Positions 1 to 64,000 of a stretch of DNA of 64,000 nt are shown one piece after another. The notes beneath the pieces are model-generated. The model was not told the DNA's origin. It made no database searches and worked only from the letters and a program-made list of their open reading frames with translations. A program made the position numbers and the translations under genes. Origin of the DNA: a virus (lineage: Duplodnaviria > Caudoviricetes); the IMG/VR virus record IMGVR_UViG_2751185828_000002, one strand, 5' to 3'. The first letter of the stretch is position 1. Every line of letters begins with the position of its first letter.

Positions 1-2
1 GT

Positions 3-602
3 TTCTACACGACCGGCCTGATCCTCCACCGGCCCGAGGAGGATTCGACCCAGAGGCGGTTGGAAATCGAGCTGCGCAACGGCCCCGCGCTGCCCGCGAA
101 GCTGGTGGACAAGGTCAAGGGCAAATGGGTCGAGATCAACCCGATGAACGAGCGGCTCGTGCGCCCCGAGGTCGGCGCGAAGCATGACGCCGAGCGCGAT
201 CGCAAGCGGGACGTGATCCTCTCGATCCTGCTCGACGAGGCCGCCGAGGGGCGGCTCTACACCATCAACCAGTTCGCCGAAGCCTTCGAGAACAAAGGCG
301 GTCTGGGCGGCAAGGACACGATCCGCGACCGGATCGCGGTTCAAGCCACCAAGGGCGCCATCAAGTTCATCCGTGACGGCGCGCCATACGGGCTTGGGCC
401 TTCGCGCTCGCGCTTCGGATACCTCTGCGTCGAGGGGATGGTCATGCCCACGGACGGCGAGGATGTCGATCCGGCGACCGGCGAGGTCACCCCCGCCAGC
501 ATCGCAGTGCTGCCCACCCATTACAAATCGCCGCAGACCGGGGCGCTGCTCGAGGTCGAGAACCCTCAGGTCTGGGTCTATCCGGAGGGGGAACGGCCAT
601 GA
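3..602 (+). CDS. C-terminal part of phage AAA ATPase / primase-helicase (5' end outside window)
   Basis: Frame is open from position 3 (FYTTGLILHRPEEDSTQRRLEIELRNGPALP...) into ORF 60..602. Position before a RuvC-like gene fits a phage replication protein; the family is recalled, not searched. Confidence 0.5.
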   Translation, partial: FYTTGLILHRPEEDSTQRRLEIELRNGPALPAKLVDKVKGKWVEINPMNERLVRPEVGAKHDAERDRKRDVILSILLDEAAEGRLYTINQFAEAFENKGGLGGKDTIRDRIAVQATKGAIKFIRDGAPYGLGPSRSRFGYLCVEGMVMPTDGEDVDPATGEVTPASIAVLPTHYKSPQTGALLEVENPQVWVYPEGERP

Positions 603-641
603 TCGCCCCGGCAGATCGTTCTGCGCAGAATTGCGCAGGGG

Positions 642-875
642 CCAGTTTGAACCAGATGCGGGGCCTTGCCGAAACTGCCCCGCCATCCGTTCGCGAACAT
701 GCGCAAACGCCCGCTGTGATCAGTTTCGGCCCGCTTCCGAAACTGCCCCTTCAGGATTGCGCTAGGACCGCAACGGCTACGCTGCACCCAGTTTCGGCCG
801 GGTCAGGCGCAAGCGCACTCCCGAAACTGGAATTCCCTTTTTCTGTCAGTGTGTTGCTGCGGTTTTCCAGTTTAG
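642..875. repeat. Array of CCGAAACTG / CAGTTTCGG motifs in alternating orientation (iteron-like)
   Basis: CCGAAACTG at 669, 737 and 821; CAGTTTCGG at 721 and 789; variants CCAGTTTGA at 642 and CCAGTTTAG at 867. Confidence 0.75.
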
Positions 876-1068
876 GGGGTGAAACCACCCCCTACGGGGG
901 TGGGGGAGAACGCCGCAGGCGGGTTCTCCCACGCCCACCCCCGGGGGTTCGCGCGCGTGGCTCGTCCCCGCCCAAATCTCCCGATCCGACGACGGCGGCC
1001 CCGTACCGCCAAGCACCAGACCGCCGTCGTCTTCCACCCGAGCAGCCAACCAGAAGAGGAGACCACCC

Positions 1069-1605
1069 ATGGCTGACCTGAATCTCGCCACACACTGCCG
1101 CGAGGCAATCCCCGATCTGCCACCCGTATCCCGATCCAACAGGTCGATGCTGGCCCTTGACCTCGGCACCGCGACGGGCTGGGCGCTGCATGGCATCGAC
1201 GGGCTGATCACCTCCGGCACGGTGTCCTTCCGCCCTGGCCGGTTCGATGGCGGCGGCATGCGGTATCTCCGCTTCACCAACTGGCTGACCGAGATCGATC
1301 GGCTGTCCGGGCCCGTCGCCGCCATCTGGTTCGAGGAGGTCCGCCGCCACGCGGCCACCGACGCGGCCCATGTCTATGGCGGGCTGATGGCCACGCTGAC
1401 CGCATGGGCCGAACTGCGCGGCATTCCCTACGAAGGCGTCCCGGTCGGCACGATCAAGCGCCACGCCACCGGCAAGGGCAACGCGCCGAAGGAGGCGATG
1501 ATCGCCGCGGCCCGCGCCCGCGGTTTCAGCCCCGCCGACGACAACGAGGCCGACGCCATCGCGATCCTGCTCTGGGCGCTGGAGACCAAGGGGGGCCTGC
1601 AATGA
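1069..1605 (+). CDS. RuvC-like Holliday junction resolvase (phage type)
   Basis: MLALDLGTATGWA (first acidic residue), IWFEEV, PVGTIKRHATGKGNA and DNEADAIAI match phage RuvC-like motifs. Confidence 0.7.
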   Translation: MADLNLATHCREAIPDLPPVSRSNRSMLALDLGTATGWALHGIDGLITSGTVSFRPGRFDGGGMRYLRFTNWLTEIDRLSGPVAAIWFEEVRRHAATDAAHVYGGLMATLTAWAELRGIPYEGVPVGTIKRHATGKGNAPKEAMIAAARARGFSPADDNEADAIAILLWALETKGGLQ

Positions 1606-1799
1606 GGCGGTTTCCCCGTGGCTATGGCGGCGAGCGCCGCAACCCCGAACAGGTCAAGCGCGACGGCTGGAAGGAGCAACGCGTGTTCGCAGTTTCCCTT
1701 GACGACCAGAGACTTACTTGGCCTGAGCGGGAGCTGGTGCGGCAACTCGGCGAGCGTCTTTACGGCGCGCGCCCAACACAACGAGAGGTGAGGAAATGA
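1602..1799 (+). CDS. Small phage hypothetical protein (65 aa)
   Basis: ATG at 1602 overlaps the previous stop and its stop overlaps the next ATG (ATGA coupling at both ends). Confidence 0.6.
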   Translation: MRRFPRGYGGERRNPEQVKRDGWKEQRVFAVSLDDQRLTWPERELVRQLGERLYGARPTQREVRK

Positions 1800-2224
1800 C
1801 CCATTGGACACCAGCCGACGTGGAGGCGCGGCTCTCCGAGGCGGGGATGATCCTGCGCCGTCTGCCGGAGCCCCGGCGCAACGGATACTTCAGCACATGG
1901 CCCGAGATCGTCCACGGATTCGCGGACAAGGTGGGCCAGGAGCCGAAGCCCATGCGCGTCTCGCCCTCGCCGCGGGACATCGCGCGGATGGAGGAGACGC
2001 TAACTTGGACGAACTGCCTCGAGCCCATCGACGGCAAGATCGTCTGGATGAAGGCGCATGACGAGCGCTGGAAGAACATCTGCTGGCACGTCGGTCTCTG
2101 CCACGCCGCTGCGCACCAGCACTGGCGCTACGGGCTGTCGCTCATCGCGCTGAACCTCAACAGGCGGCCCTTCAACCGGAAACTGCCGATCCTCGAGATC
2201 ATCAAGCTTGCGCGCAGCCAGTAG
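1796..2224 (+). CDS. DUF6362-like phage protein (possible late regulator)
   Basis: MTHWTPADVEARLSEAG...YFSTWPEIVH resembles a conserved alphaproteobacterial prophage family (recalled). Confidence 0.55.
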   Translation: MTHWTPADVEARLSEAGMILRRLPEPRRNGYFSTWPEIVHGFADKVGQEPKPMRVSPSPRDIARMEETLTWTNCLEPIDGKIVWMKAHDERWKNICWHVGLCHAAAHQHWRYGLSLIALNLNRRPFNRKLPILEIIKLARSQ

Positions 2225-2425
2225 GAAAGTCTCGTGTAGAGGGTTTTCGCGCAGACAAAAACGCCTCTCCCGGGCTAGAAAGTGGATATGCTCGGGAGAG
2301 GCGCGCGCGGCGCAGACCCGAACGAAACCATCCTTTCGTTGGTGAGGGCCGTTGGAAAAGGAAAGGCGCTGATCCTTTCCTTGCGGGCCGCTGTCCGCCC
2401 CCGCCAAGCCCTCAGCCGACTTCGC

Positions 2426-2481
2426 GGTTCCTTCTGCGCGACATTCGTATGCTGGCGGGCGAAGCGCGGGACTTCGCCAGC
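2426..2481 (+). other. Candidate cos-like packaging site
   Basis: GGTTCCT (one mismatch to lambda cosQ GGGTCCT), then CGTATGC, then a GCTGGCG...CGCCAGC dyad (2451-2481), intergenic and upstream of a gpA-type terminase module. Confidence 0.3.
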
Positions 2482-2667
2482 GTCAGGGTCGGATTTTTGG
2501 GAAGCCAGCCAGAATCCGGATCCACCCGCCTCCCGCACCAACCCCAATGAACGCTGGCCTTCGGGCCGGACACCCCGGATGCCGCTGGACCCCGCGTGGA
2601 GTCCAGCGCGGCATCCAGTGTCCGGAGTCCGGTCAGCATCCACCTGAACACCGGAAACCGCCCGCCC

Positions 2668-3987
2668 ATGACGCTGAGCTTCGCCCCCGAGCGGATCGAG
2701 ATGTGGCCGCTGTCGCGCCTGCAGCCCTACGCGAAGAACGCGAAGGCGCACGGGCCGGACCAGGTCGCCAAGATCGCCGCCAGCATGGCCGAGTTCGGCT
2801 GGACCGTGCCGTGCCTCGTGGCAGAGGACGGCGAGCTGATTGCGGGCCATGGCCGGGTGCTGGCCGCCACGCAGCTTGGACTGACAGAGGCGCCGGTCAT
2901 CGTGCTCGGGCATCTGACCGAGGCGCAGCGGCGGGCCTATCGCATCGCGGACAACAAGCTGACCGAACTCGGCACCTGGGACGAGGCGCTGCTGTCGTCG
3001 GAACTGAACGAACTGCTGGCCGAGGATTTCGACCTGTCGCTGGTCGGCTTTTCCGACGGCGAGTTGGACAAGCTGCTGGCCTACGTCGCGGAAGACGACG
3101 GTGAAGAAGGTGGCGCCGGGGGCTCCGTGCCGCCGGTGACCATCCCCGAGCCGCCGCGCAACCCGGCGTCGCGGACGGGCGACCTGTGGATCCTCGGCGA
3201 CAATCGCCTCCTGTGCGGCGACAGCACCAGCGCTGCCGACGTGCGCCGCCTGATGAACGGCGAGCGCGCGATCCTGTTCGCCACCGACCCGCCGTATCTC
3301 GTCGATTACGACGGGTCCAACCATCCGACCCGCAACAAGGACTGGTCGGCGTCCTACGGCACGACCTGGGACGACAGTTCGCAGGGTGCGGAGCTCTACG
3401 ACGGCTTCATCGCCGCCGCTGTGGCGGAAGCCATCGCCGAGGACGCCGCCTGGTACTGCTGGCACGCCTCGCGTCGCCAGGCGATGCTCGAAGCCTGCTG
3501 GGAGAAGGCCGGGGCGTTCGTCCACCAGCAGATCATCTGGGTGAAGGACCGCGGTGTCCTGACCCGGTCGCACTACCTCTGGAAACACGAACCCTGCTTC
3601 ATGGGCTGGCGCCGTCCGAACCGTCCGCCGAAGGTGGCCGAGGAAACGCTACCGTCAACTTGGGCGCTGCCCAGCTTCGCCAAGGACGACCGACCCGACC
3701 ACCCGACACCGAAGCCGCTTGACGCCTTCGGGATCCCGATGCGCCAGCACGTTGCGCGCGGCGGCCTATGCTACGAACCGTTTTCCGGCTCGGGCTCACA
3801 GATCATGGCGGGCGAGGCCAACGGCCGCCGCGTCTTCGCAATGGAGATCAGCCCCGCCTATGTCGATGTCGCCGTGGAACGCTGGCAGGCCGAGACTGGC
3901 CGCGACGCGATCCTCGAAGGCGACGGCCGGACCTTCGCCGAGGTGAAGGCCGAGCGGCTGGGCGACAAGGCCGATGCCGCCGCCTGA
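2668..3987 (+). CDS. ParB-like N-terminal domain fused to amino (N6-A/N4-C) DNA methyltransferase
   Basis: N-terminal LIAGHGRVLAA...YRIADNKL (ParB/Srx); catalytic TDPPY; HPTPKP; SAM-binding YEPFSGSGS. Confidence 0.9.
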   Translation: MTLSFAPERIEMWPLSRLQPYAKNAKAHGPDQVAKIAASMAEFGWTVPCLVAEDGELIAGHGRVLAATQLGLTEAPVIVLGHLTEAQRRAYRIADNKLTELGTWDEALLSSELNELLAEDFDLSLVGFSDGELDKLLAYVAEDDGEEGGAGGSVPPVTIPEPPRNPASRTGDLWILGDNRLLCGDSTSAADVRRLMNGERAILFATDPPYLVDYDGSNHPTRNKDWSASYGTTWDDSSQGAELYDGFIAAAVAEAIAEDAAWYCWHASRRQAMLEACWEKAGAFVHQQIIWVKDRGVLTRSHYLWKHEPCFMGWRRPNRPPKVAEETLPSTWALPSFAKDDRPDHPTPKPLDAFGIPMRQHVARGGLCYEPFSGSGSQIMAGEANGRRVFAMEISPAYVDVAVERWQAETGRDAILEGDGRTFAEVKAERLGDKADAAA

Positions 3988-4970
3988 TGGCCGTCTACTA
4001 CAACGATGCCGATCCCGCGGCCTGCGCCTGGCTGCGGGAACTGATCTCGGCCGGGCTCCTGCCTGCTGGCGAGGTGGACGAGCGCTCCATCCTCAAGGTG
4101 GAGCCCGCTGACCTGCGCGGCTTCGCGCAATGCCATTTCTTCGCCGGGATCGGCGGCTGGCCCTACGCCCTGCGCCTCGCAGGTGTCGCCAAGGAACTGT
4201 CCGTCTGGACCGGATCACCACCCTGCCAGCCTTTCAGCCAGGCCGGGCAGCGCAAGTGACAGGATGATGACCGCCACCTCGCCCCGGCCTTCCTGCGTCT
4301 CGTCGCAGCCTGCCGTCCGGAGCTCGTCTTCGGCGAGCAGGTCGCGAGCGCGGCAGTGCTCGGACCGGTTGGCAGCGCGGCTCGAACAGCGGCTGAGGAT
4401 CCGGCTGGCTGGGCGTGGTTCGACGCTCTGGCGGCTGACCTGGAAGCGGCATCTTACGCCGTCGCAGCGGCCGATCTGCCGGCTGCGGGCATCGGCGCGC
4501 CGCACATCCGTCAGCGCCTGTTCTTCGGCGCAGTCGCCCTCGATCCGAGCGGGCTGGGCGACGGCCTCAGCGCGGGATCACAAGGACGGCTCGGAATGCC
4601 ATGCGGTCCCGATCAACGCGCTGCTCGGCCGGCAGGTCTGGCTGGCGGGGTGGCCGGCGACGATGGCGGGCTCGCCCGCCACGGAGCGCTACAACGCGGC
4701 CGGCAACACCGATGCGAGTCGCAGGACGGTGAAGCTGGTCGACTGGTCGACCGCGCCGACCCTGCCGGGTCCAATGCGACGGACGGCGTCTGGCGAGATC
4801 CGGACTGGCTCCTCTGCCGCGATGGGTGCTGGCGGTCCGCTGAGCCCGGAACATTCCCGCTGGCTGATGGGATACCCGGCCGCATGGGGCTCTTGCGGGG
4901 CTACGGCAATGCGATCGTGCCGCCGCTCGCGGCGGAATTCGTGACGGCGTTTCTGGAGAGCCTGCGATGA
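3987..4970 (+). pseudogene. C5-cytosine methyltransferase alpha chain with in-frame TGA at 4257-4259
   Basis: FFAGIGG (motif I), TGSPPCQPFS (IV), then K-stop-QDDDRHLAP...FGEQV (VI) in the same frame, ending LRGYGNAIV (X). Confidence 0.85.
4264..4944 (+). CDS. Putative beta chain of split C5 methyltransferase, nested in the +1 frame of the alpha gene
   Basis: Open frame of 227+ codons inside the alpha gene, ending PLSPEHSRWLMGYPAAW (motif IX-like, missing from the alpha frame). Start uncertain (4183 GTG or 4264 ATG). Confidence 0.6.
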   Translation: MMTATSPRPSCVSSQPAVRSSSSASRSRARQCSDRLAARLEQRLRIRLAGRGSTLWRLTWKRHLTPSQRPICRLRASARRTSVSACSSAQSPSIRAGWATASARDHKDGSECHAVPINALLGRQVWLAGWPATMAGSPATERYNAAGNTDASRRTVKLVDWSTAPTLPGPMRRTASGEIRTGSSAAMGAGGPLSPEHSRWLMGYPAAWGSCGATAMRSCRRSRRNS

Positions 4971-5191
4971 AGCAGAGCCGGGTCATGTCGATGGTCGAGG
5001 CCGTGACGAATGTCGTTGTCGGCTACGTGTTGGCCATCGGCACGCAAATCGTGGTGTTTCCGTGGTTCGGGATCGAGACGGGGCTGGCCGAGCATCTGAC
5101 CATCGGCCTCGCCTTCGTCGGGGTCTCTCTGGCGCGCGGTTACCTCCTGCGACGGCTGTTCGAGGCGATCCGGATGCGGAGCGCAGAATGA
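4967..5191 (+). CDS. Small two-TM phage membrane protein
   Basis: 74 aa with two hydrophobic segments; start overlaps the upstream stop. Confidence 0.7.
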   Translation: MKQSRVMSMVEAVTNVVVGYVLAIGTQIVVFPWFGIETGLAEHLTIGLAFVGVSLARGYLLRRLFEAIRMRSAE

Positions 5192-5243
5192 AGAACCGCC
5201 GCCCGAGGGTTGGCGGCGGCATCGGTTTCTTGGGGCGCTGGCG

Positions 5244-5813
5244 TCAGTCACAGATGGCGTAGACGCGACCTCTTCCCTCGACCTTCTCGGAGGTGATGGT
5301 CAGGCCGAGCTTCTTTTTCAGCGCACCGGACATGGCGCCCCTCGCGGTGTGCGGCAACCATCCAGTGGCCGCCACGATCTCGTCTAGGGTCGCCCCCTCG
5401 GGCGCGCGCAGCATGGCGATCAGCGTGGCCTGCTTGGTGCCCTCGCGCGGCGTGCGCGCCTTGGGCGCGGCTTCGGTTTCGGTGGCGGCCTCCGGCGCGG
5501 GCTGCTCGGTCGGCGCGTCAGTCGCGCCCACAGGCGCGGGGTTCGCGTCCTCGGTCTCGATGCCGATGGCGGCGAACCCTGCGTCGGTGGCGACCAGAGT
5601 GACTCCATGGCCGTCGCCGCTCTCGCGCCAGACGGGTTCGCCCTTGCGCACGTTGGCGTCGACCTCCTGCAGGAAGCCCTTGGCGAGCAGCGCGCCGACC
5701 ACCTTGGCGGCGGCGCCACCGCGCAGGCTCTCGGGCAGCGGCAGGGCGATGTGCTCGGGCCGCTGAGCGGCGGCGCTCAGGATCAGGGCTTGGGTGTCGG
5801 AAAGCTTGGTCAT
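5244..5813 (-). CDS. DUF3489 domain protein (wHTH-like C-terminus)
   Basis: REGTKQATLIAMLRAPEGATLDEIVAATGWLPHTARGAMSG is the recognisable DUF3489 signature. Confidence 0.8.
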   Translation of the reverse strand: MTKLSDTQALILSAAAQRPEHIALPLPESLRGGAAAKVVGALLAKGFLQEVDANVRKGEPVWRESGDGHGVTLVATDAGFAAIGIETEDANPAPVGATDAPTEQPAPEAATETEAAPKARTPREGTKQATLIAMLRAPEGATLDEIVAATGWLPHTARGAMSGALKKKLGLTITSEKVEGRGRVYAICD

Positions 5814-5903
5814 CGTCGTCTCCCGTATCGGGGCGCGCAGGATGCGGGCCCTTCTACGAGGTCGAGCCCGCCAGTCGGCGGGCAGGACCGCGAGCGGGTC
5901 GTC

Positions 5904-6128
5904 TCACTCGGCGTGTTCGCCTTCGCTGAAGGCCATGTCGGTGATCTCGCGCAGCTTGGCGCGATAGTGGTTCAGGGTGCCGACATGGCCCCAGTTGATC
6001 TCATCGGGGCTGGTCTCGAAGTGGTCGGCGCTGAGGGCGGCGAGCCGCTCCAGCATCGCGTCGATCTCCGTCTTCGCGGCGATGAAGGCGTCGAGGGCTT
6101 TCGTGTTGTCGGTCGCGCGGCGGGTCAT
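5904..6128 (-). CDS. Conserved small prophage hypothetical protein
   Basis: 74 aa ORF (ALDAFIAAKTEIDAMLERL...INWGHVG) co-oriented with DUF3489; RBS GGAG upstream. Confidence 0.7.
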   Translation of the reverse strand: MTRRATDNTKALDAFIAAKTEIDAMLERLAALSADHFETSPDEINWGHVGTLNHYRAKLREITDMAFSEGEHAE

Positions 6129-6239
6129 CTTGGTGGCTCCTTGGTGAGTTGCATCGCTTCTTTGAAGTGACGTTCGCTCCGCTGGCGAGGCTTATCAACT
6201 CGATAAGCACATGAATCTGAATGATAATCGGAGCCGTCG

Positions 6240-6836
6240 ATGCAGGGCATGAGCGAGCGCCAGTACGCCGCCCATGTCGGGCTGTCGCGGGGCGCGATCC
6301 AGAAGGCGAAGACGGCCGAGCGGCTGGTGCTCTATCCCGACGGCAGCATCAACGCGGCCGCCAGCGACGCTAGACGGGCCGAGACAACGGACCCGTCGAA
6401 GACGAGAAAGCCGCCCGCGCCGAAGCTGAAGCCCGTCCCTGAGGCTGCCGTGGCCGCCGTCGGCGACACGCTGCGCGAACAGGGGCTGGCTGTTCCGGCG
6501 GTGGGCGGCGGCACAACCTTCCTGCAGGCCAAGACCGCGAACGAAGTGCTGAAGGCACAGGAGCGGCGCATCCGTCTGCAGAAGCTGAAGGGGGAGTTGA
6601 TCGAGCGGGCCCGCGCGCTGGCGCTGGTGTTCCGGCTGGCGCGGGAGGAACGGGACACGTGGGTGACCTGGCCTGCACGAGCGGCGGCGCTAATGGCGGC
6701 CGAGCTTTCGGCCTCGTGCCGCGACGCGACAGGCTCGCAGATCACCGTGGAGCCAGCCGCGATGCAGAAGGTCCTGGAAAAGCATGTACGCGCCCACCTC
6801 GACGAACTCGCCGAGGTCCGGCCCGACTTCCGGTGA
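6240..6836 (+). CDS. Terminase small subunit (Nu1-like)
   Basis: N-terminal HTH (MSERQYAAHVGLSRGAIQKA) and coiled coil, directly upstream of the large subunit. Confidence 0.75.
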   Translation: MQGMSERQYAAHVGLSRGAIQKAKTAERLVLYPDGSINAAASDARRAETTDPSKTRKPPAPKLKPVPEAAVAAVGDTLREQGLAVPAVGGGTTFLQAKTANEVLKAQERRIRLQKLKGELIERARALALVFRLAREERDTWVTWPARAAALMAAELSASCRDATGSQITVEPAAMQKVLEKHVRAHLDELAEVRPDFR

Positions 6837-8787
6837 TGATGACGCACTGACGGATTTCGACGGCGCGGGCGAGATCCTGCGCGCCTGGGGCAACGGGCTG
6901 CGGCCCGACCCGGATCTGACCGTCTCGGAATGGGCCGACCGGCACCGGATGCTCTCGGGCCGCGCCTCGGCCGAAGCGGGGCGGTACCGCACCGCGCGCA
7001 CGCCCTACATGCGCGAGATCATGGACCGGCTCTCGCCCGGCGATCCCGCGCAGCGCGTCGTGTTCATGAAGGCGGCGCAGGTCGGCGCGACCGAGGCGGG
7101 CAACAACTGGATCGGGTTCGCCATCCACCAGGCGCCGGGGCCGATGCTGGCGGTCCAGCCGACGGTGGAACTGGCGAAACGGAACTCGCGCCAGCGGATC
7201 GACCCGCTGATCGACGAGAGCCCGGAGTTGCGGGAGCGGGTGAAGCCCGCGCGATCCCGCGATGCGGGCAACACCATGCTGTCGAAGGAGTTCGCGGGCG
7301 GCATCCTGATCATGACCGGGGCGAACTCGGCGGTCGGGCTGCGCTCGACCCCGGCGCGGTACATCTTCCTCGACGAGGTCGATGCCTATCCGGCCTCGGC
7401 CGACGAGGAAGGCGATCCGGTCACGCTGGCGGAAGCCCGGTCGCTGACCTTCGCCCACCGGCGCAAGGTGCTGCTGGTCTCCACGCCGACCATCCGGGGG
7501 CTGTCGCGCATCGAGCGGGAGTTCGAGGCGTCCGACCAGCGGCGCTACTTCGTGCCGTGCCCGCATTGCGGCGCCATGCAGTGGCTGAAGTTCGACCGGC
7601 TGCGCTGGCAAAAGGGCCGCCCGGAGACGGCGGAGTATCACTGCGAGGGCTGCGACGCGGCAATCGCGGAACACCACAAGACGGCGATGCTGGAGGGCGG
7701 CGAATGGCGGGCGACCGCCACCGCCGCCGATCCGACCACGGTCGGGTATCACCTCTCGGCGCTCTATTCGCCGATCGGCTGGCTGAGCTGGGAGCGGATC
7801 GTGCGGGCCTGGGACGCGGCACAGGGGTCGGACGAGGCGATCAAGGCGTTCCGCAACACCATCCTCGGCGAGACATGGGTCGAGACCGGGGAAGCCCCGG
7901 ACTGGCAGCGGCTCTATGACCGGCGCGAGCGGTGGACATCCGGCACGGTGCCCGCGGGCGGGCTGTTCCTGACCGCCGGTGCCGACGTGCAGAAGGACCG
8001 GATCGAGGTCGATGTCTGGGCTTGGGGCCGCGGGCTCGAGTCCTGGCTCGTCGATCATGTCGTCATCGAGGGCGGGCCCGACCGGCACGACGCGTGGTCG
8101 GAGCTGACCGCGCTGCTGGACAAAAGCTGGCCGCACGAACGCGGGGCGCATCTCAGGATCGTGCGGCTCGCCATCGACACGGGCTACGAGGCCCCGGCGG
8201 TCTATTCCTGGTCGCGGGCGCAAGGCTTCGCGCAGGTGTCGCCGGTGAAGGGCGTCGAGGGGTTCAACCGCTCGAGCCCCGTGTCGGGGCCCACCTTCGT
8301 CGACGCGACCGAGGGCGGGAAACGCCTGCGGCGCGGGGCGCGGCTCTGGACCGTGGCGGTCTCGACCTTCAAGGCCGAGACCTATCGCTTCCTGCGGCTG
8401 GCGCGGCCGACCGAAGAGGAGATGGCCGACGGGGCGGTGTTCCCGCCCGGCTCGGTGCATCTGCCGTATTGGGTCGAGAACGAATGGCTGAAGCAGTTCG
8501 TCGCGGAACAGCTGGTGACGGTGCGCACCAAGCGCGGCTTCGCCCGGCTGGAATGGCAGAAGCTCCGCGAGCGCAACGAGGCGCTGGATTGCCGGGTCTA
8601 TGCCCGCGCCGCCGCCTGGATCGCGGGCGCGGACCGCTGGTCTGAGGAGAAATGGCGCGACCTCGAGGATCAGCTCGGGGCCGCCCCCACCGACAGCGAT
8701 CCCGCCGGGCAGATCAACCGGCCGGGACAGGCCCCGCAGGGCAAACGCCGATCCGACTGGCTCGGGCGGCGCGGAGGATGGTTTTGA
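6784..8787 (+). CDS. Terminase large subunit, lambda gpA family
   Basis: VFMKAAQVGATE (Walker A variant), IFLDEVD (Walker B), STPT coupling motif, CPHC...CEGC zinc finger, GADVQ nuclease motif, NEALDC. Confidence 0.95.
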   Translation: MYAPTSTNSPRSGPTSGDDDALTDFDGAGEILRAWGNGLRPDPDLTVSEWADRHRMLSGRASAEAGRYRTARTPYMREIMDRLSPGDPAQRVVFMKAAQVGATEAGNNWIGFAIHQAPGPMLAVQPTVELAKRNSRQRIDPLIDESPELRERVKPARSRDAGNTMLSKEFAGGILIMTGANSAVGLRSTPARYIFLDEVDAYPASADEEGDPVTLAEARSLTFAHRRKVLLVSTPTIRGLSRIEREFEASDQRRYFVPCPHCGAMQWLKFDRLRWQKGRPETAEYHCEGCDAAIAEHHKTAMLEGGEWRATATAADPTTVGYHLSALYSPIGWLSWERIVRAWDAAQGSDEAIKAFRNTILGETWVETGEAPDWQRLYDRRERWTSGTVPAGGLFLTAGADVQKDRIEVDVWAWGRGLESWLVDHVVIEGGPDRHDAWSELTALLDKSWPHERGAHLRIVRLAIDTGYEAPAVYSWSRAQGFAQVSPVKGVEGFNRSSPVSGPTFVDATEGGKRLRRGARLWTVAVSTFKAETYRFLRLARPTEEEMADGAVFPPGSVHLPYWVENEWLKQFVAEQLVTVRTKRGFARLEWQKLRERNEALDCRVYARAAAWIAGADRWSEEKWRDLEDQLGAAPTDSDPAGQINRPGQAPQGKRRSDWLGRRGGWF

Positions 8788-8789
8788 AC

Positions 8790-8999
8790 ATGACCGACTG
8801 GACGGAAACCGAGCTATCGGCGCTGCGCCGGGCCTATGCCAGCGGCACGACGCGCGTCAGCTATGACGGCAAGTCGGTGGATTACGGCTCGGCTGAAGAC
8901 CTGCTGGCGCGCATCCGGACCATCGAACGCGCCATCGCGGGAACGACGCGGCCGCTGCCGGTTGCCGGGCTGGCTGGCTTCTCGCGCGGGGATCGGTGA
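8790..8999 (+). CDS. gpW-like head-tail joining protein
   Basis: 69 aa, LRRAYASGTTRVSYDGKSVDY; lies between terminase and portal as in lambda. Confidence 0.8.
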   Translation: MTDWTETELSALRRAYASGTTRVSYDGKSVDYGSAEDLLARIRTIERAIAGTTRPLPVAGLAGFSRGDR

Positions 9000-10553
9000 T
9001 GTCGGCGACCTGGTTCGATCATGCCATCGCCACGGTGGCGCCGCGCATGGCCGCGCGCCGCGTGATGGCGCGGCAGGCCTTCGAGACCCTGACGCGGGGC
9101 TATGACGGGGCCGCGCGTGGGCGTCGCACCGAGGGCTGGCGCGCGCCGGGATCCTCGGCCGACACCGAGATCGGCGTCGCCGGGGCGCTGCTTCGCGACC
9201 GGATGCGCGATCTGGTGCGCAACAACCCGCATGCGGCCAAGGCCGTGGCGGTGCTGGTGAACAACATCATCGGCGCGGGCATCATGCCGCGCGCCGCGAG
9301 CGGCGACGACACGCTGGACCGCAAGGTCGACGCGCTCTTCGAGCGCTGGACGGCGGAGTGCGACGCCGATGGCCAGCTCGACTTCTACGGTCTGCAGACG
9401 CTGATCTGCCGCGAGATGGTCGAGGCGGGCGAGGTGCTGGTGCGCCGCCGCCTGCGGCGATCCTCGGACGGGCTGCCGGTAACCACTGCAGTTGCAGGTG
9501 TTGGAGGCCGACTTCCTCGACGCCACCAAATCCGGCGCCATCGGCGCGGGCCGCCTCGTGCAGGGGATCGAGTTCGACCCGGTCGGCAAGCGCCGGGCCT
9601 ACTGGCTCCATGCCGAACACCCTGGCGATGCCTATGGCGCATTGCAGAACGGGTTACAGAGCCGCCCGGTGCCAGCGACCGAGATCGCCCATGTCTACGA
9701 GAAGCAGCGCACGCAGGCGCGCGGCGTTCCCTGGGGCGCGCCGGTGATCCGCAGCTTGCGCGATCTCGACGACTACGAGGTGGCCGAACTGGTCCGCAAG
9801 AAGACCGAGGCCTGTGTCACCGCCATCGTCTTCGGCGACGACGAGGCGCAGCAGGGCATTGCGCCCTCCGTGGTCGACGCCGACGGCAATCGGGTGGAGC
9901 AGTTCGAGCCGGGGCTGATCGCCTATGCGCGTGGCGGCAAGGACATCCGCTTCAACCAGCCCTCAGCCACCGGCGGCTACGGCGAATACAAGCGGGCCAG
10001 CCTGCACACCATCTCGGCCGGGTTCCGCGTGCCCTATGAATTGCTGACCGGGGACCTCAGCCAGGTCAACTATTCCTCGATCCGGGCGGGCCTCGTCGAG
10101 TTCCGCCGCCAGATCGACGCGGTGCAGTGGCAGCTCTTCATCCCGATGTTCTGCGCACCGGTCTGGCGATGGTTCACGGAAGCCGCGTGGGCAGCGGGGC
10201 AGATCCCGTCGCCCATGGTGCCGGTCGAATGGTCGCCGCCGAAGTTCGAGGCGGTCGATCCGCAGAAGGACGCGATGGCGAACCTGCTGTCGATCCGCTC
10301 TGGCACCATGACGCTGGCCGAGGTGATCGCCCGACAGGGCCGGAACCCCGACGCCGTTTTGGCCGAGATCGCCGCGACCAACGCCAAGCTCGACGCGCTG
10401 GGGCTGGTGCTCGACAGCGACCCGCGGCGCGTCACCAAGACCGGCAGCGCACAATCCAAAGACGGGGCCAGCGATCCGGCGAACGATCCGGCCACCGACG
10501 ACCCGACGGCCGGCGCGGACAATGACCCTGCGCAGGCCGACCAACAGGACTGA
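8999..10553 (+). pseudogene. Lambda-family portal protein, +1 frameshift at ~9481
   Basis: ORF 8996..10039 reads as portal up to DGLPV; ORF 9492..10553 continues LQVLEAD. Removing one A of GTAACCA restores VPLQLQVLEAD. Confidence 0.85.
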
Positions 10554-10558
10554 CCTTC

Positions 10559-12625
10559 ATGGACACGATGATCGAACTGCCGGCCATGCGCCGGTCGGCG
10601 GAGCTTGCGCCGAACACGGCCGACGCCGACAGCCGCACCGTCGAGGTGGTCTGGTCGGCCGGTGCCCGCGTCCGCCGCGCCACCTTCTTCGGCGAGCCCT
10701 ATGACGAGGAGCTGAGCCTCGATCCCGCCCATGTCCGGCTCGACCGGCTGAACGCGGGCGCGCCGTTCCTCAAGGTGCACGAGCTCGACACGCTCGATGC
10801 AGTGATCGGCTCTATCGTGCCGGGCTCGGCCCGGATCGAGAACGGCCGCGGCATCGCGCTGGTGCGCATCTCCGAGCGCGCCGATGTCGAGCCGATCTGG
10901 CGCGACATCCAGGCCGGGCACATCCGCGCGGTCTCGATCGGCTACCAGGTCCACCGCTTCGAGGTCTCGAAACCCGAGGCCGCTCGCGAACTCTGGCGCG
11001 CGGTGGACTGGACCCCGTTCGAGGTCTCCGCCGTCGCGGTCGGCGCGGACCCGGCAGCGGGCTTCCGCGCCCAGCATCCCCTTCACGACTGCGTCCTCCA
11101 CCGCCGGGACGCCCCTTTCAGCACGAAAGGACCGATCCCGATGACGGACAAGACCCACACCCCGGCGAGCGACGCCGCGACCCCCGCCACCACCCAGCCG
11201 ACCGACCCGGTCGAAACCGAGGACACCACCATGACCGAGCCGAAAGCGGCTGCGCCCAATCCGAAGGTCGCCGCAGTGGAAACCCGCACCCAGCCGAAGC
11301 TTCAGAATACCGATGCCCCCGCGGCGCCCGACACCGAGGCAGTCGCCACCTGCGCCCGCGAGGCGGAGCGCGACCGGGTCTCCACCATCTACGATCTCGC
11401 GGGCCGCCTGAATCTCGAGCGCGGCTTCGCCGAGGATTTGGTCAAGCGCGGCGTCAGCGTGGACGAGTCCCGCCGCCTGATCCTCGATCAGGTCGCCGCC
11501 AAATCCGACGAGACCCAGACCTTCCCCCATGTCTCCGTGCCGCTCGGCGGCCGCGACGAGCGCATCACCCGCCGCGACGCCGTGGCAAACGCGCTGCTGC
11601 ACCGCTACAGCCCGACGCTGTTCCAGCTGGAGGACGCCGCGCGCCAGTACCGCGGAATGACCCTGCTGGAACTCGCCCGCGAAAGCCTCGGCAATGCCGG
11701 GGTCGGCACGCGCGGCCTGTCGCGTGACGAGGTGGCGACGCGGGCGCTGCATTCGACGTCCGACTTCCCCGAGATCCTCTCGGCGGTCACCAACAAGACG
11801 CTGCGGCAGGCCTACGAGGCCTATCCCCGCACCTTCATGCTGTTCTGCCGCCAGGTGCTCGCCACTGACTTCAAGGCGATGCACCAGGTCCAGCTCGGCG
11901 AAGCGCCCCAGCTGCTGGAAGTCGGCGAGAGCGGCGAGTTCAAGCGCGGCACGCTCGGCGAGAGCAAGGAGAGCTACAAGGTCAAGACCTATGGCCGGGT
12001 GGTCGCGATCACCCGCCAGACGCTGATCAACGACGATCTCGACGCCTTCACGCGGATCCCGGCGATGTACGGCAACTCCATCGCCCAGCTGGAGTCGGAC
12101 GTGGTCTGGGGCATCATCACCGCCAACCCGGCGATGGCCGACGGCAACGCGCTCTTCCACACCACGCACAAGAACCTCGCGGGCACCGGGGCGGCGCTGG
12201 ACGTCGGCAGCGTCGGCGCGGCCCGCGCCGCGATGGCCAAGCAGACCGGGCTCGACAAGAAGACGGTGCTGAACGTCCGCCCGGCGTTCCTGATCGTGCC
12301 CGCGTCGCTGGAACTGAAGGCCGAGCAGCTGGTCGCCCAGAACCTCGTCCCCGCCGCGACGTCCAGCGTGGTGCCGCAGTCGATCCGCACCCTCGCGCCG
12401 ATCAGCGAGCCCCGGCTCGACGCGGCCAGCGAGACCGCCTGGTATCTGGCGGCAAGCCCGAACCAGATCGACACCATCGAATACGCCTATCTCGAGGGCC
12501 AGCAGGGCGCCTACATCGAGACGCGCAACGGCTTCGATGTCGACGGCGTCGAGATCAAGTGCCGCCTCGACTTCGGCGCCAAGGCCATCGACTGGCGCGG
12601 CCTCTACAAGAACCCGGGCGCGTAA
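10559..12625 (+). CDS. Fused prohead protease - scaffold - major capsid protein
   Basis: N-terminal HK97-type protease region (LKVH, SIGY, EVSAVAVGAD), T/P/A-rich linker, then capsid domain (STSDFP...TYGR...INDDL...DWRGLYKNPGA). Confidence 0.9.
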   Translation: MDTMIELPAMRRSAELAPNTADADSRTVEVVWSAGARVRRATFFGEPYDEELSLDPAHVRLDRLNAGAPFLKVHELDTLDAVIGSIVPGSARIENGRGIALVRISERADVEPIWRDIQAGHIRAVSIGYQVHRFEVSKPEAARELWRAVDWTPFEVSAVAVGADPAAGFRAQHPLHDCVLHRRDAPFSTKGPIPMTDKTHTPASDAATPATTQPTDPVETEDTTMTEPKAAAPNPKVAAVETRTQPKLQNTDAPAAPDTEAVATCAREAERDRVSTIYDLAGRLNLERGFAEDLVKRGVSVDESRRLILDQVAAKSDETQTFPHVSVPLGGRDERITRRDAVANALLHRYSPTLFQLEDAARQYRGMTLLELARESLGNAGVGTRGLSRDEVATRALHSTSDFPEILSAVTNKTLRQAYEAYPRTFMLFCRQVLATDFKAMHQVQLGEAPQLLEVGESGEFKRGTLGESKESYKVKTYGRVVAITRQTLINDDLDAFTRIPAMYGNSIAQLESDVVWGIITANPAMADGNALFHTTHKNLAGTGAALDVGSVGAARAAMAKQTGLDKKTVLNVRPAFLIVPASLELKAEQLVAQNLVPAATSSVVPQSIRTLAPISEPRLDAASETAWYLAASPNQIDTIEYAYLEGQQGAYIETRNGFDVDGVEIKCRLDFGAKAIDWRGLYKNPGA

Positions 12626-12702
12626 CCCGCACCCCATCCTGAACCCTGACACGCGGGCGGTCCTGACGGGCCGCCCTTCGTCTTTCCACGAGGATTCCCA
12701 TC

Positions 12703-13038
12703 ATGAAAAACTACGTCCAGCCCGGCAACACGATCACCCTGACCGCGCCCTATGCCGTCGCCTCCGGCGATGGCCTGCTCGTCGGCTCCATCTTCGGCAT
12801 CGCCGCCGGAGCGGCCGCCATCGCCGAGCCCGTCGAGACGGCGCTCGTCGGCGTGTTCGACATCACCAAGGTCGGCTCTCAGGCCTGGACCGTCGGCGCC
12901 AGGGTCTATTGGGACGACACCAACAAGCGCTGCACCACGGTCGCGACCGACAACACCCTCATCGGCTTGGCGGTCGAGGCGGTGGCGAGCGGCGCCGGCG
13001 ACACCATCGGCCGGGTACGGCTGAACGCGAGCTTCTGA
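12703..13038 (+). CDS. DUF2190 capsid cement/decoration protein
   Basis: MKNYVQPGNTITLTAPYAVASGDG signature, immediately after the capsid gene. Confidence 0.85.
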   Translation: MKNYVQPGNTITLTAPYAVASGDGLLVGSIFGIAAGAAAIAEPVETALVGVFDITKVGSQAWTVGARVYWDDTNKRCTTVATDNTLIGLAVEAVASGAGDTIGRVRLNASF

Positions 13039-13349
13039 TGAGCGCCTTCGCCGCCGCCGTCGGTGCGCTCTTTGCCGATCCCAATATCGGCCGGGACGCG
13101 GTCTACATCGCCGACGGCGGCGCGCCCGTGCTGGTGCGTGCCGTCGCCCGGCGCGCGGATGCCATATCGGACTTCGGCGATGCGCGGCTCTGGTCGGAAA
13201 CCACCCGGATTGACCTGCGCGTAGCGGAGGTTGCGAACCCGCGCCCCGGCGACCGCATCGAGATCGATGGCGACGCCTTCCTCATCCAGGGAGAGCCCGT
13301 CCGCGACCGTCAGCGGCTGGTCTGGACGGTCGATCTGAGGCCCGCGTGA
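13038..13349 (+). CDS. Head-tail joining protein (gpFII-like)
   Basis: TGATG coupling at 13036-13040; 103 aa, beta-rich (PRPGDRIEIDGDAFLIQGEP). Confidence 0.7.
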   Translation: MSAFAAAVGALFADPNIGRDAVYIADGGAPVLVRAVARRADAISDFGDARLWSETTRIDLRVAEVANPRPGDRIEIDGDAFLIQGEPVRDRQRLVWTVDLRPA

Positions 13350-13974
13350 AACTGAAGCTCGACATCGATCCCGACATCGTCCCGATGATGGCGGCGGAGG
13401 TGGCGGCCGGGGAGCGCGCCGTGACGGCCGCCATGCGCGAGGCCGGAACCGGGCTGAAGACCGCATGGCGGCTACAGATCACCGGCGCGGGGCTCGGGCT
13501 CCGGCTCGCCAACTCGATCCGCAGCCAGAACTTCCCGAGGTCGGGCGAGAGCCTCGACGCCGCGGCGCTGGTCTGGTCGAAGGCGCCGGTGATCGTCGGC
13601 GCGCATGACACGGGGCCGCTGATCCGGTCGAAAAGCGGCTTCTGGCTGGCGATCCCGCTGCCTGCCGCAGGCAAGTCCCTCCGAGGCGGCCGGATCACGC
13701 CCGGCGAATGGGAACGGCGACGCGGGCTGCGGCTCCGCTTCGTCTATCGCCGTAGCGGCCCGAGCCTGCTGGTGGCGGAGGGGCGGCTGAACACGAAGGG
13801 CCAGGCGGTAGTGTCGCGCTCGAAGACCAGGCGCGGCAAGGTCACCGCACCGATCTTCCGCTGGTCCCGCAGGTCAAGCTGCCGAAGCGGCTAGACCTCG
13901 CACGAGACGCGGACCGGGCATTGGACAGCGTGCCGGGGCTGATCGTGGCGAACTGGGTGGAGGAAAAGCTCTAG
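13346..13974 (+). pseudogene. DUF6441-like neck/tail-completion protein, -1 frameshift at ~13859
   Basis: Reads normally to VTAPIF. Adding one base (TTC C-G CTG) gives LVPQVKLPKRLDLARDAD...NWVEEKL-stop at 13974. Confidence 0.7.
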
Positions 13975-14573
13975 CCTCGCCTTTTCATTATGTCCGACGT
14001 GTATCCACGCTTGAGCTTCTTCGACTTTGAGAAGTAACCGATCTCTGTGTCAAACAGATCGGAAACTCTAAGAAGGTTTTCCTTCAATGTCCCGTGGCTT
14101 ATCGCGGTGTCCTTGATTGTGAACATCAAGTGATAAAGGGCTGGCCAAAACACCGCCGCCGTTGTGAATGGAATATCCTCGCGCGGCCCGACCACGGAAT
14201 AGCACCCTGTTTTGGGGATGATTTCCTTGGCCATGTCCTCATGAACCATCGAGCAGGCGGAGAGGAACAACCGTCGACCGCCAAGGTGTGGAGCTAAGAT
14301 TTCTGCTAGCTCGTCGTAATCGATCTCGTCTTGGTTTGTCGTACACATCCCCTCAGGTTCAGCATGTGCTGAGATATGCAAATACCGGTACCGTGACGTC
14401 CCGAAATCCAAGGCAGCTTGCTCGAACTGCTCTCTGGTCCGGACATACGAGTATCTTGGATTCTTTCCATGGAGACGTAGGACATGGGAAACGACACTGC
14501 CTTCAAATCGTCCATTCCCCTCATCGTCCGGGTCCAAGGACTCGATAATGAAAACATCTGGAACTGTAGCCAA
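13971..14573 (-). CDS. Stand-alone caspase/CHAT-fold protease-like protein (moron)
   Basis: 200 aa; YLHISAHA (His) and LFLSACS (Cys) match the clan CD dyad pattern. Antisense to the tail operon and visibly lower in GC. Confidence 0.65.
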   Translation of the reverse strand: MATVPDVFIIESLDPDDEGNGRFEGSVVSHVLRLHGKNPRYSYVRTREQFEQAALDFGTSRYRYLHISAHAEPEGMCTTNQDEIDYDELAEILAPHLGGRRLFLSACSMVHEDMAKEIIPKTGCYSVVGPREDIPFTTAAVFWPALYHLMFTIKDTAISHGTLKENLLRVSDLFDTEIGYFSKSKKLKRGYTSDIMKRRG

Positions 14574-14620
14574 TAGTCGCTCCTGTGCAGCTACTGTGAG
14601 TATCCTTTGGGAGCTTCTCT

Positions 14621-15040
14621 ATGGCAACCGCTCGCGAAACCATCCTCGTCGCGCTGCACACGCGGCTATCGGCACTGCCATCGACCGCACTGCGCGGTGA
14701 GGTGCTGCCCGAACGCGTCCCGGCCGAGGGCCTGCTGATCCTGCGCGACGGCGAGCCGGGTGAGCCCGAGGTGACGCTCTCGCCGCTGGTCTATCACTAC
14801 CAGCACCGCGCCGAGATCGAGGCTGTCGTTCAGGGCGCCGACCTTGACGCCGCCTTTGATACGCTAACCGCCAGCATCGGCGCAGCGCTCGCCGCCGACC
14901 GAACGCTGGGCGGCCTTTGCGACTGGGTCGAGGCGGAAGCGCCAAGGCCCGTCGATCTGCCGGTCGAGGGCGCGGCGAGCCTGAAGGCCGCCGTGATCCC
15001 GGTGGTGCTGCATTATTCCACGGCCGACGCGCTGGCCTGA
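14621..15040 (+). CDS. Tail terminator-like protein
   Basis: 139 aa; position directly before the tail tube gene; LGAALAADRTLGGLCD motif. Confidence 0.65.
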   Translation: MATARETILVALHTRLSALPSTALRGEVLPERVPAEGLLILRDGEPGEPEVTLSPLVYHYQHRAEIEAVVQGADLDAAFDTLTASIGAALAADRTLGGLCDWVEAEAPRPVDLPVEGAASLKAAVIPVVLHYSTADALA

Positions 15041-15064
15041 CCCAACCGACCACAGGAGAACACC

Positions 15065-16006
15065 ATGGCACGAGCCCAGGGGGCGCGGGCGCTGATGGCG
15101 CTTGCGTTCGAGACGACCTATGGAACGTCGCCCGCGAGCGGCTTCACTCGCATGCCCTTCGCCAGCTCATCGCTTGGGGCGGAGCAGCCACTGCTGAACT
15201 CCGAGCTTCTCGGCTACGGCCGCGATCCGCTGGCGCCGATCAAGGACGCGGTGACGGCGGACGGCGATGTCGTCGTGCCGCTTGATGCCGAGGCCTTTGG
15301 CTTTTGGCTGAAGGCGGCCTTCGGCGCGCCGATGACCACGGGCGCAGAGGCCCCGTTCACCCACGAGTTCCAGTCGGGGTCCTGGACGCTGCCGAGCATG
15401 TCGATCGAGACTGGCATGCCCGAGGTGCCACGCTACGCGATGTATTCCGGCTGCGTGCTCGACCAGATCACCTGGCAGATGCAGCGGTCTGGCCTACTGA
15501 CTGCCACCGCGCGGCTGGTGGCGCAGGGTGAGACGGTGGGCACGACGACCAGCGCCGGAACGCCTGCTGCGCTGGAACTGAAGCGCTTCGGCCATTTCAA
15601 CGGGTCGATCACGCGCAACGGGTCCGCCCTCGGCAACGTGGTCTCGGCCGAGATCACCTACGCCAACAACCTCGACCGGATCGAGACCATCCGCTCGGAC
15701 GGGCGCATCGACGGGGCCGACCCGTCCATCGCGGCGCTCACCGGCCGGATCGAGGTGCGCTTCGCCGACCAGACGCTAGTGACGCAGGCGATCAACGGCG
15801 AGGCCTGCGAGATGGAGTTCGCCTACGTCCTGCCGTCCGGCGAAAGTTTCACCTTCACCGTGCACGCCGTCTACCTGCCGCGCCCGCGGGTCGAGATTTC
15901 CGGGCCGCAGGGCGTGCAGGCGACCTTCGACTGGCAGGCCGCGCGCGACAGCGTCGTCGGCCGGATGTGCACCGCCACCCTCGTGAATGAAGTGGAGACG
16001 TATTGA
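15065..16006 (+). CDS. Phage tail tube protein
   Basis: 313 aa; MARAQGARALMALAFETTYG, LPSMSIETG; position before chaperones and tape measure. Confidence 0.8.
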   Translation: MARAQGARALMALAFETTYGTSPASGFTRMPFASSSLGAEQPLLNSELLGYGRDPLAPIKDAVTADGDVVVPLDAEAFGFWLKAAFGAPMTTGAEAPFTHEFQSGSWTLPSMSIETGMPEVPRYAMYSGCVLDQITWQMQRSGLLTATARLVAQGETVGTTTSAGTPAALELKRFGHFNGSITRNGSALGNVVSAEITYANNLDRIETIRSDGRIDGADPSIAALTGRIEVRFADQTLVTQAINGEACEMEFAYVLPSGESFTFTVHAVYLPRPRVEISGPQGVQATFDWQAARDSVVGRMCTATLVNEVETY

Positions 16007-16461
16007 TGCTCACGCTCGACCTGACCAACGCGCCGCGCTGGCACGACGTCGCCCCCGGCGTCCGGGTGCAGCTGCGCCCGCTGACGACGGCGCTAATGGT
16101 GGCGACCCGGAGCGATCCCGCCGTCGAGGCAGTTCCGGAAGAAGCCTCGGACGAGGAACGCGCCGTCGCTTTCGCGAAGGCGCTCGCGCGGCGTGCCGTG
16201 CTCGCCTGGGACGGCATCGGGGACGCGGGTGGCAACGTGATCGACCCGAGCCCGGAGGCCATCGACGCGCTGCTCGATGTCTGGCCGATCTTCGAAGCCT
16301 TCCAGCTGACCTACGTCTCGAAGGGTCTGCTGCTGGAACAGGAAAAAAACGCCTCCGCGCTCTCGCCGAATGGTCCTTCGGCGGGGGCGAGCGCTACTGC
16401 GAAACCTGCGCACCCTACGAGGGCCGCGAGCAAGCCTGCCCGGACTGCCCGGCGCGGCTGA
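16006..16461 (+). CDS. Tail assembly chaperone (G-like)
   Basis: Between tube and tape measure genes; contains the slippery site GAA AAA AAC. Confidence 0.8.
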   Translation: MLTLDLTNAPRWHDVAPGVRVQLRPLTTALMVATRSDPAVEAVPEEASDEERAVAFAKALARRAVLAWDGIGDAGGNVIDPSPEAIDALLDVWPIFEAFQLTYVSKGLLLEQEKNASALSPNGPSAGASATAKPAHPTRAASKPARTARRG

Positions 16462-16688
16462 ACCGTCCGGCAACGCCGGAGGGTTGGCAGGTCTGGGACC
16501 TTGTCGGCCGACTCGGCGGCCAACTGCGTGTCCTGCCCGGCGCGGTGATCGGCTGGGACATGTCGGCGGCGCTCGCGGTCGGTGACGCACTCGGCGTGCC
16601 GCCGCTCGCCATGGCCGAACTGCTGCCTGTCATCGAAGCGGTGATGGTCGCCAAGCTCAACGAGCAGATGGAGCACTCCCATGGCTGA
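16344..16688 (+). CDS. Tail assembly chaperone -1 frameshift extension (T-like); slippery heptamer A AAA AAC at 16344-16350
   Basis: The -1 frame is open from the slip site (KKRLRALAEW...CETC...CPDCP) to 16688, overlapping the tape measure ATG. Confidence 0.75.
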   Translation, partial: KKRLRALAEWSFGGGERYCETCAPYEGREQACPDCPARLNRPATPEGWQVWDLVGRLGGQLRVLPGAVIGWDMSAALAVGDALGVPPLAMAELLPVIEAVMVAKLNEQMEHSHG

Positions 16689-19099
16689 GAAGAGGGTCAG
16701 CGTCCGCCTCGCGGCCGTGGGCGGACGGCAGGTGCGCGCCGAGCTGGAAGGCGTGGGCGAGGCCGGGTCGCGCGGCTTCGGACGGCTGAGCCGGGAGATG
16801 GAGGCCGCGAACGCGAGGCTAGCGGCATTTTCCCGTCGCGTTGCCGTAGCCGCTGCCGCCGCAGTTGCAGCTGCCGCCGCGGCGGGCGTGGCGATGATCC
16901 GCTCCGGTCTGCAGACGGTCGATGCGCAGGCCAAGCTCGCCCAGTCCCTCGGCACCACCGTAGCCTCGATCCAGACGCTGGAGCGCGCGGGCGAGCTGGC
17001 TGGTGTGTCCATGTCCGGCATCGAGCAGGCGACGAAGGACCTGACGCGGCGACTCAGCCAGGCTGCCGCCGGGACCGGCCCCGCCGCGGACGCGCTGGAC
17101 CGGCTCGGCCTCGCGGCCGCCGACCTGATCGCGCTGCCGCTCGACGCGCGCGTCGGCGCGATCAACGCCGCGATCGAAAGCTTCGTCCCCGTCGCGGAGC
17201 GCGCGGCCGTCGCCGGCCAGCTCTTCGGCGAGGAAGGCTCCATCGCCATGAGCCGGATCGACACCGCGACGCTGCGTCAGGCAACGGAGGACGTCCTCGC
17301 CTTCGGCGTCGTTGTCTCGGAGCAGGACGCGGACCAGATCGAGCGGACGAACGACGCGATCTCCCGCCTCGGACTGATCTGGCGTGGGCTGTCGAACCAG
17401 CTCGCGGTCGCCGCTGCGCCTGCACTGGAAGCCGTCGCCGACGCCATGGCGGCGGTCGCCAGCCGCACCGGCCCGCTCGGCATCGCCATTCGCGGCCTCT
17501 TCGACAACATCGGCCGCCTCACAGCCTATGCCGCCACCTTCGCGGCCTTTCTCGCAGGCCGCTGGGTGGCGGGCATGGCCGCTGCGGCGCTCTCGGTCCG
17601 GGGCCTCGCCACGGCGCTGGTCGTCCTGCGCGGCGCGCTGATCCGCACCGGAATCGGGGCGCTCATCGTCGGCGCGGGCGAGCTCGTCTACCAGTTCACG
17701 CGTCTCGTCTCCGGTGCGGGTGGCTTTGGCGAGGCGATGTCGCTCCTGAAGGACCTCGCCGTCGAGGTCTGGGAGCGGATCCGCATGGGCGCGGCCGCCG
17801 CGGGTGCCGCCGCCACGGCGATGTTCTTCGACCTGAAAGCCGACGCCGCGTCGGGCATGCAGAGTGCCATCGAGAGCGTCGTCGGCTTCGGCAACACCGC
17901 CGCCAACACGTTCGAGGGCGCCTACGAGGCGATCAAGGCGATCTGGGGCCTGCTGCCCGCCGCCATCGGCGATTTGGCGTTCCAGGCGGCCAACAGCCTG
18001 GTCGACGGCGTCGAGGCGATGCTGAACGGCGTAGTCTCGCGCATCAACGGCTTCATCGGCGGGATCAACCAAGGGCTGGAAGCGCTCGGGTCGGAGCGGC
18101 GCATCTCGCTGGTGCCCGACCTCGACCTCGGCCAGATCGAGAACCGCTTCGCGGGCGCGGCGACCGCCGCTACCACCGCAGCACAGGCGGCCTTCGACCG
18201 GGGCCTTCGAGGACAACCCGCTCACCGCGCCCGATCTCGGTCTGACCGAGGCGGCGAACCGGGCGCTCGAATCCGCGAACCTCTATCGCGGGGCCGCGCG
18301 CGATCTGGCCGACGGCGCTCGCGCCCCGCTGGAAAGCTGGCAGGCGCTGCGCGATGCGGTGCGCGACACCGACGAGGCCAGTGCCGATGCGCTGACCGAG
18401 GCCACCGGCGCGGCCGAGCGGCTGGAGACGGCACTCGGCGATGTCGGACGCGCCGCGACCGGTGCTGGTGCGGCTGGCGGGGCTGCTGCCGCGGCGGCGG
18501 AGCCCGCGACCGAAGCCGCCGTCACCGGCTGGCAGGCAGTCACGGCGGCGCTGTCCGATTACGCCAGCAAGGCCCGCGACATCGGTGGCGACATCGGTCA
18601 GAGCCTCGTCGGAGCCTTCCAGTCGGCCGAGAACGCCGTGGGCAATTTTGTCCGGACCGGCAAGCTGAGCTTCCGCGACCTCGTCACCTCGCTGCTGGCC
18701 GATCTCGCCCAGCTCGCGGCGCGGCGGTTCATCCTCGGGCCGATCGCCAATGCGCTCTCCGGCGTGTTCTCCGGCGCGGGCGGCATTATCGCGAACGTCC
18801 TGCATGCGGGCGGGATGGTTGGATCGGGCGGACCCTCGCGGATGGTCCCGGCCATGGCCTTCGCAGCCGCGCCCCGCATGCATGGTGGCGGCATGGCCGG
18901 GCTTCGTCACGACGAGGTATCCGCGATCCTGCAGCGCGGCGAGCGGGTGTTGTCGCGCCGTGAGGCGCAGAGCTACGGCACGGGCGGCGGCGTCAACGTC
19001 ACCATCATGGCGCGTGACGCCGAAAGCTTCCGGCGATCGCGAACGCAGGTCGCGGCCGACATCGCCCGCGCCGTGTCACTCGGGCGGAGGGGTATGTGA
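16681..19099 (+). pseudogene. Tape measure protein, +1 frameshift in G-run 18200-18203
   Basis: Ala-rich helical ORF reads to AAFDR; removing one G gives AFEDNPLTAPDLG, which continues into ORF 18359..19099 (LHAGG...RHDEV.AILQRGERV). Confidence 0.85.
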
Positions 19100-19725
19100 T
19101 GGCGTTCCACGAGGTCCGCTTCCCAGACAATATCAGCCGCGGCGCGCGGGGCGGGCCCGAGCGGCGCACGCAGATCGTCGAGCTCGCCTCTGGCGACGAG
19201 GAGCGCAACGCCAGCTGGGCCAATTCGCGCCGCCGCTACGATGTCGCCTACGGCATCCGCCGCGCCGACGATCTGGCGGCGGTGGTTGCCTTCTTCGAGG
19301 CGCGCAACGGTCGGCTGCATGGTTTCCGGTTCAAGGACTGGGGCGACCACAAGTCCTGCCTACCGTCGGGCACGCCGTCGCCCACCGATCAGGCGATCGG
19401 CACCGGCGACGGCGCGACGACCGCCTTTCAACTGGTGAAGCGTTACGCCTCGGGCGCGCAATCCTGGACGCGCGCCATCGCCAAGCCGGTGACCGGCAGC
19501 GTGCGCATCGCGCTGGCGGGCGTCGAGCAGCCGTCCGGCTGGTCCGTCGACGCGACCACCGGCGCGGTCACCTTCGACACTGCGCCCGCGGAGGGCGTCG
19601 CCATTACCGCGGGCTACGCCTTCGACGTGCCGGTCCGCTTCGACACCGACATGCTCGACGTGACGCTCGACCTCGAGCGGCTCGGCTCGATCACATCCAT
19701 TCCTCTGCTGGAACTGCGCCGATGA
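19099..19725 (+). CDS. DUF2460 distal tail protein (RcGTA g12-like)
   Basis: MAFHEVRFPDNISRGARGGPERRTQIV, FFEARNGRLHGFRFKDW, FDVPVRFDTD. Confidence 0.9.
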   Translation: MAFHEVRFPDNISRGARGGPERRTQIVELASGDEERNASWANSRRRYDVAYGIRRADDLAAVVAFFEARNGRLHGFRFKDWGDHKSCLPSGTPSPTDQAIGTGDGATTAFQLVKRYASGAQSWTRAIAKPVTGSVRIALAGVEQPSGWSVDATTGAVTFDTAPAEGVAITAGYAFDVPVRFDTDMLDVTLDLERLGSITSIPLLELRR

Positions 19726-20606
19726 AGACCCTCGACCCCGACCTGCAGGCTCATCTCGACGAGGGCACGACCACGCTCGCCTGGTGCTGGCGGATCGCGC
19801 GCGCCGACGGCATGAGTTTCGGCTTCACCGACCACGACCGGACGCTCACCTTCGACGGGACGGACTTCGAACCCGAGAGCGGGCTCACCGCCTCCGAGGT
19901 GCGGTCGGGCTCGGACCTGTCCGTCGATGCTCAGGACGCTGAGGGTGTGCTGACCTCGGACCGGATCACCGAGACCGACATCCTGGACGGCCGCTGGGAC
20001 AACGCCGAGGTCGAGGTCTGGCGGGTAAACTGGGCCGACTCCAGTCAGCGCGTCCTGATGCGCCGCGGGGCCATCGGCCAGATCCGGCGCGGGCGGCTGG
20101 CCTTCGTCGCCGAAGTCCGCTCGCTCGCCCATGTGCTGGGCCAGACGGTCGGGCGGACCTTCCAGGCGACCTGTGATGCCGCACTCGGCGACGCGCGCTG
20201 CGGTGTCGACCTCGAGGATCCCGCCTACAATGGCACGGGCGCGGTGATCGACCTTCTGCGCGACCGTGCCTTCACGGCCTCGGGCCTCGGCGCCTTCGCC
20301 CCCGGCTGGTTCACCTTCGGCACGCTGGACTGGACGAGCGGCGCGAACACGGGACGGCACGCCGAGGTTTTGGGCCATGACGTCACGGATGGCGTGGCAA
20401 TCCTGACCCTGCTCGAGGCGCCGGTGCGCGCGATCACCGAGGGCGACGCTTTCACCATCCGTGCGGGCTGCGACAAGCGGATGGAAACCTGCGGGGCGAA
20501 GTTCGCCAACACCGCCAACTTCCGGGGTTTCCCGCATATCCCCGGCCAGGACGCCGTGCTCCGCTATGCCACGAAGGATGGCGGGCACGAGGGTGGCGTG
20601 CTGTGA
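19722..20606 (+). CDS. DUF2163 baseplate hub protein (RcGTA g13-like)
   Basis: TTLAWCWRIARADG, CDAALGDARC, GCDKRMETC..KF.N..NFRGFPHIPG. Confidence 0.9.
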   Translation: MKTLDPDLQAHLDEGTTTLAWCWRIARADGMSFGFTDHDRTLTFDGTDFEPESGLTASEVRSGSDLSVDAQDAEGVLTSDRITETDILDGRWDNAEVEVWRVNWADSSQRVLMRRGAIGQIRRGRLAFVAEVRSLAHVLGQTVGRTFQATCDAALGDARCGVDLEDPAYNGTGAVIDLLRDRAFTASGLGAFAPGWFTFGTLDWTSGANTGRHAEVLGHDVTDGVAILTLLEAPVRAITEGDAFTIRAGCDKRMETCGAKFANTANFRGFPHIPGQDAVLRYATKDGGHEGGVL

Positions 20607-21052
20607 CGCAACCTCTCGCAGCGGCGGCCGACCCGGCGCGCGTCATCGCGATTGCGCGTTCCTGGCTCGGCACGCCGTATCATGATCAGGCAAGCCTAAA
20701 GGGCGTCGGCTGCGACTGCCTTGGGCTGGCCCGGGGCGTCTGGCGCGAGGTGGTGGGTCCGGAGCCGTTCCCAATCCCGACCTACAGCCGGGACTGGGGC
20801 GAGACCGGACCGCGCGAGGTGCTGGCCGAGGGCGCACGGCGCATGATGACCGAAGTGGAACCGGAGACGGCCGGACCCGGCGCGCTGGTCCTCTTTCGCA
20901 TGAAGCCGCGCGCCATCGCCAAGCATGTCGGGATCCTGACCGCGCCCGACAGCTTCCTACACGCCTACGAGCGGCTCGGCGTGATCGAGGAGGCGCTCAC
21001 CCAATCCTGGCGGCGGCGCATCGCCTTCGCCTTCCTGTTCCCGCAACGCTGA
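20603..21052 (+). CDS. NlpC/P60 family cell-wall peptidase (RcGTA g14-like)
   Basis: WLGTPYHDQAS.KGVGCDCLGL (catalytic Cys) and KHVGI (His). Confidence 0.9.
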   Translation: MTQPLAAAADPARVIAIARSWLGTPYHDQASLKGVGCDCLGLARGVWREVVGPEPFPIPTYSRDWGETGPREVLAEGARRMMTEVEPETAGPGALVLFRMKPRAIAKHVGILTAPDSFLHAYERLGVIEEALTQSWRRRIAFAFLFPQR

Positions 21053-21062
21053 GAGCCCCGAC

Positions 21063-24000
21063 ATGGCCACCCTCGTCCTCGGCGCCGCTGGCGCCGCCAT
21101 TGGCGGCAGCATCGGCGGTGCGATCCTCGGCGTCAGCGCCGCGACCATCGGCGGCTTCATCGGCTCCAGCATCGGCTCGGTCGTCGACAGCTGGATCATC
21201 TCGTCGCTGGCGCCCACGCAGCGCATCGAGGGCGCGCGGCTCGACACGCTGCGCATCACCTCGGCCACAGAGGGCGCGGTCATGCCGCGGCTCTACGGCC
21301 GTATGCGGATGGGCGGCAACATCATCTGGGCGACGGATTTCCGCGAGGAGACGAAGACCACCACCCAAGGCGGCGGCAAGGGCGGCGGCGGAGGAAAAGT
21401 CAAGACGACCGAGTATCTCTACTACGCCAGCTTCGCCGTGGCGCTTTGCGAGGGGCCAATCACCGGCATCGGGCGCATCTGGGCCGACGGCAAGCCGATG
21501 GACCTCTCCGGCGTCACGTGGCGCTGGTATCCCGGCGACGAGGTGCAGAGCCCCGATCCGTTCATCGCGGCGAAGATGGGCGCGGCGAACACGCCCGCCT
21601 ATCGCGGCACGGCCTATGTCGTCTTCGAGGAGCTGGCGCTCTCCACCTACGGCAACCGCCTGCCGCAGCTCTCTTTCGAGGTGTTCCGGCCGCTCGCCGA
21701 TCCCGACACCGCCGAGGGGCTGACCTGCGCCGTCACCATGATCCCGGCCTCCGGCGAGTTCACCTATGCGACGCAGGCCATCCGCAAGACCGATGGCGGC
21801 GCGACGGTGCCCGAGAACCTGAACGCGCTGCCGGACGCCACCGACATGGAGGAGGCGCTGGACCGGCTGCAGGCCATGGCCCCGGCGGTCGAGAGCGTCA
21901 GCCTCGTCGTAGCATGGTTCGGCAACGATCTGCGCGCGGGGTCGTGCAAGGTGCGGCCGGGCGTCGAGGTGTCGGCCAAGTCGACGACACCCACCAGCTG
22001 GTCGGTGAATGGCGTGAGCCGCGCCAATGCTTTCCTCGTCAGCCGCGACGAGCAAGACCGCCCAGTCTATGGCGGCACGCCGTCCGACTTTGCGGTGGTG
22101 CAGGCGATCCAGGAGATGAAGGCGCGCGGGCTGCGGGTCACCTTCTACCCGTTCATCCTGATGGACGTGCCGCCCGGCAACAGTCTGCCAAACCCGTATT
22201 CCGACAATGCCGCCGAGGTGGGCCAGCCTGCATTCCCCTGGCGGGGGCGGATCACCTGTTCGCCTGCAGCGGGATATGCCGGATCGGTCGACAAGACGGC
22301 GACGGCCGCAAGTCAGGTCGCGGCGCTGTTCGGCGCGGCCACACCCGCCAGCTTCAGCGTCTCGGGCGAGAGCGTCAGTTGGATCGGATCCCCCGGCGAC
22401 TGGGGCCTGCGCCGTATGGTCCTGCACTACGCCCATCTCTGCGCGGCGGCGGGCGGGGTCGACGCGTTCCTGATCGGCACTGAGATGCCGGGGCTGACGA
22501 CGATCCGCGCGGGCGCTTCCACCTATCCGGCCGTGCAGGGGTATCGGGATCTGCTCGCCGATGTCCGCTCGATCCTCGGGTCCGGCACCAAGATCGGTTA
22601 TGCCGCCGACTGGTCGGAGTACTTCGGGCACCAGCCGGGCGACGGCACCGGCGACGTGTTCTTCCACCTCGATCCGCTCTGGGCCGATACGGAGATCGAT
22701 TTCGTCGGCATCGACAACTACATGCCGCTGTCGGACTGGCGCGACGGCTTCGAACATGCCGACGCGGCCGAGGGCTGGCCGGCAATCTACGACCGGGCCT
22801 ACCTGCAGGGGAACATCGCGGGTGGCGAAGGCTTCGACTGGTTCTATGCCAGCGCGGCGGATCGCTCCGCGCAGGTCCGCACTCCGATCACCGACGGTGC
22901 CGCCGGCAAGCCGTGGGTCTTCCGCTACAAGGACCTGCGCAGCTGGTGGTCGACCCCGCACTACGACCGCCCGGGCGGGGTGGAGAGCGGCACGCCGACA
23001 GCGTGGACGCCAGAGTCCAAGCCGATCTGGTTCACCGAGCTGGGCTGCCCGGCCATCGACTGGGGCACGAACCAGCCCAACGTCTTCTTCGACCCGAAGT
23101 CGTCCGAGAGCTTCACGCCGTACTTCTCGCGGGGCTGGCGCGATGACGCCATCCAGCGCGCCTATCTCGAGGCGACATATCTCTGGTGGGGCGAGGCTGC
23201 GAACAACCCGGTGTCTTCGGTCTACGGCGGCCGGATGGTGCATGTGCCCGAATGCGCCGCCTGGACCTGGGACGCGCGGCCGTACCCATTCTTTCCCGCG
23301 CTGACTGACGTCTGGACGGACGGCGCGAACTGGCGGCTCGGGCACTGGCTGACCGGGCGTCTCGGCGCGGTGTCGCTGGCCGCACTGGTGCGGCACCTCT
23401 GTCTCCGCGCCGGGCTGTCCGAGTCCCGGATCGACGTCTCCGGTCTCTGGGGCGCGGTCGAAGGCTACGCCATCACGGCGCTGGAGAGCCCGCGCGCCTC
23501 GATCACCATGCTGTCGCGGCACTTCGGCTTCGACGCCGTCGAGACCGAAGGGGTGATCCGGTTCGTGATGCGCGGCCGGGCGTCTGTCGCCACCCTAGCG
23601 CCCGACGATCTGGTCGCGGCCCGCGAGGGTGACATCCTCGAGCTCACGCGCGGCCAGGAGACGGAACTGCCGCAGGCCCTGAAATGGCAGTTCGCGCGTG
23701 CCGACGAGGATTACGACGCGGCCCTCGTCGAGGCGCGGCGCATCACCGTGGACACGACCCGGATCGCCTCGGAATCCTTCCCGATGGCCGTGCCGCCCGA
23801 GGAGGCCGAGCGGCGCTGCCGCCGCGCGCTGATGGAGGCGTGGGTGGGCCGCGAGACGGCGGCGTTCCGATTGCCGCCCTCGCGCCTCGCGCTCGATCCG
23901 GCCGACGCGATCCGGCTCGCCCATGACGGGCGGTTGGTCGATCTGCGGCTCGTCTCCATCGCCGACGCCGAGGCGCGCGGCATCGAGGCGGTCCGCCAGG

Positions 24001-25028
24001 ATCGCGCGACCTACGATCTGCCGCCCGGCGATCCGCGCGCGGCGTCGCTGACGCGCGCCGTGGTGTTCGGCGCGCCGGATGCGGTGCTGATGGACCTGCC
24101 GCAGCTGACCGAGGACCAGCCGGCGCATCGGCCCCTCATTGCGGCGCACGCGGTTCCCTGGCCGGGCGAGATGGCGGTGTTTCGCAGCCCTTCGACGGAT
24201 GGCTTCGAGCTGCTTACCAGCTTCGGCACGCGGGCCCGGCTCGGCTCGCTGGTCTCGGATTTCTATGCAGGCCCCACATCGCGCTTCGACCTCGGCAATG
24301 CGCTTGTGGTCGATCTGCTGACCGGCACGCTGGAAAGCGTCACCGACCTGACGCTGTTCGGCAGCGCCAACGCGCTCGCGATCGAGAGTGCGCCCGGCGC
24401 CTGGGAGATCGTGCAGGCGGGCGTGGCCGAGCTGCTGGCGCCCGGCCGGTATCGGCTGACCCGCTTGCTGCGCGGCCAGCGCGGCACCGAGGGCACCATG
24501 GGCAATCCGGCGCCTGCTGGCGCGCGGGTCGTCATGCTGGACACCGCGCTGGCGTTCCTGCCGATCGCCGAGGCCGATCTCGGTATCCCATGGAACTGGC
24601 GCATCGGCCCCGCGAGCCGTCCGGTCAGCGACGAGACCTATGTCGCGCAGGCCTTCACGCCCGAAGGCGTCGGGCTGCGGCCGTTCTCCGTCGCCCATGT
24701 CGAGCAACCGTGGCGCAAGCCGCGCTCGCCCGGCGATCTCACCATCCGCTGGACGCGCCGGTCCCGTGCGCTCGCGGCCGACAGCTGGGGCGGGCTTGAG
24801 GTGCCGCTGGCAGAGGAACTGGAAGCCTACGAGGTCGAGCTCCTCGACGGCGCTGCCGTGAAGCGGCTGCTGAGCACGACCACGACCAGCGCGCTCTACA
24901 CCACCGCCCAGCAAACCGCCGACTGGGGCGGGCCGCTCGGGCTCGGCGACAGCCTCACCGTCCGCATCTACCAGCTCTCCGCCCTCGTCGGGCAGGGCTC
25001 ACCGAAAACCGTCACGCTCACATTCTGA
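21063..25028 (+). CDS. GTA-type multidomain baseplate protein (megatron, g15-like) with TIM-barrel domain
   Basis: 1321 aa; PRLYGRMRMGGNIIWA, PAYRGTAYVVF, YAADWSEY, IDNYMPLSDWR, KPIWFTELGCPA, WTWDARP. Confidence 0.9.
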   Translation: MATLVLGAAGAAIGGSIGGAILGVSAATIGGFIGSSIGSVVDSWIISSLAPTQRIEGARLDTLRITSATEGAVMPRLYGRMRMGGNIIWATDFREETKTTTQGGGKGGGGGKVKTTEYLYYASFAVALCEGPITGIGRIWADGKPMDLSGVTWRWYPGDEVQSPDPFIAAKMGAANTPAYRGTAYVVFEELALSTYGNRLPQLSFEVFRPLADPDTAEGLTCAVTMIPASGEFTYATQAIRKTDGGATVPENLNALPDATDMEEALDRLQAMAPAVESVSLVVAWFGNDLRAGSCKVRPGVEVSAKSTTPTSWSVNGVSRANAFLVSRDEQDRPVYGGTPSDFAVVQAIQEMKARGLRVTFYPFILMDVPPGNSLPNPYSDNAAEVGQPAFPWRGRITCSPAAGYAGSVDKTATAASQVAALFGAATPASFSVSGESVSWIGSPGDWGLRRMVLHYAHLCAAAGGVDAFLIGTEMPGLTTIRAGASTYPAVQGYRDLLADVRSILGSGTKIGYAADWSEYFGHQPGDGTGDVFFHLDPLWADTEIDFVGIDNYMPLSDWRDGFEHADAAEGWPAIYDRAYLQGNIAGGEGFDWFYASAADRSAQVRTPITDGAAGKPWVFRYKDLRSWWSTPHYDRPGGVESGTPTAWTPESKPIWFTELGCPAIDWGTNQPNVFFDPKSSESFTPYFSRGWRDDAIQRAYLEATYLWWGEAANNPVSSVYGGRMVHVPECAAWTWDARPYPFFPALTDVWTDGANWRLGHWLTGRLGAVSLAALVRHLCLRAGLSESRIDVSGLWGAVEGYAITALESPRASITMLSRHFGFDAVETEGVIRFVMRGRASVATLAPDDLVAAREGDILELTRGQETELPQALKWQFARADEDYDAALVEARRITVDTTRIASESFPMAVPPEEAERRCRRALMEAWVGRETAAFRLPPSRLALDPADAIRLAHDGRLVDLRLVSIADAEARGIEAVRQDRATYDLPPGDPRAASLTRAVVFGAPDAVLMDLPQLTEDQPAHRPLIAAHAVPWPGEMAVFRSPSTDGFELLTSFGTRARLGSLVSDFYAGPTSRFDLGNALVVDLLTGTLESVTDLTLFGSANALAIESAPGAWEIVQAGVAELLAPGRYRLTRLLRGQRGTEGTMGNPAPAGARVVMLDTALAFLPIAEADLGIPWNWRIGPASRPVSDETYVAQAFTPEGVGLRPFSVAHVEQPWRKPRSPGDLTIRWTRRSRALAADSWGGLEVPLAEELEAYEVELLDGAAVKRLLSTTTTSALYTTAQQTADWGGPLGLGDSLTVRIYQLSALVGQGSPKTVTLTF

Positions 25029-25035
25029 GGACCCC

Positions 25036-26112
25036 ATGTCCGACGCCACCACCCATCTCCTGCTGCCCTACATCCTCGCGGCGCAGGCCCAGAAGCATGT
25101 CACACACAATGAGGCGCTGCGGATCCTCGACGGGCTCGTCCAGCTCTCGGTTCTCGACCGGGACTTGACCGCGCCGCCCGGCAGCCCCGCGGATGGCAAT
25201 CGCTACATCGTCGCCTCGGGCGCGACGGGCGACTGGGCGGGCTGGGACCTGAATGTCGCGCTCTGGACCGATGGCGCCTGGCTGCGCCTGCCGCCGCGGA
25301 CCGGCTGGCGGGCATGGGTCGAGGACGAGGGCCTGCTGCTGGTCTACGATGGGTCTGTCTGGGTCGGCACCACGCCCGCAGCGCTGCAGAACCTCGCACT
25401 GCTGGGCCTCGGCACGACGGGGGACGCCTCGAACGCGTTCTCAGCCAAGCTCAACGCCGCGCTCTGGACGGCAAAGACCGTCGCCGAAGGCGGCACCGGC
25501 GATCTGTTCTACACCATGAACAAGGAGGCCGCGGGCGACGATCTCGGGCTGACGCTGCAGACCGGCTTTGTGACCAAGGCGCTGGTCGGCCTGTTCGGCT
25601 CGGACAGGTTCCGGCTCGCCGTCTCGGCTGACGGCAGTACCTTCTTCGACGGGCTGAGCGTCGACAACGCGAACGGCATCGTCGATCAGCCCCGGCTGCC
25701 GCGCTTCAAGGCGTACACCAACTACGACAACTATGTCGGCGTCGGGGCCTGGACGAAGATCGGCCTCAACAACACCGACCACAACGACCAGGGCGCCTTC
25801 GACGCCGCGAACAACCACTTCGTGGCGCCGGTTGACGGCACCTACCTCTTCGGCGCGACGCTGCTCTACAAGATCAACGCCAGCGCCACGGCCCGCATGC
25901 GCGGGCGGCTCGTCCTGAACGGCACCACCGAAATCCGCGGCTCCCTCGGCGAAATCTCCGCCACCCACGTCTCGCTCGCCACCGCGATCTGGCTGCAGAC
26001 CATGGTGCCGCTGACCGCGGGCGATACCGTCGAGCTGCAGGGATATTTCCGGGTCGCGGATGGCTACTTCGCCGCCGATCACACGTCCTTCTGGGGCTGC
26101 AAGGTCGGCTGA
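25036..26112 (+). CDS. DUF2793 tail-fibre protein with C-terminal C1q/TNF-like domain
   Basis: LPYILAAQAQKHVTHNEALR (DUF2793); C-terminal FKAY...FDAANNHFVAPVDGTYLF resembles the C1q jelly-roll. Confidence 0.75.
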   Translation: MSDATTHLLLPYILAAQAQKHVTHNEALRILDGLVQLSVLDRDLTAPPGSPADGNRYIVASGATGDWAGWDLNVALWTDGAWLRLPPRTGWRAWVEDEGLLLVYDGSVWVGTTPAALQNLALLGLGTTGDASNAFSAKLNAALWTAKTVAEGGTGDLFYTMNKEAAGDDLGLTLQTGFVTKALVGLFGSDRFRLAVSADGSTFFDGLSVDNANGIVDQPRLPRFKAYTNYDNYVGVGAWTKIGLNNTDHNDQGAFDAANNHFVAPVDGTYLFGATLLYKINASATARMRGRLVLNGTTEIRGSLGEISATHVSLATAIWLQTMVPLTAGDTVELQGYFRVADGYFAADHTSFWGCKVG

Positions 26113-26131
26113 GCGGCGGAAGGAGGATCCA

Positions 26132-26419
26132 ATGACACCACCCCGATCCGAGGGCTTCGTGCGCATGCCCGACGCCGAGTTCGAGGCGATCCTGACGCGG
26201 GCGGCCGAGGAAGGCGCAAAGCGTGCGCTGGCCGATGTCGGGCTCGACGGCGACGAGGCCGCGCTCGACATCCGCGACCTGCGATCCCTGGTGGATTGCA
26301 TCCGGCTGGTGCGCCGCACCGCCATGCAGACCGCCGTCCGCATGATCACCACCGGCGTCATGCTGGCGCTGCTCGCGGGCATCGCCATCAAGCTGAAGAT
26401 CTTCGGCGGCAGCCCGTAG
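26132..26419 (+). CDS. DUF6127-like small membrane protein (possible holin)
   Basis: 95 aa with one C-terminal TM segment; RBS AGGAGG; lies just upstream of the endolysin. Confidence 0.65.
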   Translation: MTPPRSEGFVRMPDAEFEAILTRAAEEGAKRALADVGLDGDEAALDIRDLRSLVDCIRLVRRTAMQTAVRMITTGVMLALLAGIAIKLKIFGGSP

Positions 26420-26480
26420 CCGCGCCCCATCCCCATTCATCAGCCCGCAATGACCCGCCCTCGTGGCGGGGTGAGCCGTG

Positions 26481-26522
26481 GTCTGCCTGACAGGCAGACG
26501 GGAAGGTCCAGTGGACCTTCCC
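26481..26522. repeat. Two abutting perfect palindromes
   Basis: GTCTGCCTG-A-CAGGCAGAC (26481-26499) immediately followed by GGGAAGGTCCA-G-TGGACCTTCCC (26500-26522). Confidence 0.85.
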
Positions 26523-26578
26523 AAGCGGCGAACGCACCGAGCCCTGCGAGGGGCCGGAAACTCGTTCTGGAGGCCCCC

Positions 26579-27253
26579 ATGACCACGACTTTCCACCGCC
26601 ATTGGCGCGACGTGTCCGAGAGCACCTGGCGTTGGCCGAATTTCAGCCCGGCCGAAATCGCCTGCCGGGGCACCGGCAAGCTGCTGATCAACGAACCCGC
26701 GATCGACAAGCTGCAGGCGCTGCGCGACCGGCTCGGCAAGCCGCTGATCGTCCGCTCGGCCTACCGCAGCCCCGAGCACAACCGCGCCGTGGGCGGCGCC
26801 ACCCGCTCGAAGCACCTCGACGGCGCCGCGTTCGACATCGCCATGGCGAACCACGACCCGGTGGCCTTCGAGGCGGCGGCGCGGGAGGTCGGGTTCCTCG
26901 GCTTCGGCTTCTATCCGCGCTCGGGCTTCATCCATGTCGACCTTGGGCCCGCGCGGCAGTGGGGCGAGCGCTTCCCGGTCCGGGCGACGGCATTCGCAGC
27001 CGAGACGCCGCCCGCGCGCGAGGTTTTGGCGCAGAGCCGCACCATGAAGGGTGGCGGGGCAGCTGGTGTGGCGACGCTGGGCGCAGCCGGGGTCGAGGTT
27101 GCGCAGAGCGTCCTGGCCGAGACGCAATCCGCCATTCTGCCGCTCGTGCCGTATCTCGACACGCTTCGCTGGGTGTTCATCGCCGTCGCGCTCGGCGGCA
27201 TCGCAGTCACGATCTATGCCCGCCTCGACGACTGGAAGCGGGGGCGGCGATGA
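26579..27253 (+). CDS. Endolysin, peptidase M15 (D-Ala-D-Ala carboxypeptidase-like) with C-terminal TM helices
   Basis: SAYRSPEHNRAVGGATRSKHLDGAAFD and FIHVD Zn-binding motifs. Confidence 0.85.
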   Translation: MTTTFHRHWRDVSESTWRWPNFSPAEIACRGTGKLLINEPAIDKLQALRDRLGKPLIVRSAYRSPEHNRAVGGATRSKHLDGAAFDIAMANHDPVAFEAAAREVGFLGFGFYPRSGFIHVDLGPARQWGERFPVRATAFAAETPPAREVLAQSRTMKGGGAAGVATLGAAGVEVAQSVLAETQSAILPLVPYLDTLRWVFIAVALGGIAVTIYARLDDWKRGRR

Positions 27254-27507
27254 TCGGCGGGCTCCTCACCGGGATCGCCGCCAGCCCGTGGATGCGGTCC
27301 GCGCTGCGCTACGGCGCCATCGCGCTCGCCGTGCTGCTGTTCCTGTTTGCGCTTCGGCGGTCCGGCGAGCGAGCGGGACGCCTCGCCGAACGCCTTGAGA
27401 CAACGGAGAAGGTCAATGATGTCCAACGCCAGATGCTGGAAGCAGCGGCTCGCCGCCCTCGCGATCACCACGAGCTTGCTGAGCGGCTGCGCGACGGTTC
27501 GTTCTGA
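27250..27507 (+). CDS. Putative i-spanin (Rz-like)
   Basis: N-terminal TM segment followed by a coiled coil, directly after the endolysin. Confidence 0.6.
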   Translation: MIGGLLTGIAASPWMRSALRYGAIALAVLLFLFALRRSGERAGRLAERLETTEKVNDVQRQMLEAAARRPRDHHELAERLRDGSF

Positions 27508-27667
27508 GAACGGGAGGCTGGCGACATGCCCGCCCGTGGTCGAGTATGGCAGGGAGTTCCAGGCGCGGGCGGCCGAGGAGCTGGCCTTGGTGCCACAGGG
27601 ATCGGCGCTCGCGGACATGTTGAGCGACTACGCTGTCATGCGCAACCAGGCGCGGGCCTGCGGATAG
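27416..27667 (+). CDS. Putative o-spanin lipoprotein (Rz1-like), overlapping the i-spanin in another frame
   Basis: Signal peptide with lipobox LLSGC; Pro/Cys-containing mature part. Confidence 0.65.
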   Translation: MMSNARCWKQRLAALAITTSLLSGCATVRSENGRLATCPPVVEYGREFQARAAEELALVPQGSALADMLSDYAVMRNQARACG

Positions 27668-27743
27668 CGCAGCGCGGTCAGCAAGGCCGCTCGATCACCA
27701 CAGTGCTGGTTTCATGGCCCCGAAAGGGAAACGGCTCTTCCGC

Positions 27744-28208
27744 TCAGGATCGACGTGCGTTGTCGTCGCCAATCTCGATCTGAAGTTCTTCTGTTCGCAG
27801 CCAGATCGACAGGCTTTCCGTCGAGGCTTCCACCTGTTCCAGCTTCCGCAGGGCGCACTCCCATACCGTCGCCACGCGCCACCCGTCTTCGAGGAGTCTT
27901 GTGCGAAGGGCACTGTCTCGAGCGGTGTTCGCATCGAACTTCGCCCGCCAGAACTCCCGCCGGGTTGCCGGTACGGTCGTGTAGCGGCACCCCTCGTGTC
28001 GGTGCCAGAAGCAGCCGTGCACGAAGACCACGGCGCGGTGCTTCGCAAGGACAAGGTCCGGTCGACCGTGAACCTTGCCGGAATGGAGCCGGAAGCGGAA
28101 ACCGCGCGCGTGTAATGCGCGCCTGAGAGCCAGCTCGGGCTTGGTGTTCTTTCCCCTGATTCCCGACATCATCCGGGAACGGGTCTGCTGGTCCACGATA
28201 TCGGTCAT
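27744..28208 (-). CDS. vsr: Very short patch repair endonuclease
   Basis: MTDIVDQQTRSRMMSGIRGKNTKPEL, GRPDLV, VFVHGCFWHRH, GWRVATVWEC. Confidence 0.95.
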   Translation of the reverse strand: MTDIVDQQTRSRMMSGIRGKNTKPELALRRALHARGFRFRLHSGKVHGRPDLVLAKHRAVVFVHGCFWHRHEGCRYTTVPATRREFWRAKFDANTARDSALRTRLLEDGWRVATVWECALRKLEQVEASTESLSIWLRTEELQIEIGDDNARRS

Positions 28209-28275
28209 ATCCGTCCTGGTCTTCGTCCCTGAACCTGGTATACACCGGCTGAATGAAATTCGTCAGGAGCCTGAT

Positions 28276-29853
28276 TTGCCTTCCACTTTCGGCATTGTCG
28301 ATCTGTTCGCCGGCCCGGGCGGACTTGGCGAGGGGTTCGCTTCCCTCGTCGAGGACGGCCATGCGCCGTTCCGGATCGGCATTTCGGTCGAGAAGGAGGC
28401 GTCGGCCCATCGGACCCTGACGCTGCGTGCTTTTCTGCGCGAGTACCGTGCACGTCATGGCGTCTTGCCGAAGGAGCTCATCGATTTCCATGCCGGGCTG
28501 GCATCCGAACCGGACTGGTCAGCCGTCGATGCCGAAGCCTGGCAGCATGCCATCGACGAAGCCCGCGCGCTTGAGCTCGGCACCAAGGCTGCGGCGACCG
28601 CCATTGATGGCGCCATCGCGACGCTGAAAGCAAAGTACGACGACACGATCCTGATCGGCGGCCCGCCCTGTCAGGCCTATTCCCTGGTGGGGCGTGTCCG
28701 TTCCAGAGGCAAGGTCGGCTACGTCCCGGAGGAGGATGCGCGGCACTACCTCTTTCGCGAGTACATCCGGGTCCTCGACAAGCTTCGCCCGGCCGCCTTC
28801 GTTATGGAAAACGTCAAGGGCATGCTTTCGTCGACAGTCGAGAGCCGGCTTGTCTTCGAGATGCTGATGGAGGATCTGTCCTCGCTCGGCACGGGTCACG
28901 CCCATCACTACGAACTTCGTGCCGTCCGGGTCGAGGATGGCAAGGCCAGCCTGCAGGAAGCGTCACAGCCCTCGGACTTCATCGTGCGCTCCGAGGCGTT
29001 CGGAGTCCCCCAGCGTCGCCACAGGGTGATCATCGTCGGCATCCGTTCGGACCTCGCAGGACGGACCAGGGATGCGCAGATCGCTGTGTCGGGTAGAGTG
29101 CGGACCGTCCGCGATGTAATCGAAACGATGCCATCCTTGCGGAGCGGCATCAGCCGCGGGCTCGACGACGCGGCCGCCTGGCGGGAAGAAGTCGTCGGCG
29201 CCGCGAGCATGCTGGCCGGCATTTCCAAGGGGAAGGACGACCAGGCGCTCCGTGAGGCATTCCTGAGCGTTTCGGAGCGAGTGAAGGAAAATCCGCCTAT
29301 CGTTCGGGCTGCGTCACGGTTGCCAGACGGCTACGGCACTTCAAACGATGAGTTGCTACAGTGGATCGAGCGACCGGAACTTCGCGCGATCGCTCAGCAC
29401 GAGACGCGCGGGCACATGGCGTCGGACCTGGGCCGCTACTTGTTTGCTGCAGTGTTCGGAGCCGTCCGTGGCTGCAGCCCGAAAGCCGCCGATTTCCCTC
29501 TAGCGCTCAGCCCCGATCACCGAAACTGGCACAGCGGTGTGTTCAATGACCGCTTCCGGGTTCAGCTGGCGGACGAGGCATCGACCACGGTCACGAGCCA
29601 CATCTCGAAGGATGGCCACTACTTCATTCACCCCGATCCGATCCAGTGCCGGAGCCTGACGGTTCGCGAAGCCGCCCGGCTGCAGACATTTCCTGACGAT
29701 TACCTGTTTCTAGGCAACCGAACGCAGCAGTATGTCCAGGTCGGAAACGCTGTGCCGCCGCTCCTGGCACGTCAGATCGCAGCGGTTGTGCACGTCACGC
29801 TTCAAAAGCCAGCAACCCAGCGAACGAACATGTTCGTTTCAGCGAACGATTGA
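28276..29853 (+). CDS. DNA cytosine-C5 methyltransferase (long type)
   Basis: DLFAGPGG (I), GGPPCQAYS (IV), MENVKG (VI), PQRRHRV (VIII), RSLTVREAARLQTFP (IX), QVGNAVPP (X). TTG start at 28276 after AGGAG. Confidence 0.95.
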   Translation: MPSTFGIVDLFAGPGGLGEGFASLVEDGHAPFRIGISVEKEASAHRTLTLRAFLREYRARHGVLPKELIDFHAGLASEPDWSAVDAEAWQHAIDEARALELGTKAAATAIDGAIATLKAKYDDTILIGGPPCQAYSLVGRVRSRGKVGYVPEEDARHYLFREYIRVLDKLRPAAFVMENVKGMLSSTVESRLVFEMLMEDLSSLGTGHAHHYELRAVRVEDGKASLQEASQPSDFIVRSEAFGVPQRRHRVIIVGIRSDLAGRTRDAQIAVSGRVRTVRDVIETMPSLRSGISRGLDDAAAWREEVVGAASMLAGISKGKDDQALREAFLSVSERVKENPPIVRAASRLPDGYGTSNDELLQWIERPELRAIAQHETRGHMASDLGRYLFAAVFGAVRGCSPKAADFPLALSPDHRNWHSGVFNDRFRVQLADEASTTVTSHISKDGHYFIHPDPIQCRSLTVREAARLQTFPDDYLFLGNRTQQYVQVGNAVPPLLARQIAAVVHVTLQKPATQRTNMFVSAND

Positions 29854-29880
29854 CAATCGTTCGCTCAGGTGAGATATATG
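29823..29880 (+). promoter_or_regulatory. Putative sigma70 promoter with two palindromic operators
   Basis: Perfect 16-bp palindrome AACGAACATGTTCGTT (29823-38); inverted repeat AGCGAACGAT-TGACA-ATCGTTCGCT (29841-65) centred on TTGACA (29850-55); AT-rich GATATAT about 17 bp downstream. Confidence 0.6.
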
Positions 29881-30041
29881 GTTCGTGCCAGCATACGGCA
29901 CTGTGTGTAACTCATCTGGATAGAGCGTAGGGGCGAGGCAAATCCCGAGCAGAAGCGTCGTTGGGCCCAGTCCACGGCGGGTCTGTGGAGATGTCTCTTC
30001 GACTGCGACCGCATTCCCTTCCAGATCATCGCGGAGAACCC

Positions 30042-32876
30042 ATGTCGCTCTCATCCCTTCTGAAGGACCTGCGCGTCCAATCGGGCCAATCGCTCCAGCA
30101 GGTCGCCGAAAAGGTCGGTTCGTCCAAGGCCTACCTGTCCGAGCTCGAACGCGGCGTGGCGAAGAACCCGGGCATCGACCTGCTGAAGGCGCTCGCCCAC
30201 AACTACGGCGTTTCCGTTGCGACGCTGATTGGCGAAGCCGACGCGGCGCCGTTGCCCCCGCCCGTGGCCGGTCAGGTCGAGGCATGGGTAAGCAACATCC
30301 GGAAGGAGCAGGCTGCCGGGCTGGATCTCGAAACCGCGGCAAACGAGGCCCGCGCGTCCTTCGAGCGACTTCTTGGCCCGCTCGACCCGCAGCACGAGGC
30401 GAACTGGAAGGCGGCTGTCAGCGAGCTTGAAGCCGCGTTCGAGCGGAAGATCGAGTATCTTGGCAACTATTCGCTCCGCAAGCCGCGACGGCCGCACTGG
30501 TATGACGGTCCGCGCGCGGGCGATCTGCACTGGCCGAAGCTCGAGGCCTTCCTGCTGTCTCGCAAGGGCTGGTCGAAGGAGACCGTTGCGAGCATCGACG
30601 CAACATCGACCGAGGTAGTCTCGCTTCTCGAAAATCCCGCCCAGAGCGAGTTCCGGGGTCGAGGACTGGTGGTCGGCTATGTGCAGAGCGGGAAGACTGC
30701 CAACATGGAAGCGGTCATCGCCAAGGCGGTCGATGCAGGGTACCGCTTCGTGATCATCCTGACAGGCATGACAAATTCGCTGCGAACGCAGACTCAGGAT
30801 CGCATCGAGTCCGATCTGGTCGAGCGCAACAAGTACGGGTGGCACAGCCACACCACAAGCGACTCCGACTTCCGGAAGCCGGCGAGTAAGTGGTTTTCGA
30901 TTATGGACCCGGTGCAGATCGCTGCCGTGAAGAAGAATGTGGCGCCACTTGAAGCGCTTCTCGGCACGATCGAGAAGACGCCGCCAACGCACCGCGCGCG
31001 CATGCCTGTGCTTATTGTAGATGACGAATGCGATCAGGCCGGCGTCAATGCGACCGGCAGTCAGTACAACATGACGGCGATCAACGCGCTCATCCGCAAG
31101 ATTCTCGCGGCACTGCCGAAGGTCCAATACGTCGGATACACGGCGACGCCCTTTGCAAACGTGCTGATCAACCCGGAGAAGCCGACCGGCGGCCTGGACG
31201 ACCTATATCCCGAGGACTTCATCACGAGCCTGCCAAAGCCCGAAGGTTATTTCGGTCCGGAGAGCCTGTTCGGGCGCGACCCGATCGATGCCGATGACGA
31301 GAAACCGGAGGAGTCCGGACTCGACATGATCCGTGGGGTCGATGACGCCGAGGTAGCCCTCGTCCGTCCACCGTCAGCGAAGGACCGTTTCACCTTTGAG
31401 CCCGGCATCCCGAAATCGCTCGACAAGGCGCTTTCCTACTTCGTGCTTGCAACCGCCGCCCGCTATGTACGTGGGCAGTCGCGCCAGCACAGTTCGATGC
31501 TGGTGCACACGACGGTCTACACGCACCCGCATCACGCGCTGGCCGACAAGATCGCGGCCTGGCAGAACGGGCTCGCCAAGAAGATCTCGAAGGGCGACGA
31601 GAAGACGTTCGATCGACTTGAGAGGCTCTGGCTCGAAGAGGTGGCCAAGGTCGATGCGGGCCGCTTCGGCCTTGCGCCGACATCGTTCAGCGCGCTGAGG
31701 CCTGAGCTCGAGAAGGTCCTCGATGACATCGCGATCGTGGTCGAGAACAGCGACAGCGAGACGCGGCTCGACTACGCGTCGGGGCCGAAGAAGTACATTG
31801 TGGTCGGCGGCTCGGTGCTCGCGCGTGGTCTCACAATTGAGGGGCTGGTCGTCAGCTACTTCGTGCGCTCATCGAACCAGTACGACACCCTCCTTCAGAT
31901 GGGCCGATGGTTCGGATATCGGCCCGGTTACGAGGACCTCCCGCGGATCTGGATGACCGACGACCTGCGGACATCGTTCCGTGATCTGGCGACGGTCGAG
32001 GCCGAGATCCGGGCCGACATTCAGCAGTACCGCAAACGCGAGGTGACACCGGCGGATTTCTCGATCCGGGTGCGACGCATTCCTGGATTGGCCATCACCG
32101 CTGCCAAGAAGATGTATGCGGCCAAGGCATGCGACGTGAGCTTCTCGGGAGAGCACATCCAGACCATACGCTTCCCGCACCGTGACGAGGACTTTCTTCG
32201 GCACAACTGGGAGGCTGCGGCCGAGCTGGTCGATGCGGCAGCGAGCCAAGGTATCAAGCCTGCGCGGCGCGGCCGTCTGATCGAAGGCGTATCCTTCGAT
32301 CTCGCCATGAAGTTTCTGGAGACTTACAGAAGTGACCAGCGCGATCTGATCTCGGGAAAGCTGTTGGAATACATCCGGCTCGAGGCGAGTCGGGCCGATC
32401 AGCCGTACGAAACCTGGAACATCGCGATCGTCGAAACAGGCGGAACCCGCCGCTCCGTTGAGCCGCTTGGTGCCTTCGGCAATGTCGGCCTCGTCAACCG
32501 GGCACGCCTCAAGGGACTGACACGCGACGGTCTCGCCGACATCAAGGCTCTGATGTCGCGGGACGACGTGCTTATGGACGTCACCGGCTCGCCCGATGAC
32601 AGGTCTTGGGACAGCGTTAAGGAATTCCGTCAGGCGCTGGTCGGTGACCGGGTTCCACTGCTGCTCCTTTACGCAATCGATGAGGCGTCGGTACCGAGGT
32701 CTGAGAAGCTGCGCGAACCCCTCGGCGCGGTGCGCGACATGCTGGGAATTGGCCTCGTTCTGCCAGAGCGGGGCGCGAAGACAAGCTATGTCCGCGTCCC
32801 GATCAACCAGGACGACGGCGACGAGGAGGACGTTCAGGCAGACATCGACGGCGATGCCGGACAGGCTGCGAAATGA
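30042..32876 (+). CDS. XRE-HTH fused to SF2-helicase-like / Z1 domain protein
   Basis: N-terminal SLQQVAEKVGSSKAYLSELERG (HTH_3); GYVQSGKT (Walker A), VDDECDQA (Walker B), YTATP, RGLTIEGL, DTLLQMGRWFGYR (Z1 family). Confidence 0.9.
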   Translation: MSLSSLLKDLRVQSGQSLQQVAEKVGSSKAYLSELERGVAKNPGIDLLKALAHNYGVSVATLIGEADAAPLPPPVAGQVEAWVSNIRKEQAAGLDLETAANEARASFERLLGPLDPQHEANWKAAVSELEAAFERKIEYLGNYSLRKPRRPHWYDGPRAGDLHWPKLEAFLLSRKGWSKETVASIDATSTEVVSLLENPAQSEFRGRGLVVGYVQSGKTANMEAVIAKAVDAGYRFVIILTGMTNSLRTQTQDRIESDLVERNKYGWHSHTTSDSDFRKPASKWFSIMDPVQIAAVKKNVAPLEALLGTIEKTPPTHRARMPVLIVDDECDQAGVNATGSQYNMTAINALIRKILAALPKVQYVGYTATPFANVLINPEKPTGGLDDLYPEDFITSLPKPEGYFGPESLFGRDPIDADDEKPEESGLDMIRGVDDAEVALVRPPSAKDRFTFEPGIPKSLDKALSYFVLATAARYVRGQSRQHSSMLVHTTVYTHPHHALADKIAAWQNGLAKKISKGDEKTFDRLERLWLEEVAKVDAGRFGLAPTSFSALRPELEKVLDDIAIVVENSDSETRLDYASGPKKYIVVGGSVLARGLTIEGLVVSYFVRSSNQYDTLLQMGRWFGYRPGYEDLPRIWMTDDLRTSFRDLATVEAEIRADIQQYRKREVTPADFSIRVRRIPGLAITAAKKMYAAKACDVSFSGEHIQTIRFPHRDEDFLRHNWEAAAELVDAAASQGIKPARRGRLIEGVSFDLAMKFLETYRSDQRDLISGKLLEYIRLEASRADQPYETWNIAIVETGGTRRSVEPLGAFGNVGLVNRARLKGLTRDGLADIKALMSRDDVLMDVTGSPDDRSWDSVKEFRQALVGDRVPLLLLYAIDEASVPRSEKLREPLGAVRDMLGIGLVLPERGAKTSYVRVPINQDDGDEEDVQADIDGDAGQAAK

Positions 32877-33892
32877 CGGACGGAACCCGTGCGGGCATCG
32901 GCTGGGAACGCCTGCGGCAGGAGTCAGGTGCGCAGGCGAGTGATCTGGGCGTGCCCTCCCTGGTGCTTGACGCCTCGGCTGGCGCTGGCCCGGCCCGCCT
33001 CGCGATAGGAGCTGAGCGCGAAGCGCGGCTTCTTGTCCCGCTCGCAGCCGGTGAGCGGTTCCCGATGGTCCACGATACGCACGGTCTTGAACTCAGGGAC
33101 AGCGTGCTTCTGCTGCAGGGACAGCCGGTCCGGTTCATCGATGTCGCCTGCCGCGGCGAGCGTCTCGAGGCCGTCTTCGAGAAGCTGGTCGATGAAGTCG
33201 TTCGGCGCCTGAGAGGGGGCGCCGCGCCGGCGAACGCGCTCGAGGATGCAATCACCGACTTTCGCAATCTCCTCTCGGGCGCTAACCGCGAGCGTCCTTC
33301 GATCGAAACCGCACTCGGGCTGATTGGCGAGCTCATCATCCTGAATCGGCTACTTCTTGTTGATCCCGACGCCTGGCAACTCTGGACCGGGCCGGCTGGC
33401 GGCCGTCACGACTTCCGTGGCGGTGACCGGGCAATCGAGGTCAAGACTTCGCTTCGTGCCCAGTCCCGAATCGTGGAGGTATCTGCAATTGACCAGCTGG
33501 CAGCGCCCCCCGGTGGACATCTGCTGCTCGCGCACTGCGTGCTCGAGTATGACGGGGCTGGGCCTCTTTCGGTTGTGGGTGAGGCGACGCATGCGTGCAC
33601 GATCGCAAGCGATCCTGCCGCCGTGGCCGATCGGCTCGCCCTGCTCGGATACGATCAAGCCCAGGCCGATGAGTGGTCCTCGTTCAGGTTCTCCCTGTTC
33701 TCGCAGGAGCTCTATTCGGTGACCGACGGCTTTCCGCGGCTCACCCCCGCCTCGTTTGCGGAGGGAGAACTGCCGGTCGGGGTCAGCCACTTCCGCTACC
33801 GGGTGAATCTCGATTTTGCGTCGGAGTTTCGATTCAGGCCCGCCGAGGCCGACAATGCGCTTCAGGAGATAGTGTCATGTCTAAGCCTCTGA
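32873..33892 (+). CDS. PD-(D/E)XK motif protein (DUF4420-like nuclease)
   Basis: GLIGEL...WTGPAGGRHDF...AIEVKTS signature; ATGA-coupled to the Z1 gene. Confidence 0.85.
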   Translation: MTDGTRAGIGWERLRQESGAQASDLGVPSLVLDASAGAGPARLAIGAEREARLLVPLAAGERFPMVHDTHGLELRDSVLLLQGQPVRFIDVACRGERLEAVFEKLVDEVVRRLRGGAAPANALEDAITDFRNLLSGANRERPSIETALGLIGELIILNRLLLVDPDAWQLWTGPAGGRHDFRGGDRAIEVKTSLRAQSRIVEVSAIDQLAAPPGGHLLLAHCVLEYDGAGPLSVVGEATHACTIASDPAAVADRLALLGYDQAQADEWSSFRFSLFSQELYSVTDGFPRLTPASFAEGELPVGVSHFRYRVNLDFASEFRFRPAEADNALQEIVSCLSL

Positions 33893-35736
33893 GTCTCCAT
33901 GCGGAACGCTTCGCGGCTGCAGGTGGCATGGCTGCCGACGGAATGAAGAAGCTTCTGGGCACACCTGCGCTGTCCCTGCTGGAGACGGTGGTGAGGGAGA
34001 CGGTCCAGAACAGCTGGGATGCACGGCTCGTCGAGTCCGGCGTCGGCTACAGGATTGGCTTGCGAGAGCTGCGGCCAGAGGAGGCTGCCATTCTCCGCGA
34101 TGAGATTCTCGCCAAGCTCCCTCCGTCCAAGGAGTCCGCAGACCCACTGCTTGCCTACCTTTCCTCGAAGCATCCGGTCGTCATGGAGATTTCCGACTGG
34201 AGGACCCGTGGCCTCGGCGGTCCATCTCGGGCGAACGTGCTGCCGAAGCCAGGGGAGCACAACGACTTCGTGAATTTCGTGCGCAACATGGGTGCCCGTC
34301 GTGACATGGCGGGCGGTGGCGGCACTTATGGCTACGGGAAGAGTTCGCTCTATCAGCTCAGTCGATGTGCCACGGTCCTCGTTGACTCGGTCTCGCTGAC
34401 TCCTTCCGCGCGGATCGTTCACCGCTTCATTGGATGCCACTTGGGCGATGCCCACGACAGCAAGCGCCATGGCCGGCTGACCGGTCGCCACTGGTGGGGC
34501 GTGGCCGATGCCGACGACGCGGACGTGGTCGATCCGGTTACTGGTCGCAGCGCCGTTCGGCTGCGGAAGGCGCTCGGGCTTCCTGATCGGGGAGCCGACG
34601 CCACGGGAACAACGCTGGTCGTGCTCGACCCCGATCTCGAGGACCGCCCGCTCGAGGCGGTTGCGGCCGAAATCCAGGAGGCGCTTCTCTGGTACCTCTG
34701 GCCAAAGATGCTCCTCGGCGCCGATGGCCAAAGGGCCATGGCCATCGAGGTCGAACTCAACGGAGAGCTGTTGCCGCTTCCGGCACCCGAAGATTTCCCG
34801 CCACTCGACCTGTTCGTTGAGGCCTATCGCACCGTGAAGGCTGGAGGGCCAAACCTGACCAGGATCGCTTCCGAGCGGCCCATCCAGCACCTCGGCCTCT
34901 GCTCCATCAGACGCGGCTTCAGGAGGCCTCGGCAGTTTCTCGGCGACCCCGCTGGCAGCATCATCCCGGCCACCAGTGCGCACATAGCCCTCATGCGTCC
35001 GGTTGAACTGGTCGTGAAGTACATCGAGGGCACCCACCTGCCAAGTGACACCGTCGAATGGGCCGGGGTCTTCATCTGTGACGACGATCCCGTAGTTGAG
35101 CAAGCTTTCGCCGACGCTGAGCCACCTGCCCACGACGACTGGATCCCGGACAAGATGCCGAAGAGCTGGGCAAAGACCTTCGTGCGGGTTGCGCTGGCAA
35201 GGCTGAAGTACCTCGCGGCATCATACGCATATCCGGCTTCGTCCTCCACGTCCGGAGCATCCGAGCAGCCACCGCTTGCCAAGGCGGCCGACCTTCTCGG
35301 CAGCTGCATGCCCGCAGTCGGAGGTACGGGCGGCGGTGGCGGCGGGTCGCGCGGCCGTGGAAATGGCCGAGGCGGCGGTGGTCGCGGCGGAGGCCGTAGC
35401 TGGCGGGTCAGCGAGCCACGTTTCGTAGCGTTGCAGGAAGGCGCTACCGGGGCCGAAGCGCTCTTCGAGATCGACGTGGACAACAATACGGAGCGGGCAA
35501 TCCGCCTTACCGCCATACCTGCTCCTGTGATCGATGGTGTCTTGGCAGGTCCGGACGAGGGTGACGTCGTCGTCACGTTCGTATGCTGGGAAGATCAGGA
35601 CGGCAATCAGCTGACCACGTCGCCTGAGCTGGTCGCAACGCCGGACGAGAGCGGCAGCTATCGTGCGCGTATCATCGTGCCTGATGTTGCAGCGGCCGGA
35701 GTGCGAGTGGCGGCAGCTGAGCAGGCACCGTCATGA
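33877..35736 (+). CDS. GHKL (MORC/MutL-like) ATPase with RGG-rich linker
   Basis: VRETVQNSWDA (N box), ISDWRTRGLGG (G1), GGTYGYGKSS (G2), TGTTLVV; Gly/Arg-rich tract GGSRGRGNGRGGGGRGGGR. Confidence 0.75.
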   Translation: MSKPLSLHAERFAAAGGMAADGMKKLLGTPALSLLETVVRETVQNSWDARLVESGVGYRIGLRELRPEEAAILRDEILAKLPPSKESADPLLAYLSSKHPVVMEISDWRTRGLGGPSRANVLPKPGEHNDFVNFVRNMGARRDMAGGGGTYGYGKSSLYQLSRCATVLVDSVSLTPSARIVHRFIGCHLGDAHDSKRHGRLTGRHWWGVADADDADVVDPVTGRSAVRLRKALGLPDRGADATGTTLVVLDPDLEDRPLEAVAAEIQEALLWYLWPKMLLGADGQRAMAIEVELNGELLPLPAPEDFPPLDLFVEAYRTVKAGGPNLTRIASERPIQHLGLCSIRRGFRRPRQFLGDPAGSIIPATSAHIALMRPVELVVKYIEGTHLPSDTVEWAGVFICDDDPVVEQAFADAEPPAHDDWIPDKMPKSWAKTFVRVALARLKYLAASYAYPASSSTSGASEQPPLAKAADLLGSCMPAVGGTGGGGGGSRGRGNGRGGGGRGGGRSWRVSEPRFVALQEGATGAEALFEIDVDNNTERAIRLTAIPAPVIDGVLAGPDEGDVVVTFVCWEDQDGNQLTTSPELVATPDESGSYRARIIVPDVAAAGVRVAAAEQAPS

Positions 35737-36638
35737 CGGCCATTGCCTATCCCTTCCTTCGTCCCGGCCCCGACCGGATCAGCGCCGGGCCCTGGCTCGT
35801 CACGCGTGACGGCGAACCCTGCGTCTTCGCGGACGGCCACCTCGATCACTTTGACTACTCGACCAACCTCGAGGCAGTTCGTCATTTCAAGGTCGATGTG
35901 GAAGGGGTAGCCGCTGACACCGGGCTTAGGGCCGACGAGATCAAGCTCCTCTGCGTCGTCACTTTCGGCACCGGTGGCCGCCGCCTCCAGCGCGCGAGAA
36001 GAATTGTTACCCGGGAAGTGATCCAAGCCGGTCGCGAGGCCATTGTACTGGCGCTAGCAATCGATGGTCGCGAGGTCTCAGAGCTCTTCGTGCTCACGAC
36101 CGAAATCATCCTTCTTTCGTCGGGTACGGTTCGTCGCCGGGTCTCGCCAGTCACGACAGGTGCAAGACTTTGGCGAGACGAATTTCGCGCCGCGGTAGAA
36201 CCGCTCGGTGCGCGCTTCCCGATGGAAGCCGTGAGCTTTGCGACTGTGTTCCCGACCGGCCATGGTGATGCACTCTGGTACCTCGACTGGTCACCGCAGA
36301 CCCTACACCATGACTTCGCAACGTCGGTCCGACTGCTGATCAACCTGGACAGGCCGGCCTTTGTTGAAGCCGTGCAGCAAGCGGACGAGGTCACACTGAG
36401 GATGCTAATGTGCTCGGTAACCACCCAGATGGTCAGGTCGGCCATCGATCTCGATCATTTTCCGCTGGACCAAACGGAGGCCAGTCCTTCCTCGGTGTCA
36501 GCTGTGATCGAGGCATGGGTGGAACAGGCGTTCCCCGGTCAGTCGGCGGAGGCTGTGCGGACGCTGGCACAGCATGACCCGTCACGTTTTGAACTCGCGA
36601 TCGGAAGCCTCTTTGCAGGAGAGCTCGGCAATGAGTGA
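35733..36638 (+). CDS. Hypothetical protein (301 aa), defence-cluster gene
   Basis: Long ORF translationally coupled at both ends; beta-rich N half and helical C half; no motif recognised. Confidence 0.75.
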   Translation: MTAIAYPFLRPGPDRISAGPWLVTRDGEPCVFADGHLDHFDYSTNLEAVRHFKVDVEGVAADTGLRADEIKLLCVVTFGTGGRRLQRARRIVTREVIQAGREAIVLALAIDGREVSELFVLTTEIILLSSGTVRRRVSPVTTGARLWRDEFRAAVEPLGARFPMEAVSFATVFPTGHGDALWYLDWSPQTLHHDFATSVRLLINLDRPAFVEAVQQADEVTLRMLMCSVTTQMVRSAIDLDHFPLDQTEASPSSVSAVIEAWVEQAFPGQSAEAVRTLAQHDPSRFELAIGSLFAGELGNE

Positions 36639-37377
36639 GTTCCGCCTCATGCCCCGCCTCGACAATCACGGCGTTCGGCGACTGATTAGCCTGCCGGATT
36701 TGCTGCGAACAGGCTCCATCAGCGAGCGAATGGAGGCGGCCGGCACTTCGGTCTCATATGCTTCCAGTGGCGGATCGCGAGCCGACGCGGCCGATCTGAA
36801 AGTACTCCAAGAGCAAAGCGTTGCCCTTGCCAAACGCTTCGGATTTCCGAACGAGGGTCGAGCCGCCGGCAGGGCCTCGTTCGATGCAGAATTTGCGCAG
36901 TGGCTGGTGGAGGCTCCCATCATCAGCGGCGGTGAGGCGTTGCGGGATGATGTCTGGGCATTCGTTGCATGTTGTATCGCCCCGGAGGTGGTGCTCTGGC
37001 GCTTCGAGGACGGCCACGCTGATCGCTTCCATGGTGGTCTGCGCAACACCTTCCAGCGGCTCTGGCTCCGAGCACGTTCGCTGGATCGGGGTGCAGGAGC
37101 GCCGCAACGGTGGCAACTCGTCGAGGCGCTGTCGGAGGATGCGGTGGTTCAGATTGTGGAAAGGCCATCCATCGGGGGCGACCCCATGCTCGCTCGCGCA
37201 ATTGCAGAAGCTTGGCTCGCGACCGCGAACCGGATTGGTGCGCGCCGAATGGAGGATGTGACTCGCCGAGCGGTGCGAAGAATCAGGATCGACAACGAGA
37301 TTACGTGCCTGGCCTCGTTGGGTGAGCCAGAGCTTGTCAGCCGACTGCAGGGATTTTTCGACGAGGCTGCGTTATGA
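36631..37377 (+). CDS. Hypothetical protein (248 aa), possibly DUF6339-like
   Basis: Last gene of the operon; DDVWAF...VLWRF...RNTFQRLWLRA resembles the recalled RNxxxRLWW motif of DUF6339. Confidence 0.65.
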   Translation: MSEFRLMPRLDNHGVRRLISLPDLLRTGSISERMEAAGTSVSYASSGGSRADAADLKVLQEQSVALAKRFGFPNEGRAAGRASFDAEFAQWLVEAPIISGGEALRDDVWAFVACCIAPEVVLWRFEDGHADRFHGGLRNTFQRLWLRARSLDRGAGAPQRWQLVEALSEDAVVQIVERPSIGGDPMLARAIAEAWLATANRIGARRMEDVTRRAVRRIRIDNEITCLASLGEPELVSRLQGFFDEAAL

Positions 37378-37429
37378 CCTTCGCGGCAACAAGATTGCTG
37401 CAGGGTCAACTGAGGCCGAAGCGAAGTAG

Positions 37430-38743
37430 TCAGTAGCCCCAACCAGAGCTGACGGGGGGATCGCCAAGCGGATCTTCAAGCTCGTCGACTGCCGGGAACA
37501 GATCGCCTTCGCCCGCAAAGGATTTCGCAGCATCCAGTCCGGTTTGAAGATCAAGCTCGGCTAACCGTGACTCTACCCACTGCAGCATCCGGCCCAGATC
37601 CGAGTCGACGGCTAGGCTGGCTTCCTGCGGCAGGCCGGAGATCCATTCGCGGATTTCGCGGGCCTCCCGACGCAGCTCAATTATCTGCCGTAGGTGAGAG
37701 AGTCGCGTCTCCTCGCGTTTGAGGCGGGCCTGTGCGAGCTGTCGCCGTTGCTGCAGGATTTTCCATTGCCTCTCGCGCTCCTCACGCTCCTCGCGGCGCA
37801 CACGAATGGTCTCTAGAATGAGCTCTATGCCGGCGACTATTTCGGGGACCATCCGTTCCACGCGTTGCGTCTTGCCGTCACCCCATGTCTTCCGCAGGCC
37901 GTCCGCCCACGCATCGATCGAGAACACGAGTTCGCCGGTCCACGCGGTCACATATTCCGGCCAGGGTGGACTGCTGCCGAACGAAATGCTGTCCCAATCG
38001 TTGCGCCGAAGGGACCGTGCCCGTTTCTCTTTCCTCTTCTCCTCCCGAGCGATTTCTTCTGGGGTCGGTACGTATTTCAGCCTTCTCGTTCGTTCGAGCA
38101 GGGTGAAGCTGATCTTGTCCGCGCCCTTCTGAACGGACATCTTCTCTCCGTCCGCTGTCAGGCTCAGCCCGACTTCGTCGAGCGTCCGCGCCAACGCGTC
38201 GAGGAAAAAGCAAGCACGTTCGGCGGACGGAGCGCCGACGATCACGCCACACTGGCCTGGCGCCGTGGCGCTGAGGACGCCCTCCTTGTCCGGCTTCCTG
38301 GTCCGAAGGAATCTCACCGTTTTCGCCACCGAGGCGTGTGGGTTTTCTACCAGAGGCATTGGGGATTCTGGCGTCGCCTTGATGGTAGCAGCCCGGACTT
38401 CGCGCTCAGCCTTTCGCTTCCGGGCGAGTTCGGCGACGCTGTCAGGAAGAGCTGAGCTGGCCCCGCGGATGCTCACCTGATCGAGGCTTCGATCCCTCAG
38501 TTCAAGGAAGGGCGGCACTTTCGGTTGTTCTCCGGCTGCCACCTTGGCCCAGTACCCCCGGGGCGGTACGGGAATGCGATGACGACTGCAGGCCTTCGCG
38601 AGCCCCCGATCCGATATCCCGAATTCCTGTGCAAGCGCTGTCATCGGCTTGCTCCAGACCAGGTCGTAGAGGTCCCGACGGCTAAGTATCTGTGAAGTCA
38701 ACAATTCTTGAACTCTCCGCAATACAGCTTCGCGCGGAAGCAA
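37430..38743 (-). CDS. Conserved island protein with N-terminal HTH and coiled coils
   Basis: LYDLVWSKPMTALAQEFGISDRGLAKACSRHRIPVPPRGYWAK HTH-like motif; E/R-rich coiled coils. Start may be slightly downstream. Confidence 0.75.
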   Translation of the reverse strand: MLPREAVLRRVQELLTSQILSRRDLYDLVWSKPMTALAQEFGISDRGLAKACSRHRIPVPPRGYWAKVAAGEQPKVPPFLELRDRSLDQVSIRGASSALPDSVAELARKRKAEREVRAATIKATPESPMPLVENPHASVAKTVRFLRTRKPDKEGVLSATAPGQCGVIVGAPSAERACFFLDALARTLDEVGLSLTADGEKMSVQKGADKISFTLLERTRRLKYVPTPEEIAREEKRKEKRARSLRRNDWDSISFGSSPPWPEYVTAWTGELVFSIDAWADGLRKTWGDGKTQRVERMVPEIVAGIELILETIRVRREEREERERQWKILQQRRQLAQARLKREETRLSHLRQIIELRREAREIREWISGLPQEASLAVDSDLGRMLQWVESRLAELDLQTGLDAAKSFAGEGDLFPAVDELEDPLGDPPVSSGWGY

Positions 38744-39289
38744 TATCCCGCAGCGCCGTTTTAGCTGTCATCGCGACCCGGGTGAAACTTGGAGAAGGTT
38801 GGATATCAGACCCATCCCCTCCGCCAGTTCTTCCTGGTGTCACGGGTTGTTGCAGCAGGGGCCCGGTCATCTGGATCGGCAAGCTGCCGGTTTTCTGCTG
38901 TAGCGCGGCGCGCATTACCAGTTGCCGGCGGCCGGACCTGCGCCATTGTCAATGGGATCAAGATAACAAGGACGGTCAGACCTGCCGATCGGCCCGGCAG
39001 AGATCGCCGACGGCAGGCTGGCTGAGGCCGGCCAAGATCACTTTGCGCAGGCCATCTGCGCGCCACTGTCGCGCATGCCCGCTTGTGGGCGAGCCCTAAG
39101 CCTGCCTTGGCAACCTGTTGCCCGCCAGCAGGGATGGCCAGGCGGGCAGGGGCAGCGGTTGGGATCAGCCCGCTTGCTCACCGGCCGACCGCCCTGCCGC
39201 TGCCATCGGCGCGGCGGGTGCAGCGGCGGCTTGTGGCGCGGCGGGCCGAACGAGACAAAAGCGCAAGCCGAACGGGACGGGTGGTCGGC

Positions 39290-39682
39290 TCACTTCCGGC
39301 GACCGACGCCGGCGGTCAGGATGACGGCGGTTGCGGCGACGGCGGCGGCGATGAGGCGGCGGCGGCGGTGCCAGAGCGCGGCGGCGGTGATCGCGCCGAG
39401 GGTGACGGCGCTCCAGTCCAGGATGCCGTCCCAGACCAGCGCCCACGACAGCCTGCGCTGCGGGCCTGCGGCCGTGATCAGCTGCCCGCCTTCCCAGCCG
39501 ACCAGATAGGCCATGCTCAGCACGGCAACGGCGTTCCAAGCCTCGCGGATGATCCAGATCGCCATGATCAAGGCGGTCAGCCCGGCGCCGATGGCCCAGT
39601 GTCCCATCAGGGCCGCCGCCCAGACATAGGGATCGGCCTGCGCCTCGGGGGTGGCGAACATGGCGCGGATCAGGGCGATCAT
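39290..39682 (-). CDS. Phage membrane protein (3-4 TM)
   Basis: 130 aa hydrophobic ORF coupled to the upstream gene. Confidence 0.65.
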   Translation of the reverse strand: MIALIRAMFATPEAQADPYVWAAALMGHWAIGAGLTALIMAIWIIREAWNAVAVLSMAYLVGWEGGQLITAAGPQRRLSWALVWDGILDWSAVTLGAITAAALWHRRRRLIAAAVAATAVILTAGVGRRK

Positions 39683-40488
39683 GCGCGTGCCCCTGCGGGG
39701 GCCGACAAGCTGAGCCCGTATTTGCCGGCCAAAGCCTGACGGATCACACTGATCTGCGAATCGAGGGCGGCGCTGCCGTCGGTGATCAGGGACACGATCT
39801 CAAAGACTGGCCCGGTCCAACGCGGGGATAGATTTGCCGGTTCACCACGCCCGATCACGTTGATCAACACCTTGTCGAGGCCGATGGCGGTGCCGGCCGC
39901 GTCCGCCTCGACCCCGTTCTGCCAGGCGCGCAGACCTGACGGCAGCAACTGCACCTCGTTCAAAACCATCTGCCCGACAGCACGAGGCAGCTTTCCGGTC
40001 GTCGAGCCTGCAAGGTTGATCGTCGAGGCGACAGACCCATCCGCGAAATTGCTATGGAAGAACCGCATCGTCCGGGCCGTTCCCCCATTGATGCTGGCCG
40101 GCCCGCCCAGGAAATAGACCTGTTGGCCGGAGGTGCGCGTCGCGACGACGAACAGGCGGACGCCGATAAGATCGGCCGGATTGGCCAGCATCAGGCTGCC
40201 GACATCCAGAGACAGCCCGCCGTTGACGATCGGAACGGCGGCATCTGCCGGGGCGGCGTCGAACATGGCGCCGGCGCCTCCGGCATTCGGGACCGCGGTA
40301 ACGTTGCCATCGGCCCCGACGGTGGCCCGCGACGCCGCGAGGTGGATCGGGACCTGACCGCGGGCAACGCCATAAAGGTCCGGGATCGTCAGCGGCCGCG
40401 TCCAGGCATAGCCGGGGCCTTTCAACGCCCTGATCTCGCCCATCGGCCCCTTGATCCGTTTGGCCCTGGTCAGGTCCAGCTTTGGCAT
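39679..40488 (-). CDS. Phage tail-associated protein, probable LamG/ConA-like beta-sandwich
   Basis: 269 aa, beta-rich, AWQNGV motif; follows the collagen-like gene. Fold is inference. Confidence 0.55.
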   Translation of the reverse strand: MPKLDLTRAKRIKGPMGEIRALKGPGYAWTRPLTIPDLYGVARGQVPIHLAASRATVGADGNVTAVPNAGGAGAMFDAAPADAAVPIVNGGLSLDVGSLMLANPADLIGVRLFVVATRTSGQQVYFLGGPASINGGTARTMRFFHSNFADGSVASTINLAGSTTGKLPRAVGQMVLNEVQLLPSGLRAWQNGVEADAAGTAIGLDKVLINVIGRGEPANLSPRWTGPVFEIVSLITDGSAALDSQISVIRQALAGKYGLSLSAPAGARA

Positions 40489-41081
40489 CAGACCAGCACC
40501 ACCAGCTGGTTCACGGCAGGCGCGGCGGCGTCATAGGCGGACTGCGTGGTCACCACGGTCACAGTCCAGCTGGTGCCGTCCTTGCCGGCGGCACCTGTGG
40601 GGCCAGCGGCGCCGGTGTCGCCCTTGTCGCCTTTGGCGCCCGTGGCACCGGTGTCGCCTTTGTCCCCCTTTGGGCCGGTCGGGCCCATAAGGCCCTGAGG
40701 ACCTGCCACGCCTTGCGACCCTTGCGGTCCCTGCGGCCCGATCGGACCCGTCGCGCCGGCCGGGCCGGCCGCGCCTGTATCGCCCCTGTCGCCCTTGAGG
40801 CCGGTCGGGCCACGCGCACCGGCCGGGCCGGCCTCTCCCCGCGCCACCGTCAGGACCCCGGTCGCCGGGTCATAGCGCGTCACATCGCCGGCGACGGTCG
40901 ACAGGCCGGTAATCTGCCGCACGCCGGCCAGGGCCTGGTCGCGCGCCGCCAGCAGCTGCGCGGCGGTCTCATCGAGCGCCCTGGCCGCGGCAATCGCCCC
41001 ATCGATCCGGGCGCGATCCTCGGGCGACACCGTCCCCGGCGGCCCCTGAAACCCGACCTCGATCACCTCGATATCCGCCAA
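40488..41081 (-). CDS. Collagen-like (Gly-X-Y) phage fibre protein
   Basis: About 30 consecutive GXY triplets ([12 protein letters not shown]...GKDG); C-terminal TQSAYDA motif. Confidence 0.85.
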
Positions 41082-41083
41082 CG

Positions 41084-41383
41084 TCAGCAGCCCTTACGCA
41101 CGATCAGCACCCAGTCGCCATAGGCGCGCAGCTCTCCGCCCGGCCAGCGTATCCAGAGGGCGGCATGGTAGCGACCGGACGGCAGGTCCACGCTGGCAGG
41201 GGACAGTTCGAACGCGAACCCCTGGGCGTCAGGGGCGGCGGCGATCCGCAGGCAGACCCCGGCCGCTGCGGTAATCCGCAACTCGGCCGAGGCGCCGGCC
41301 AGATCGGCCAGCGCGCCCCCGGCCACCCGCGGGGCCACCCGCCAAGTCTTGGTCTCGCCAATCGTGTAGTCGATCGCTCTCAC
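41084..41383 (-). CDS. Small tail protein (BppU-N-like Ig fold)
   Basis: GTG start overlapping the upstream stop; [11 protein letters not shown] and [11 protein letters not shown] pattern. Confidence 0.55.
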
Positions 41384-41949
41384 GGCCTTACTCCGAAAAT
41401 CTCGTCCAGCGCCTCGTCGGTGACGCCCAATCCATAGGCTGCTGCGACGATCACGGGGTGGGTGCGGCTGATCTGGCTGTCCGTGCGCCATTTGATCCGT
41501 GCCGCCATCTGGGCATCGGCCGGCAGCGATGACATCAGCTCATCCATTCTGGCGGGGATGGCGCCCGCGGCGGCGTCCTCGGCCTCGGTAGGCGTCAGGA
41601 TGCCTGCGACGACCAGCCGGATCAGCAATTCGGACTTGTCGAGCGATGCTGTCCGGCGGGCGGCAGCCAGGGCCGCTGCGGCTTGCGCGGCAATCTCGGC
41701 CGGGCTGCGAGGATCGGTCCAGGCACCTGCGTCGGCATCCCACGTGTGATGATCTGATGGGCGGGCGGGATATTCGCGGCGCGCTGCAAACTGCTGCGCG
41801 TGGACCATCGCAAGCAGGGCCGGATAATCGGGATCCAGGGGAGAGGCCAGATCAACGCGCGTCTGGCCCGGCCCGACGTCCTGGTAATACTGGATGTCGG
41901 CATCACCCAGGAAATGCGCGCCGATCACAGGGGCATCTGGTATCATCAT
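41380..41949 (-). CDS. Tail fibre assembly/chaperone-like protein
   Basis: ATG at 41949 overlaps the tail-tip stop; RPSDHHTWDADAGAW...ISRTHPVI..LG..DEALDEIF. Confidence 0.6.
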   Translation of the reverse strand: MMIPDAPVIGAHFLGDADIQYYQDVGPGQTRVDLASPLDPDYPALLAMVHAQQFAARREYPARPSDHHTWDADAGAWTDPRSPAEIAAQAAAALAAARRTASLDKSELLIRLVVAGILTPTEAEDAAAGAIPARMDELMSSLPADAQMAARIKWRTDSQISRTHPVIVAAAYGLGVTDEALDEIFGVRP

Positions 41950-44900
41950 GACACCTCGTAAAGCGTCCACTTGATCTGATGGGCGGACAGCGACGTGATG
42001 CCCTGCGCCCACAGTTCGAAGATGATGCGCAGGTTCTGGGGATCGCTCCACCGGGTCAGGGGCGCGACATGGGCGACCCAGCCCCAGAGCTCAGCCCCCG
42101 TTGCGGACTGTGCAGTGGCTGTCGCGCCGACCATTCCTGCGACGGCGAGATAGGTCCGCTTCGCACCCGCCCAGGCGGAGATGCCGACGCTGGTCTCCGT
42201 ATAGACATAGCGGATGGGACCGGAGGTAAGCTGCTTGCCGTCGAGAAGCGTCGCTGTCGTCGCGCTGACATTGAACGTGCCGGTCTGAACCGCCAGTTGC
42301 CGCCTGATCTTGACCGAGTTGAACTCGGCCGAGCCGGCCTTGTTGATCTGCCAGCCGACGCCATCCTCGCCCGTGACGAAATTGCTCGACTGGATGATGT
42401 TGCCAATCTTGGCGTTCGTGATGATCCCGTCGCCGATCTGGGCGCTGTCGGTCAAGACAGCAGCGGTCTTGACCAACTGGGTTGCGGTCACAGTCCCGGT
42501 CTTGATCGAGGCGCCGTCGACGATGGTGCGGCCATAGTCAGCGTCCAGCTTGGTGCCGCCCTCATAGGTGGCGATGCAGACGTTATCCGTCGCCATCGCG
42601 ATCGAAAGGGTGCTTGTTGTCGTGAAGGCGTTCGAACCCTTGGCCCAGTAGATATACATCACACCGGATGACCAGGTGGCGTTGCCGGCCGGGATTGACC
42701 GGCTGACGGTGGCGCCGGTGTCGTCGATGTAGCGAATATAGCCAGCCGTCCAGGACACCTTGTTCGTGGACGGGCTGTTATGCTCGAACTGGATGCCGGT
42801 CAGTGTGATGTTGCGTGAGCCGATCTCGAGGGCATTGGCCTTGACCGTGTTGGCGCTGATGTTGCCGCCGTCAATCCGCGTTTCGTCGCCGCCCTTGCGC
42901 CAGTCGGACAGGGTTGTGGTGCCGGAAATCCTGATCTTGCCGGGGTCGATCTGGGTATTGGCCGCATTGATCCGCGCTGCGGGGTCTTCAGCCTGGTTCT
43001 TGATGGTGGCAAGGGGCTGGCCGTTGACGGTCAATGATCCGGTCAGCGCCGTGCCCGCCTTGAGCGTGGCTGCGCTGAGTTCGACGACATGGGCGTCGGT
43101 GATGAAAGCCTCCCTGATCGTCGCGATCGTCGCCAGGAGGTTCGGGGTATCAACGGCACGGGCCTTGATCGTGTCGGTGATGATCGAGTTGCCGTCGATG
43201 TAGGTAAAGCTGCCCGGCGCATAGGGCGTGGGCTCGCTGCGGCTCTCGGCCGAGCCTGTCTGCATCGGCTTGTGGACGAACAGATAGCTGTCGGTTTCAC
43301 TTTCGGTCGGCAGCTTGCGCAGGTTCAGAACTGCATAGGCTGTGCCCGCAGGTGCCTGACCTTTAACCCAGATACGCGGCCAAAGATCGGGTTGGTGGAA
43401 GACCCGCTGGCCGGCGGCTGCTCCGTCATTCCGGTATAGCCGAGCGTCGTGCCGTCTTCAGCCCGCCATTCGATCCGCAATTGCGCCTTGCATCGGTGCG
43501 TTGACAGTTGGACCGAAACCTCAAGCCATTCGCCAGGCGAGGTTGGCCAGCCTTGGCTTCCCTGTCCGGTATTGGCTGAGATACCCAGATAGCGGAGATC
43601 GGCATAGCCGCTGGACGCGCTGCCATTCTGACGGATGACGAGGGTCGGATAGGTCGGCCCGGCATAGGCCGATCCTGCAGAGCGGATAGCCAGCGGTTCG
43701 ATCTCGGCGCCGGCCCCACCGTTGCCGGTGAGCGCCCATCCGGCCGTGCTCGATGCGAAACTGCTGTTCTGAATGAAGTTTCCGCCGAACCCGACGGCAA
43801 GTTTCTGCGTGGTCACGGCACCCGCGTCGATGTGCCCGGCCCTTACAGCGTTCGCGCTGATCTTATCGGCGGTGATCGACCCATCGACGATCAGCTCGCC
43901 GCCGTTCTTGCGACGCAGGATCGGTTTCGTGGCAACGACGTTCGGAACGGCATTGGCACCCGCATAAAGACGCAGCCGAACATAGGCCGTGCCTGCCGGG
44001 GCCTCCGCCATCAGAAGTTGCGACACCTGCGGGCTGGTGCCAGAGGTGATGGAAGGGCCGCGGATTTCAGCGATCGCCGTCTTTGTGGCGTTGGAGAATT
44101 CGATGCTCACGCGCGCGTTGAACGCGCCTTCTGTCTCTCCCCGGAACACGGCCTCGGCGTAGAACTGATCGCCAGCTCGTGCCGGAACATAGGTGGCTCC
44201 GGCGGCAAGCGAACCCGTGCTCGGCAGGAACCTGATGTTGCCAGGCGATACGGCGGCGGGATTTCCGGCGTTCACCTCGATCTTGGATGTGTTTGTCCGA
44301 TGCCAGGCGTTCGCGTCATAGATCTGATCGTCCGCAACCAGGTTGGTCCAGTCGGCGACGGTCATCTTCGACGCGACGACCGCCCCCGCCGCCAGTTCGC
44401 GGGTATTGATCGCACCAGCCGCGATCTTTCCAGCAACCACCGCATCCGTGTCGATCTTGCTGGCCGTGATCGACCCATCGACGATCAGCTCGCCCTTGTT
44501 CTTGATGCGAACAGTAGGCGAGCCGAAAATGATGTTGCCATCCGTATCCGCCGCATAGACATAGAAACGGAAGCGGGCCTGGTAGGCGCCCGCCGGAACG
44601 GTCAGCTCCCCGGTGAAATCATTGGCTGTGTTGGATGTTCCGTTGACGGACGCGAAGGTCACGTTTCCACCGGACAGCGCCGCGTCGTTCTTGTCGTAAT
44701 AAACGATCTGGGAGAGGCAACGCATCTTCGTGCCGCCAGAACGGATCATCTGCGAGGACAGATAGAGGACATCGCCGGGGGTGACAGGGAAGAACCCGAC
44801 CGTGCGGCACGAGCTGTCAGCTCCTGTGGGGTTGTCGGCGGTGCGATAGAGCCAGCTTCCGACTGAGCGGATGCTGCTACTGCCCGTCACCTTCTGATGA

Positions 44901-47900
44901 ATCCAGGCGCCATTGGTGGAGATCCATGCGCTCGCATCCTGGATCTGATCGTCGGGAACGAGATTGGTGAAGTCAGCAATTGCAAGCTTGGAAGCGACGA
45001 TTGCGCCAGCCGCCAGTTCGCGGGCATTGATCGCGCCAGCGGCGATCTTTCCGGCCGTTACGGCATCGGCAGCGATCGTTCCCGCCGTCACGGCATCAGC
45101 GGCGAGCTTTCCTGCTGTCACGGCGCCAGCCGCGATCTTGTCGGCCTGGACCGCGCCTGCGGCGATCTTGGCGGCACTGACGGCGCCGGCATCCAGCTTG
45201 GCGGTGGTGATGGCGAGAGAGGCGATTTCATCCGCAGTGACAGCGCCAGCCGCGATCTTGCCCGTCACCACCGATCCGGCTGCCAGCTTTGGCGTCGTGA
45301 CGGCGTCGTCGCTGATCTGTGTGCCGACGATCTGCCCCGTGATCTTGGCGGCTGCAATGTCGGCAAGCTGGCTGTCGGACAGCTTGCCGGTGATCTTGGA
45401 CGCTTCCAGAGCCTCGACCTGTGCAGCTTTCACCAGCCCCGCGATGTCAAACGATGCAACTTCGGCCGTGTATTTGCTGCCGTCCCAGCGATAGAGTTTG
45501 CCGTTCCAGAGTAGCGAGGCTGTCTGCCTGGTCGTCGGCAGCGCCGCGCCCGTATGGATGGTGACAGGTTCGATTCCCGTGGCAAACTGGGCCGCAGCGA
45601 TCTTGCCGGACAGGTCGGCAGCATCGACCAGCGGAACATAAGCCGTGCCGTTCCATTTGTAGACACGGCCTTGCCAGAAGATCTGGGTCGTCAGCCTGGA
45701 TGCCGGCAGCGTCGCGCCTGCATGAACGGTGACAGGCTCGATTCCGGCCGCGAACTGCGTGGCCTGGATGGCCCCGGTCAGGTTGGAGGCGCTGACCAGA
45801 TCGACATAGGCCGTGCCGTTCCACACATAGAGCCGACCATTCCAAGAGATCGTGTCGGCCTGCCTGGTCGTCGGCAGAGCCGTGCCAGTCCACACCTGGA
45901 TCGGCTGAACCCCATTGCCGAAGCTCGTGGCATCGACAAGCCCCTTGAGCTTTTCGGTCGTGATCGTCGGGTCGGGCGCGGCGACCGCAGCCTTCGACAC
46001 ACTCGCAGTCCAGCCCGAGATATTGCCTGAGGTGTCCACGGCCCGGATGCGAACATAGCGCAGCTCGCTGTCGGGGACTTCGGTGATGACCGCGCTGGCC
46101 GCCGGGGTGCGGCTCGTGACGGTGCTTGGGTTGTTGGTCTTGCCGACCGCGACCTCGTAGTGGCTGAAGTCGGCCTCGGTGTTGCGGTTCCACTCGATCC
46201 AGATGGTGTTGAACCCGGCAGTGGCCCTGAGGCCGGTCGGGATGGCAGGCGGCACCGTGTCGCGCGCGACCGTGTGGGTTGCCACGGGCGACCAGTTCGA
46301 GCGGTTGCCGACCCGGTCCACACGACGGCGGCGAACCGCATAGGACGTGCCGGGGGTGACGCCCTGCCAGGTATAGCGGGCGCCAGAAGTCTGGGCGTAC
46401 AGCGGATTGCCGCCCGCCTCGGTGATCTCGAGGTCGGAATACACCGCCTCGGCATCATCCGCCGCCCAGCTTGCCGTCAGCGTGCTGGGGGTGGAACTCA
46501 GCGTTACCAAAGGCGGCGTATCGGGCGCAGTGGTGTCAATGTCGGACGAAGGAACCACAATGGCGGGCGTCGAGAATGCCGTCCAGTCGGTCCAGCTGAC
46601 CGCGCTTCCATCTGCGGCCACGAACGAGATGCGCGCCTCATAGGCGGTCAGCGGCGTGAAACCGGGGGAAATGATTGTCTCGCCTTCTTCGGGACTGCCC
46701 ATCATGCCGCGAGCGGCGTCGGTCTGCCCGGCCAGGCGTGTTTCCCACCGAACCGCGGTGATGCCGTCCAACGCCCAGCCTCCCCAGCGCAGGCGTGCCG
46801 CGACCCCGCGAGGGCTGCCCCTGACCTTCAGCGCGATCCCCTCGGCCGTGAAGAACTGCGGCACCGCCGGGGACGGCGTCGGTCGCGTCACCGGCGCGAT
46901 CGTCGAAGGCAGCTTGAAATCCGGCTGCCAATCATAGTCGGCAGGATCGACCTCGGTGACCGAGATGGTGACGTTGAGCGTCAGGGGGTCCTCGGAAATC
47001 TCGAACACTTCGAACAGCTTGGTGTCGTAGCCGTTCTCGGTGCTGGACCAGGCGATAACGTCCAGCGGCTCGAGCGCCTCGGCGTCGGGCGGCAGGGTGA
47101 ACTCGTGGCGGCGGAAATGCCGCTCTTCCTCAATCATCGCGCGCATGATGCGCTGGACCTGATCACCCCAGGGACAGGCCGGCATCGTCAGTTCGGCGAC
47201 AAGGCGGCGCCCCTGGTCGGCTGTCTCCCAGCCAGCATTGTATCGGGGAGGCGCGTCCTTCGAGCGCCATAGCTGGGCCGGCTCGGGATAGGTGGCATGG
47301 ACCGCGTTATAGGTTGCCTCCAGCCCCGGGAACGGGGTGGCAGTGGCGTCGGCGTCCAGGATCAGATCGTCATCGGTCAGGAAGTAGACCGGCGCAGCGG
47401 GAGGGCCGACCCGCACGCGCCAGACCCCGCCGACCTCGGCCACTTTGGCGCAGCAGACCTTGAGCACCTCATCCAGCACCGACGCGGGCTCTTCGTCGAT
47501 CGATACCTCCCACGCCGCCTGCCATCGCGGCTTGCCGTCCACCAGCTGGTCCGCGGCGGTCATCGCCGGCGCCCATACCGAATAGGGAAGCGCCTCGGCC
47601 GCCACTCCGTAACCCCAGAGCGGGCCACCCTCGATCGGGATGCCGCGCAGGATATTGTAGGCCAGGACGATGCCGTTGGTGGTTGTCGCCCAGGTCGCCG
47701 GGTTGTCCCAGCGCTGCGTGCCGGAGCCGCCCGCTGTGCTGTCCTTGCGCGGATCGTAGAGCGGCGTGCCCCGCATGACGAACCGGCACCGCGGCAGGCC
47801 GCTGAAGCTTCTGGTGCTGTAGCGGAAGGTCAGGATCGCATAGCAGGTGCCGACCCCGACCATGTCCGCCGTCCAGGGGCGCTCAGACTTCTCGGCCCAT

Positions 47901-48502
47901 TTGGTGCCCGGACCATAGACCTGCAGCAGATAGGGATCGGCCGCGGCCTGGGTGCCGTCGCAATAGCGCAGCCAGACCTTGTCCTTGTATTTCTCGGTCC
48001 TGATTGGCCGACCCGGCGTGATCAGCGGACGCAGTGCCGACCCGGCGTTGGGCGCGGCGGGGTCGATGCCCTGCTGGACATACCACCAGTCGGGCTTGCC
48101 CGCAGGCACGGCGCCGCCCTGCGGGATTGTCTCGTCCACAGTCTCGAACTCGACCTCGGTGTCGTCGATGATTACCTTGTCGATCTGCTGGCGCGGCACG
48201 TTCCCAAGGTCGATGACATAGGTCAGATAGGCGTTCGACCAGTCGTCGAACCTGCCATGCGACATCGGCGGGCAAACCATATGGCCATCGGTCGCATACC
48301 AGCCCAGCACGAAGGTCATCGGCTTGTCGCCGCCGTCGGTGGTGTATTCTGTCTTGATGCCCTGCTGGACGGGCTTTGCCATCTTCTTCTGGATGGCGGT
48401 GCTGATCGCGCTGACCGCGACACTCAGCAGTAGACGGCCGATCAGGGCACTGCCGCCTGCGGTGGCCCAGGCAGTGGTGACGACGGCGGCGACGGCAGGC
48501 AT
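41946..48502 (-). pseudogene. Giant tail-tip/host-specificity protein (gpJ-like, ~2185 aa), -1 frameshift at ~43389
   Basis: ORF 43325..48502 (J-like N-terminus, FN3-like domains, repeats) continues into 41946..43265 if one base is added at AAC CCG AT CTT TGG (restoring NPDLWPRIWVKG). Confidence 0.8.
45410..45913 (-). repeat. Three tandem 168-bp (56-aa) repeats within the tail-tip gene
   Basis: GVQPIQVWTGTALPTTRQ.../GIEPVTVHAGATLPASRL.../GIEPVTIHTGAALPTTRQ...; TGCCTGGTCGTCGGCAG occurs at 45525 and 45861 (2 x 168 bp apart). Confidence 0.85.
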
Positions 48503-48912
48503 CAGCGCACCCCCAGGATGGTGCCGGCGCGGTCGATCGACACAAGGCCGAGACCGCGGCCGCTTGCCGGCAGGACATAGACCAGCTCGCCCTGGACGAT
48601 GCCCAGGGCGCGATCGTCATCGGTTTGGACGATGGCCAGATCAGCGGGCATGGCCTGACCGCGGGGCACGGGGGGATGCGACTGGACGGCGGCGTCGATG
48701 TGATCCACGAACCCGGCCGCGCGCATCAGCCGCAGCCCTTCGGCGCGTGTCCCATAGCGGCCGCGCCACTTCGCCGCCGGATCGTGGCCCGTCACCGCCT
48801 CGACCCCGCCGGCCGCAAACAGCGCACAGTCGTGGCGCCCCCAGGCAAACTGCTCGCGCGAGGCGCGGGCCAGATAAGAAGACAGGCGGGCCTCCCAGTT
48901 GTAGAGCCTCAT
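48502..48912 (-). CDS. DUF6950 / NlpC-like tail tip protein
   Basis: FAWGRHDCALFAAGGVEAVTG motif. Confidence 0.75.
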   Translation of the reverse strand: MRLYNWEARLSSYLARASREQFAWGRHDCALFAAGGVEAVTGHDPAAKWRGRYGTRAEGLRLMRAAGFVDHIDAAVQSHPPVPRGQAMPADLAIVQTDDDRALGIVQGELVYVLPASGRGLGLVSIDRAGTILGVR

Positions 48913-49520
48913 TTCGAGCCCACTTGACCGGCACCGCGCCCGAGATGTCCGTGTACTGGAAGAACCTGTCAGGACCGCCTCCCGGCAGCTTGCGCAGACG
49001 CCCCGAGCCGTCCGATTTTTTCAGCGACAGCTTGCGCGTTCCGGCCCGCGCCGAGGACACGATCGACAACTCGCACGATCCTTCGCCGCCATCGCCCGCC
49101 GTCCTGATCTCGATCTTGTTGACCCAGCCGCGCAGCCGCAGCACAGGGCTGCCGACCGCCTGCATCGTGACCGGGTTGATCACGAGGCGATGGATTTCGA
49201 CAGGTGCCTGGCGCACGTCATAGCCCCGGATTTCCATTTCGACCTCGGGCGCAAGCGGCGACAGGCGCGCCTTGGTGGTGCGCACGTCGGTGCCGACGCC
49301 GGCCCGGATGGGGATCGACGGCGATCAGGCTGCCGGCCCCGTAATAGGCGCGGGTCTGGCCGTCGACCACGACGTCCTGGTGATCATCGCCTGTCCACAA
49401 GCCGAGCGTCTGGACGGCATTCGTGGACCGATTGCGGCCGCTGATCCAGACCAGCAGGTGCGGCATGATCGGCTGGCGGGCGGCCAGATGGTTGGTGAGG
49501 GCGGCGGGACGTGCTTGCAC
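48909..49520 (-). pseudogene. Tail hub (gpL-like) protein with frameshift(s)
   Basis: An extra base in the G-run 49310-49313 breaks VDP-IRAGVGTDVRTTK. A probable missing base at 48919-48921 removes the WGSK-stop that would couple to the next ATG. Confidence 0.6.
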
Positions 49521-49524
49521 CGGA

Positions 49525-50187
49525 TCACCTCAATGTCTGCTGGATGCTGAACGACACGCCCTCGACCAGCCCACCGCTGCGGAGCGAGCCCGCCTGATAG
49601 CTACCGGGCTCGATTTCCATCTTGCAGGCGGGCTGGATCAGCGAGACCGCCGCGTCCACGACCGCGCCCGGTCTGATTGGCGGCACCACCTCGATGTTCG
49701 GGGTAATGCCCGAGGCATTCGCCTTGACACTGGCATTGACGATCTGGTGCAGCGCATAGCGGATCGGTGACGTGCCATAGGAAAACGCCAGCAGATCGCC
49801 CCGCTGCAGCATATAGCCGCTCGGCAGGCCCTTGAGCGCCAGTTCGCGACTGTTCGACGAAAGGGCCGAGATGCTGGGCGCCGCGCTGCCGAGTGCCGTT
49901 CCCGCTGGATCGTTGCGAGGCGCTTGCCGCATGGGATCGGAGGCCATGAACGATCCAGCGCCGCCCCGCAGCAGGTTGATGAGCGGCAGCACGGCCGCGG
50001 CTTCGGCAGGGATCATCGGTCCCAGCCGCACCTCGGCCGCCCACAACCGCGCGGCGCGCTCGGCCCGCAGTGTCTGACCGCCCCGCGTCCGCGAGGAGGT
50101 CACGGCCTCACGCGGATCGAAGATGCAACTGGAAATCGGCAACAGTCCCCAGAACTGCGCATGGGTCAGCGGAAACGACAGGGCCAT
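49525..50187 (-). CDS. Distal tail (Dit-like) protein
   Basis: 220 aa; position after the tape-measure remnant; RLWAAEVRL and LQRGDLLAF motifs. Function is inference. Confidence 0.55.
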   Translation of the reverse strand: MALSFPLTHAQFWGLLPISSCIFDPREAVTSSRTRGGQTLRAERAARLWAAEVRLGPMIPAEAAAVLPLINLLRGGAGSFMASDPMRQAPRNDPAGTALGSAAPSISALSSNSRELALKGLPSGYMLQRGDLLAFSYGTSPIRYALHQIVNASVKANASGITPNIEVVPPIRPGAVVDAAVSLIQPACKMEIEPGSYQAGSLRSGGLVEGVSFSIQQTLR

Positions 50188-50546
50188 CAGAGCTGCCTCG
50201 GGTCGGATTGAAGCGCACGCAGCCGCTGCGGCAGCCTGTCATCGTATTCCCGGATCGCTTGGGCCAGGGCATCCTTGTAATCGGCAACGACATAGTCGGG
50301 CGGGTCCCAGCGGTGCAGCTGATAGCGGGCGATCGCGGTTGCCCAGGTCCGCACCAGGTCGGGCACCTGCGGGAACGGCAGCTGGTATCGCCCGGCCAGA
50401 TAGCCATCGACGATGTTGTCGGCATGAACCAGGGCAGCCCCGATGACCTCGGGATCGGGGATCAGATCGCCGTCGCGATCGGCAACCTGGACGATCTCGT
50501 CCATGCCGGCGCGTTCGACCAGATCCTCGAGGCTCGCATAGGTCAT
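50187..50546 (-). pseudogene. Mu gp36-like (DUF1320) protein fused to a foreign C-terminus (deletion scar)
   Basis: MTYASLEDLVER...IVDGYLAGRYQLP...IARYQLH...YKDALAQ is gp36; the following AIREYDDRLPQRLRALQSDPR does not fit gp36. Confidence 0.65.
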
Positions 50547-50549
50547 GGG

Positions 50550-50789
50550 TCAGTCGTCCAATGAAGGTTTGACCGGGGTCTGCCTGGGCAGCCGTGCAAC
50601 CGCGCGGTTCACAGCCATGAAGCCTTGCTCGATGTGGGTCCGGCCGACAGACAGCCAGCGCTGATCGATCGAACCCAGTCGGGCAAGCTGGTCCAGTTGA
50701 TGCAGGACAGCCTCTTCGAGGCGGCCGTTTTCGGCGGTGATGCGCAGCGGGTCGTTACTCGTCGGCCAGCCCTCGGGGGAAATGGACAT
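50550..50789 (-). CDS. Acb2/Vs.4-like anti-CBASS sponge protein
   Basis: 79 aa; EEAVLHQLD...DQRWLSVGRTHIEQGFMAVNRAV matches the recalled Acb2 C-terminal helix RWxxIAxTxIQxGxMALxRA; RBS GAAGGA. Confidence 0.65.
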   Translation of the reverse strand: MSISPEGWPTSNDPLRITAENGRLEEAVLHQLDQLARLGSIDQRWLSVGRTHIEQGFMAVNRAVARLPRQTPVKPSLDD

Positions 50790-50852
50790 TGACGGATTGA
50801 TCCTTCGATTGCGGGGGTTGGCCGGGCGGGTGCCACCGCCCGGCCGGGTCGG

Positions 50853-51323
50853 TCACTTGCCGCGCTTTTTCGGCGCGGTGTCGGTGACCTCGCCGCCGGC
50901 GGGATCGGCGGTTTCCGGTTCGGCGGTCGTGGCGGCGACGGCCAGATCGTCCCGTTCGGCTTGCACGGCAGCCAGCTGGGCCTTCAGGCTGTCCCGTTCG
51001 GCCTGCGTTTCCGACAGCTGCAGCGCCAGCTCGTCAGCGCGGCGGCGTTCGTTGTCCAGCTCGGCCGTGGTTTCGGCCATCGCCTCGGCAACCTTCTGGC
51101 CGACGAGGGTCTCGGCCATCGCCCGCGCCTTCTCGTGCAGCACGGGGTCTTCGCCGGCCTGCGCGTCGCCAAGGTCCACCTCGGGCAGGCCAGCGAGGGC
51201 GCCCAGCTCGACCAGCTGCAGTGCGACGCTCATGGTCACTTCGACCTGGTCGCCGGCCTTCCGGTCCTCGCCATCAAGCTTGACGGGACCGGTCAGCGTC
51301 ACGGTGATCTTGCGGTTCGGCAT
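50853..51323 (-). CDS. Head-associated protein with coiled-coil C-terminus
   Basis: VTLTGPVKLDGEDRKAGDQVEV...LQLVELGA N-terminal motif directly after the capsid gene. Confidence 0.65.
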   Translation of the reverse strand: MPNRKITVTLTGPVKLDGEDRKAGDQVEVTMSVALQLVELGALAGLPEVDLGDAQAGEDPVLHEKARAMAETLVGQKVAEAMAETTAELDNERRRADELALQLSETQAERDSLKAQLAAVQAERDDLAVAATTAEPETADPAGGEVTDTAPKKRGK

Positions 51324-51334
51324 GATCAGTCCCC

Positions 51335-52288
51335 TCAGGCCGCCGGCGCGCCGGCCGACTGGAACAGGAACCCGGCGTCGGCACCAACAACATAGGGGCG
51401 GCGCTCGACCGTTGTCGGGTAGATCCACGACTTGGTCGGCCGGTCGTAATAGGGCTCCTCGACCTGCGGATAGCCCTCCAGCTCGTAGGTATAGCCGTAG
51501 GACGGCGCGCCGTAGGCCTGGCCCTGCTGGGGCACATAGGCCAGGATCGCGTCATCACCCCAGATGTCGGTCGCGGCGTCGGTATCCAGAGCGGTCTCGG
51601 GCAGATAGACGCCCTTGCCGACCACCACCTTCTCGACATCGAAATACGCCGCCAGCATGTCGACGGTGATGCTTTCCTTGGTGGTGTACTTGAACTGCTC
51701 GCGGACCGACGGATGGTCGACCAGCGCGTTTGCAGCGGTCGGGCCGAGCTGCAGCACGTTCGGATAGCGCCCGATGTTGCGGCGGATCACCTCGCGCGCG
51801 GCGCGGACGTCCGACAAGGGCTTCGAGGTCGCCGAGGTCCAGCGCGACGTGCCCGCCAGCGCAGCCCTGTTCGAGGCGGCATAGGTATTGACGTCGCGGG
51901 CGATGCGCGCCGCTTCGTATTCTAGGCCCAGGTCCACGACACCCATGACCATGTCGATGGCGCCGGCGCCCAGGTCCACACCCGGCGCGCCCTCGGCTTC
52001 CTGCTGGTGCTCGACCGGCACCACGCCTTCCAGCGCGTCCTGGACCAGGCTGATCGGGTCCGAGGCGTAGCCGTACTGCACGCGCTTGACGTTCGCGCCC
52101 GGCGCGCGCCGGGTCGAGATCATGCGAAAGCCTTCCTTGCCGAAGCGGATGACCCGCATGTTCCGGCTGGGCACGGGCACGCGCGGGAACAGCGCCTGCG
52201 AGACGAACTCGAGGTTGCGATAGCCGCGGGCATGGGTGGACAGGATGGCGTCGACGACGCCGGCGGTGCGGGTATTCAGTGCAGGCAT
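51335..52288 (-). CDS. Major capsid protein (Mu-like prophage, gpE-family)
   Basis: VDAILSTHARGYRN...LFPRVPV...FGKEGF...PSYGYTY; follows protease and cement genes. Confidence 0.85.
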   Translation of the reverse strand: MPALNTRTAGVVDAILSTHARGYRNLEFVSQALFPRVPVPSRNMRVIRFGKEGFRMISTRRAPGANVKRVQYGYASDPISLVQDALEGVVPVEHQQEAEGAPGVDLGAGAIDMVMGVVDLGLEYEAARIARDVNTYAASNRAALAGTSRWTSATSKPLSDVRAAREVIRRNIGRYPNVLQLGPTAANALVDHPSVREQFKYTTKESITVDMLAAYFDVEKVVVGKGVYLPETALDTDAATDIWGDDAILAYVPQQGQAYGAPSYGYTYELEGYPQVEEPYYDRPTKSWIYPTTVERRPYVVGADAGFLFQSAGAPAA

Positions 52289-52301
52289 CAGCCGTTCTCC
52301 T

Positions 52302-52640
52302 TCAGCGGACCAGGACGAGGACGTAGCCGCCTGCGGTGGCGGCATTCAGCGCGCGGCCCAGCGGGTTCGCCGGGGTTGCACCCGCTGCCTGGACCGTGCC
52401 GGGGGTTGCCCCCGAAACGACGATCTGGCCAGCGGTGATGACGCCCGCCGCCTTGCAGCGGAATGCCCCGATCGCGATGACGGCAACGGCGTCGCCGACG
52501 GCGGCAGGGTTGCGGGCCCAGCCTTTCACCGGAGCATCAACTGCGGCGACAGGCGCGTCATTGAAGCCGACCAGGTCGCCCTCGGCGATGGGGGCCGTCG
52601 CGACCGCGGTCAGCGACAGGGTGTCGTGGAAATGGTTCAT
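52302..52640 (-). CDS. DUF2190-like capsid cement protein
   Basis: 112 aa; ATAPIAEGDLVGF...AAGVITAGQIV...LGRALNAA. Confidence 0.75.
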   Translation of the reverse strand: MNHFHDTLSLTAVATAPIAEGDLVGFNDAPVAAVDAPVKGWARNPAAVGDAVAVIAIGAFRCKAAGVITAGQIVVSGATPGTVQAAGATPANPLGRALNAATAGGYVLVLVR

Positions 52641-52650
52641 CGGGCGTTCC

Positions 52651-53781
52651 TCAGGCCTGCACCGCTTTCACGGCGTCGAGATACGGGGTGTCGGGGTGCT
52701 TGGCCTGCCAGGCGAGCGCGCGGGCGTGAACATCGGCGTTCGCGACCTGCTTGCCGTCGGCCGAGAAGCTGGCCGGCGCGGCCGCGTCATCTTCGAGGGC
52801 CGCGGCGCCGAACTGGACCACCACGGGCTGGGCCTCGAGGATCGCACGCAGGCGGGCCACCGGGTCCGCCTCGGCCGAGAAGGACGCAGCGCCTGCGCCG
52901 CCCAGGTCATCCAGCAGGGACGCGACCTGGTCGCGGCTGGCGGGCAGCAGCTTGCCGCCGGTCACCAGGCCTTCGGCGAACGAGACGTTGTCGGCATGGC
53001 GTGCTGCGGCCTCGCGCTCGGCGATCGCCGCCGCGCGGGCCTCGAGTTCGGCCTCGCGGGCAGCGAAGGCCGGATAGGTTTCGGTGGGATTGGTCATCGG
53101 ATTGTCCTGGGTGGTGGTCGGGGCGGTTTCGGGAACGGGCGCGGCCGGCGGCGCAGGCTCGCTGGCCGGGGCGGCAAAGCGTGGCGTCGGGCGCATGTCC
53201 TCCTCGAACTGGGAGAGCCATTCGATCTCGAAGGTCGGCAGCACGCGGTCCGCGTCCTCGATGCCGAACTTTTCAATGAAGAAATCCCGCAGGCCCCGGA
53301 ACAGGCCGCCGGCCGCGCGACCCACGCCGAACTCGGCCGAGAAGGTCACGGCGGCGTCGGGGTTCCCGGCGAACTGCACGTTCCGCAGGCCGGACACGGC
53401 GGGGGCCGCGGCGCCCAGGAAGCCGACGTGCTTGGGATACCAGGTTCCCGGGACCGGGTTGGCGGAGTGTTCGGGGCGGAAGAAGGACAGGCTGACCTTC
53501 TTGTACCGGCCGGACTTCACGGCGTCCGAGAATGCCGGCTCCATCTCGCCGATGTTGGCGTACAGCCGCTCGGCCGAGGCGTCGAAGTCGAAGCTCTGCA
53601 CCCAGCCGAAGGCCGGGGCATCGGTCACGGGATGACCGACGACGATCGGCGCGGGGGCGGTTTCGGGATCATAGCTGTCCGCCACCGCGCGCAGGTCGGC
53701 GGCGGTGAACGACAGGGGCGCGCCTTCCATCGGCGTGAAGCGGCCGGGGCGGAAGACTTCGATACGGGCGATTGCGTTCAT
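52651..53781 (-). CDS. Mu gpI/Z-like protease-scaffold
   Basis: IEVFRPG, APIVVGHP...PAFGWV, YKKVSLSF, YPKHVGFLGAAAPAVSGL, followed by an Ala-rich scaffold. Confidence 0.85.
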   Translation of the reverse strand: MNAIARIEVFRPGRFTPMEGAPLSFTAADLRAVADSYDPETAPAPIVVGHPVTDAPAFGWVQSFDFDASAERLYANIGEMEPAFSDAVKSGRYKKVSLSFFRPEHSANPVPGTWYPKHVGFLGAAAPAVSGLRNVQFAGNPDAAVTFSAEFGVGRAAGGLFRGLRDFFIEKFGIEDADRVLPTFEIEWLSQFEEDMRPTPRFAAPASEPAPPAAPVPETAPTTTQDNPMTNPTETYPAFAAREAELEARAAAIAEREAAARHADNVSFAEGLVTGGKLLPASRDQVASLLDDLGGAGAASFSAEADPVARLRAILEAQPVVVQFGAAALEDDAAAPASFSADGKQVANADVHARALAWQAKHPDTPYLDAVKAVQA

Positions 53782-54044
53782 GGGGGCGTCCAGGCGAAAC
53801 TGTCCGCCGACACCTAGTCCGTCCCGTGACGGCCCTGCGACTGGACCCAAAGTCCGCGCCTCAGGCCTTCCTCGCGGGCACGTTCCGCGCCCCGGCCGAT
53901 CCAGACCAGCATCTAGCGCCCACGGCAAGCCCCCAGATGCACCGCACAGCGTTTTTAACGGTCGGTTAACAGGGGGGAATCGGTTTTCAGGTCACCTGAC
54001 AGCCGACAGAGGCGCGCGGGGCCTGTGCGGCGATTTTTTCGGAA

Positions 54045-54644
54045 TTAGTCTCCCAGCCAGTCGGACGCGATCCGAATGACCTCCGCCTGGTCCTCGGCCG
54101 AGAAGCCCAGGAACGGGCGCGCCGGCATGCTGATCTCGTGCGCCTTGATCGCCACCTTCTCGGCCAGGTTCGCCTTGGGCTGTTCCTTGCGGCCCTTCAG
54201 CGGTGCAAAGCGGTTGCTCAGCTTTTGGGGCTTCCAGCTGACGTGCCGATAGATGACGCCTTCACGCGCGGGCTTGTTGATCGTCCCGCCGAATTGGTGG
54301 ATCGCCGCATACGCCTTGGGGGTGCCGATTGTGACCTGGTCGTTGCCGACCTTGAGGTTGATCGATGCGCGCAGCCCCGACCGGGTGTGCCGGGTCAGGA
54401 TCTGGATCGGGGTGAAGCGCTTGCGCTCCCGCTCTCGGATTGTCGCGGGCTTCAGCTTTGCCCATTCCGCGCCGTCGGGGCCGGCCTGGGCGGCGAACCG
54501 ATCGCGGACAGCGTTCAGCAGATGCTCGCCGACGTTCTGCAGAAAGCCCTGGTGGTTATCCATCCGCTCATAGAGTTCCGCCAGCCGCGTCTGCGCAGCG
54601 GCGTCGTCCAGGGTGGCGTCAAAGGTGATGCGCGTGCCGGCCAT
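54045..54644 (-). CDS. Phage virion morphogenesis protein (Mu gpG-like)
   Basis: RFAAQAGPDG..WAKL, IGTPKAYAAIHQFGG, MPARPFLG. Confidence 0.9.
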   Translation of the reverse strand: MAGTRITFDATLDDAAAQTRLAELYERMDNHQGFLQNVGEHLLNAVRDRFAAQAGPDGAEWAKLKPATIRERERKRFTPIQILTRHTRSGLRASINLKVGNDQVTIGTPKAYAAIHQFGGTINKPAREGVIYRHVSWKPQKLSNRFAPLKGRKEQPKANLAEKVAIKAHEISMPARPFLGFSAEDQAEVIRIASDWLGD

Positions 54645-54731
54645 GGTAAGCTCCTTGCCAGGATGAACTTCTAGGGCTACATTCTAAAAGCCGGGGCGAA
54701 AGTGAGTGTCCCACCGGAAAAGCAAACCGGC

Positions 54732-54759
54732 GAGGCGGCGTTGGCACTGTCGCCGCCTC
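54732..54759 (-). other. GC-rich hairpin overlapping the stop codon of the MuF-nuclease gene
   Basis: On the - strand: GAGGCGGCG-ACAGTGCCAA-CGCCGCCTC (9-bp perfect stem, 10-nt loop); no poly-U tail follows. Confidence 0.7.
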
Positions 54760-56335
54760 ATTTTCTGCTTCTGCACCAGATGAGTTTTCCTGAACGCTTG
54801 GGCTTCAATGCTTGCACGTTAGGACCTTTCCTGTCGGCAGAAATATGCGTCGTATTCGGCGACCACCATTTCCCGGCAAGCTCAAAACCCGCGACCAATC
54901 CGTGAGTCTCCCCGTCGATCTCGGCCACACGCACATAGGTGCGGCCCACGATCATCCGTCCAGCGTCGTCGCGACGAACCTGCAGCCAGATTTCGTCGGG
55001 ATCGAGAATGGCGTGTGGCAGCCAGGGGGTGAAGCTGGTGCGATCACGCTTGCCAGTTTTCGACGTCCCGTCGCGCTGTCGAAAAAGGTCGGCCGAGATG
55101 GCGATCCGATGGCCTGCCACATCTTCTACCAACCGTTCCTGGTCCATGGCACTGAGGCCGAAAGCATTCAGGAACTGCGCGGCCGCTTCATACCCCTCTT
55201 CATCGAAGCCGAATGCCGGATCGAAAGAGGCAAAGTCGAAGACCGCAGGCTGGGGCGGCAAGGGGCGCCGCGCCGCAATCAGCTGATCCAGTGGCGAGGG
55301 CTGGTCGATCGCGACGATACTCTTGCCCGCGCGCTCTGTCCCTTCCTTGATCAGCACCGACGGCACGAGCCCCTTGGTCCAGTGATCGCCCGGCGCATAA
55401 TCCCAGCCGTATCCCACGCCGTCGGGCTGATCGATCACCTTGCCGGTCTGGCGATCGACGATCGGCCGGGTCCGGGTTTCCGGCGCCAGGTCCGGCCCGG
55501 TCTTCTTCAGACGCGCCAGATCGCGCTCGGACAGGGTCCGCACGCCGCAGCTGCACAGCCAGTCGTTCGGGGGAAAGTGGACGTCCCACCAGGGATCGTC
55601 GTGCATCAGCACCAGCCCGTCCCAGGACACATGCTGGGGGCGCGGGTTCAGCGGGGTGCCGTTTTCGCCGTGGCGATACTGCCAGTAAGGCCGCATCTTC
55701 ACGACTGCCGGCGCGCGCATCTGCTTGAGCCGACCCGCCATGTAGCTGGTGCGCAGGTTCGTCTCGAAGATCGTTCGGATGCGCCACTCACGCCCGCCGT
55801 TGTATGACCAGCCGTACTTGTCCACGATCTCGTCGAACCGGGCGGCGAAGGCGTCCCGATCCCAGTCGGTGGCTGCCTGCTGAACTGCTGTGAAGAAATC
55901 ATCCAGCATCGCCGCATCCTTGGCCCCGGCGATGACGAAAGCGCGGTCGTGCTGGCCGCGCATGAGGTCGGTCCAGGTGTCGGTCTGCTGGGGCTGCTTC
56001 TGCTTCAGGAAGGCCAACTGCTCGTCGAAGCTCTGCCCGATCCCTTCGGCCTCGCCGGCAAAGCCCGCCGTCTCGGCCAGCTCGTCGAGGACCTCGCCCC
56101 GGCCGGTCAGCGCCATCAGCTCGAGCGCCTTGCCGATATGATGCGCCTGGGCATCAGGCGTCCAGATCGCCGCAAGTTCCAGCAGGTTCCGCATCGCCTC
56201 ATCGGCCCCGTCGGCAAGAACGGCGGTGCGGACCGCTCGCAGCCTGGCTTCACCGATCGGCGCCAGCAGTGCGATCAGCTGGTCGGCGGCGCGCCGAACG
56301 GGATGGTCCGCCTCTGCAAAACAGACATGCTTCAC
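54758..56335 (-). CDS. Mu gpF head morphogenesis protein with C-terminal PBECR2-like nuclease domain
   Basis: RAFVIAGA, IFETNLRTSYMAGR, RPQH.SWDG..L..DDPWW...FPPNDWLCSCGV (MuF); C-terminal ILDPDEIW...RTYV...KRSGKLIW (PBECR2, recalled). Confidence 0.8.
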   Translation of the reverse strand: MKHVCFAEADHPVRRAADQLIALLAPIGEARLRAVRTAVLADGADEAMRNLLELAAIWTPDAQAHHIGKALELMALTGRGEVLDELAETAGFAGEAEGIGQSFDEQLAFLKQKQPQQTDTWTDLMRGQHDRAFVIAGAKDAAMLDDFFTAVQQAATDWDRDAFAARFDEIVDKYGWSYNGGREWRIRTIFETNLRTSYMAGRLKQMRAPAVVKMRPYWQYRHGENGTPLNPRPQHVSWDGLVLMHDDPWWDVHFPPNDWLCSCGVRTLSERDLARLKKTGPDLAPETRTRPIVDRQTGKVIDQPDGVGYGWDYAPGDHWTKGLVPSVLIKEGTERAGKSIVAIDQPSPLDQLIAARRPLPPQPAVFDFASFDPAFGFDEEGYEAAAQFLNAFGLSAMDQERLVEDVAGHRIAISADLFRQRDGTSKTGKRDRTSFTPWLPHAILDPDEIWLQVRRDDAGRMIVGRTYVRVAEIDGETHGLVAGFELAGKWWSPNTTHISADRKGPNVQALKPKRSGKLIWCRSRK

Positions 56336-57029
56336 GCCGGCGGCTCCCCGGCCTCCCGCGGCGCCGGCTCGGGCATGGGGACTACGACAGGCGCGCCCTT
56401 GAGCGCCGCGCGCCCCTCGACCAGCTTGCGCAGGGCCGCCTCGCTCAGCCCTTCGACAGAAGCGAGGTGCGGCAGCAGTTCCAACGCGATCGCGTCGTCC
56501 TCCACATTTGCCAGGAACGACAGGGCGTCGCGCAGGGCCGCGGTCCGCGCCTTGTTGGTCTCGGCCTTGGCCTTGCCGACGCTGGCCGTCTCCAGTTCGT
56601 TCTCAGGCCGCGGGCGCCACACATTCGGAACGCGCGCACCGGGCAGGTTGTAATCGACGATCCAGGCGACCAGCGACTGCCGCAGCGTGGCCGACAGCAG
56701 GTCCGCGTCGCTGTCAACCAGAAGCTCGAGGATCTCGGCGTGGGTTTCCGATGCCGCACGAGAGCCGTTCGCGCCGATGTCCGTGGTCAGCGTCTCGCCG
56801 GTGACGCAGATCGCGATCTCTTTATCCCAGTAGGCCAGGAAGTCGCTGTAGGTCACCGCCCCGGATCGGGCCGCCTCGAGGAACTTGACGTCGGTGCTGA
56901 CCGGGACCACCACGGCCGAGGAACTGCGGATGTTCTCGAGCGTGTTCAGCAGGCGAGTCTGCTCGGCCGTCAGCTGGCCATAAGGCGACTGCGCGATCGG
57001 CGCGGCGGGTGCAGCGGCGGCTTTCGTCA
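56332..57029 (-). pseudogene. 3' fragment of Mu gp29-like portal (DUF935)
   Basis: FLAYWDKEIAICVTGETLTT...GSRAASETH...DADLLSATL...LVAWIVDYN is the DUF935 C half; upstream of ~56990 the frame no longer resembles portal. Confidence 0.8.
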
Positions 57030-57093
57030 TGCAGCCTTCACCCTCGCGCCCCGAAGGTGGTAGGGCGATCTGCGGTATGGAAAGGGCGCGATG

Positions 57094-57714
57094 ATGTGCA
57101 ATCTCTACAGCAACAAGCTGCCGCGAGATTTCATGGCGACGGTGTTCCAGGCGGCGGATCGCCTGGGCAACTATCCCGCCGCCGAGGAAGTCTATCCCGA
57201 CCGCGAGGCCGTGATCGTGCGGAACGGGGCTGAGGGCCGGGAACTGGTGCGCGCAAGGTGGGGCCTTCCCTCGCCCCCCGCCGTCTTGAAGACGGCCCGC
57301 GATCCGGGCGTGACCAACGTGCGCAATACCGCATCGCCGCACTGGCGGCGCTGGCTCGGGCCGGAACATCGCTGCCTTGTGCCCCTGAGCGCGTTTTCCG
57401 AGCCGGGGCGCGATGAGCAGGGCAAGCATGTGCCCGTCTGGTTCGCCCTGACGGGCGGCCAGCCTGCGGCCTTTGCTGGGATCGAGGTGCGCGGCTGGCG
57501 ATCCGTCCGCAAGGTTCGCGACGGCGAGACGACTGACGATCTGTTCGCCTTTCTCACGACCCAGGCCAATGCCGAGGTCGCGGAAATCCACCCCAAGGCG
57601 ATGCCGGTGATCCTGACGGAACCGGAACACTGGAATACCTGGCTGCGCGCCCCCTGGGCCGAAGCGCAGGCTCTTTGCCGGCCCCTGCCAGACGGATCAC
57701 TGAGGCGGCTCTAA
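57094..57714 (+). CDS. SOS response-associated peptidase (SRAP/YedK/HMCES family)
   Basis: Starts MCNLY (Cys2); RWGL, TNVRN, RCLVP..AF.E, IHPKAMPVIL. Confidence 0.95.
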   Translation: MCNLYSNKLPRDFMATVFQAADRLGNYPAAEEVYPDREAVIVRNGAEGRELVRARWGLPSPPAVLKTARDPGVTNVRNTASPHWRRWLGPEHRCLVPLSAFSEPGRDEQGKHVPVWFALTGGQPAAFAGIEVRGWRSVRKVRDGETTDDLFAFLTTQANAEVAEIHPKAMPVILTEPEHWNTWLRAPWAEAQALCRPLPDGSLRRL

Positions 57715-57768
57715 CCTCGCGTCACGCAAGGCCAAGGGCCGGAGGGGGTAGCTAAATCTTTGATTTAT

Positions 57769-57785
57769 TGGCTCCGGCGGTAGGG
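57769..57785 (-). other. tRNA 3'-end fragment, probably tRNA-Asn (att direct repeat)
   Basis: The - strand reads CCCTACCGCCGGAGCCA (T-stem 3' side, acceptor stem, CCA); no rest of a tRNA upstream. The Asn identity is recalled from alphaproteobacterial tRNA-Asn ending GGAGCCA. Confidence 0.65.
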
Positions 57786-57939
57786 TTCACACCCAATCCG
57801 CGAGAATCCAACCCAAAATCATGACCTTGCGGCTCACGCCCGGAACGCTGACCGGGGACAGGATGGACACCATGTATCGCACTTTGGGCGCATTCGTAAA
57901 CCAGTAATGCCAGACGCACGGCTTCGAAGAAGAAGAGAT

Positions 57940-58902
57940 TTAAAGGGCCATTCGGCTCTGTCGTTGCTCGAAGACATGCTTTTCGCCCGCCATTATGCGG
58001 CGATGAAGGTCAACGAGATCAGTTCCCTCGTCCGCGAACCGAAACGCGGATGCAGCGATGTAATCCCGCCTCTCCTCGAACGCCAGCCAACGGCGGCCCT
58101 CACGCTCCGCGACCTCCCCAGTCGTGTTGGAACCAGCGAAGATGTCGAGAACGGTATCTCCGGGGTCTGTCAAGAATCGGATGAAGAACTCCGGCAACCT
58201 TCCGGGGAACCGGGCAGGGTGGCCTTTCTCGCCAGTGGCCTTACATCCCGCCATATACCGGCCATTCGACTCGCTATTGGGGAAGGAAAGCAGGTTGGGC
58301 GGTATGGCCCCACCGTTGTCCTTTCCAAACCCAGCCCCGATGTCGTGCCCGGAAGGGCGAACTTTTGGCGTGTAGAACTTTGCCGGGTCCTCGATTAATT
58401 TCTTCATCCGCTCGGAATAAGGAGTAAGGACATTGGCGACATTGGCCTTGGGCCATGCCGTCTTCGAGAGCCACCACACGGTGTTCACGCTGTCTTTGGT
58501 TCGAATCTTACGCTTATTCACCCACTCGATTGGAGAAGGCAATTTTGAAGGGTTATGCCAGTAAAATTCTTCGGCCAGCGAGAAGCCGATCTCGTCCACG
58601 AATTTCAGGAGGACACGGAACGGATAGAGCGAGCGCACGGGCACGCCCCGCTCGTAGGCTCCGCCTATGTCGATGACGAACGAGCCGTCGGGCGTAAGTT
58701 TCTGGAAAACAAGGGCCCCAAACTCCGCCAGCCAATCGACATACTCGTGCTGTTCCGCGTTGCCATACTCTTTCTTCCGAAGGAGGGCGAACGGGGGCGA
58801 TGTTATGACAAGGTTCACCGAGTCGTCGGGCAGGCCCCGGAGGAGGTCCCGTGAGTCGCCTACGAAGGCCTGGCCGTAGTGTGTGCGGTAAGCGAGGGTC
58901 AT
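57940..58902 (-). CDS. pvuIIM: N4-cytosine methyltransferase, M.PvuII homologue
   Basis: TSPPFAL.RKKEYGN.EQHEYVDW, NPSKLPSPIEWVNKRKIR, RPSGHDIG, HPARFP, DIFAGSNTTG are nearly identical to recalled M.PvuII segments. Confidence 0.95.
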   Translation of the reverse strand: MTLAYRTHYGQAFVGDSRDLLRGLPDDSVNLVITSPPFALLRKKEYGNAEQHEYVDWLAEFGALVFQKLTPDGSFVIDIGGAYERGVPVRSLYPFRVLLKFVDEIGFSLAEEFYWHNPSKLPSPIEWVNKRKIRTKDSVNTVWWLSKTAWPKANVANVLTPYSERMKKLIEDPAKFYTPKVRPSGHDIGAGFGKDNGGAIPPNLLSFPNSESNGRYMAGCKATGEKGHPARFPGRLPEFFIRFLTDPGDTVLDIFAGSNTTGEVAEREGRRWLAFEERRDYIAASAFRFADEGTDLVDLHRRIMAGEKHVFEQRQSRMAL

Positions 58903-58906
58903 ACGC

Positions 58907-58932
58907 TACTCATAGGCTGTAGACTCATAGTC
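58907..58932 (+). promoter_or_regulatory. Tandem C-boxes
   Basis: TACTCATAGGC-TGTA-GACTCATAGTC fits the GACT-N3-AGTC-TGTA-GACT-N3-AGTC C.PvuII-type operator, between the divergent M and C starts. Confidence 0.85.
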
Positions 58933-58955
58933 GGCAATAGCTTCTTCCTCGGGCG

Positions 58956-59189
58956 GTGAAACAAGACACTCCCCTTGCCAGAAAACTGTTCGCGAACAAC
59001 GTCCGCCGGGAGCGGGCAGCTCGTGGCTGGTCGCAGGAGGTGCTCGCCGACGCTGCCGGGCTTCACCGAACCTATATCGGGTCGGTCGAGAGATGTGAAC
59101 GAAACATCTCCATAGACAACATCGCTCGTGTCGCCGCCGCCTTCGGGGTGTCTCCGGATGCTCTGTTGAGGGACAATGAGGACGAATAG
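58956..59189 (+). CDS. pvuIIC: Controller (C) protein, XRE HTH
   Basis: [31 protein letters not shown]; overlaps the start of the R gene as in PvuII. Confidence 0.9.
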
Positions 59190-59760
59190 GTTTAGGCCAC
59201 ACGCCGACGCGGAAGAACTTAAACGGCTTTGGCCGGCCGTCTGCAAATACCAGGAACTTGCGGCACGACATGGCATCGACGACATCTTCCAAGACAACGG
59301 GGGAAAGTTGCTGCAAGTCCTTCTGCTGCTGGGACTGACAACAATTCCGGGCCGGGAAGGAAACGACGCGATGGACGCGGCGGGACTTCAATACGAGTTG
59401 AAGTCGGTGAACCTAAACCTGACCGGCTCCTTCTCGACGCATCATCACATGAATCCGGTCATCATCCGGAAATACCGGGAAGTCGAATGGATCTTCGGAG
59501 TCTACCAGAATATCGAGCTGAAATCAGTTTATCTGCTCTCCCCGATGGATATGGAGCCTTATTACACGAAGTGGGAGGCGAAATGGCACGCGTCTGGCGG
59601 CAAGGACATTAACAATCCGAAGATCCCAGTCTCATACGTCACAAGCGTTGGAAAGCTTATCTGGGGCGCGGCGCCGCCGAAGGTCGTGCGGGTGAAGCGC
59701 GTGCCCACCAATCCGCGCAAAAAACCGCAGAACCCAGAACTGCCGGATGGCACGGAATAA
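59176..59760 (+). CDS. pvuIIR: Type II restriction endonuclease, R.PvuII homologue (predicted CAGCTG)
   Basis: [54 protein letters not shown] match recalled R.PvuII. Confidence 0.95.
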
Positions 59761-59880
59761 TATCTTGCTGCGTGGTGCGATAAGGTAGAGCGCCGTTTTT
59801 TTCCAGAGGCTGAAAGCCTTGGTTGGGGTTTCGAAAGGGGGAAAATACCGTTAGGGATTTTCGCCCCTTCGCCGGAGATA

Positions 59881-59926
59881 CATAACGGAGCCCCTTGGGG
59901 CGTAGTTATGTATAGTAGGTTATGAT
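59881..59926 (+). promoter_or_regulatory. Candidate MOB_V oriT / RSA site
   Basis: CATAAC...GTTATG inverted repeat with inner CCCC-TT-GGGG, then TATAGTAGGTTAT (cf. pMV158-family TATAGTGTGTTAT), directly before the relaxase ATG. Confidence 0.6.
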
Positions 59927-61351
59927 ATGGCGAAGCCACCACTTAATGAGATTGCCAAAGGCAATCCCCGTGCCGCGTCAACGCGGCTGGCCCTTCTTAA
60001 TGTTGCCCGCCTCGCGGGTCAACGAAAACATGACCTGCGGATTGGCGCGAAGCAGCCCGCTTATATCGATCCCGACAGGAAAGAGCTTAATCGGTTCCTC
60101 ATCCCTCACGCGACACCGGCGGCAATGAGAACGCTATGTGAAGGGCGACGCGCAATCCGGGACACGCGGCGCAAGATGAAGCGCAACGCGGCGGTGGCAG
60201 CAGGCGGGATCATCACGTTCGGGGCGGAGGCGGCGGCTCTTTTTGCCGCGTTGAAGCCGGAACAGCAGGACGCCGCTTTCATCGATCTGGCGCACGAGAT
60301 CGCGGAACGGCTTAACACCACGCTTCACGGCCTGACCGTTCATCTGGACGAGTCGACGATCCACGCTCACTATCAACTTGCGGCCTACGACAAGGACGGG
60401 GTGCCGCTCTCGCGGTCCACGGCCCCGCGCGTCATGTCATGTCTTCAAGACCTGACGGCGGAGGTGATGGCCCGCCATTGCCCCGGGATCGAGCGGGGGC
60501 ACAGATACGGCGAGCGGATCGAGAACGGAGCGGATTTCCGGGACACGCTTCACCGCTCCGTGCAGGAACTCCATCGTGACCTTCCCCGCGATCTGGCGGC
60601 GAAGCGCGCGGAGGTGGAGGAACTGGCCGCCGCCGTGGCAGACGCGCAAGCGCGCGTTGACGAGATTGAGGCGCGCGTCAGCAAACTGAGAGAGAAGGCC
60701 GAACTGTCGGACAGGGAGGCGAAGCGGCTCGCGACATACGAGAAGCGGCTTGCTGACCGAGTGGCGGAACTTGAAGCGGCCCAAGCGGCGGCAGAGAGCG
60801 CCAAGTCCGAGGCTGACCGGCTCGCCGGGATCGCCCGTCAGGAGGCCCAGACGGCGGCGCAGACGCGTGATGAGGCGACGGCGGAGGCCGAGGCGGCCAG
60901 GGCGACGGCCGCGCGCGTCGTGGGGGCTTTGACCGTTCTCGCGGAGGAAGCCGCCGCCGGAACGATCTCGCGCAACCCCGAAACAGGCAGGGTTCAGGCG
61001 CTAAACCCGGAGGGCCTGAAATCGGGTTATCCCGAGTTGAGACCCGCCGTGATCGCCACCGCCGACGCGATGACCGCCAAGAAGCGTCTCGAAGTAGAGG
61101 CCGCAGCAGACCGCCGCAAGGCCGCCAAAGAACTTGAAGAGGCAGAGGCGGCTCGCAAGGCGGCGGAAGATGCGTGGGAGGAGGTGAGGGGCCTCCGTAA
61201 GCGTCTTCGCAACGCTCTGCGGGCTATCAAGTCTTGGTTGACGCGTCCTGACCTCCCCACCGCTGCGAAATGCGCCGGGGAGGCGCTTGTGAAGGTGATC
61301 GAAGAGGAACCACGCATGACCGATAATATCAACGAAGCATTAAGCCCATAA
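59927..61351 (+). CDS. MobV/Pre family relaxase (plasmid recombination enzyme)
   Basis: KHDLR (catalytic His), GIITFG, VHLDESTIHAH (HxDE/HxH), long coiled-coil C-terminus. Confidence 0.9.
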   Translation: MAKPPLNEIAKGNPRAASTRLALLNVARLAGQRKHDLRIGAKQPAYIDPDRKELNRFLIPHATPAAMRTLCEGRRAIRDTRRKMKRNAAVAAGGIITFGAEAAALFAALKPEQQDAAFIDLAHEIAERLNTTLHGLTVHLDESTIHAHYQLAAYDKDGVPLSRSTAPRVMSCLQDLTAEVMARHCPGIERGHRYGERIENGADFRDTLHRSVQELHRDLPRDLAAKRAEVEELAAAVADAQARVDEIEARVSKLREKAELSDREAKRLATYEKRLADRVAELEAAQAAAESAKSEADRLAGIARQEAQTAAQTRDEATAEAEAARATAARVVGALTVLAEEAAAGTISRNPETGRVQALNPEGLKSGYPELRPAVIATADAMTAKKRLEVEAAADRRKAAKELEEAEAARKAAEDAWEEVRGLRKRLRNALRAIKSWLTRPDLPTAAKCAGEALVKVIEEEPRMTDNINEALSP

Positions 61352-61373
61352 GTGAACATCCCGAGTGTTCACT
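61351..61373. repeat. Inverted repeat AGTGAACA-N7-TGTTCACT between the convergent mob and rep 3' ends
   Basis: Perfect 8-bp arms; same TGAACA/TGTTCA core as the array at 62065-62133. Confidence 0.7.
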
Positions 61374-61394
61374 TGTGAGACGAATTGTGACAGT

Positions 61395-61985
61395 TTACTC
61401 GAATGCTTCCGCCAGTTCTGCGATGAGGTCGGAAATCGGGTCAGCCTCCGATTTCTTCACCGGAGTCTTTTTGCCTCTTCGGGTCGTCTTCTGTTTCGTC
61501 GCTGTTGGCTTCTTCGTGTCCCTCATTCCCAGCATCCGGACCTGCGTTTCAAGTGCTTCTGTGTCTCGCCGCAAAACGAGAGACTGCGTGTGAAACGCGG
61601 CATACTTCTTGTTCTTGTCCGCGCTCTTCCACACTTCTTCCGGGTTCATCGCGTAAATGAATGCCCCCGTTCCCATCTTGAAGCGCACAACAACCCCGTT
61701 GTTAACCAGAAATTCCGCTGCCCTGCGTGCTGTCATTTTTGAGATGCCGAGCGCCTCCGCCATCGTGTCGTAAGATACACACACCGCTCCTCCGAGAGGC
61801 GCGATATGCTTCGCCAAAAACGCATACAAGCGCGCTACATGCGGGCTTTTGGAAGGCAGGCTCAACATGACATCCCATCCTTTTGGATAAACCTGAACAA
61901 AGTCCCGATTTTTCTGCTCGGTTTCCGCAACTACCTCTTCCGCATGCGATGTGAGAATTTCCTCATGTCTCATTGCTGTCTCCAT
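61395..61985 (-). CDS. wHTH replication protein, pBBR1-Rep / RepL-like
   Basis: FVQ...ARLYAFL...AVCVSYDTMAEALGISKMTARRA..L...YAMNPEEVW aligns with recalled pBBR1 Rep (WVQ...AVVVSQKTL..LIG.S.RTV...YVVN.RVAW). Start may be 61973. Confidence 0.7.
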   Translation of the reverse strand: METAMRHEEILTSHAEEVVAETEQKNRDFVQVYPKGWDVMLSLPSKSPHVARLYAFLAKHIAPLGGAVCVSYDTMAEALGISKMTARRAAEFLVNNGVVVRFKMGTGAFIYAMNPEEVWKSADKNKKYAAFHTQSLVLRRDTEALETQVRMLGMRDTKKPTATKQKTTRRGKKTPVKKSEADPISDLIAELAEAFE

Positions 61986-62064
61986 GTTAAAGGTCGGCTC
62001 TTCAATCGAATCGTCACAAGTCTGTCAACATAAATTACAGAATTCGAAAAATTTGAGTTTCGGA

Positions 62065-62133
62065 GTGTTCATCTGGTGAACACTTCGGGTGTTCACAGCT
62101 ATGAACACTCGGAGTGTTCACAACTGTGAACAC
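62065..62133. repeat. Three tandem palindromes GTGTTCA-N5/6-TGAACAC upstream of rep (iteron/operator-like)
   Basis: Units at 62065-83, 62089-108 and 62114-133 (24-25 bp period), flanked by AT-rich DNA. Confidence 0.85.
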
Positions 62134-62659
62134 ATGCTTTGTCACAACTCATTGAATTAAAAAGATTCTTGATTGAGGCTTCTTTATTCTCCTCTTAACC
62201 GAAACAGCCTGCGGCTTTTTCCGGTCAAGAGGAGCCTCCGGGGACACCCCGGACCCCGTTTTCTCAAAATAAAACAAGGGGATGGGATGGGCGGAGGCTC
62301 TGTCGGAGGCGGCGTTGGCGCCATCGTCAAGGCAGGCTGTTTCGGTGTGTCGCGTGGAGTGCCCAACGCCTTGGCCACTCCACGCGACCCGCCGCGCGCG
62401 TCCGCGCGCGGGAAGTGCCGCCCGGCTCGCCGGGCGGCAGAAAAAGGACGCAGAAGAGCGTGCGAAATATACTCTTCGAACAGTCACCTGAAATCAGGTG
62501 ACGAAGGCGTTTTCCTGCGGAGCAAGAAAATTTTTTAGCGTCAGGAGAGTCTCTGGTGGCCTCTGGCGGGCGGATGCTCGCCCGAGCGCCAAAATCGCTC
62601 ATCCTGACGGCTGTGAGGCGCGAAAAAACCCGTGAATTCGTTACAGGGAGAGGGATTGG

Positions 62660-64000
62660 TCAAAAGACGCGGGGCAGAGCCTCCACGGCGGCGCGAAGCG
62701 CGGTGATAGGCGCGCGTCCTCCATAACGGTCATCCTCAATGTCACCGACAAGGTGGCCGAACAACTCGGCCCGGACATGCTTCTCAACATCGGACTCGGC
62801 ACGAAGCCCCTGAACGGCGTAGTGCCGGAAGGAGTGAAACGACTTCTTGGCCTGAGGGCCAAGCATGTCGTTTTGGATATTTCGCCAGAGGTAAGCGGTT
62901 GAGTCACCGATTTGAGACTTGGGACTCTTGCGGTTCAGGTCATGAAACAGGTTCGTGCGGTCCTTCATCCGCTGTTCGCGCACATAGTCGAGAAAGCCCA
63001 GGTCGATGAGGTGCGAGTGGATCGGGATGCGGCGTTGGGACTGGGCGTTTTTCAGGCCGCGCCGGGCGTTGGGCCGGACGATGATGACGGGAACGCCGTC
63101 CTCCTCGTCAATGTCGGCGGTTTCCAGCCCGCAAATCTCCTCACGGCGTGCGCCGGTGTATGCGGCGATGAGCGGAACCCAGTAAAGCCAGTCCTTGACG
63201 ACGATTTCACCGGGGTCGCGGCGACGCTTTGCGCTCTTCGCGCCGGTCCAGACCGGCGCGGCGAAGATCCGCTTCACATCGTCGGGCGTGAACGGGTCGC
63301 GGTCGTCCTTGGCGTTTTTCTTCTCAAAACGCCGCAAAAGGGAGGGGTTCACGGACGGGTCAACGCGGATGCCTTCGGATTGCGCCCCTTTGAAAACCTT
63401 GCCCAACTGGATGAGATTTCGGTTGACGGTGGCGGCGGATAGCCCGGTTTCCGCGCCGGTCGCCTCCGCTTCCGCGATGATGGCGGCGATGGGCTTATCT
63501 CGCTCGGCGGCGGATCGGCGGTAGGTGGGCGGAAGTCGGTCCATCGCGTCCACGAAGGCTGCGATGTGGTGCTGACGCACGGCCCGCACATCATCAACTC
63601 CGGTGATCTCGACAAACAGCGCCGCGATGCCCGTGAACTGCTCAATCGACTTGTCCGATGCCCGCCCGGTGCGCTTGTGAACCCTCGAAAGCCGCTGAAC
63701 CGCGTCCATTATGAGGGGTGAGGCGCCGGAGGGCGTCTGGGGCGTCTGTGCGGCCCTCTGGGGCCGCTCCACGGCCTTCACGGGGCCAGATTGGCCGAAG
63801 GGCGTCAAGGGCGCTGAATCGGGGGGAGATGAGGGCGCTACGGGCGCTTTCGGGGACGCAGAGCGGGAATGCCGCTTCTTGGGCGGCTCCGGCTCCTCGT
63901 CCGGCTCCTCGCCGCTGATGAAGAAAAAGAAGAAGTCATGCCCTCCCGGTCGTGCGTTCTCGGGGTCTCCGCCCGCGTCCTCGTAATCGAGGGCCAGCAT
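62660..64000 (-). CDS. Tyrosine recombinase/integrase (5' end outside window)
   Basis: AYTGARREEI (R), KNAQSQRRIP (K), FHSFRH (HxxR), LFGH, DRYGG (Y). Confidence 0.95.
   Translation of the reverse strand: MLALDYEDAGGDPENARPGGHDFFFFFISGEEPDEEPEPPKKRHSRSASPKAPVAPSSPPDSAPLTPFGQSGPVKAVERPQRAAQTPQTPSGASPLIMDAVQRLSRVHKRTGRASDKSIEQFTGIAALFVEITGVDDVRAVRQHHIAAFVDAMDRLPPTYRRSAAERDKPIAAIIAEAEATGAETGLSAATVNRNLIQLGKVFKGAQSEGIRVDPSVNPSLLRRFEKKNAKDDRDPFTPDDVKRIFAAPVWTGAKSAKRRRDPGEIVVKDWLYWVPLIAAYTGARREEICGLETADIDEEDGVPVIIVRPNARRGLKNAQSQRRIPIHSHLIDLGFLDYVREQRMKDRTNLFHDLNRKSPKSQIGDSTAYLWRNIQNDMLGPQAKKSFHSFRHYAVQGLRAESDVEKHVRAELFGHLVGDIEDDRYGGRAPITALRAAVEALPRVF

Follow-up and report, generated by a model that had tools for sequence, protein, structure and literature searches.

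Among phage counter-defences, Acb2 sponges, which take up the nucleotide signals of bacterial immunity, have been studied in depth, and the residues that set their ligand range are an active question. The stretch of viral DNA analysed here (64,000 nt, referred to as the window) contains a short reading frame that a first-pass annotation had described as an Acb2-like sponge with divergent ligand-pocket residues, retained in a dead Mu-like prophage. The locus therefore raises the questions of whether the ORF is a true member of the Acb2 family and, if so, what a member with such residues could still bind in its present setting.

The reading frame and its upstream signals

The gene and the signals that precede it are as follows.

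50550-50789 (-): Acb2-family ORF of 79 aa with an ATG start, supported by Pfam, phmmer, alignment and AlphaFold2 (AF2)
50801-50806 (-): Shine-Dalgarno-like GAAGGA, 11 nt before the Acb2-family ATG, by direct reading
50820-50845 (-): G+C hairpin with a perfect 10-bp stem and a 6-nt loop, between the stop of the gp43-like gene (50853) and GAAGGA

Indeed, all of the elements listed in the first-pass annotation (the 79-aa ORF, its own ribosome-binding site and an upstream hairpin) were found. By direct reading the ORF contains DQRWLSVGRTHIEQGFMAVNRAV, and no other in-frame start would make it longer. The gene for a Mu gp36-like protein begins 3 nt past the stop codon, which places the ORF within an operon, and no sigma-70-like promoter was found between 49800 and 51600.

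The hairpin was considered as an intrinsic terminator and rejected as such, as a T-run is absent and the fold energy is ordinary for the G+C content (z = -0.8). The same hairpin DNA is identical in the viral contig that carries the nearest related module (IMGVR_UViG_2693429863_000004, hereafter L039, at about 7915-7945), while the sequence immediately downstream is unrelated. A different hairpin occupies the equivalent place in Rhodobacter phage RcapMu (L120, about 8905-8935). The window hairpin may stabilise the mRNA or act in attenuation, and may also mark a recombination boundary.

Assignment to the Acb2 family

A profile search for Acb2/Tad1, the first check that had been proposed for this ORF, gave PF24729 (Acb2_Tad1_hairpin) as its sole Pfam match, at 45.8 bits (E=6.9e-12, residues 23-66) against a curated cut-off of 27 bits. 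A scan of the whole genome with PF24729 identified a single gene, the same ORF, and NCBIfam gave no match for it. Among PDB sequences, phmmer matched only the Acb2 of phage PaMx33 ('p26'; 8IXZ/8H2J) at E=1.3e-5, aligning ORF residues 26-66 onto chain residues 47-88. A word-indexed search of 5.8 billion clusters recovered 15 relatives of 70-93 aa, all of them with PF24729, and an exhaustive phmmer search of 1.84 billion representatives gave 337 matches, 124 of which were used to build a subfamily profile. This profile matched PaMx33 Acb2 at 7.9e-12 and T4 Vs.4 at 2.1e-5, and placed the G-Y and N-K motifs of the subfamily on Y11 and K26 of PaMx33 Acb2, respectively.

Modelling with AF2 from the subfamily-profile alignment predicted a helical hairpin (pLDDT 86) with arms of lower confidence, the N-terminal arm reaching pLDDT 62. 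Foldseek ranked Acb2 and Vs.4 chains first for this model, and VIA-align gave Z 7.0 for Vs.4 and Z 6.5 for Acb2, with many unrelated hairpins within 1 Z unit. Since the hairpin fold is common, the structural match is supportive only, and the Acb2 assignment rests on sequence. The commonness of two-helix hairpins, with unrelated chains scoring that close to Acb2, is also what might recommend the opposite reading, that of a chance ORF or of a helical-hairpin protein that is no sponge. That reading is nevertheless extremely improbable: the sequence matches are specific, 24 of the 37 columns conserved in the subfamily are kept, and the gene occupies a slot common to RcapMu and more than 100 viral contigs. 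The profile matches effectively refute it.

Membership of the Tad1 branch was likewise considered. Tad1 proteins have about 125-150 aa and an extra domain for the gcADPR pocket, and the ORF encodes 79 aa and the hairpin only; PDB searches with the single sequence and with the subfamily profile returned no Tad1 match. Judged by its sequence, the ORF is a true Acb2-family homologue, as the original identification had it, and belongs to the short (about 80 aa) subfamily found in RcapMu-like transposable phages of Alphaproteobacteria. It is an unusual Acb2 of a known family, not a new system.

The dinucleotide-pocket residues are replaced and the trinucleotide-pocket Arg/Thr pair kept

In PaMx33 Acb2 hexamers, cyclic dinucleotides are held between the N-terminal parts of two protomers through base stacking by Y11 and salt bridges from K26, and either Y11A or K26A abolishes cGAMP binding (PMC10312549). 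A second pocket holds cA3 or cAAG through R67 and T74, with A70 and I71, and R67A/T74A affect cA3 binding; across Acb2 proteins Y11 and K26 are a highly conserved pair and R67 and T74 are variable (PMC10312549). L14 and P90 of PaMx33 Acb2 contact the base as well (10.1101/2025.08.24.671296). In T4 Acb2, dinucleotide binding is disrupted by Y8A and diminished in F82C, a mutant that escapes Panoptes; P84Q is a further escaper, for which binding was not reported, and Y8A likewise fails to trigger Panoptes (PMC11974786). The first-pass annotation stated that Acb2 hexamers also sequester gcADPR. This holds in a narrower form: some homologues bind 3'cADPR instead, through a different N-terminal strand and without CBASS inhibition, and the property is known only for these homologues, not for Acb2 in general (10.1101/2025.08.24.671296).

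The corresponding parts of the window copy are listed below.

Residues 1-13: N-terminal arm
Residues 14-37 and 43-65: the two helices of the hairpin (AF2)
W8, T10, G22 and L67: dinucleotide-pocket positions
R44, S47, V48 and T51: trinucleotide-pocket positions

For comparison, ORFs from 115 loci (35 genomic and 80 viral) encoding relatives of the window copy, almost all of them alphaproteobacterial, were aligned to the subfamily HMM. At the column equivalent to PaMx33 Y11 and T4 Y8, 111 of 113 related loci have Tyr and the window copy has W8. The column of PaMx33 K26 is Lys in 114 of 114 related loci, and G22 here; the C-terminal Pro, equivalent to PaMx33 P90 and T4 P84, is invariant (115/115) and is L67 here, with a Pro moved to position 68. 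A Gln found in 110 of 115 loci, aligned to PaMx33 L14, is T10. W8, G22 and L67 are each unique to the window copy among the 115 loci, and one residue is deleted between W8 and G22. The divergent GW-P and NG motifs had thus been read correctly, and they are outliers. In the broader family, Trp was found at the Tyr column in none of 163 representatives, and 3 of about 159 have Gly at the Lys column, all three without an aligned N-terminal motif. A compensated frameshift was rejected as the origin of the odd N-terminus: the other two frames contain nothing resembling GYRPQ or NK, and the N-terminal DNA identity to L039 is near random.

The second pocket presents the reverse picture. R44 and T51 lie seven residues apart on helix 2, with S47 and V48 as neighbours; R44, W45 and T51 are the consensus of the 115-locus alignment, and S47 and V48 are minority states that recur in it. 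The E-P-G kink motif of PaMx33 is absent, and I-D-Q precedes the Arg instead. In T4 Acb2, D61R still fails to bind cA3, for steric reasons (PMC10312549), so that an Arg/Thr pair alone is no guarantee of cA3 binding. Counted over the 37 columns conserved in 85% or more of the alignment, the window copy has 13 mismatches, 12 of them in the 14 conserved columns of the arms and 1 in the 23 columns of residues 25-62 (Fisher p=6e-7).

These replacements could be taken as conservative, in which case the window copy would still be a canonical cyclic-dinucleotide sponge that uses Trp8 for Tyr and Arg23, or another basic residue, for Lys. Both substitutes preserve the chemical role (aromatic and basic), the 15-residue spacing of W8 and R23 equals that of Tyr and Lys in homologues, and 3 of about 159 family representatives have Arg in place of the Lys. 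However, Arg23 is not a compensating change, since the nearest relatives have it next to a retained Lys (NKR), and it is one residue out of register with the invariant EE of helix 1. Trp occurs at the Tyr column in no other member, and the conserved Gln and the invariant Pro are lost too. Retention of the canonical activity is accordingly judged quite unlikely. Some dinucleotide binding may nonetheless remain, as Trp can stack like Tyr and an Arg follows Gly22; this was counted against a full loss of the pocket.

Evolution of the arms and the core

The proteins of the module are closely related to those of L039, with identities of 92% for the capsid protein, 84% for the gp36-like protein and 85% for the portal fragment. 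At the DNA level, identity is about 100% through the hairpin and 35-46% over the ribosome-binding site and codons 1-26 (46% for these codons); it rises to 76% in codons 27-66 and falls again, to about 44%, in the C-terminal tail. Relative to L039, dN/dS was 0.08 for the capsid gene, 0.16 for gp36 and about 0.15 for the Acb2 core; for the Acb2 N-terminus it was about 0.4, with dS saturated. At 69-79% core identity, other pairs of homologues share 35-74% of their N-terminal residues and pairs that include the window copy 13-30%.

The confinement of the changes to the arms, over a constrained core, is not what neutral decay spread evenly over a gene in a dead prophage would give. More in keeping with it is a core held under constraint for a long time, with the arms that form the dinucleotide pocket replaced or subject to relaxed or directional evolution. 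The variant also persists in a population: a near-identical allele (P0017; Q34R, T71A) that retains both W and G is present on 11 further contigs, bringing the window allele and this near-twin to 16 contigs together.

The same pattern bears on a second alternative, that of a retargeted sponge, in which the replaced arms would form a new vertex pocket for another signal, whether ADPR-derived, as in Thoeris, or another cyclic nucleotide. The changes are confined to the arms that build the pocket, with purifying selection acting on the core, the abrupt fall and partial recovery of DNA identity to L039 fit segment replacement or fast evolution, and retargeting of an Acb2 pocket is documented in the 3'cADPR-binding homologues (10.1101/2025.08.24.671296). 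Against this, no protein other than P0017 shared the window-copy N-terminus among the 5.8 billion clusters, and back-translated EGWPT(S/T)ND gave 2 viral and 40 metagenome matches in IMG/VR and JGI metagenomes, none of which encoded an Acb2-like ORF. There is thus no sign of a successful lineage. The low confidence of the modelled N-terminal arm and the lack of a candidate signal-producing system in the host also count against retargeting, which is considered unlikely.

The window-copy protein was not found in 36 species of the same genus, which indicates that the island is lineage-specific. Three same-genus species (L122, L123 and L124) carry other, distantly related PF24729 genes that retain the Tyr and Lys; a Y-R...I-K N-terminal motif is clear in two of them.

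The surrounding prophage is defective

The ORF lies in a Mu-like head module with the order portal, MuF, Mu G-like (Phage_tail_S), protease, scaffold, major head, DUF7210 protein, Acb2 and Mu gp36-like, in which the portal and MuF proteins matched Portal_Mu and Phage_Mu_F. This order equals that of RcapMu genes 36-45, gp44 being the Acb2 homologue. The position in a head module noted at the first pass is thus borne out, and corresponds to the RcapMu gp44 slot, with a capsid-adjacent gene on one side and the gp36-like adaptor on the other. The relevant features of the module are the following.

50853-51323 (-): RcapMu gp43-like gene (DUF7210 and coiled coil), between the capsid gene and acb2
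51335-52345 (-): major head protein (phrog_1005), the 92%-identical counterpart of that of L039
50187-50546 (-): Mu gp36-like head-tail adaptor, with homology that stops after residue 95 of 119
50205-50262 (strand not applicable): deletion junction, about 6 kb lost, from comparison with L039 and RcapMu
48641-49520 (-): tail gene (phrog_2048), split into two frames at about 49311
56338-56991 (-): C-terminal fragment of a Mu-type portal, with about 275 N-terminal residues missing

In L039 and RcapMu, the interval missing at 50205-50262 holds the tail genes through to the tape measure. The junction has replaced the 3' end of the gp36-like gene, which is now joined to a distal-tail-like gene. In the portal ORF, homology starts no earlier than 56991 (Pfam Portal_Mu positions 174-310), and the 213 codons of that reading frame upstream of this point match nothing. 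No terminase was found between the portal fragment and the element encoding methyltransferase, MobV, Rep and integrase. With the portal N-terminus lost, the terminase absent, a tail-gene deletion of about 6 kb and a frameshift in one further tail gene, the prophage is a defective remnant unable to make virions, and its description as dead is upheld.

The element that bounds the prophage at the portal gene is integrative and mobilisable (57940-64000), and may have truncated it there. Over 57940-64000 and L119:336-410, genes for an N6/N4 DNA methylase, a Mob_Pre relaxase, a RepL-like wHTH protein and a tyrosine integrase adjoin a tRNA-Asn, which abuts the integrase element just outside the window end.

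Several other genes of the remnant were recorded. The MuF-like head protein (54758-56335, -) carries a C-terminal PBECR2 (Barnase-EndoU-ColicinE5/D-RelE-like) nuclease domain, matched by Pfam at 88.6 bits. A 1725-aa tail fibre/host-specificity protein (43325-48502, -; phrog_5616 at 519 bits, and several tail-fibre families) has survived whole in the remnant, which has lost the genes for the tube and the tape measure. Between a defence cassette and the tail-fibre genes lie ORFs of 130-437 aa (37430-38743, 39290-40488 and 41084-41491, all -), none of which gave a Pfam, PHROG or NCBIfam match.

Possible targets in the host

The host is probably an alphaproteobacterium, as are almost all carriers of homologues. 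Its genome (3.03 Mb in 2 contigs, 99.96% complete) was searched with models for SMODS (CD-NTase), TIR_2, ThsB_TIR, mCpol and Csm1 (Cas10), and none of these matched. The SAVED model also had no match, a weak negative as the SAVED control matched no control genome. Among 60 species of the same genus, SMODS was present in 7 and other PF24729 genes in 3, and mCpol was found in none. In the host itself, no cyclic-nucleotide immune system that matches the sponge was detected, and the suggestion that the protein, if expressed, could blunt host CBASS or Thoeris finds no target in this genome. Escape from Panoptes was considered as a rationale for the altered arms and set aside, with mCpol found neither in the genome itself nor in the 60 same-genus species, and no local support.

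Interpretation

The probable explanation is that the window copy is a relic member of the Acb2 family with a disabled or remodelled dinucleotide pocket, carried as a passenger in a dead prophage. Canonical members form hexamers in which the N- and C-terminal arms of two protomers enclose cyclic dinucleotides, the pocket being provided by the stacking Tyr, the salt-bridging Lys and the C-terminal Pro; cyclic trinucleotides are held at a second site lined by the Arg and Thr of helix 2. In the window copy the core helices and the Arg/Thr pair are intact and both arms have diverged, Tyr, Lys and Pro being replaced by Trp, Gly and Leu. Such a protein should still fold and probably oligomerises; canonical cGAMP-type binding would be weakened or lost, and binding of cyclic trinucleotide (cA3) may survive. 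As a passenger gene in a remnant that cannot yield virions, in a host with no detectable target, it probably does nothing useful at present. Counted against the relic explanation are the persistence of the variant in a population, as shown by P0017, and the fact that variability across the Acb2 family is in any case greatest at the termini.

A bolder form, regarded as rather unlikely, holds that the window copy is an Acb2 with inverted conservation, in which the trinucleotide pocket is kept and the dinucleotide pocket has been lost or built anew, making it a trinucleotide-only sponge or one for another vertex signal. If this were true, the sponge would evade sensors of decoy-dinucleotide sequestration.

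In the present setting of a dead prophage and a host with no cyclic-nucleotide defence, biological importance is unlikely. The interest of the gene is as a natural experiment, in which three positions have been replaced together with the second pocket and the core conserved. Substitution of the Tyr or the Lys abolishes dinucleotide binding in model proteins, and substitution of the Pro lets T4 escape Panoptes. The window copy could be an inexpensive test case for telling the two Acb2 pockets apart.

Comparison with known systems

The likeness to Tad1 (e.g. CbTad1, PDB 7UAV) is confined to the shared Pfam Acb2_Tad1 hairpin; at about 125 aa and with an extra domain, Tad1 gave a weak and partial structural match only (Foldseek E about 3, 44 residues). 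Structurally, T4 Vs.4 (Acb2; PDB 7UQ2) matched best (Z 7.0, rmsd 3.1 A over 62 residues), at a low identity of 14%, and it has in common with the window copy the contiguous layout of an N-terminal GY..K..E helix. Vs.4, which binds dinucleotides only, retains the dinucleotide residues; in the window copy they are missing.

The Acb2 proteins of PaMx33 (p26; PDB 8H2J, 8H2X, 8IXZ) and JBD67 are homologous to the window copy in the helix 2 motif RW..(G)(K/R)T..Q/E.G.MA..RA, with R67 and T74 corresponding to R44 and T51, and resemble it in small size, location in a phage structural operon and predicted hairpin. The window copy differs from PaMx33 Acb2 in being about 15 residues shorter, without the insertion after K26, and in the changes Y11 to W8, K26 to G22 and P90 to L67.

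A further comparison is with RcapMu gp44 (AER29966.1), which shares the slot (capsid, gp43-like, acb2, Mu gp36-like) and the length class, and the alphaproteobacterial subfamily of roughly 80 aa to which it belongs, with about 55-65% identity to the window copy and a nearly identical core, IDQRWL..GRT.IEQGFMAVNRA. Homologue 16 in Table S2 of Hadary et al. 2025, a protein of 93 aa that inhibited both CBASS systems tested (10.1101/2025.08.24.671296), has the motifs of this subfamily. RcapMu gp44 itself (L120:8962-9252; L033, R. capsulatus SP108) is an unannotated Acb2 homologue, recorded as 'similar to cyclic-nucleotide binding domain'. All members of the subfamily have G-Y-x-P-Q, N-K and F/A-x-P-x-R, and the window copy alone has G-W-P-T, N-G and A-R-L-P-R, with the one-residue deletion. 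RcapMu gp44 shows the opposite of the window-copy pattern, with the Tyr and the Lys kept and an Ile at the position of Arg67 (DKIWLQ).
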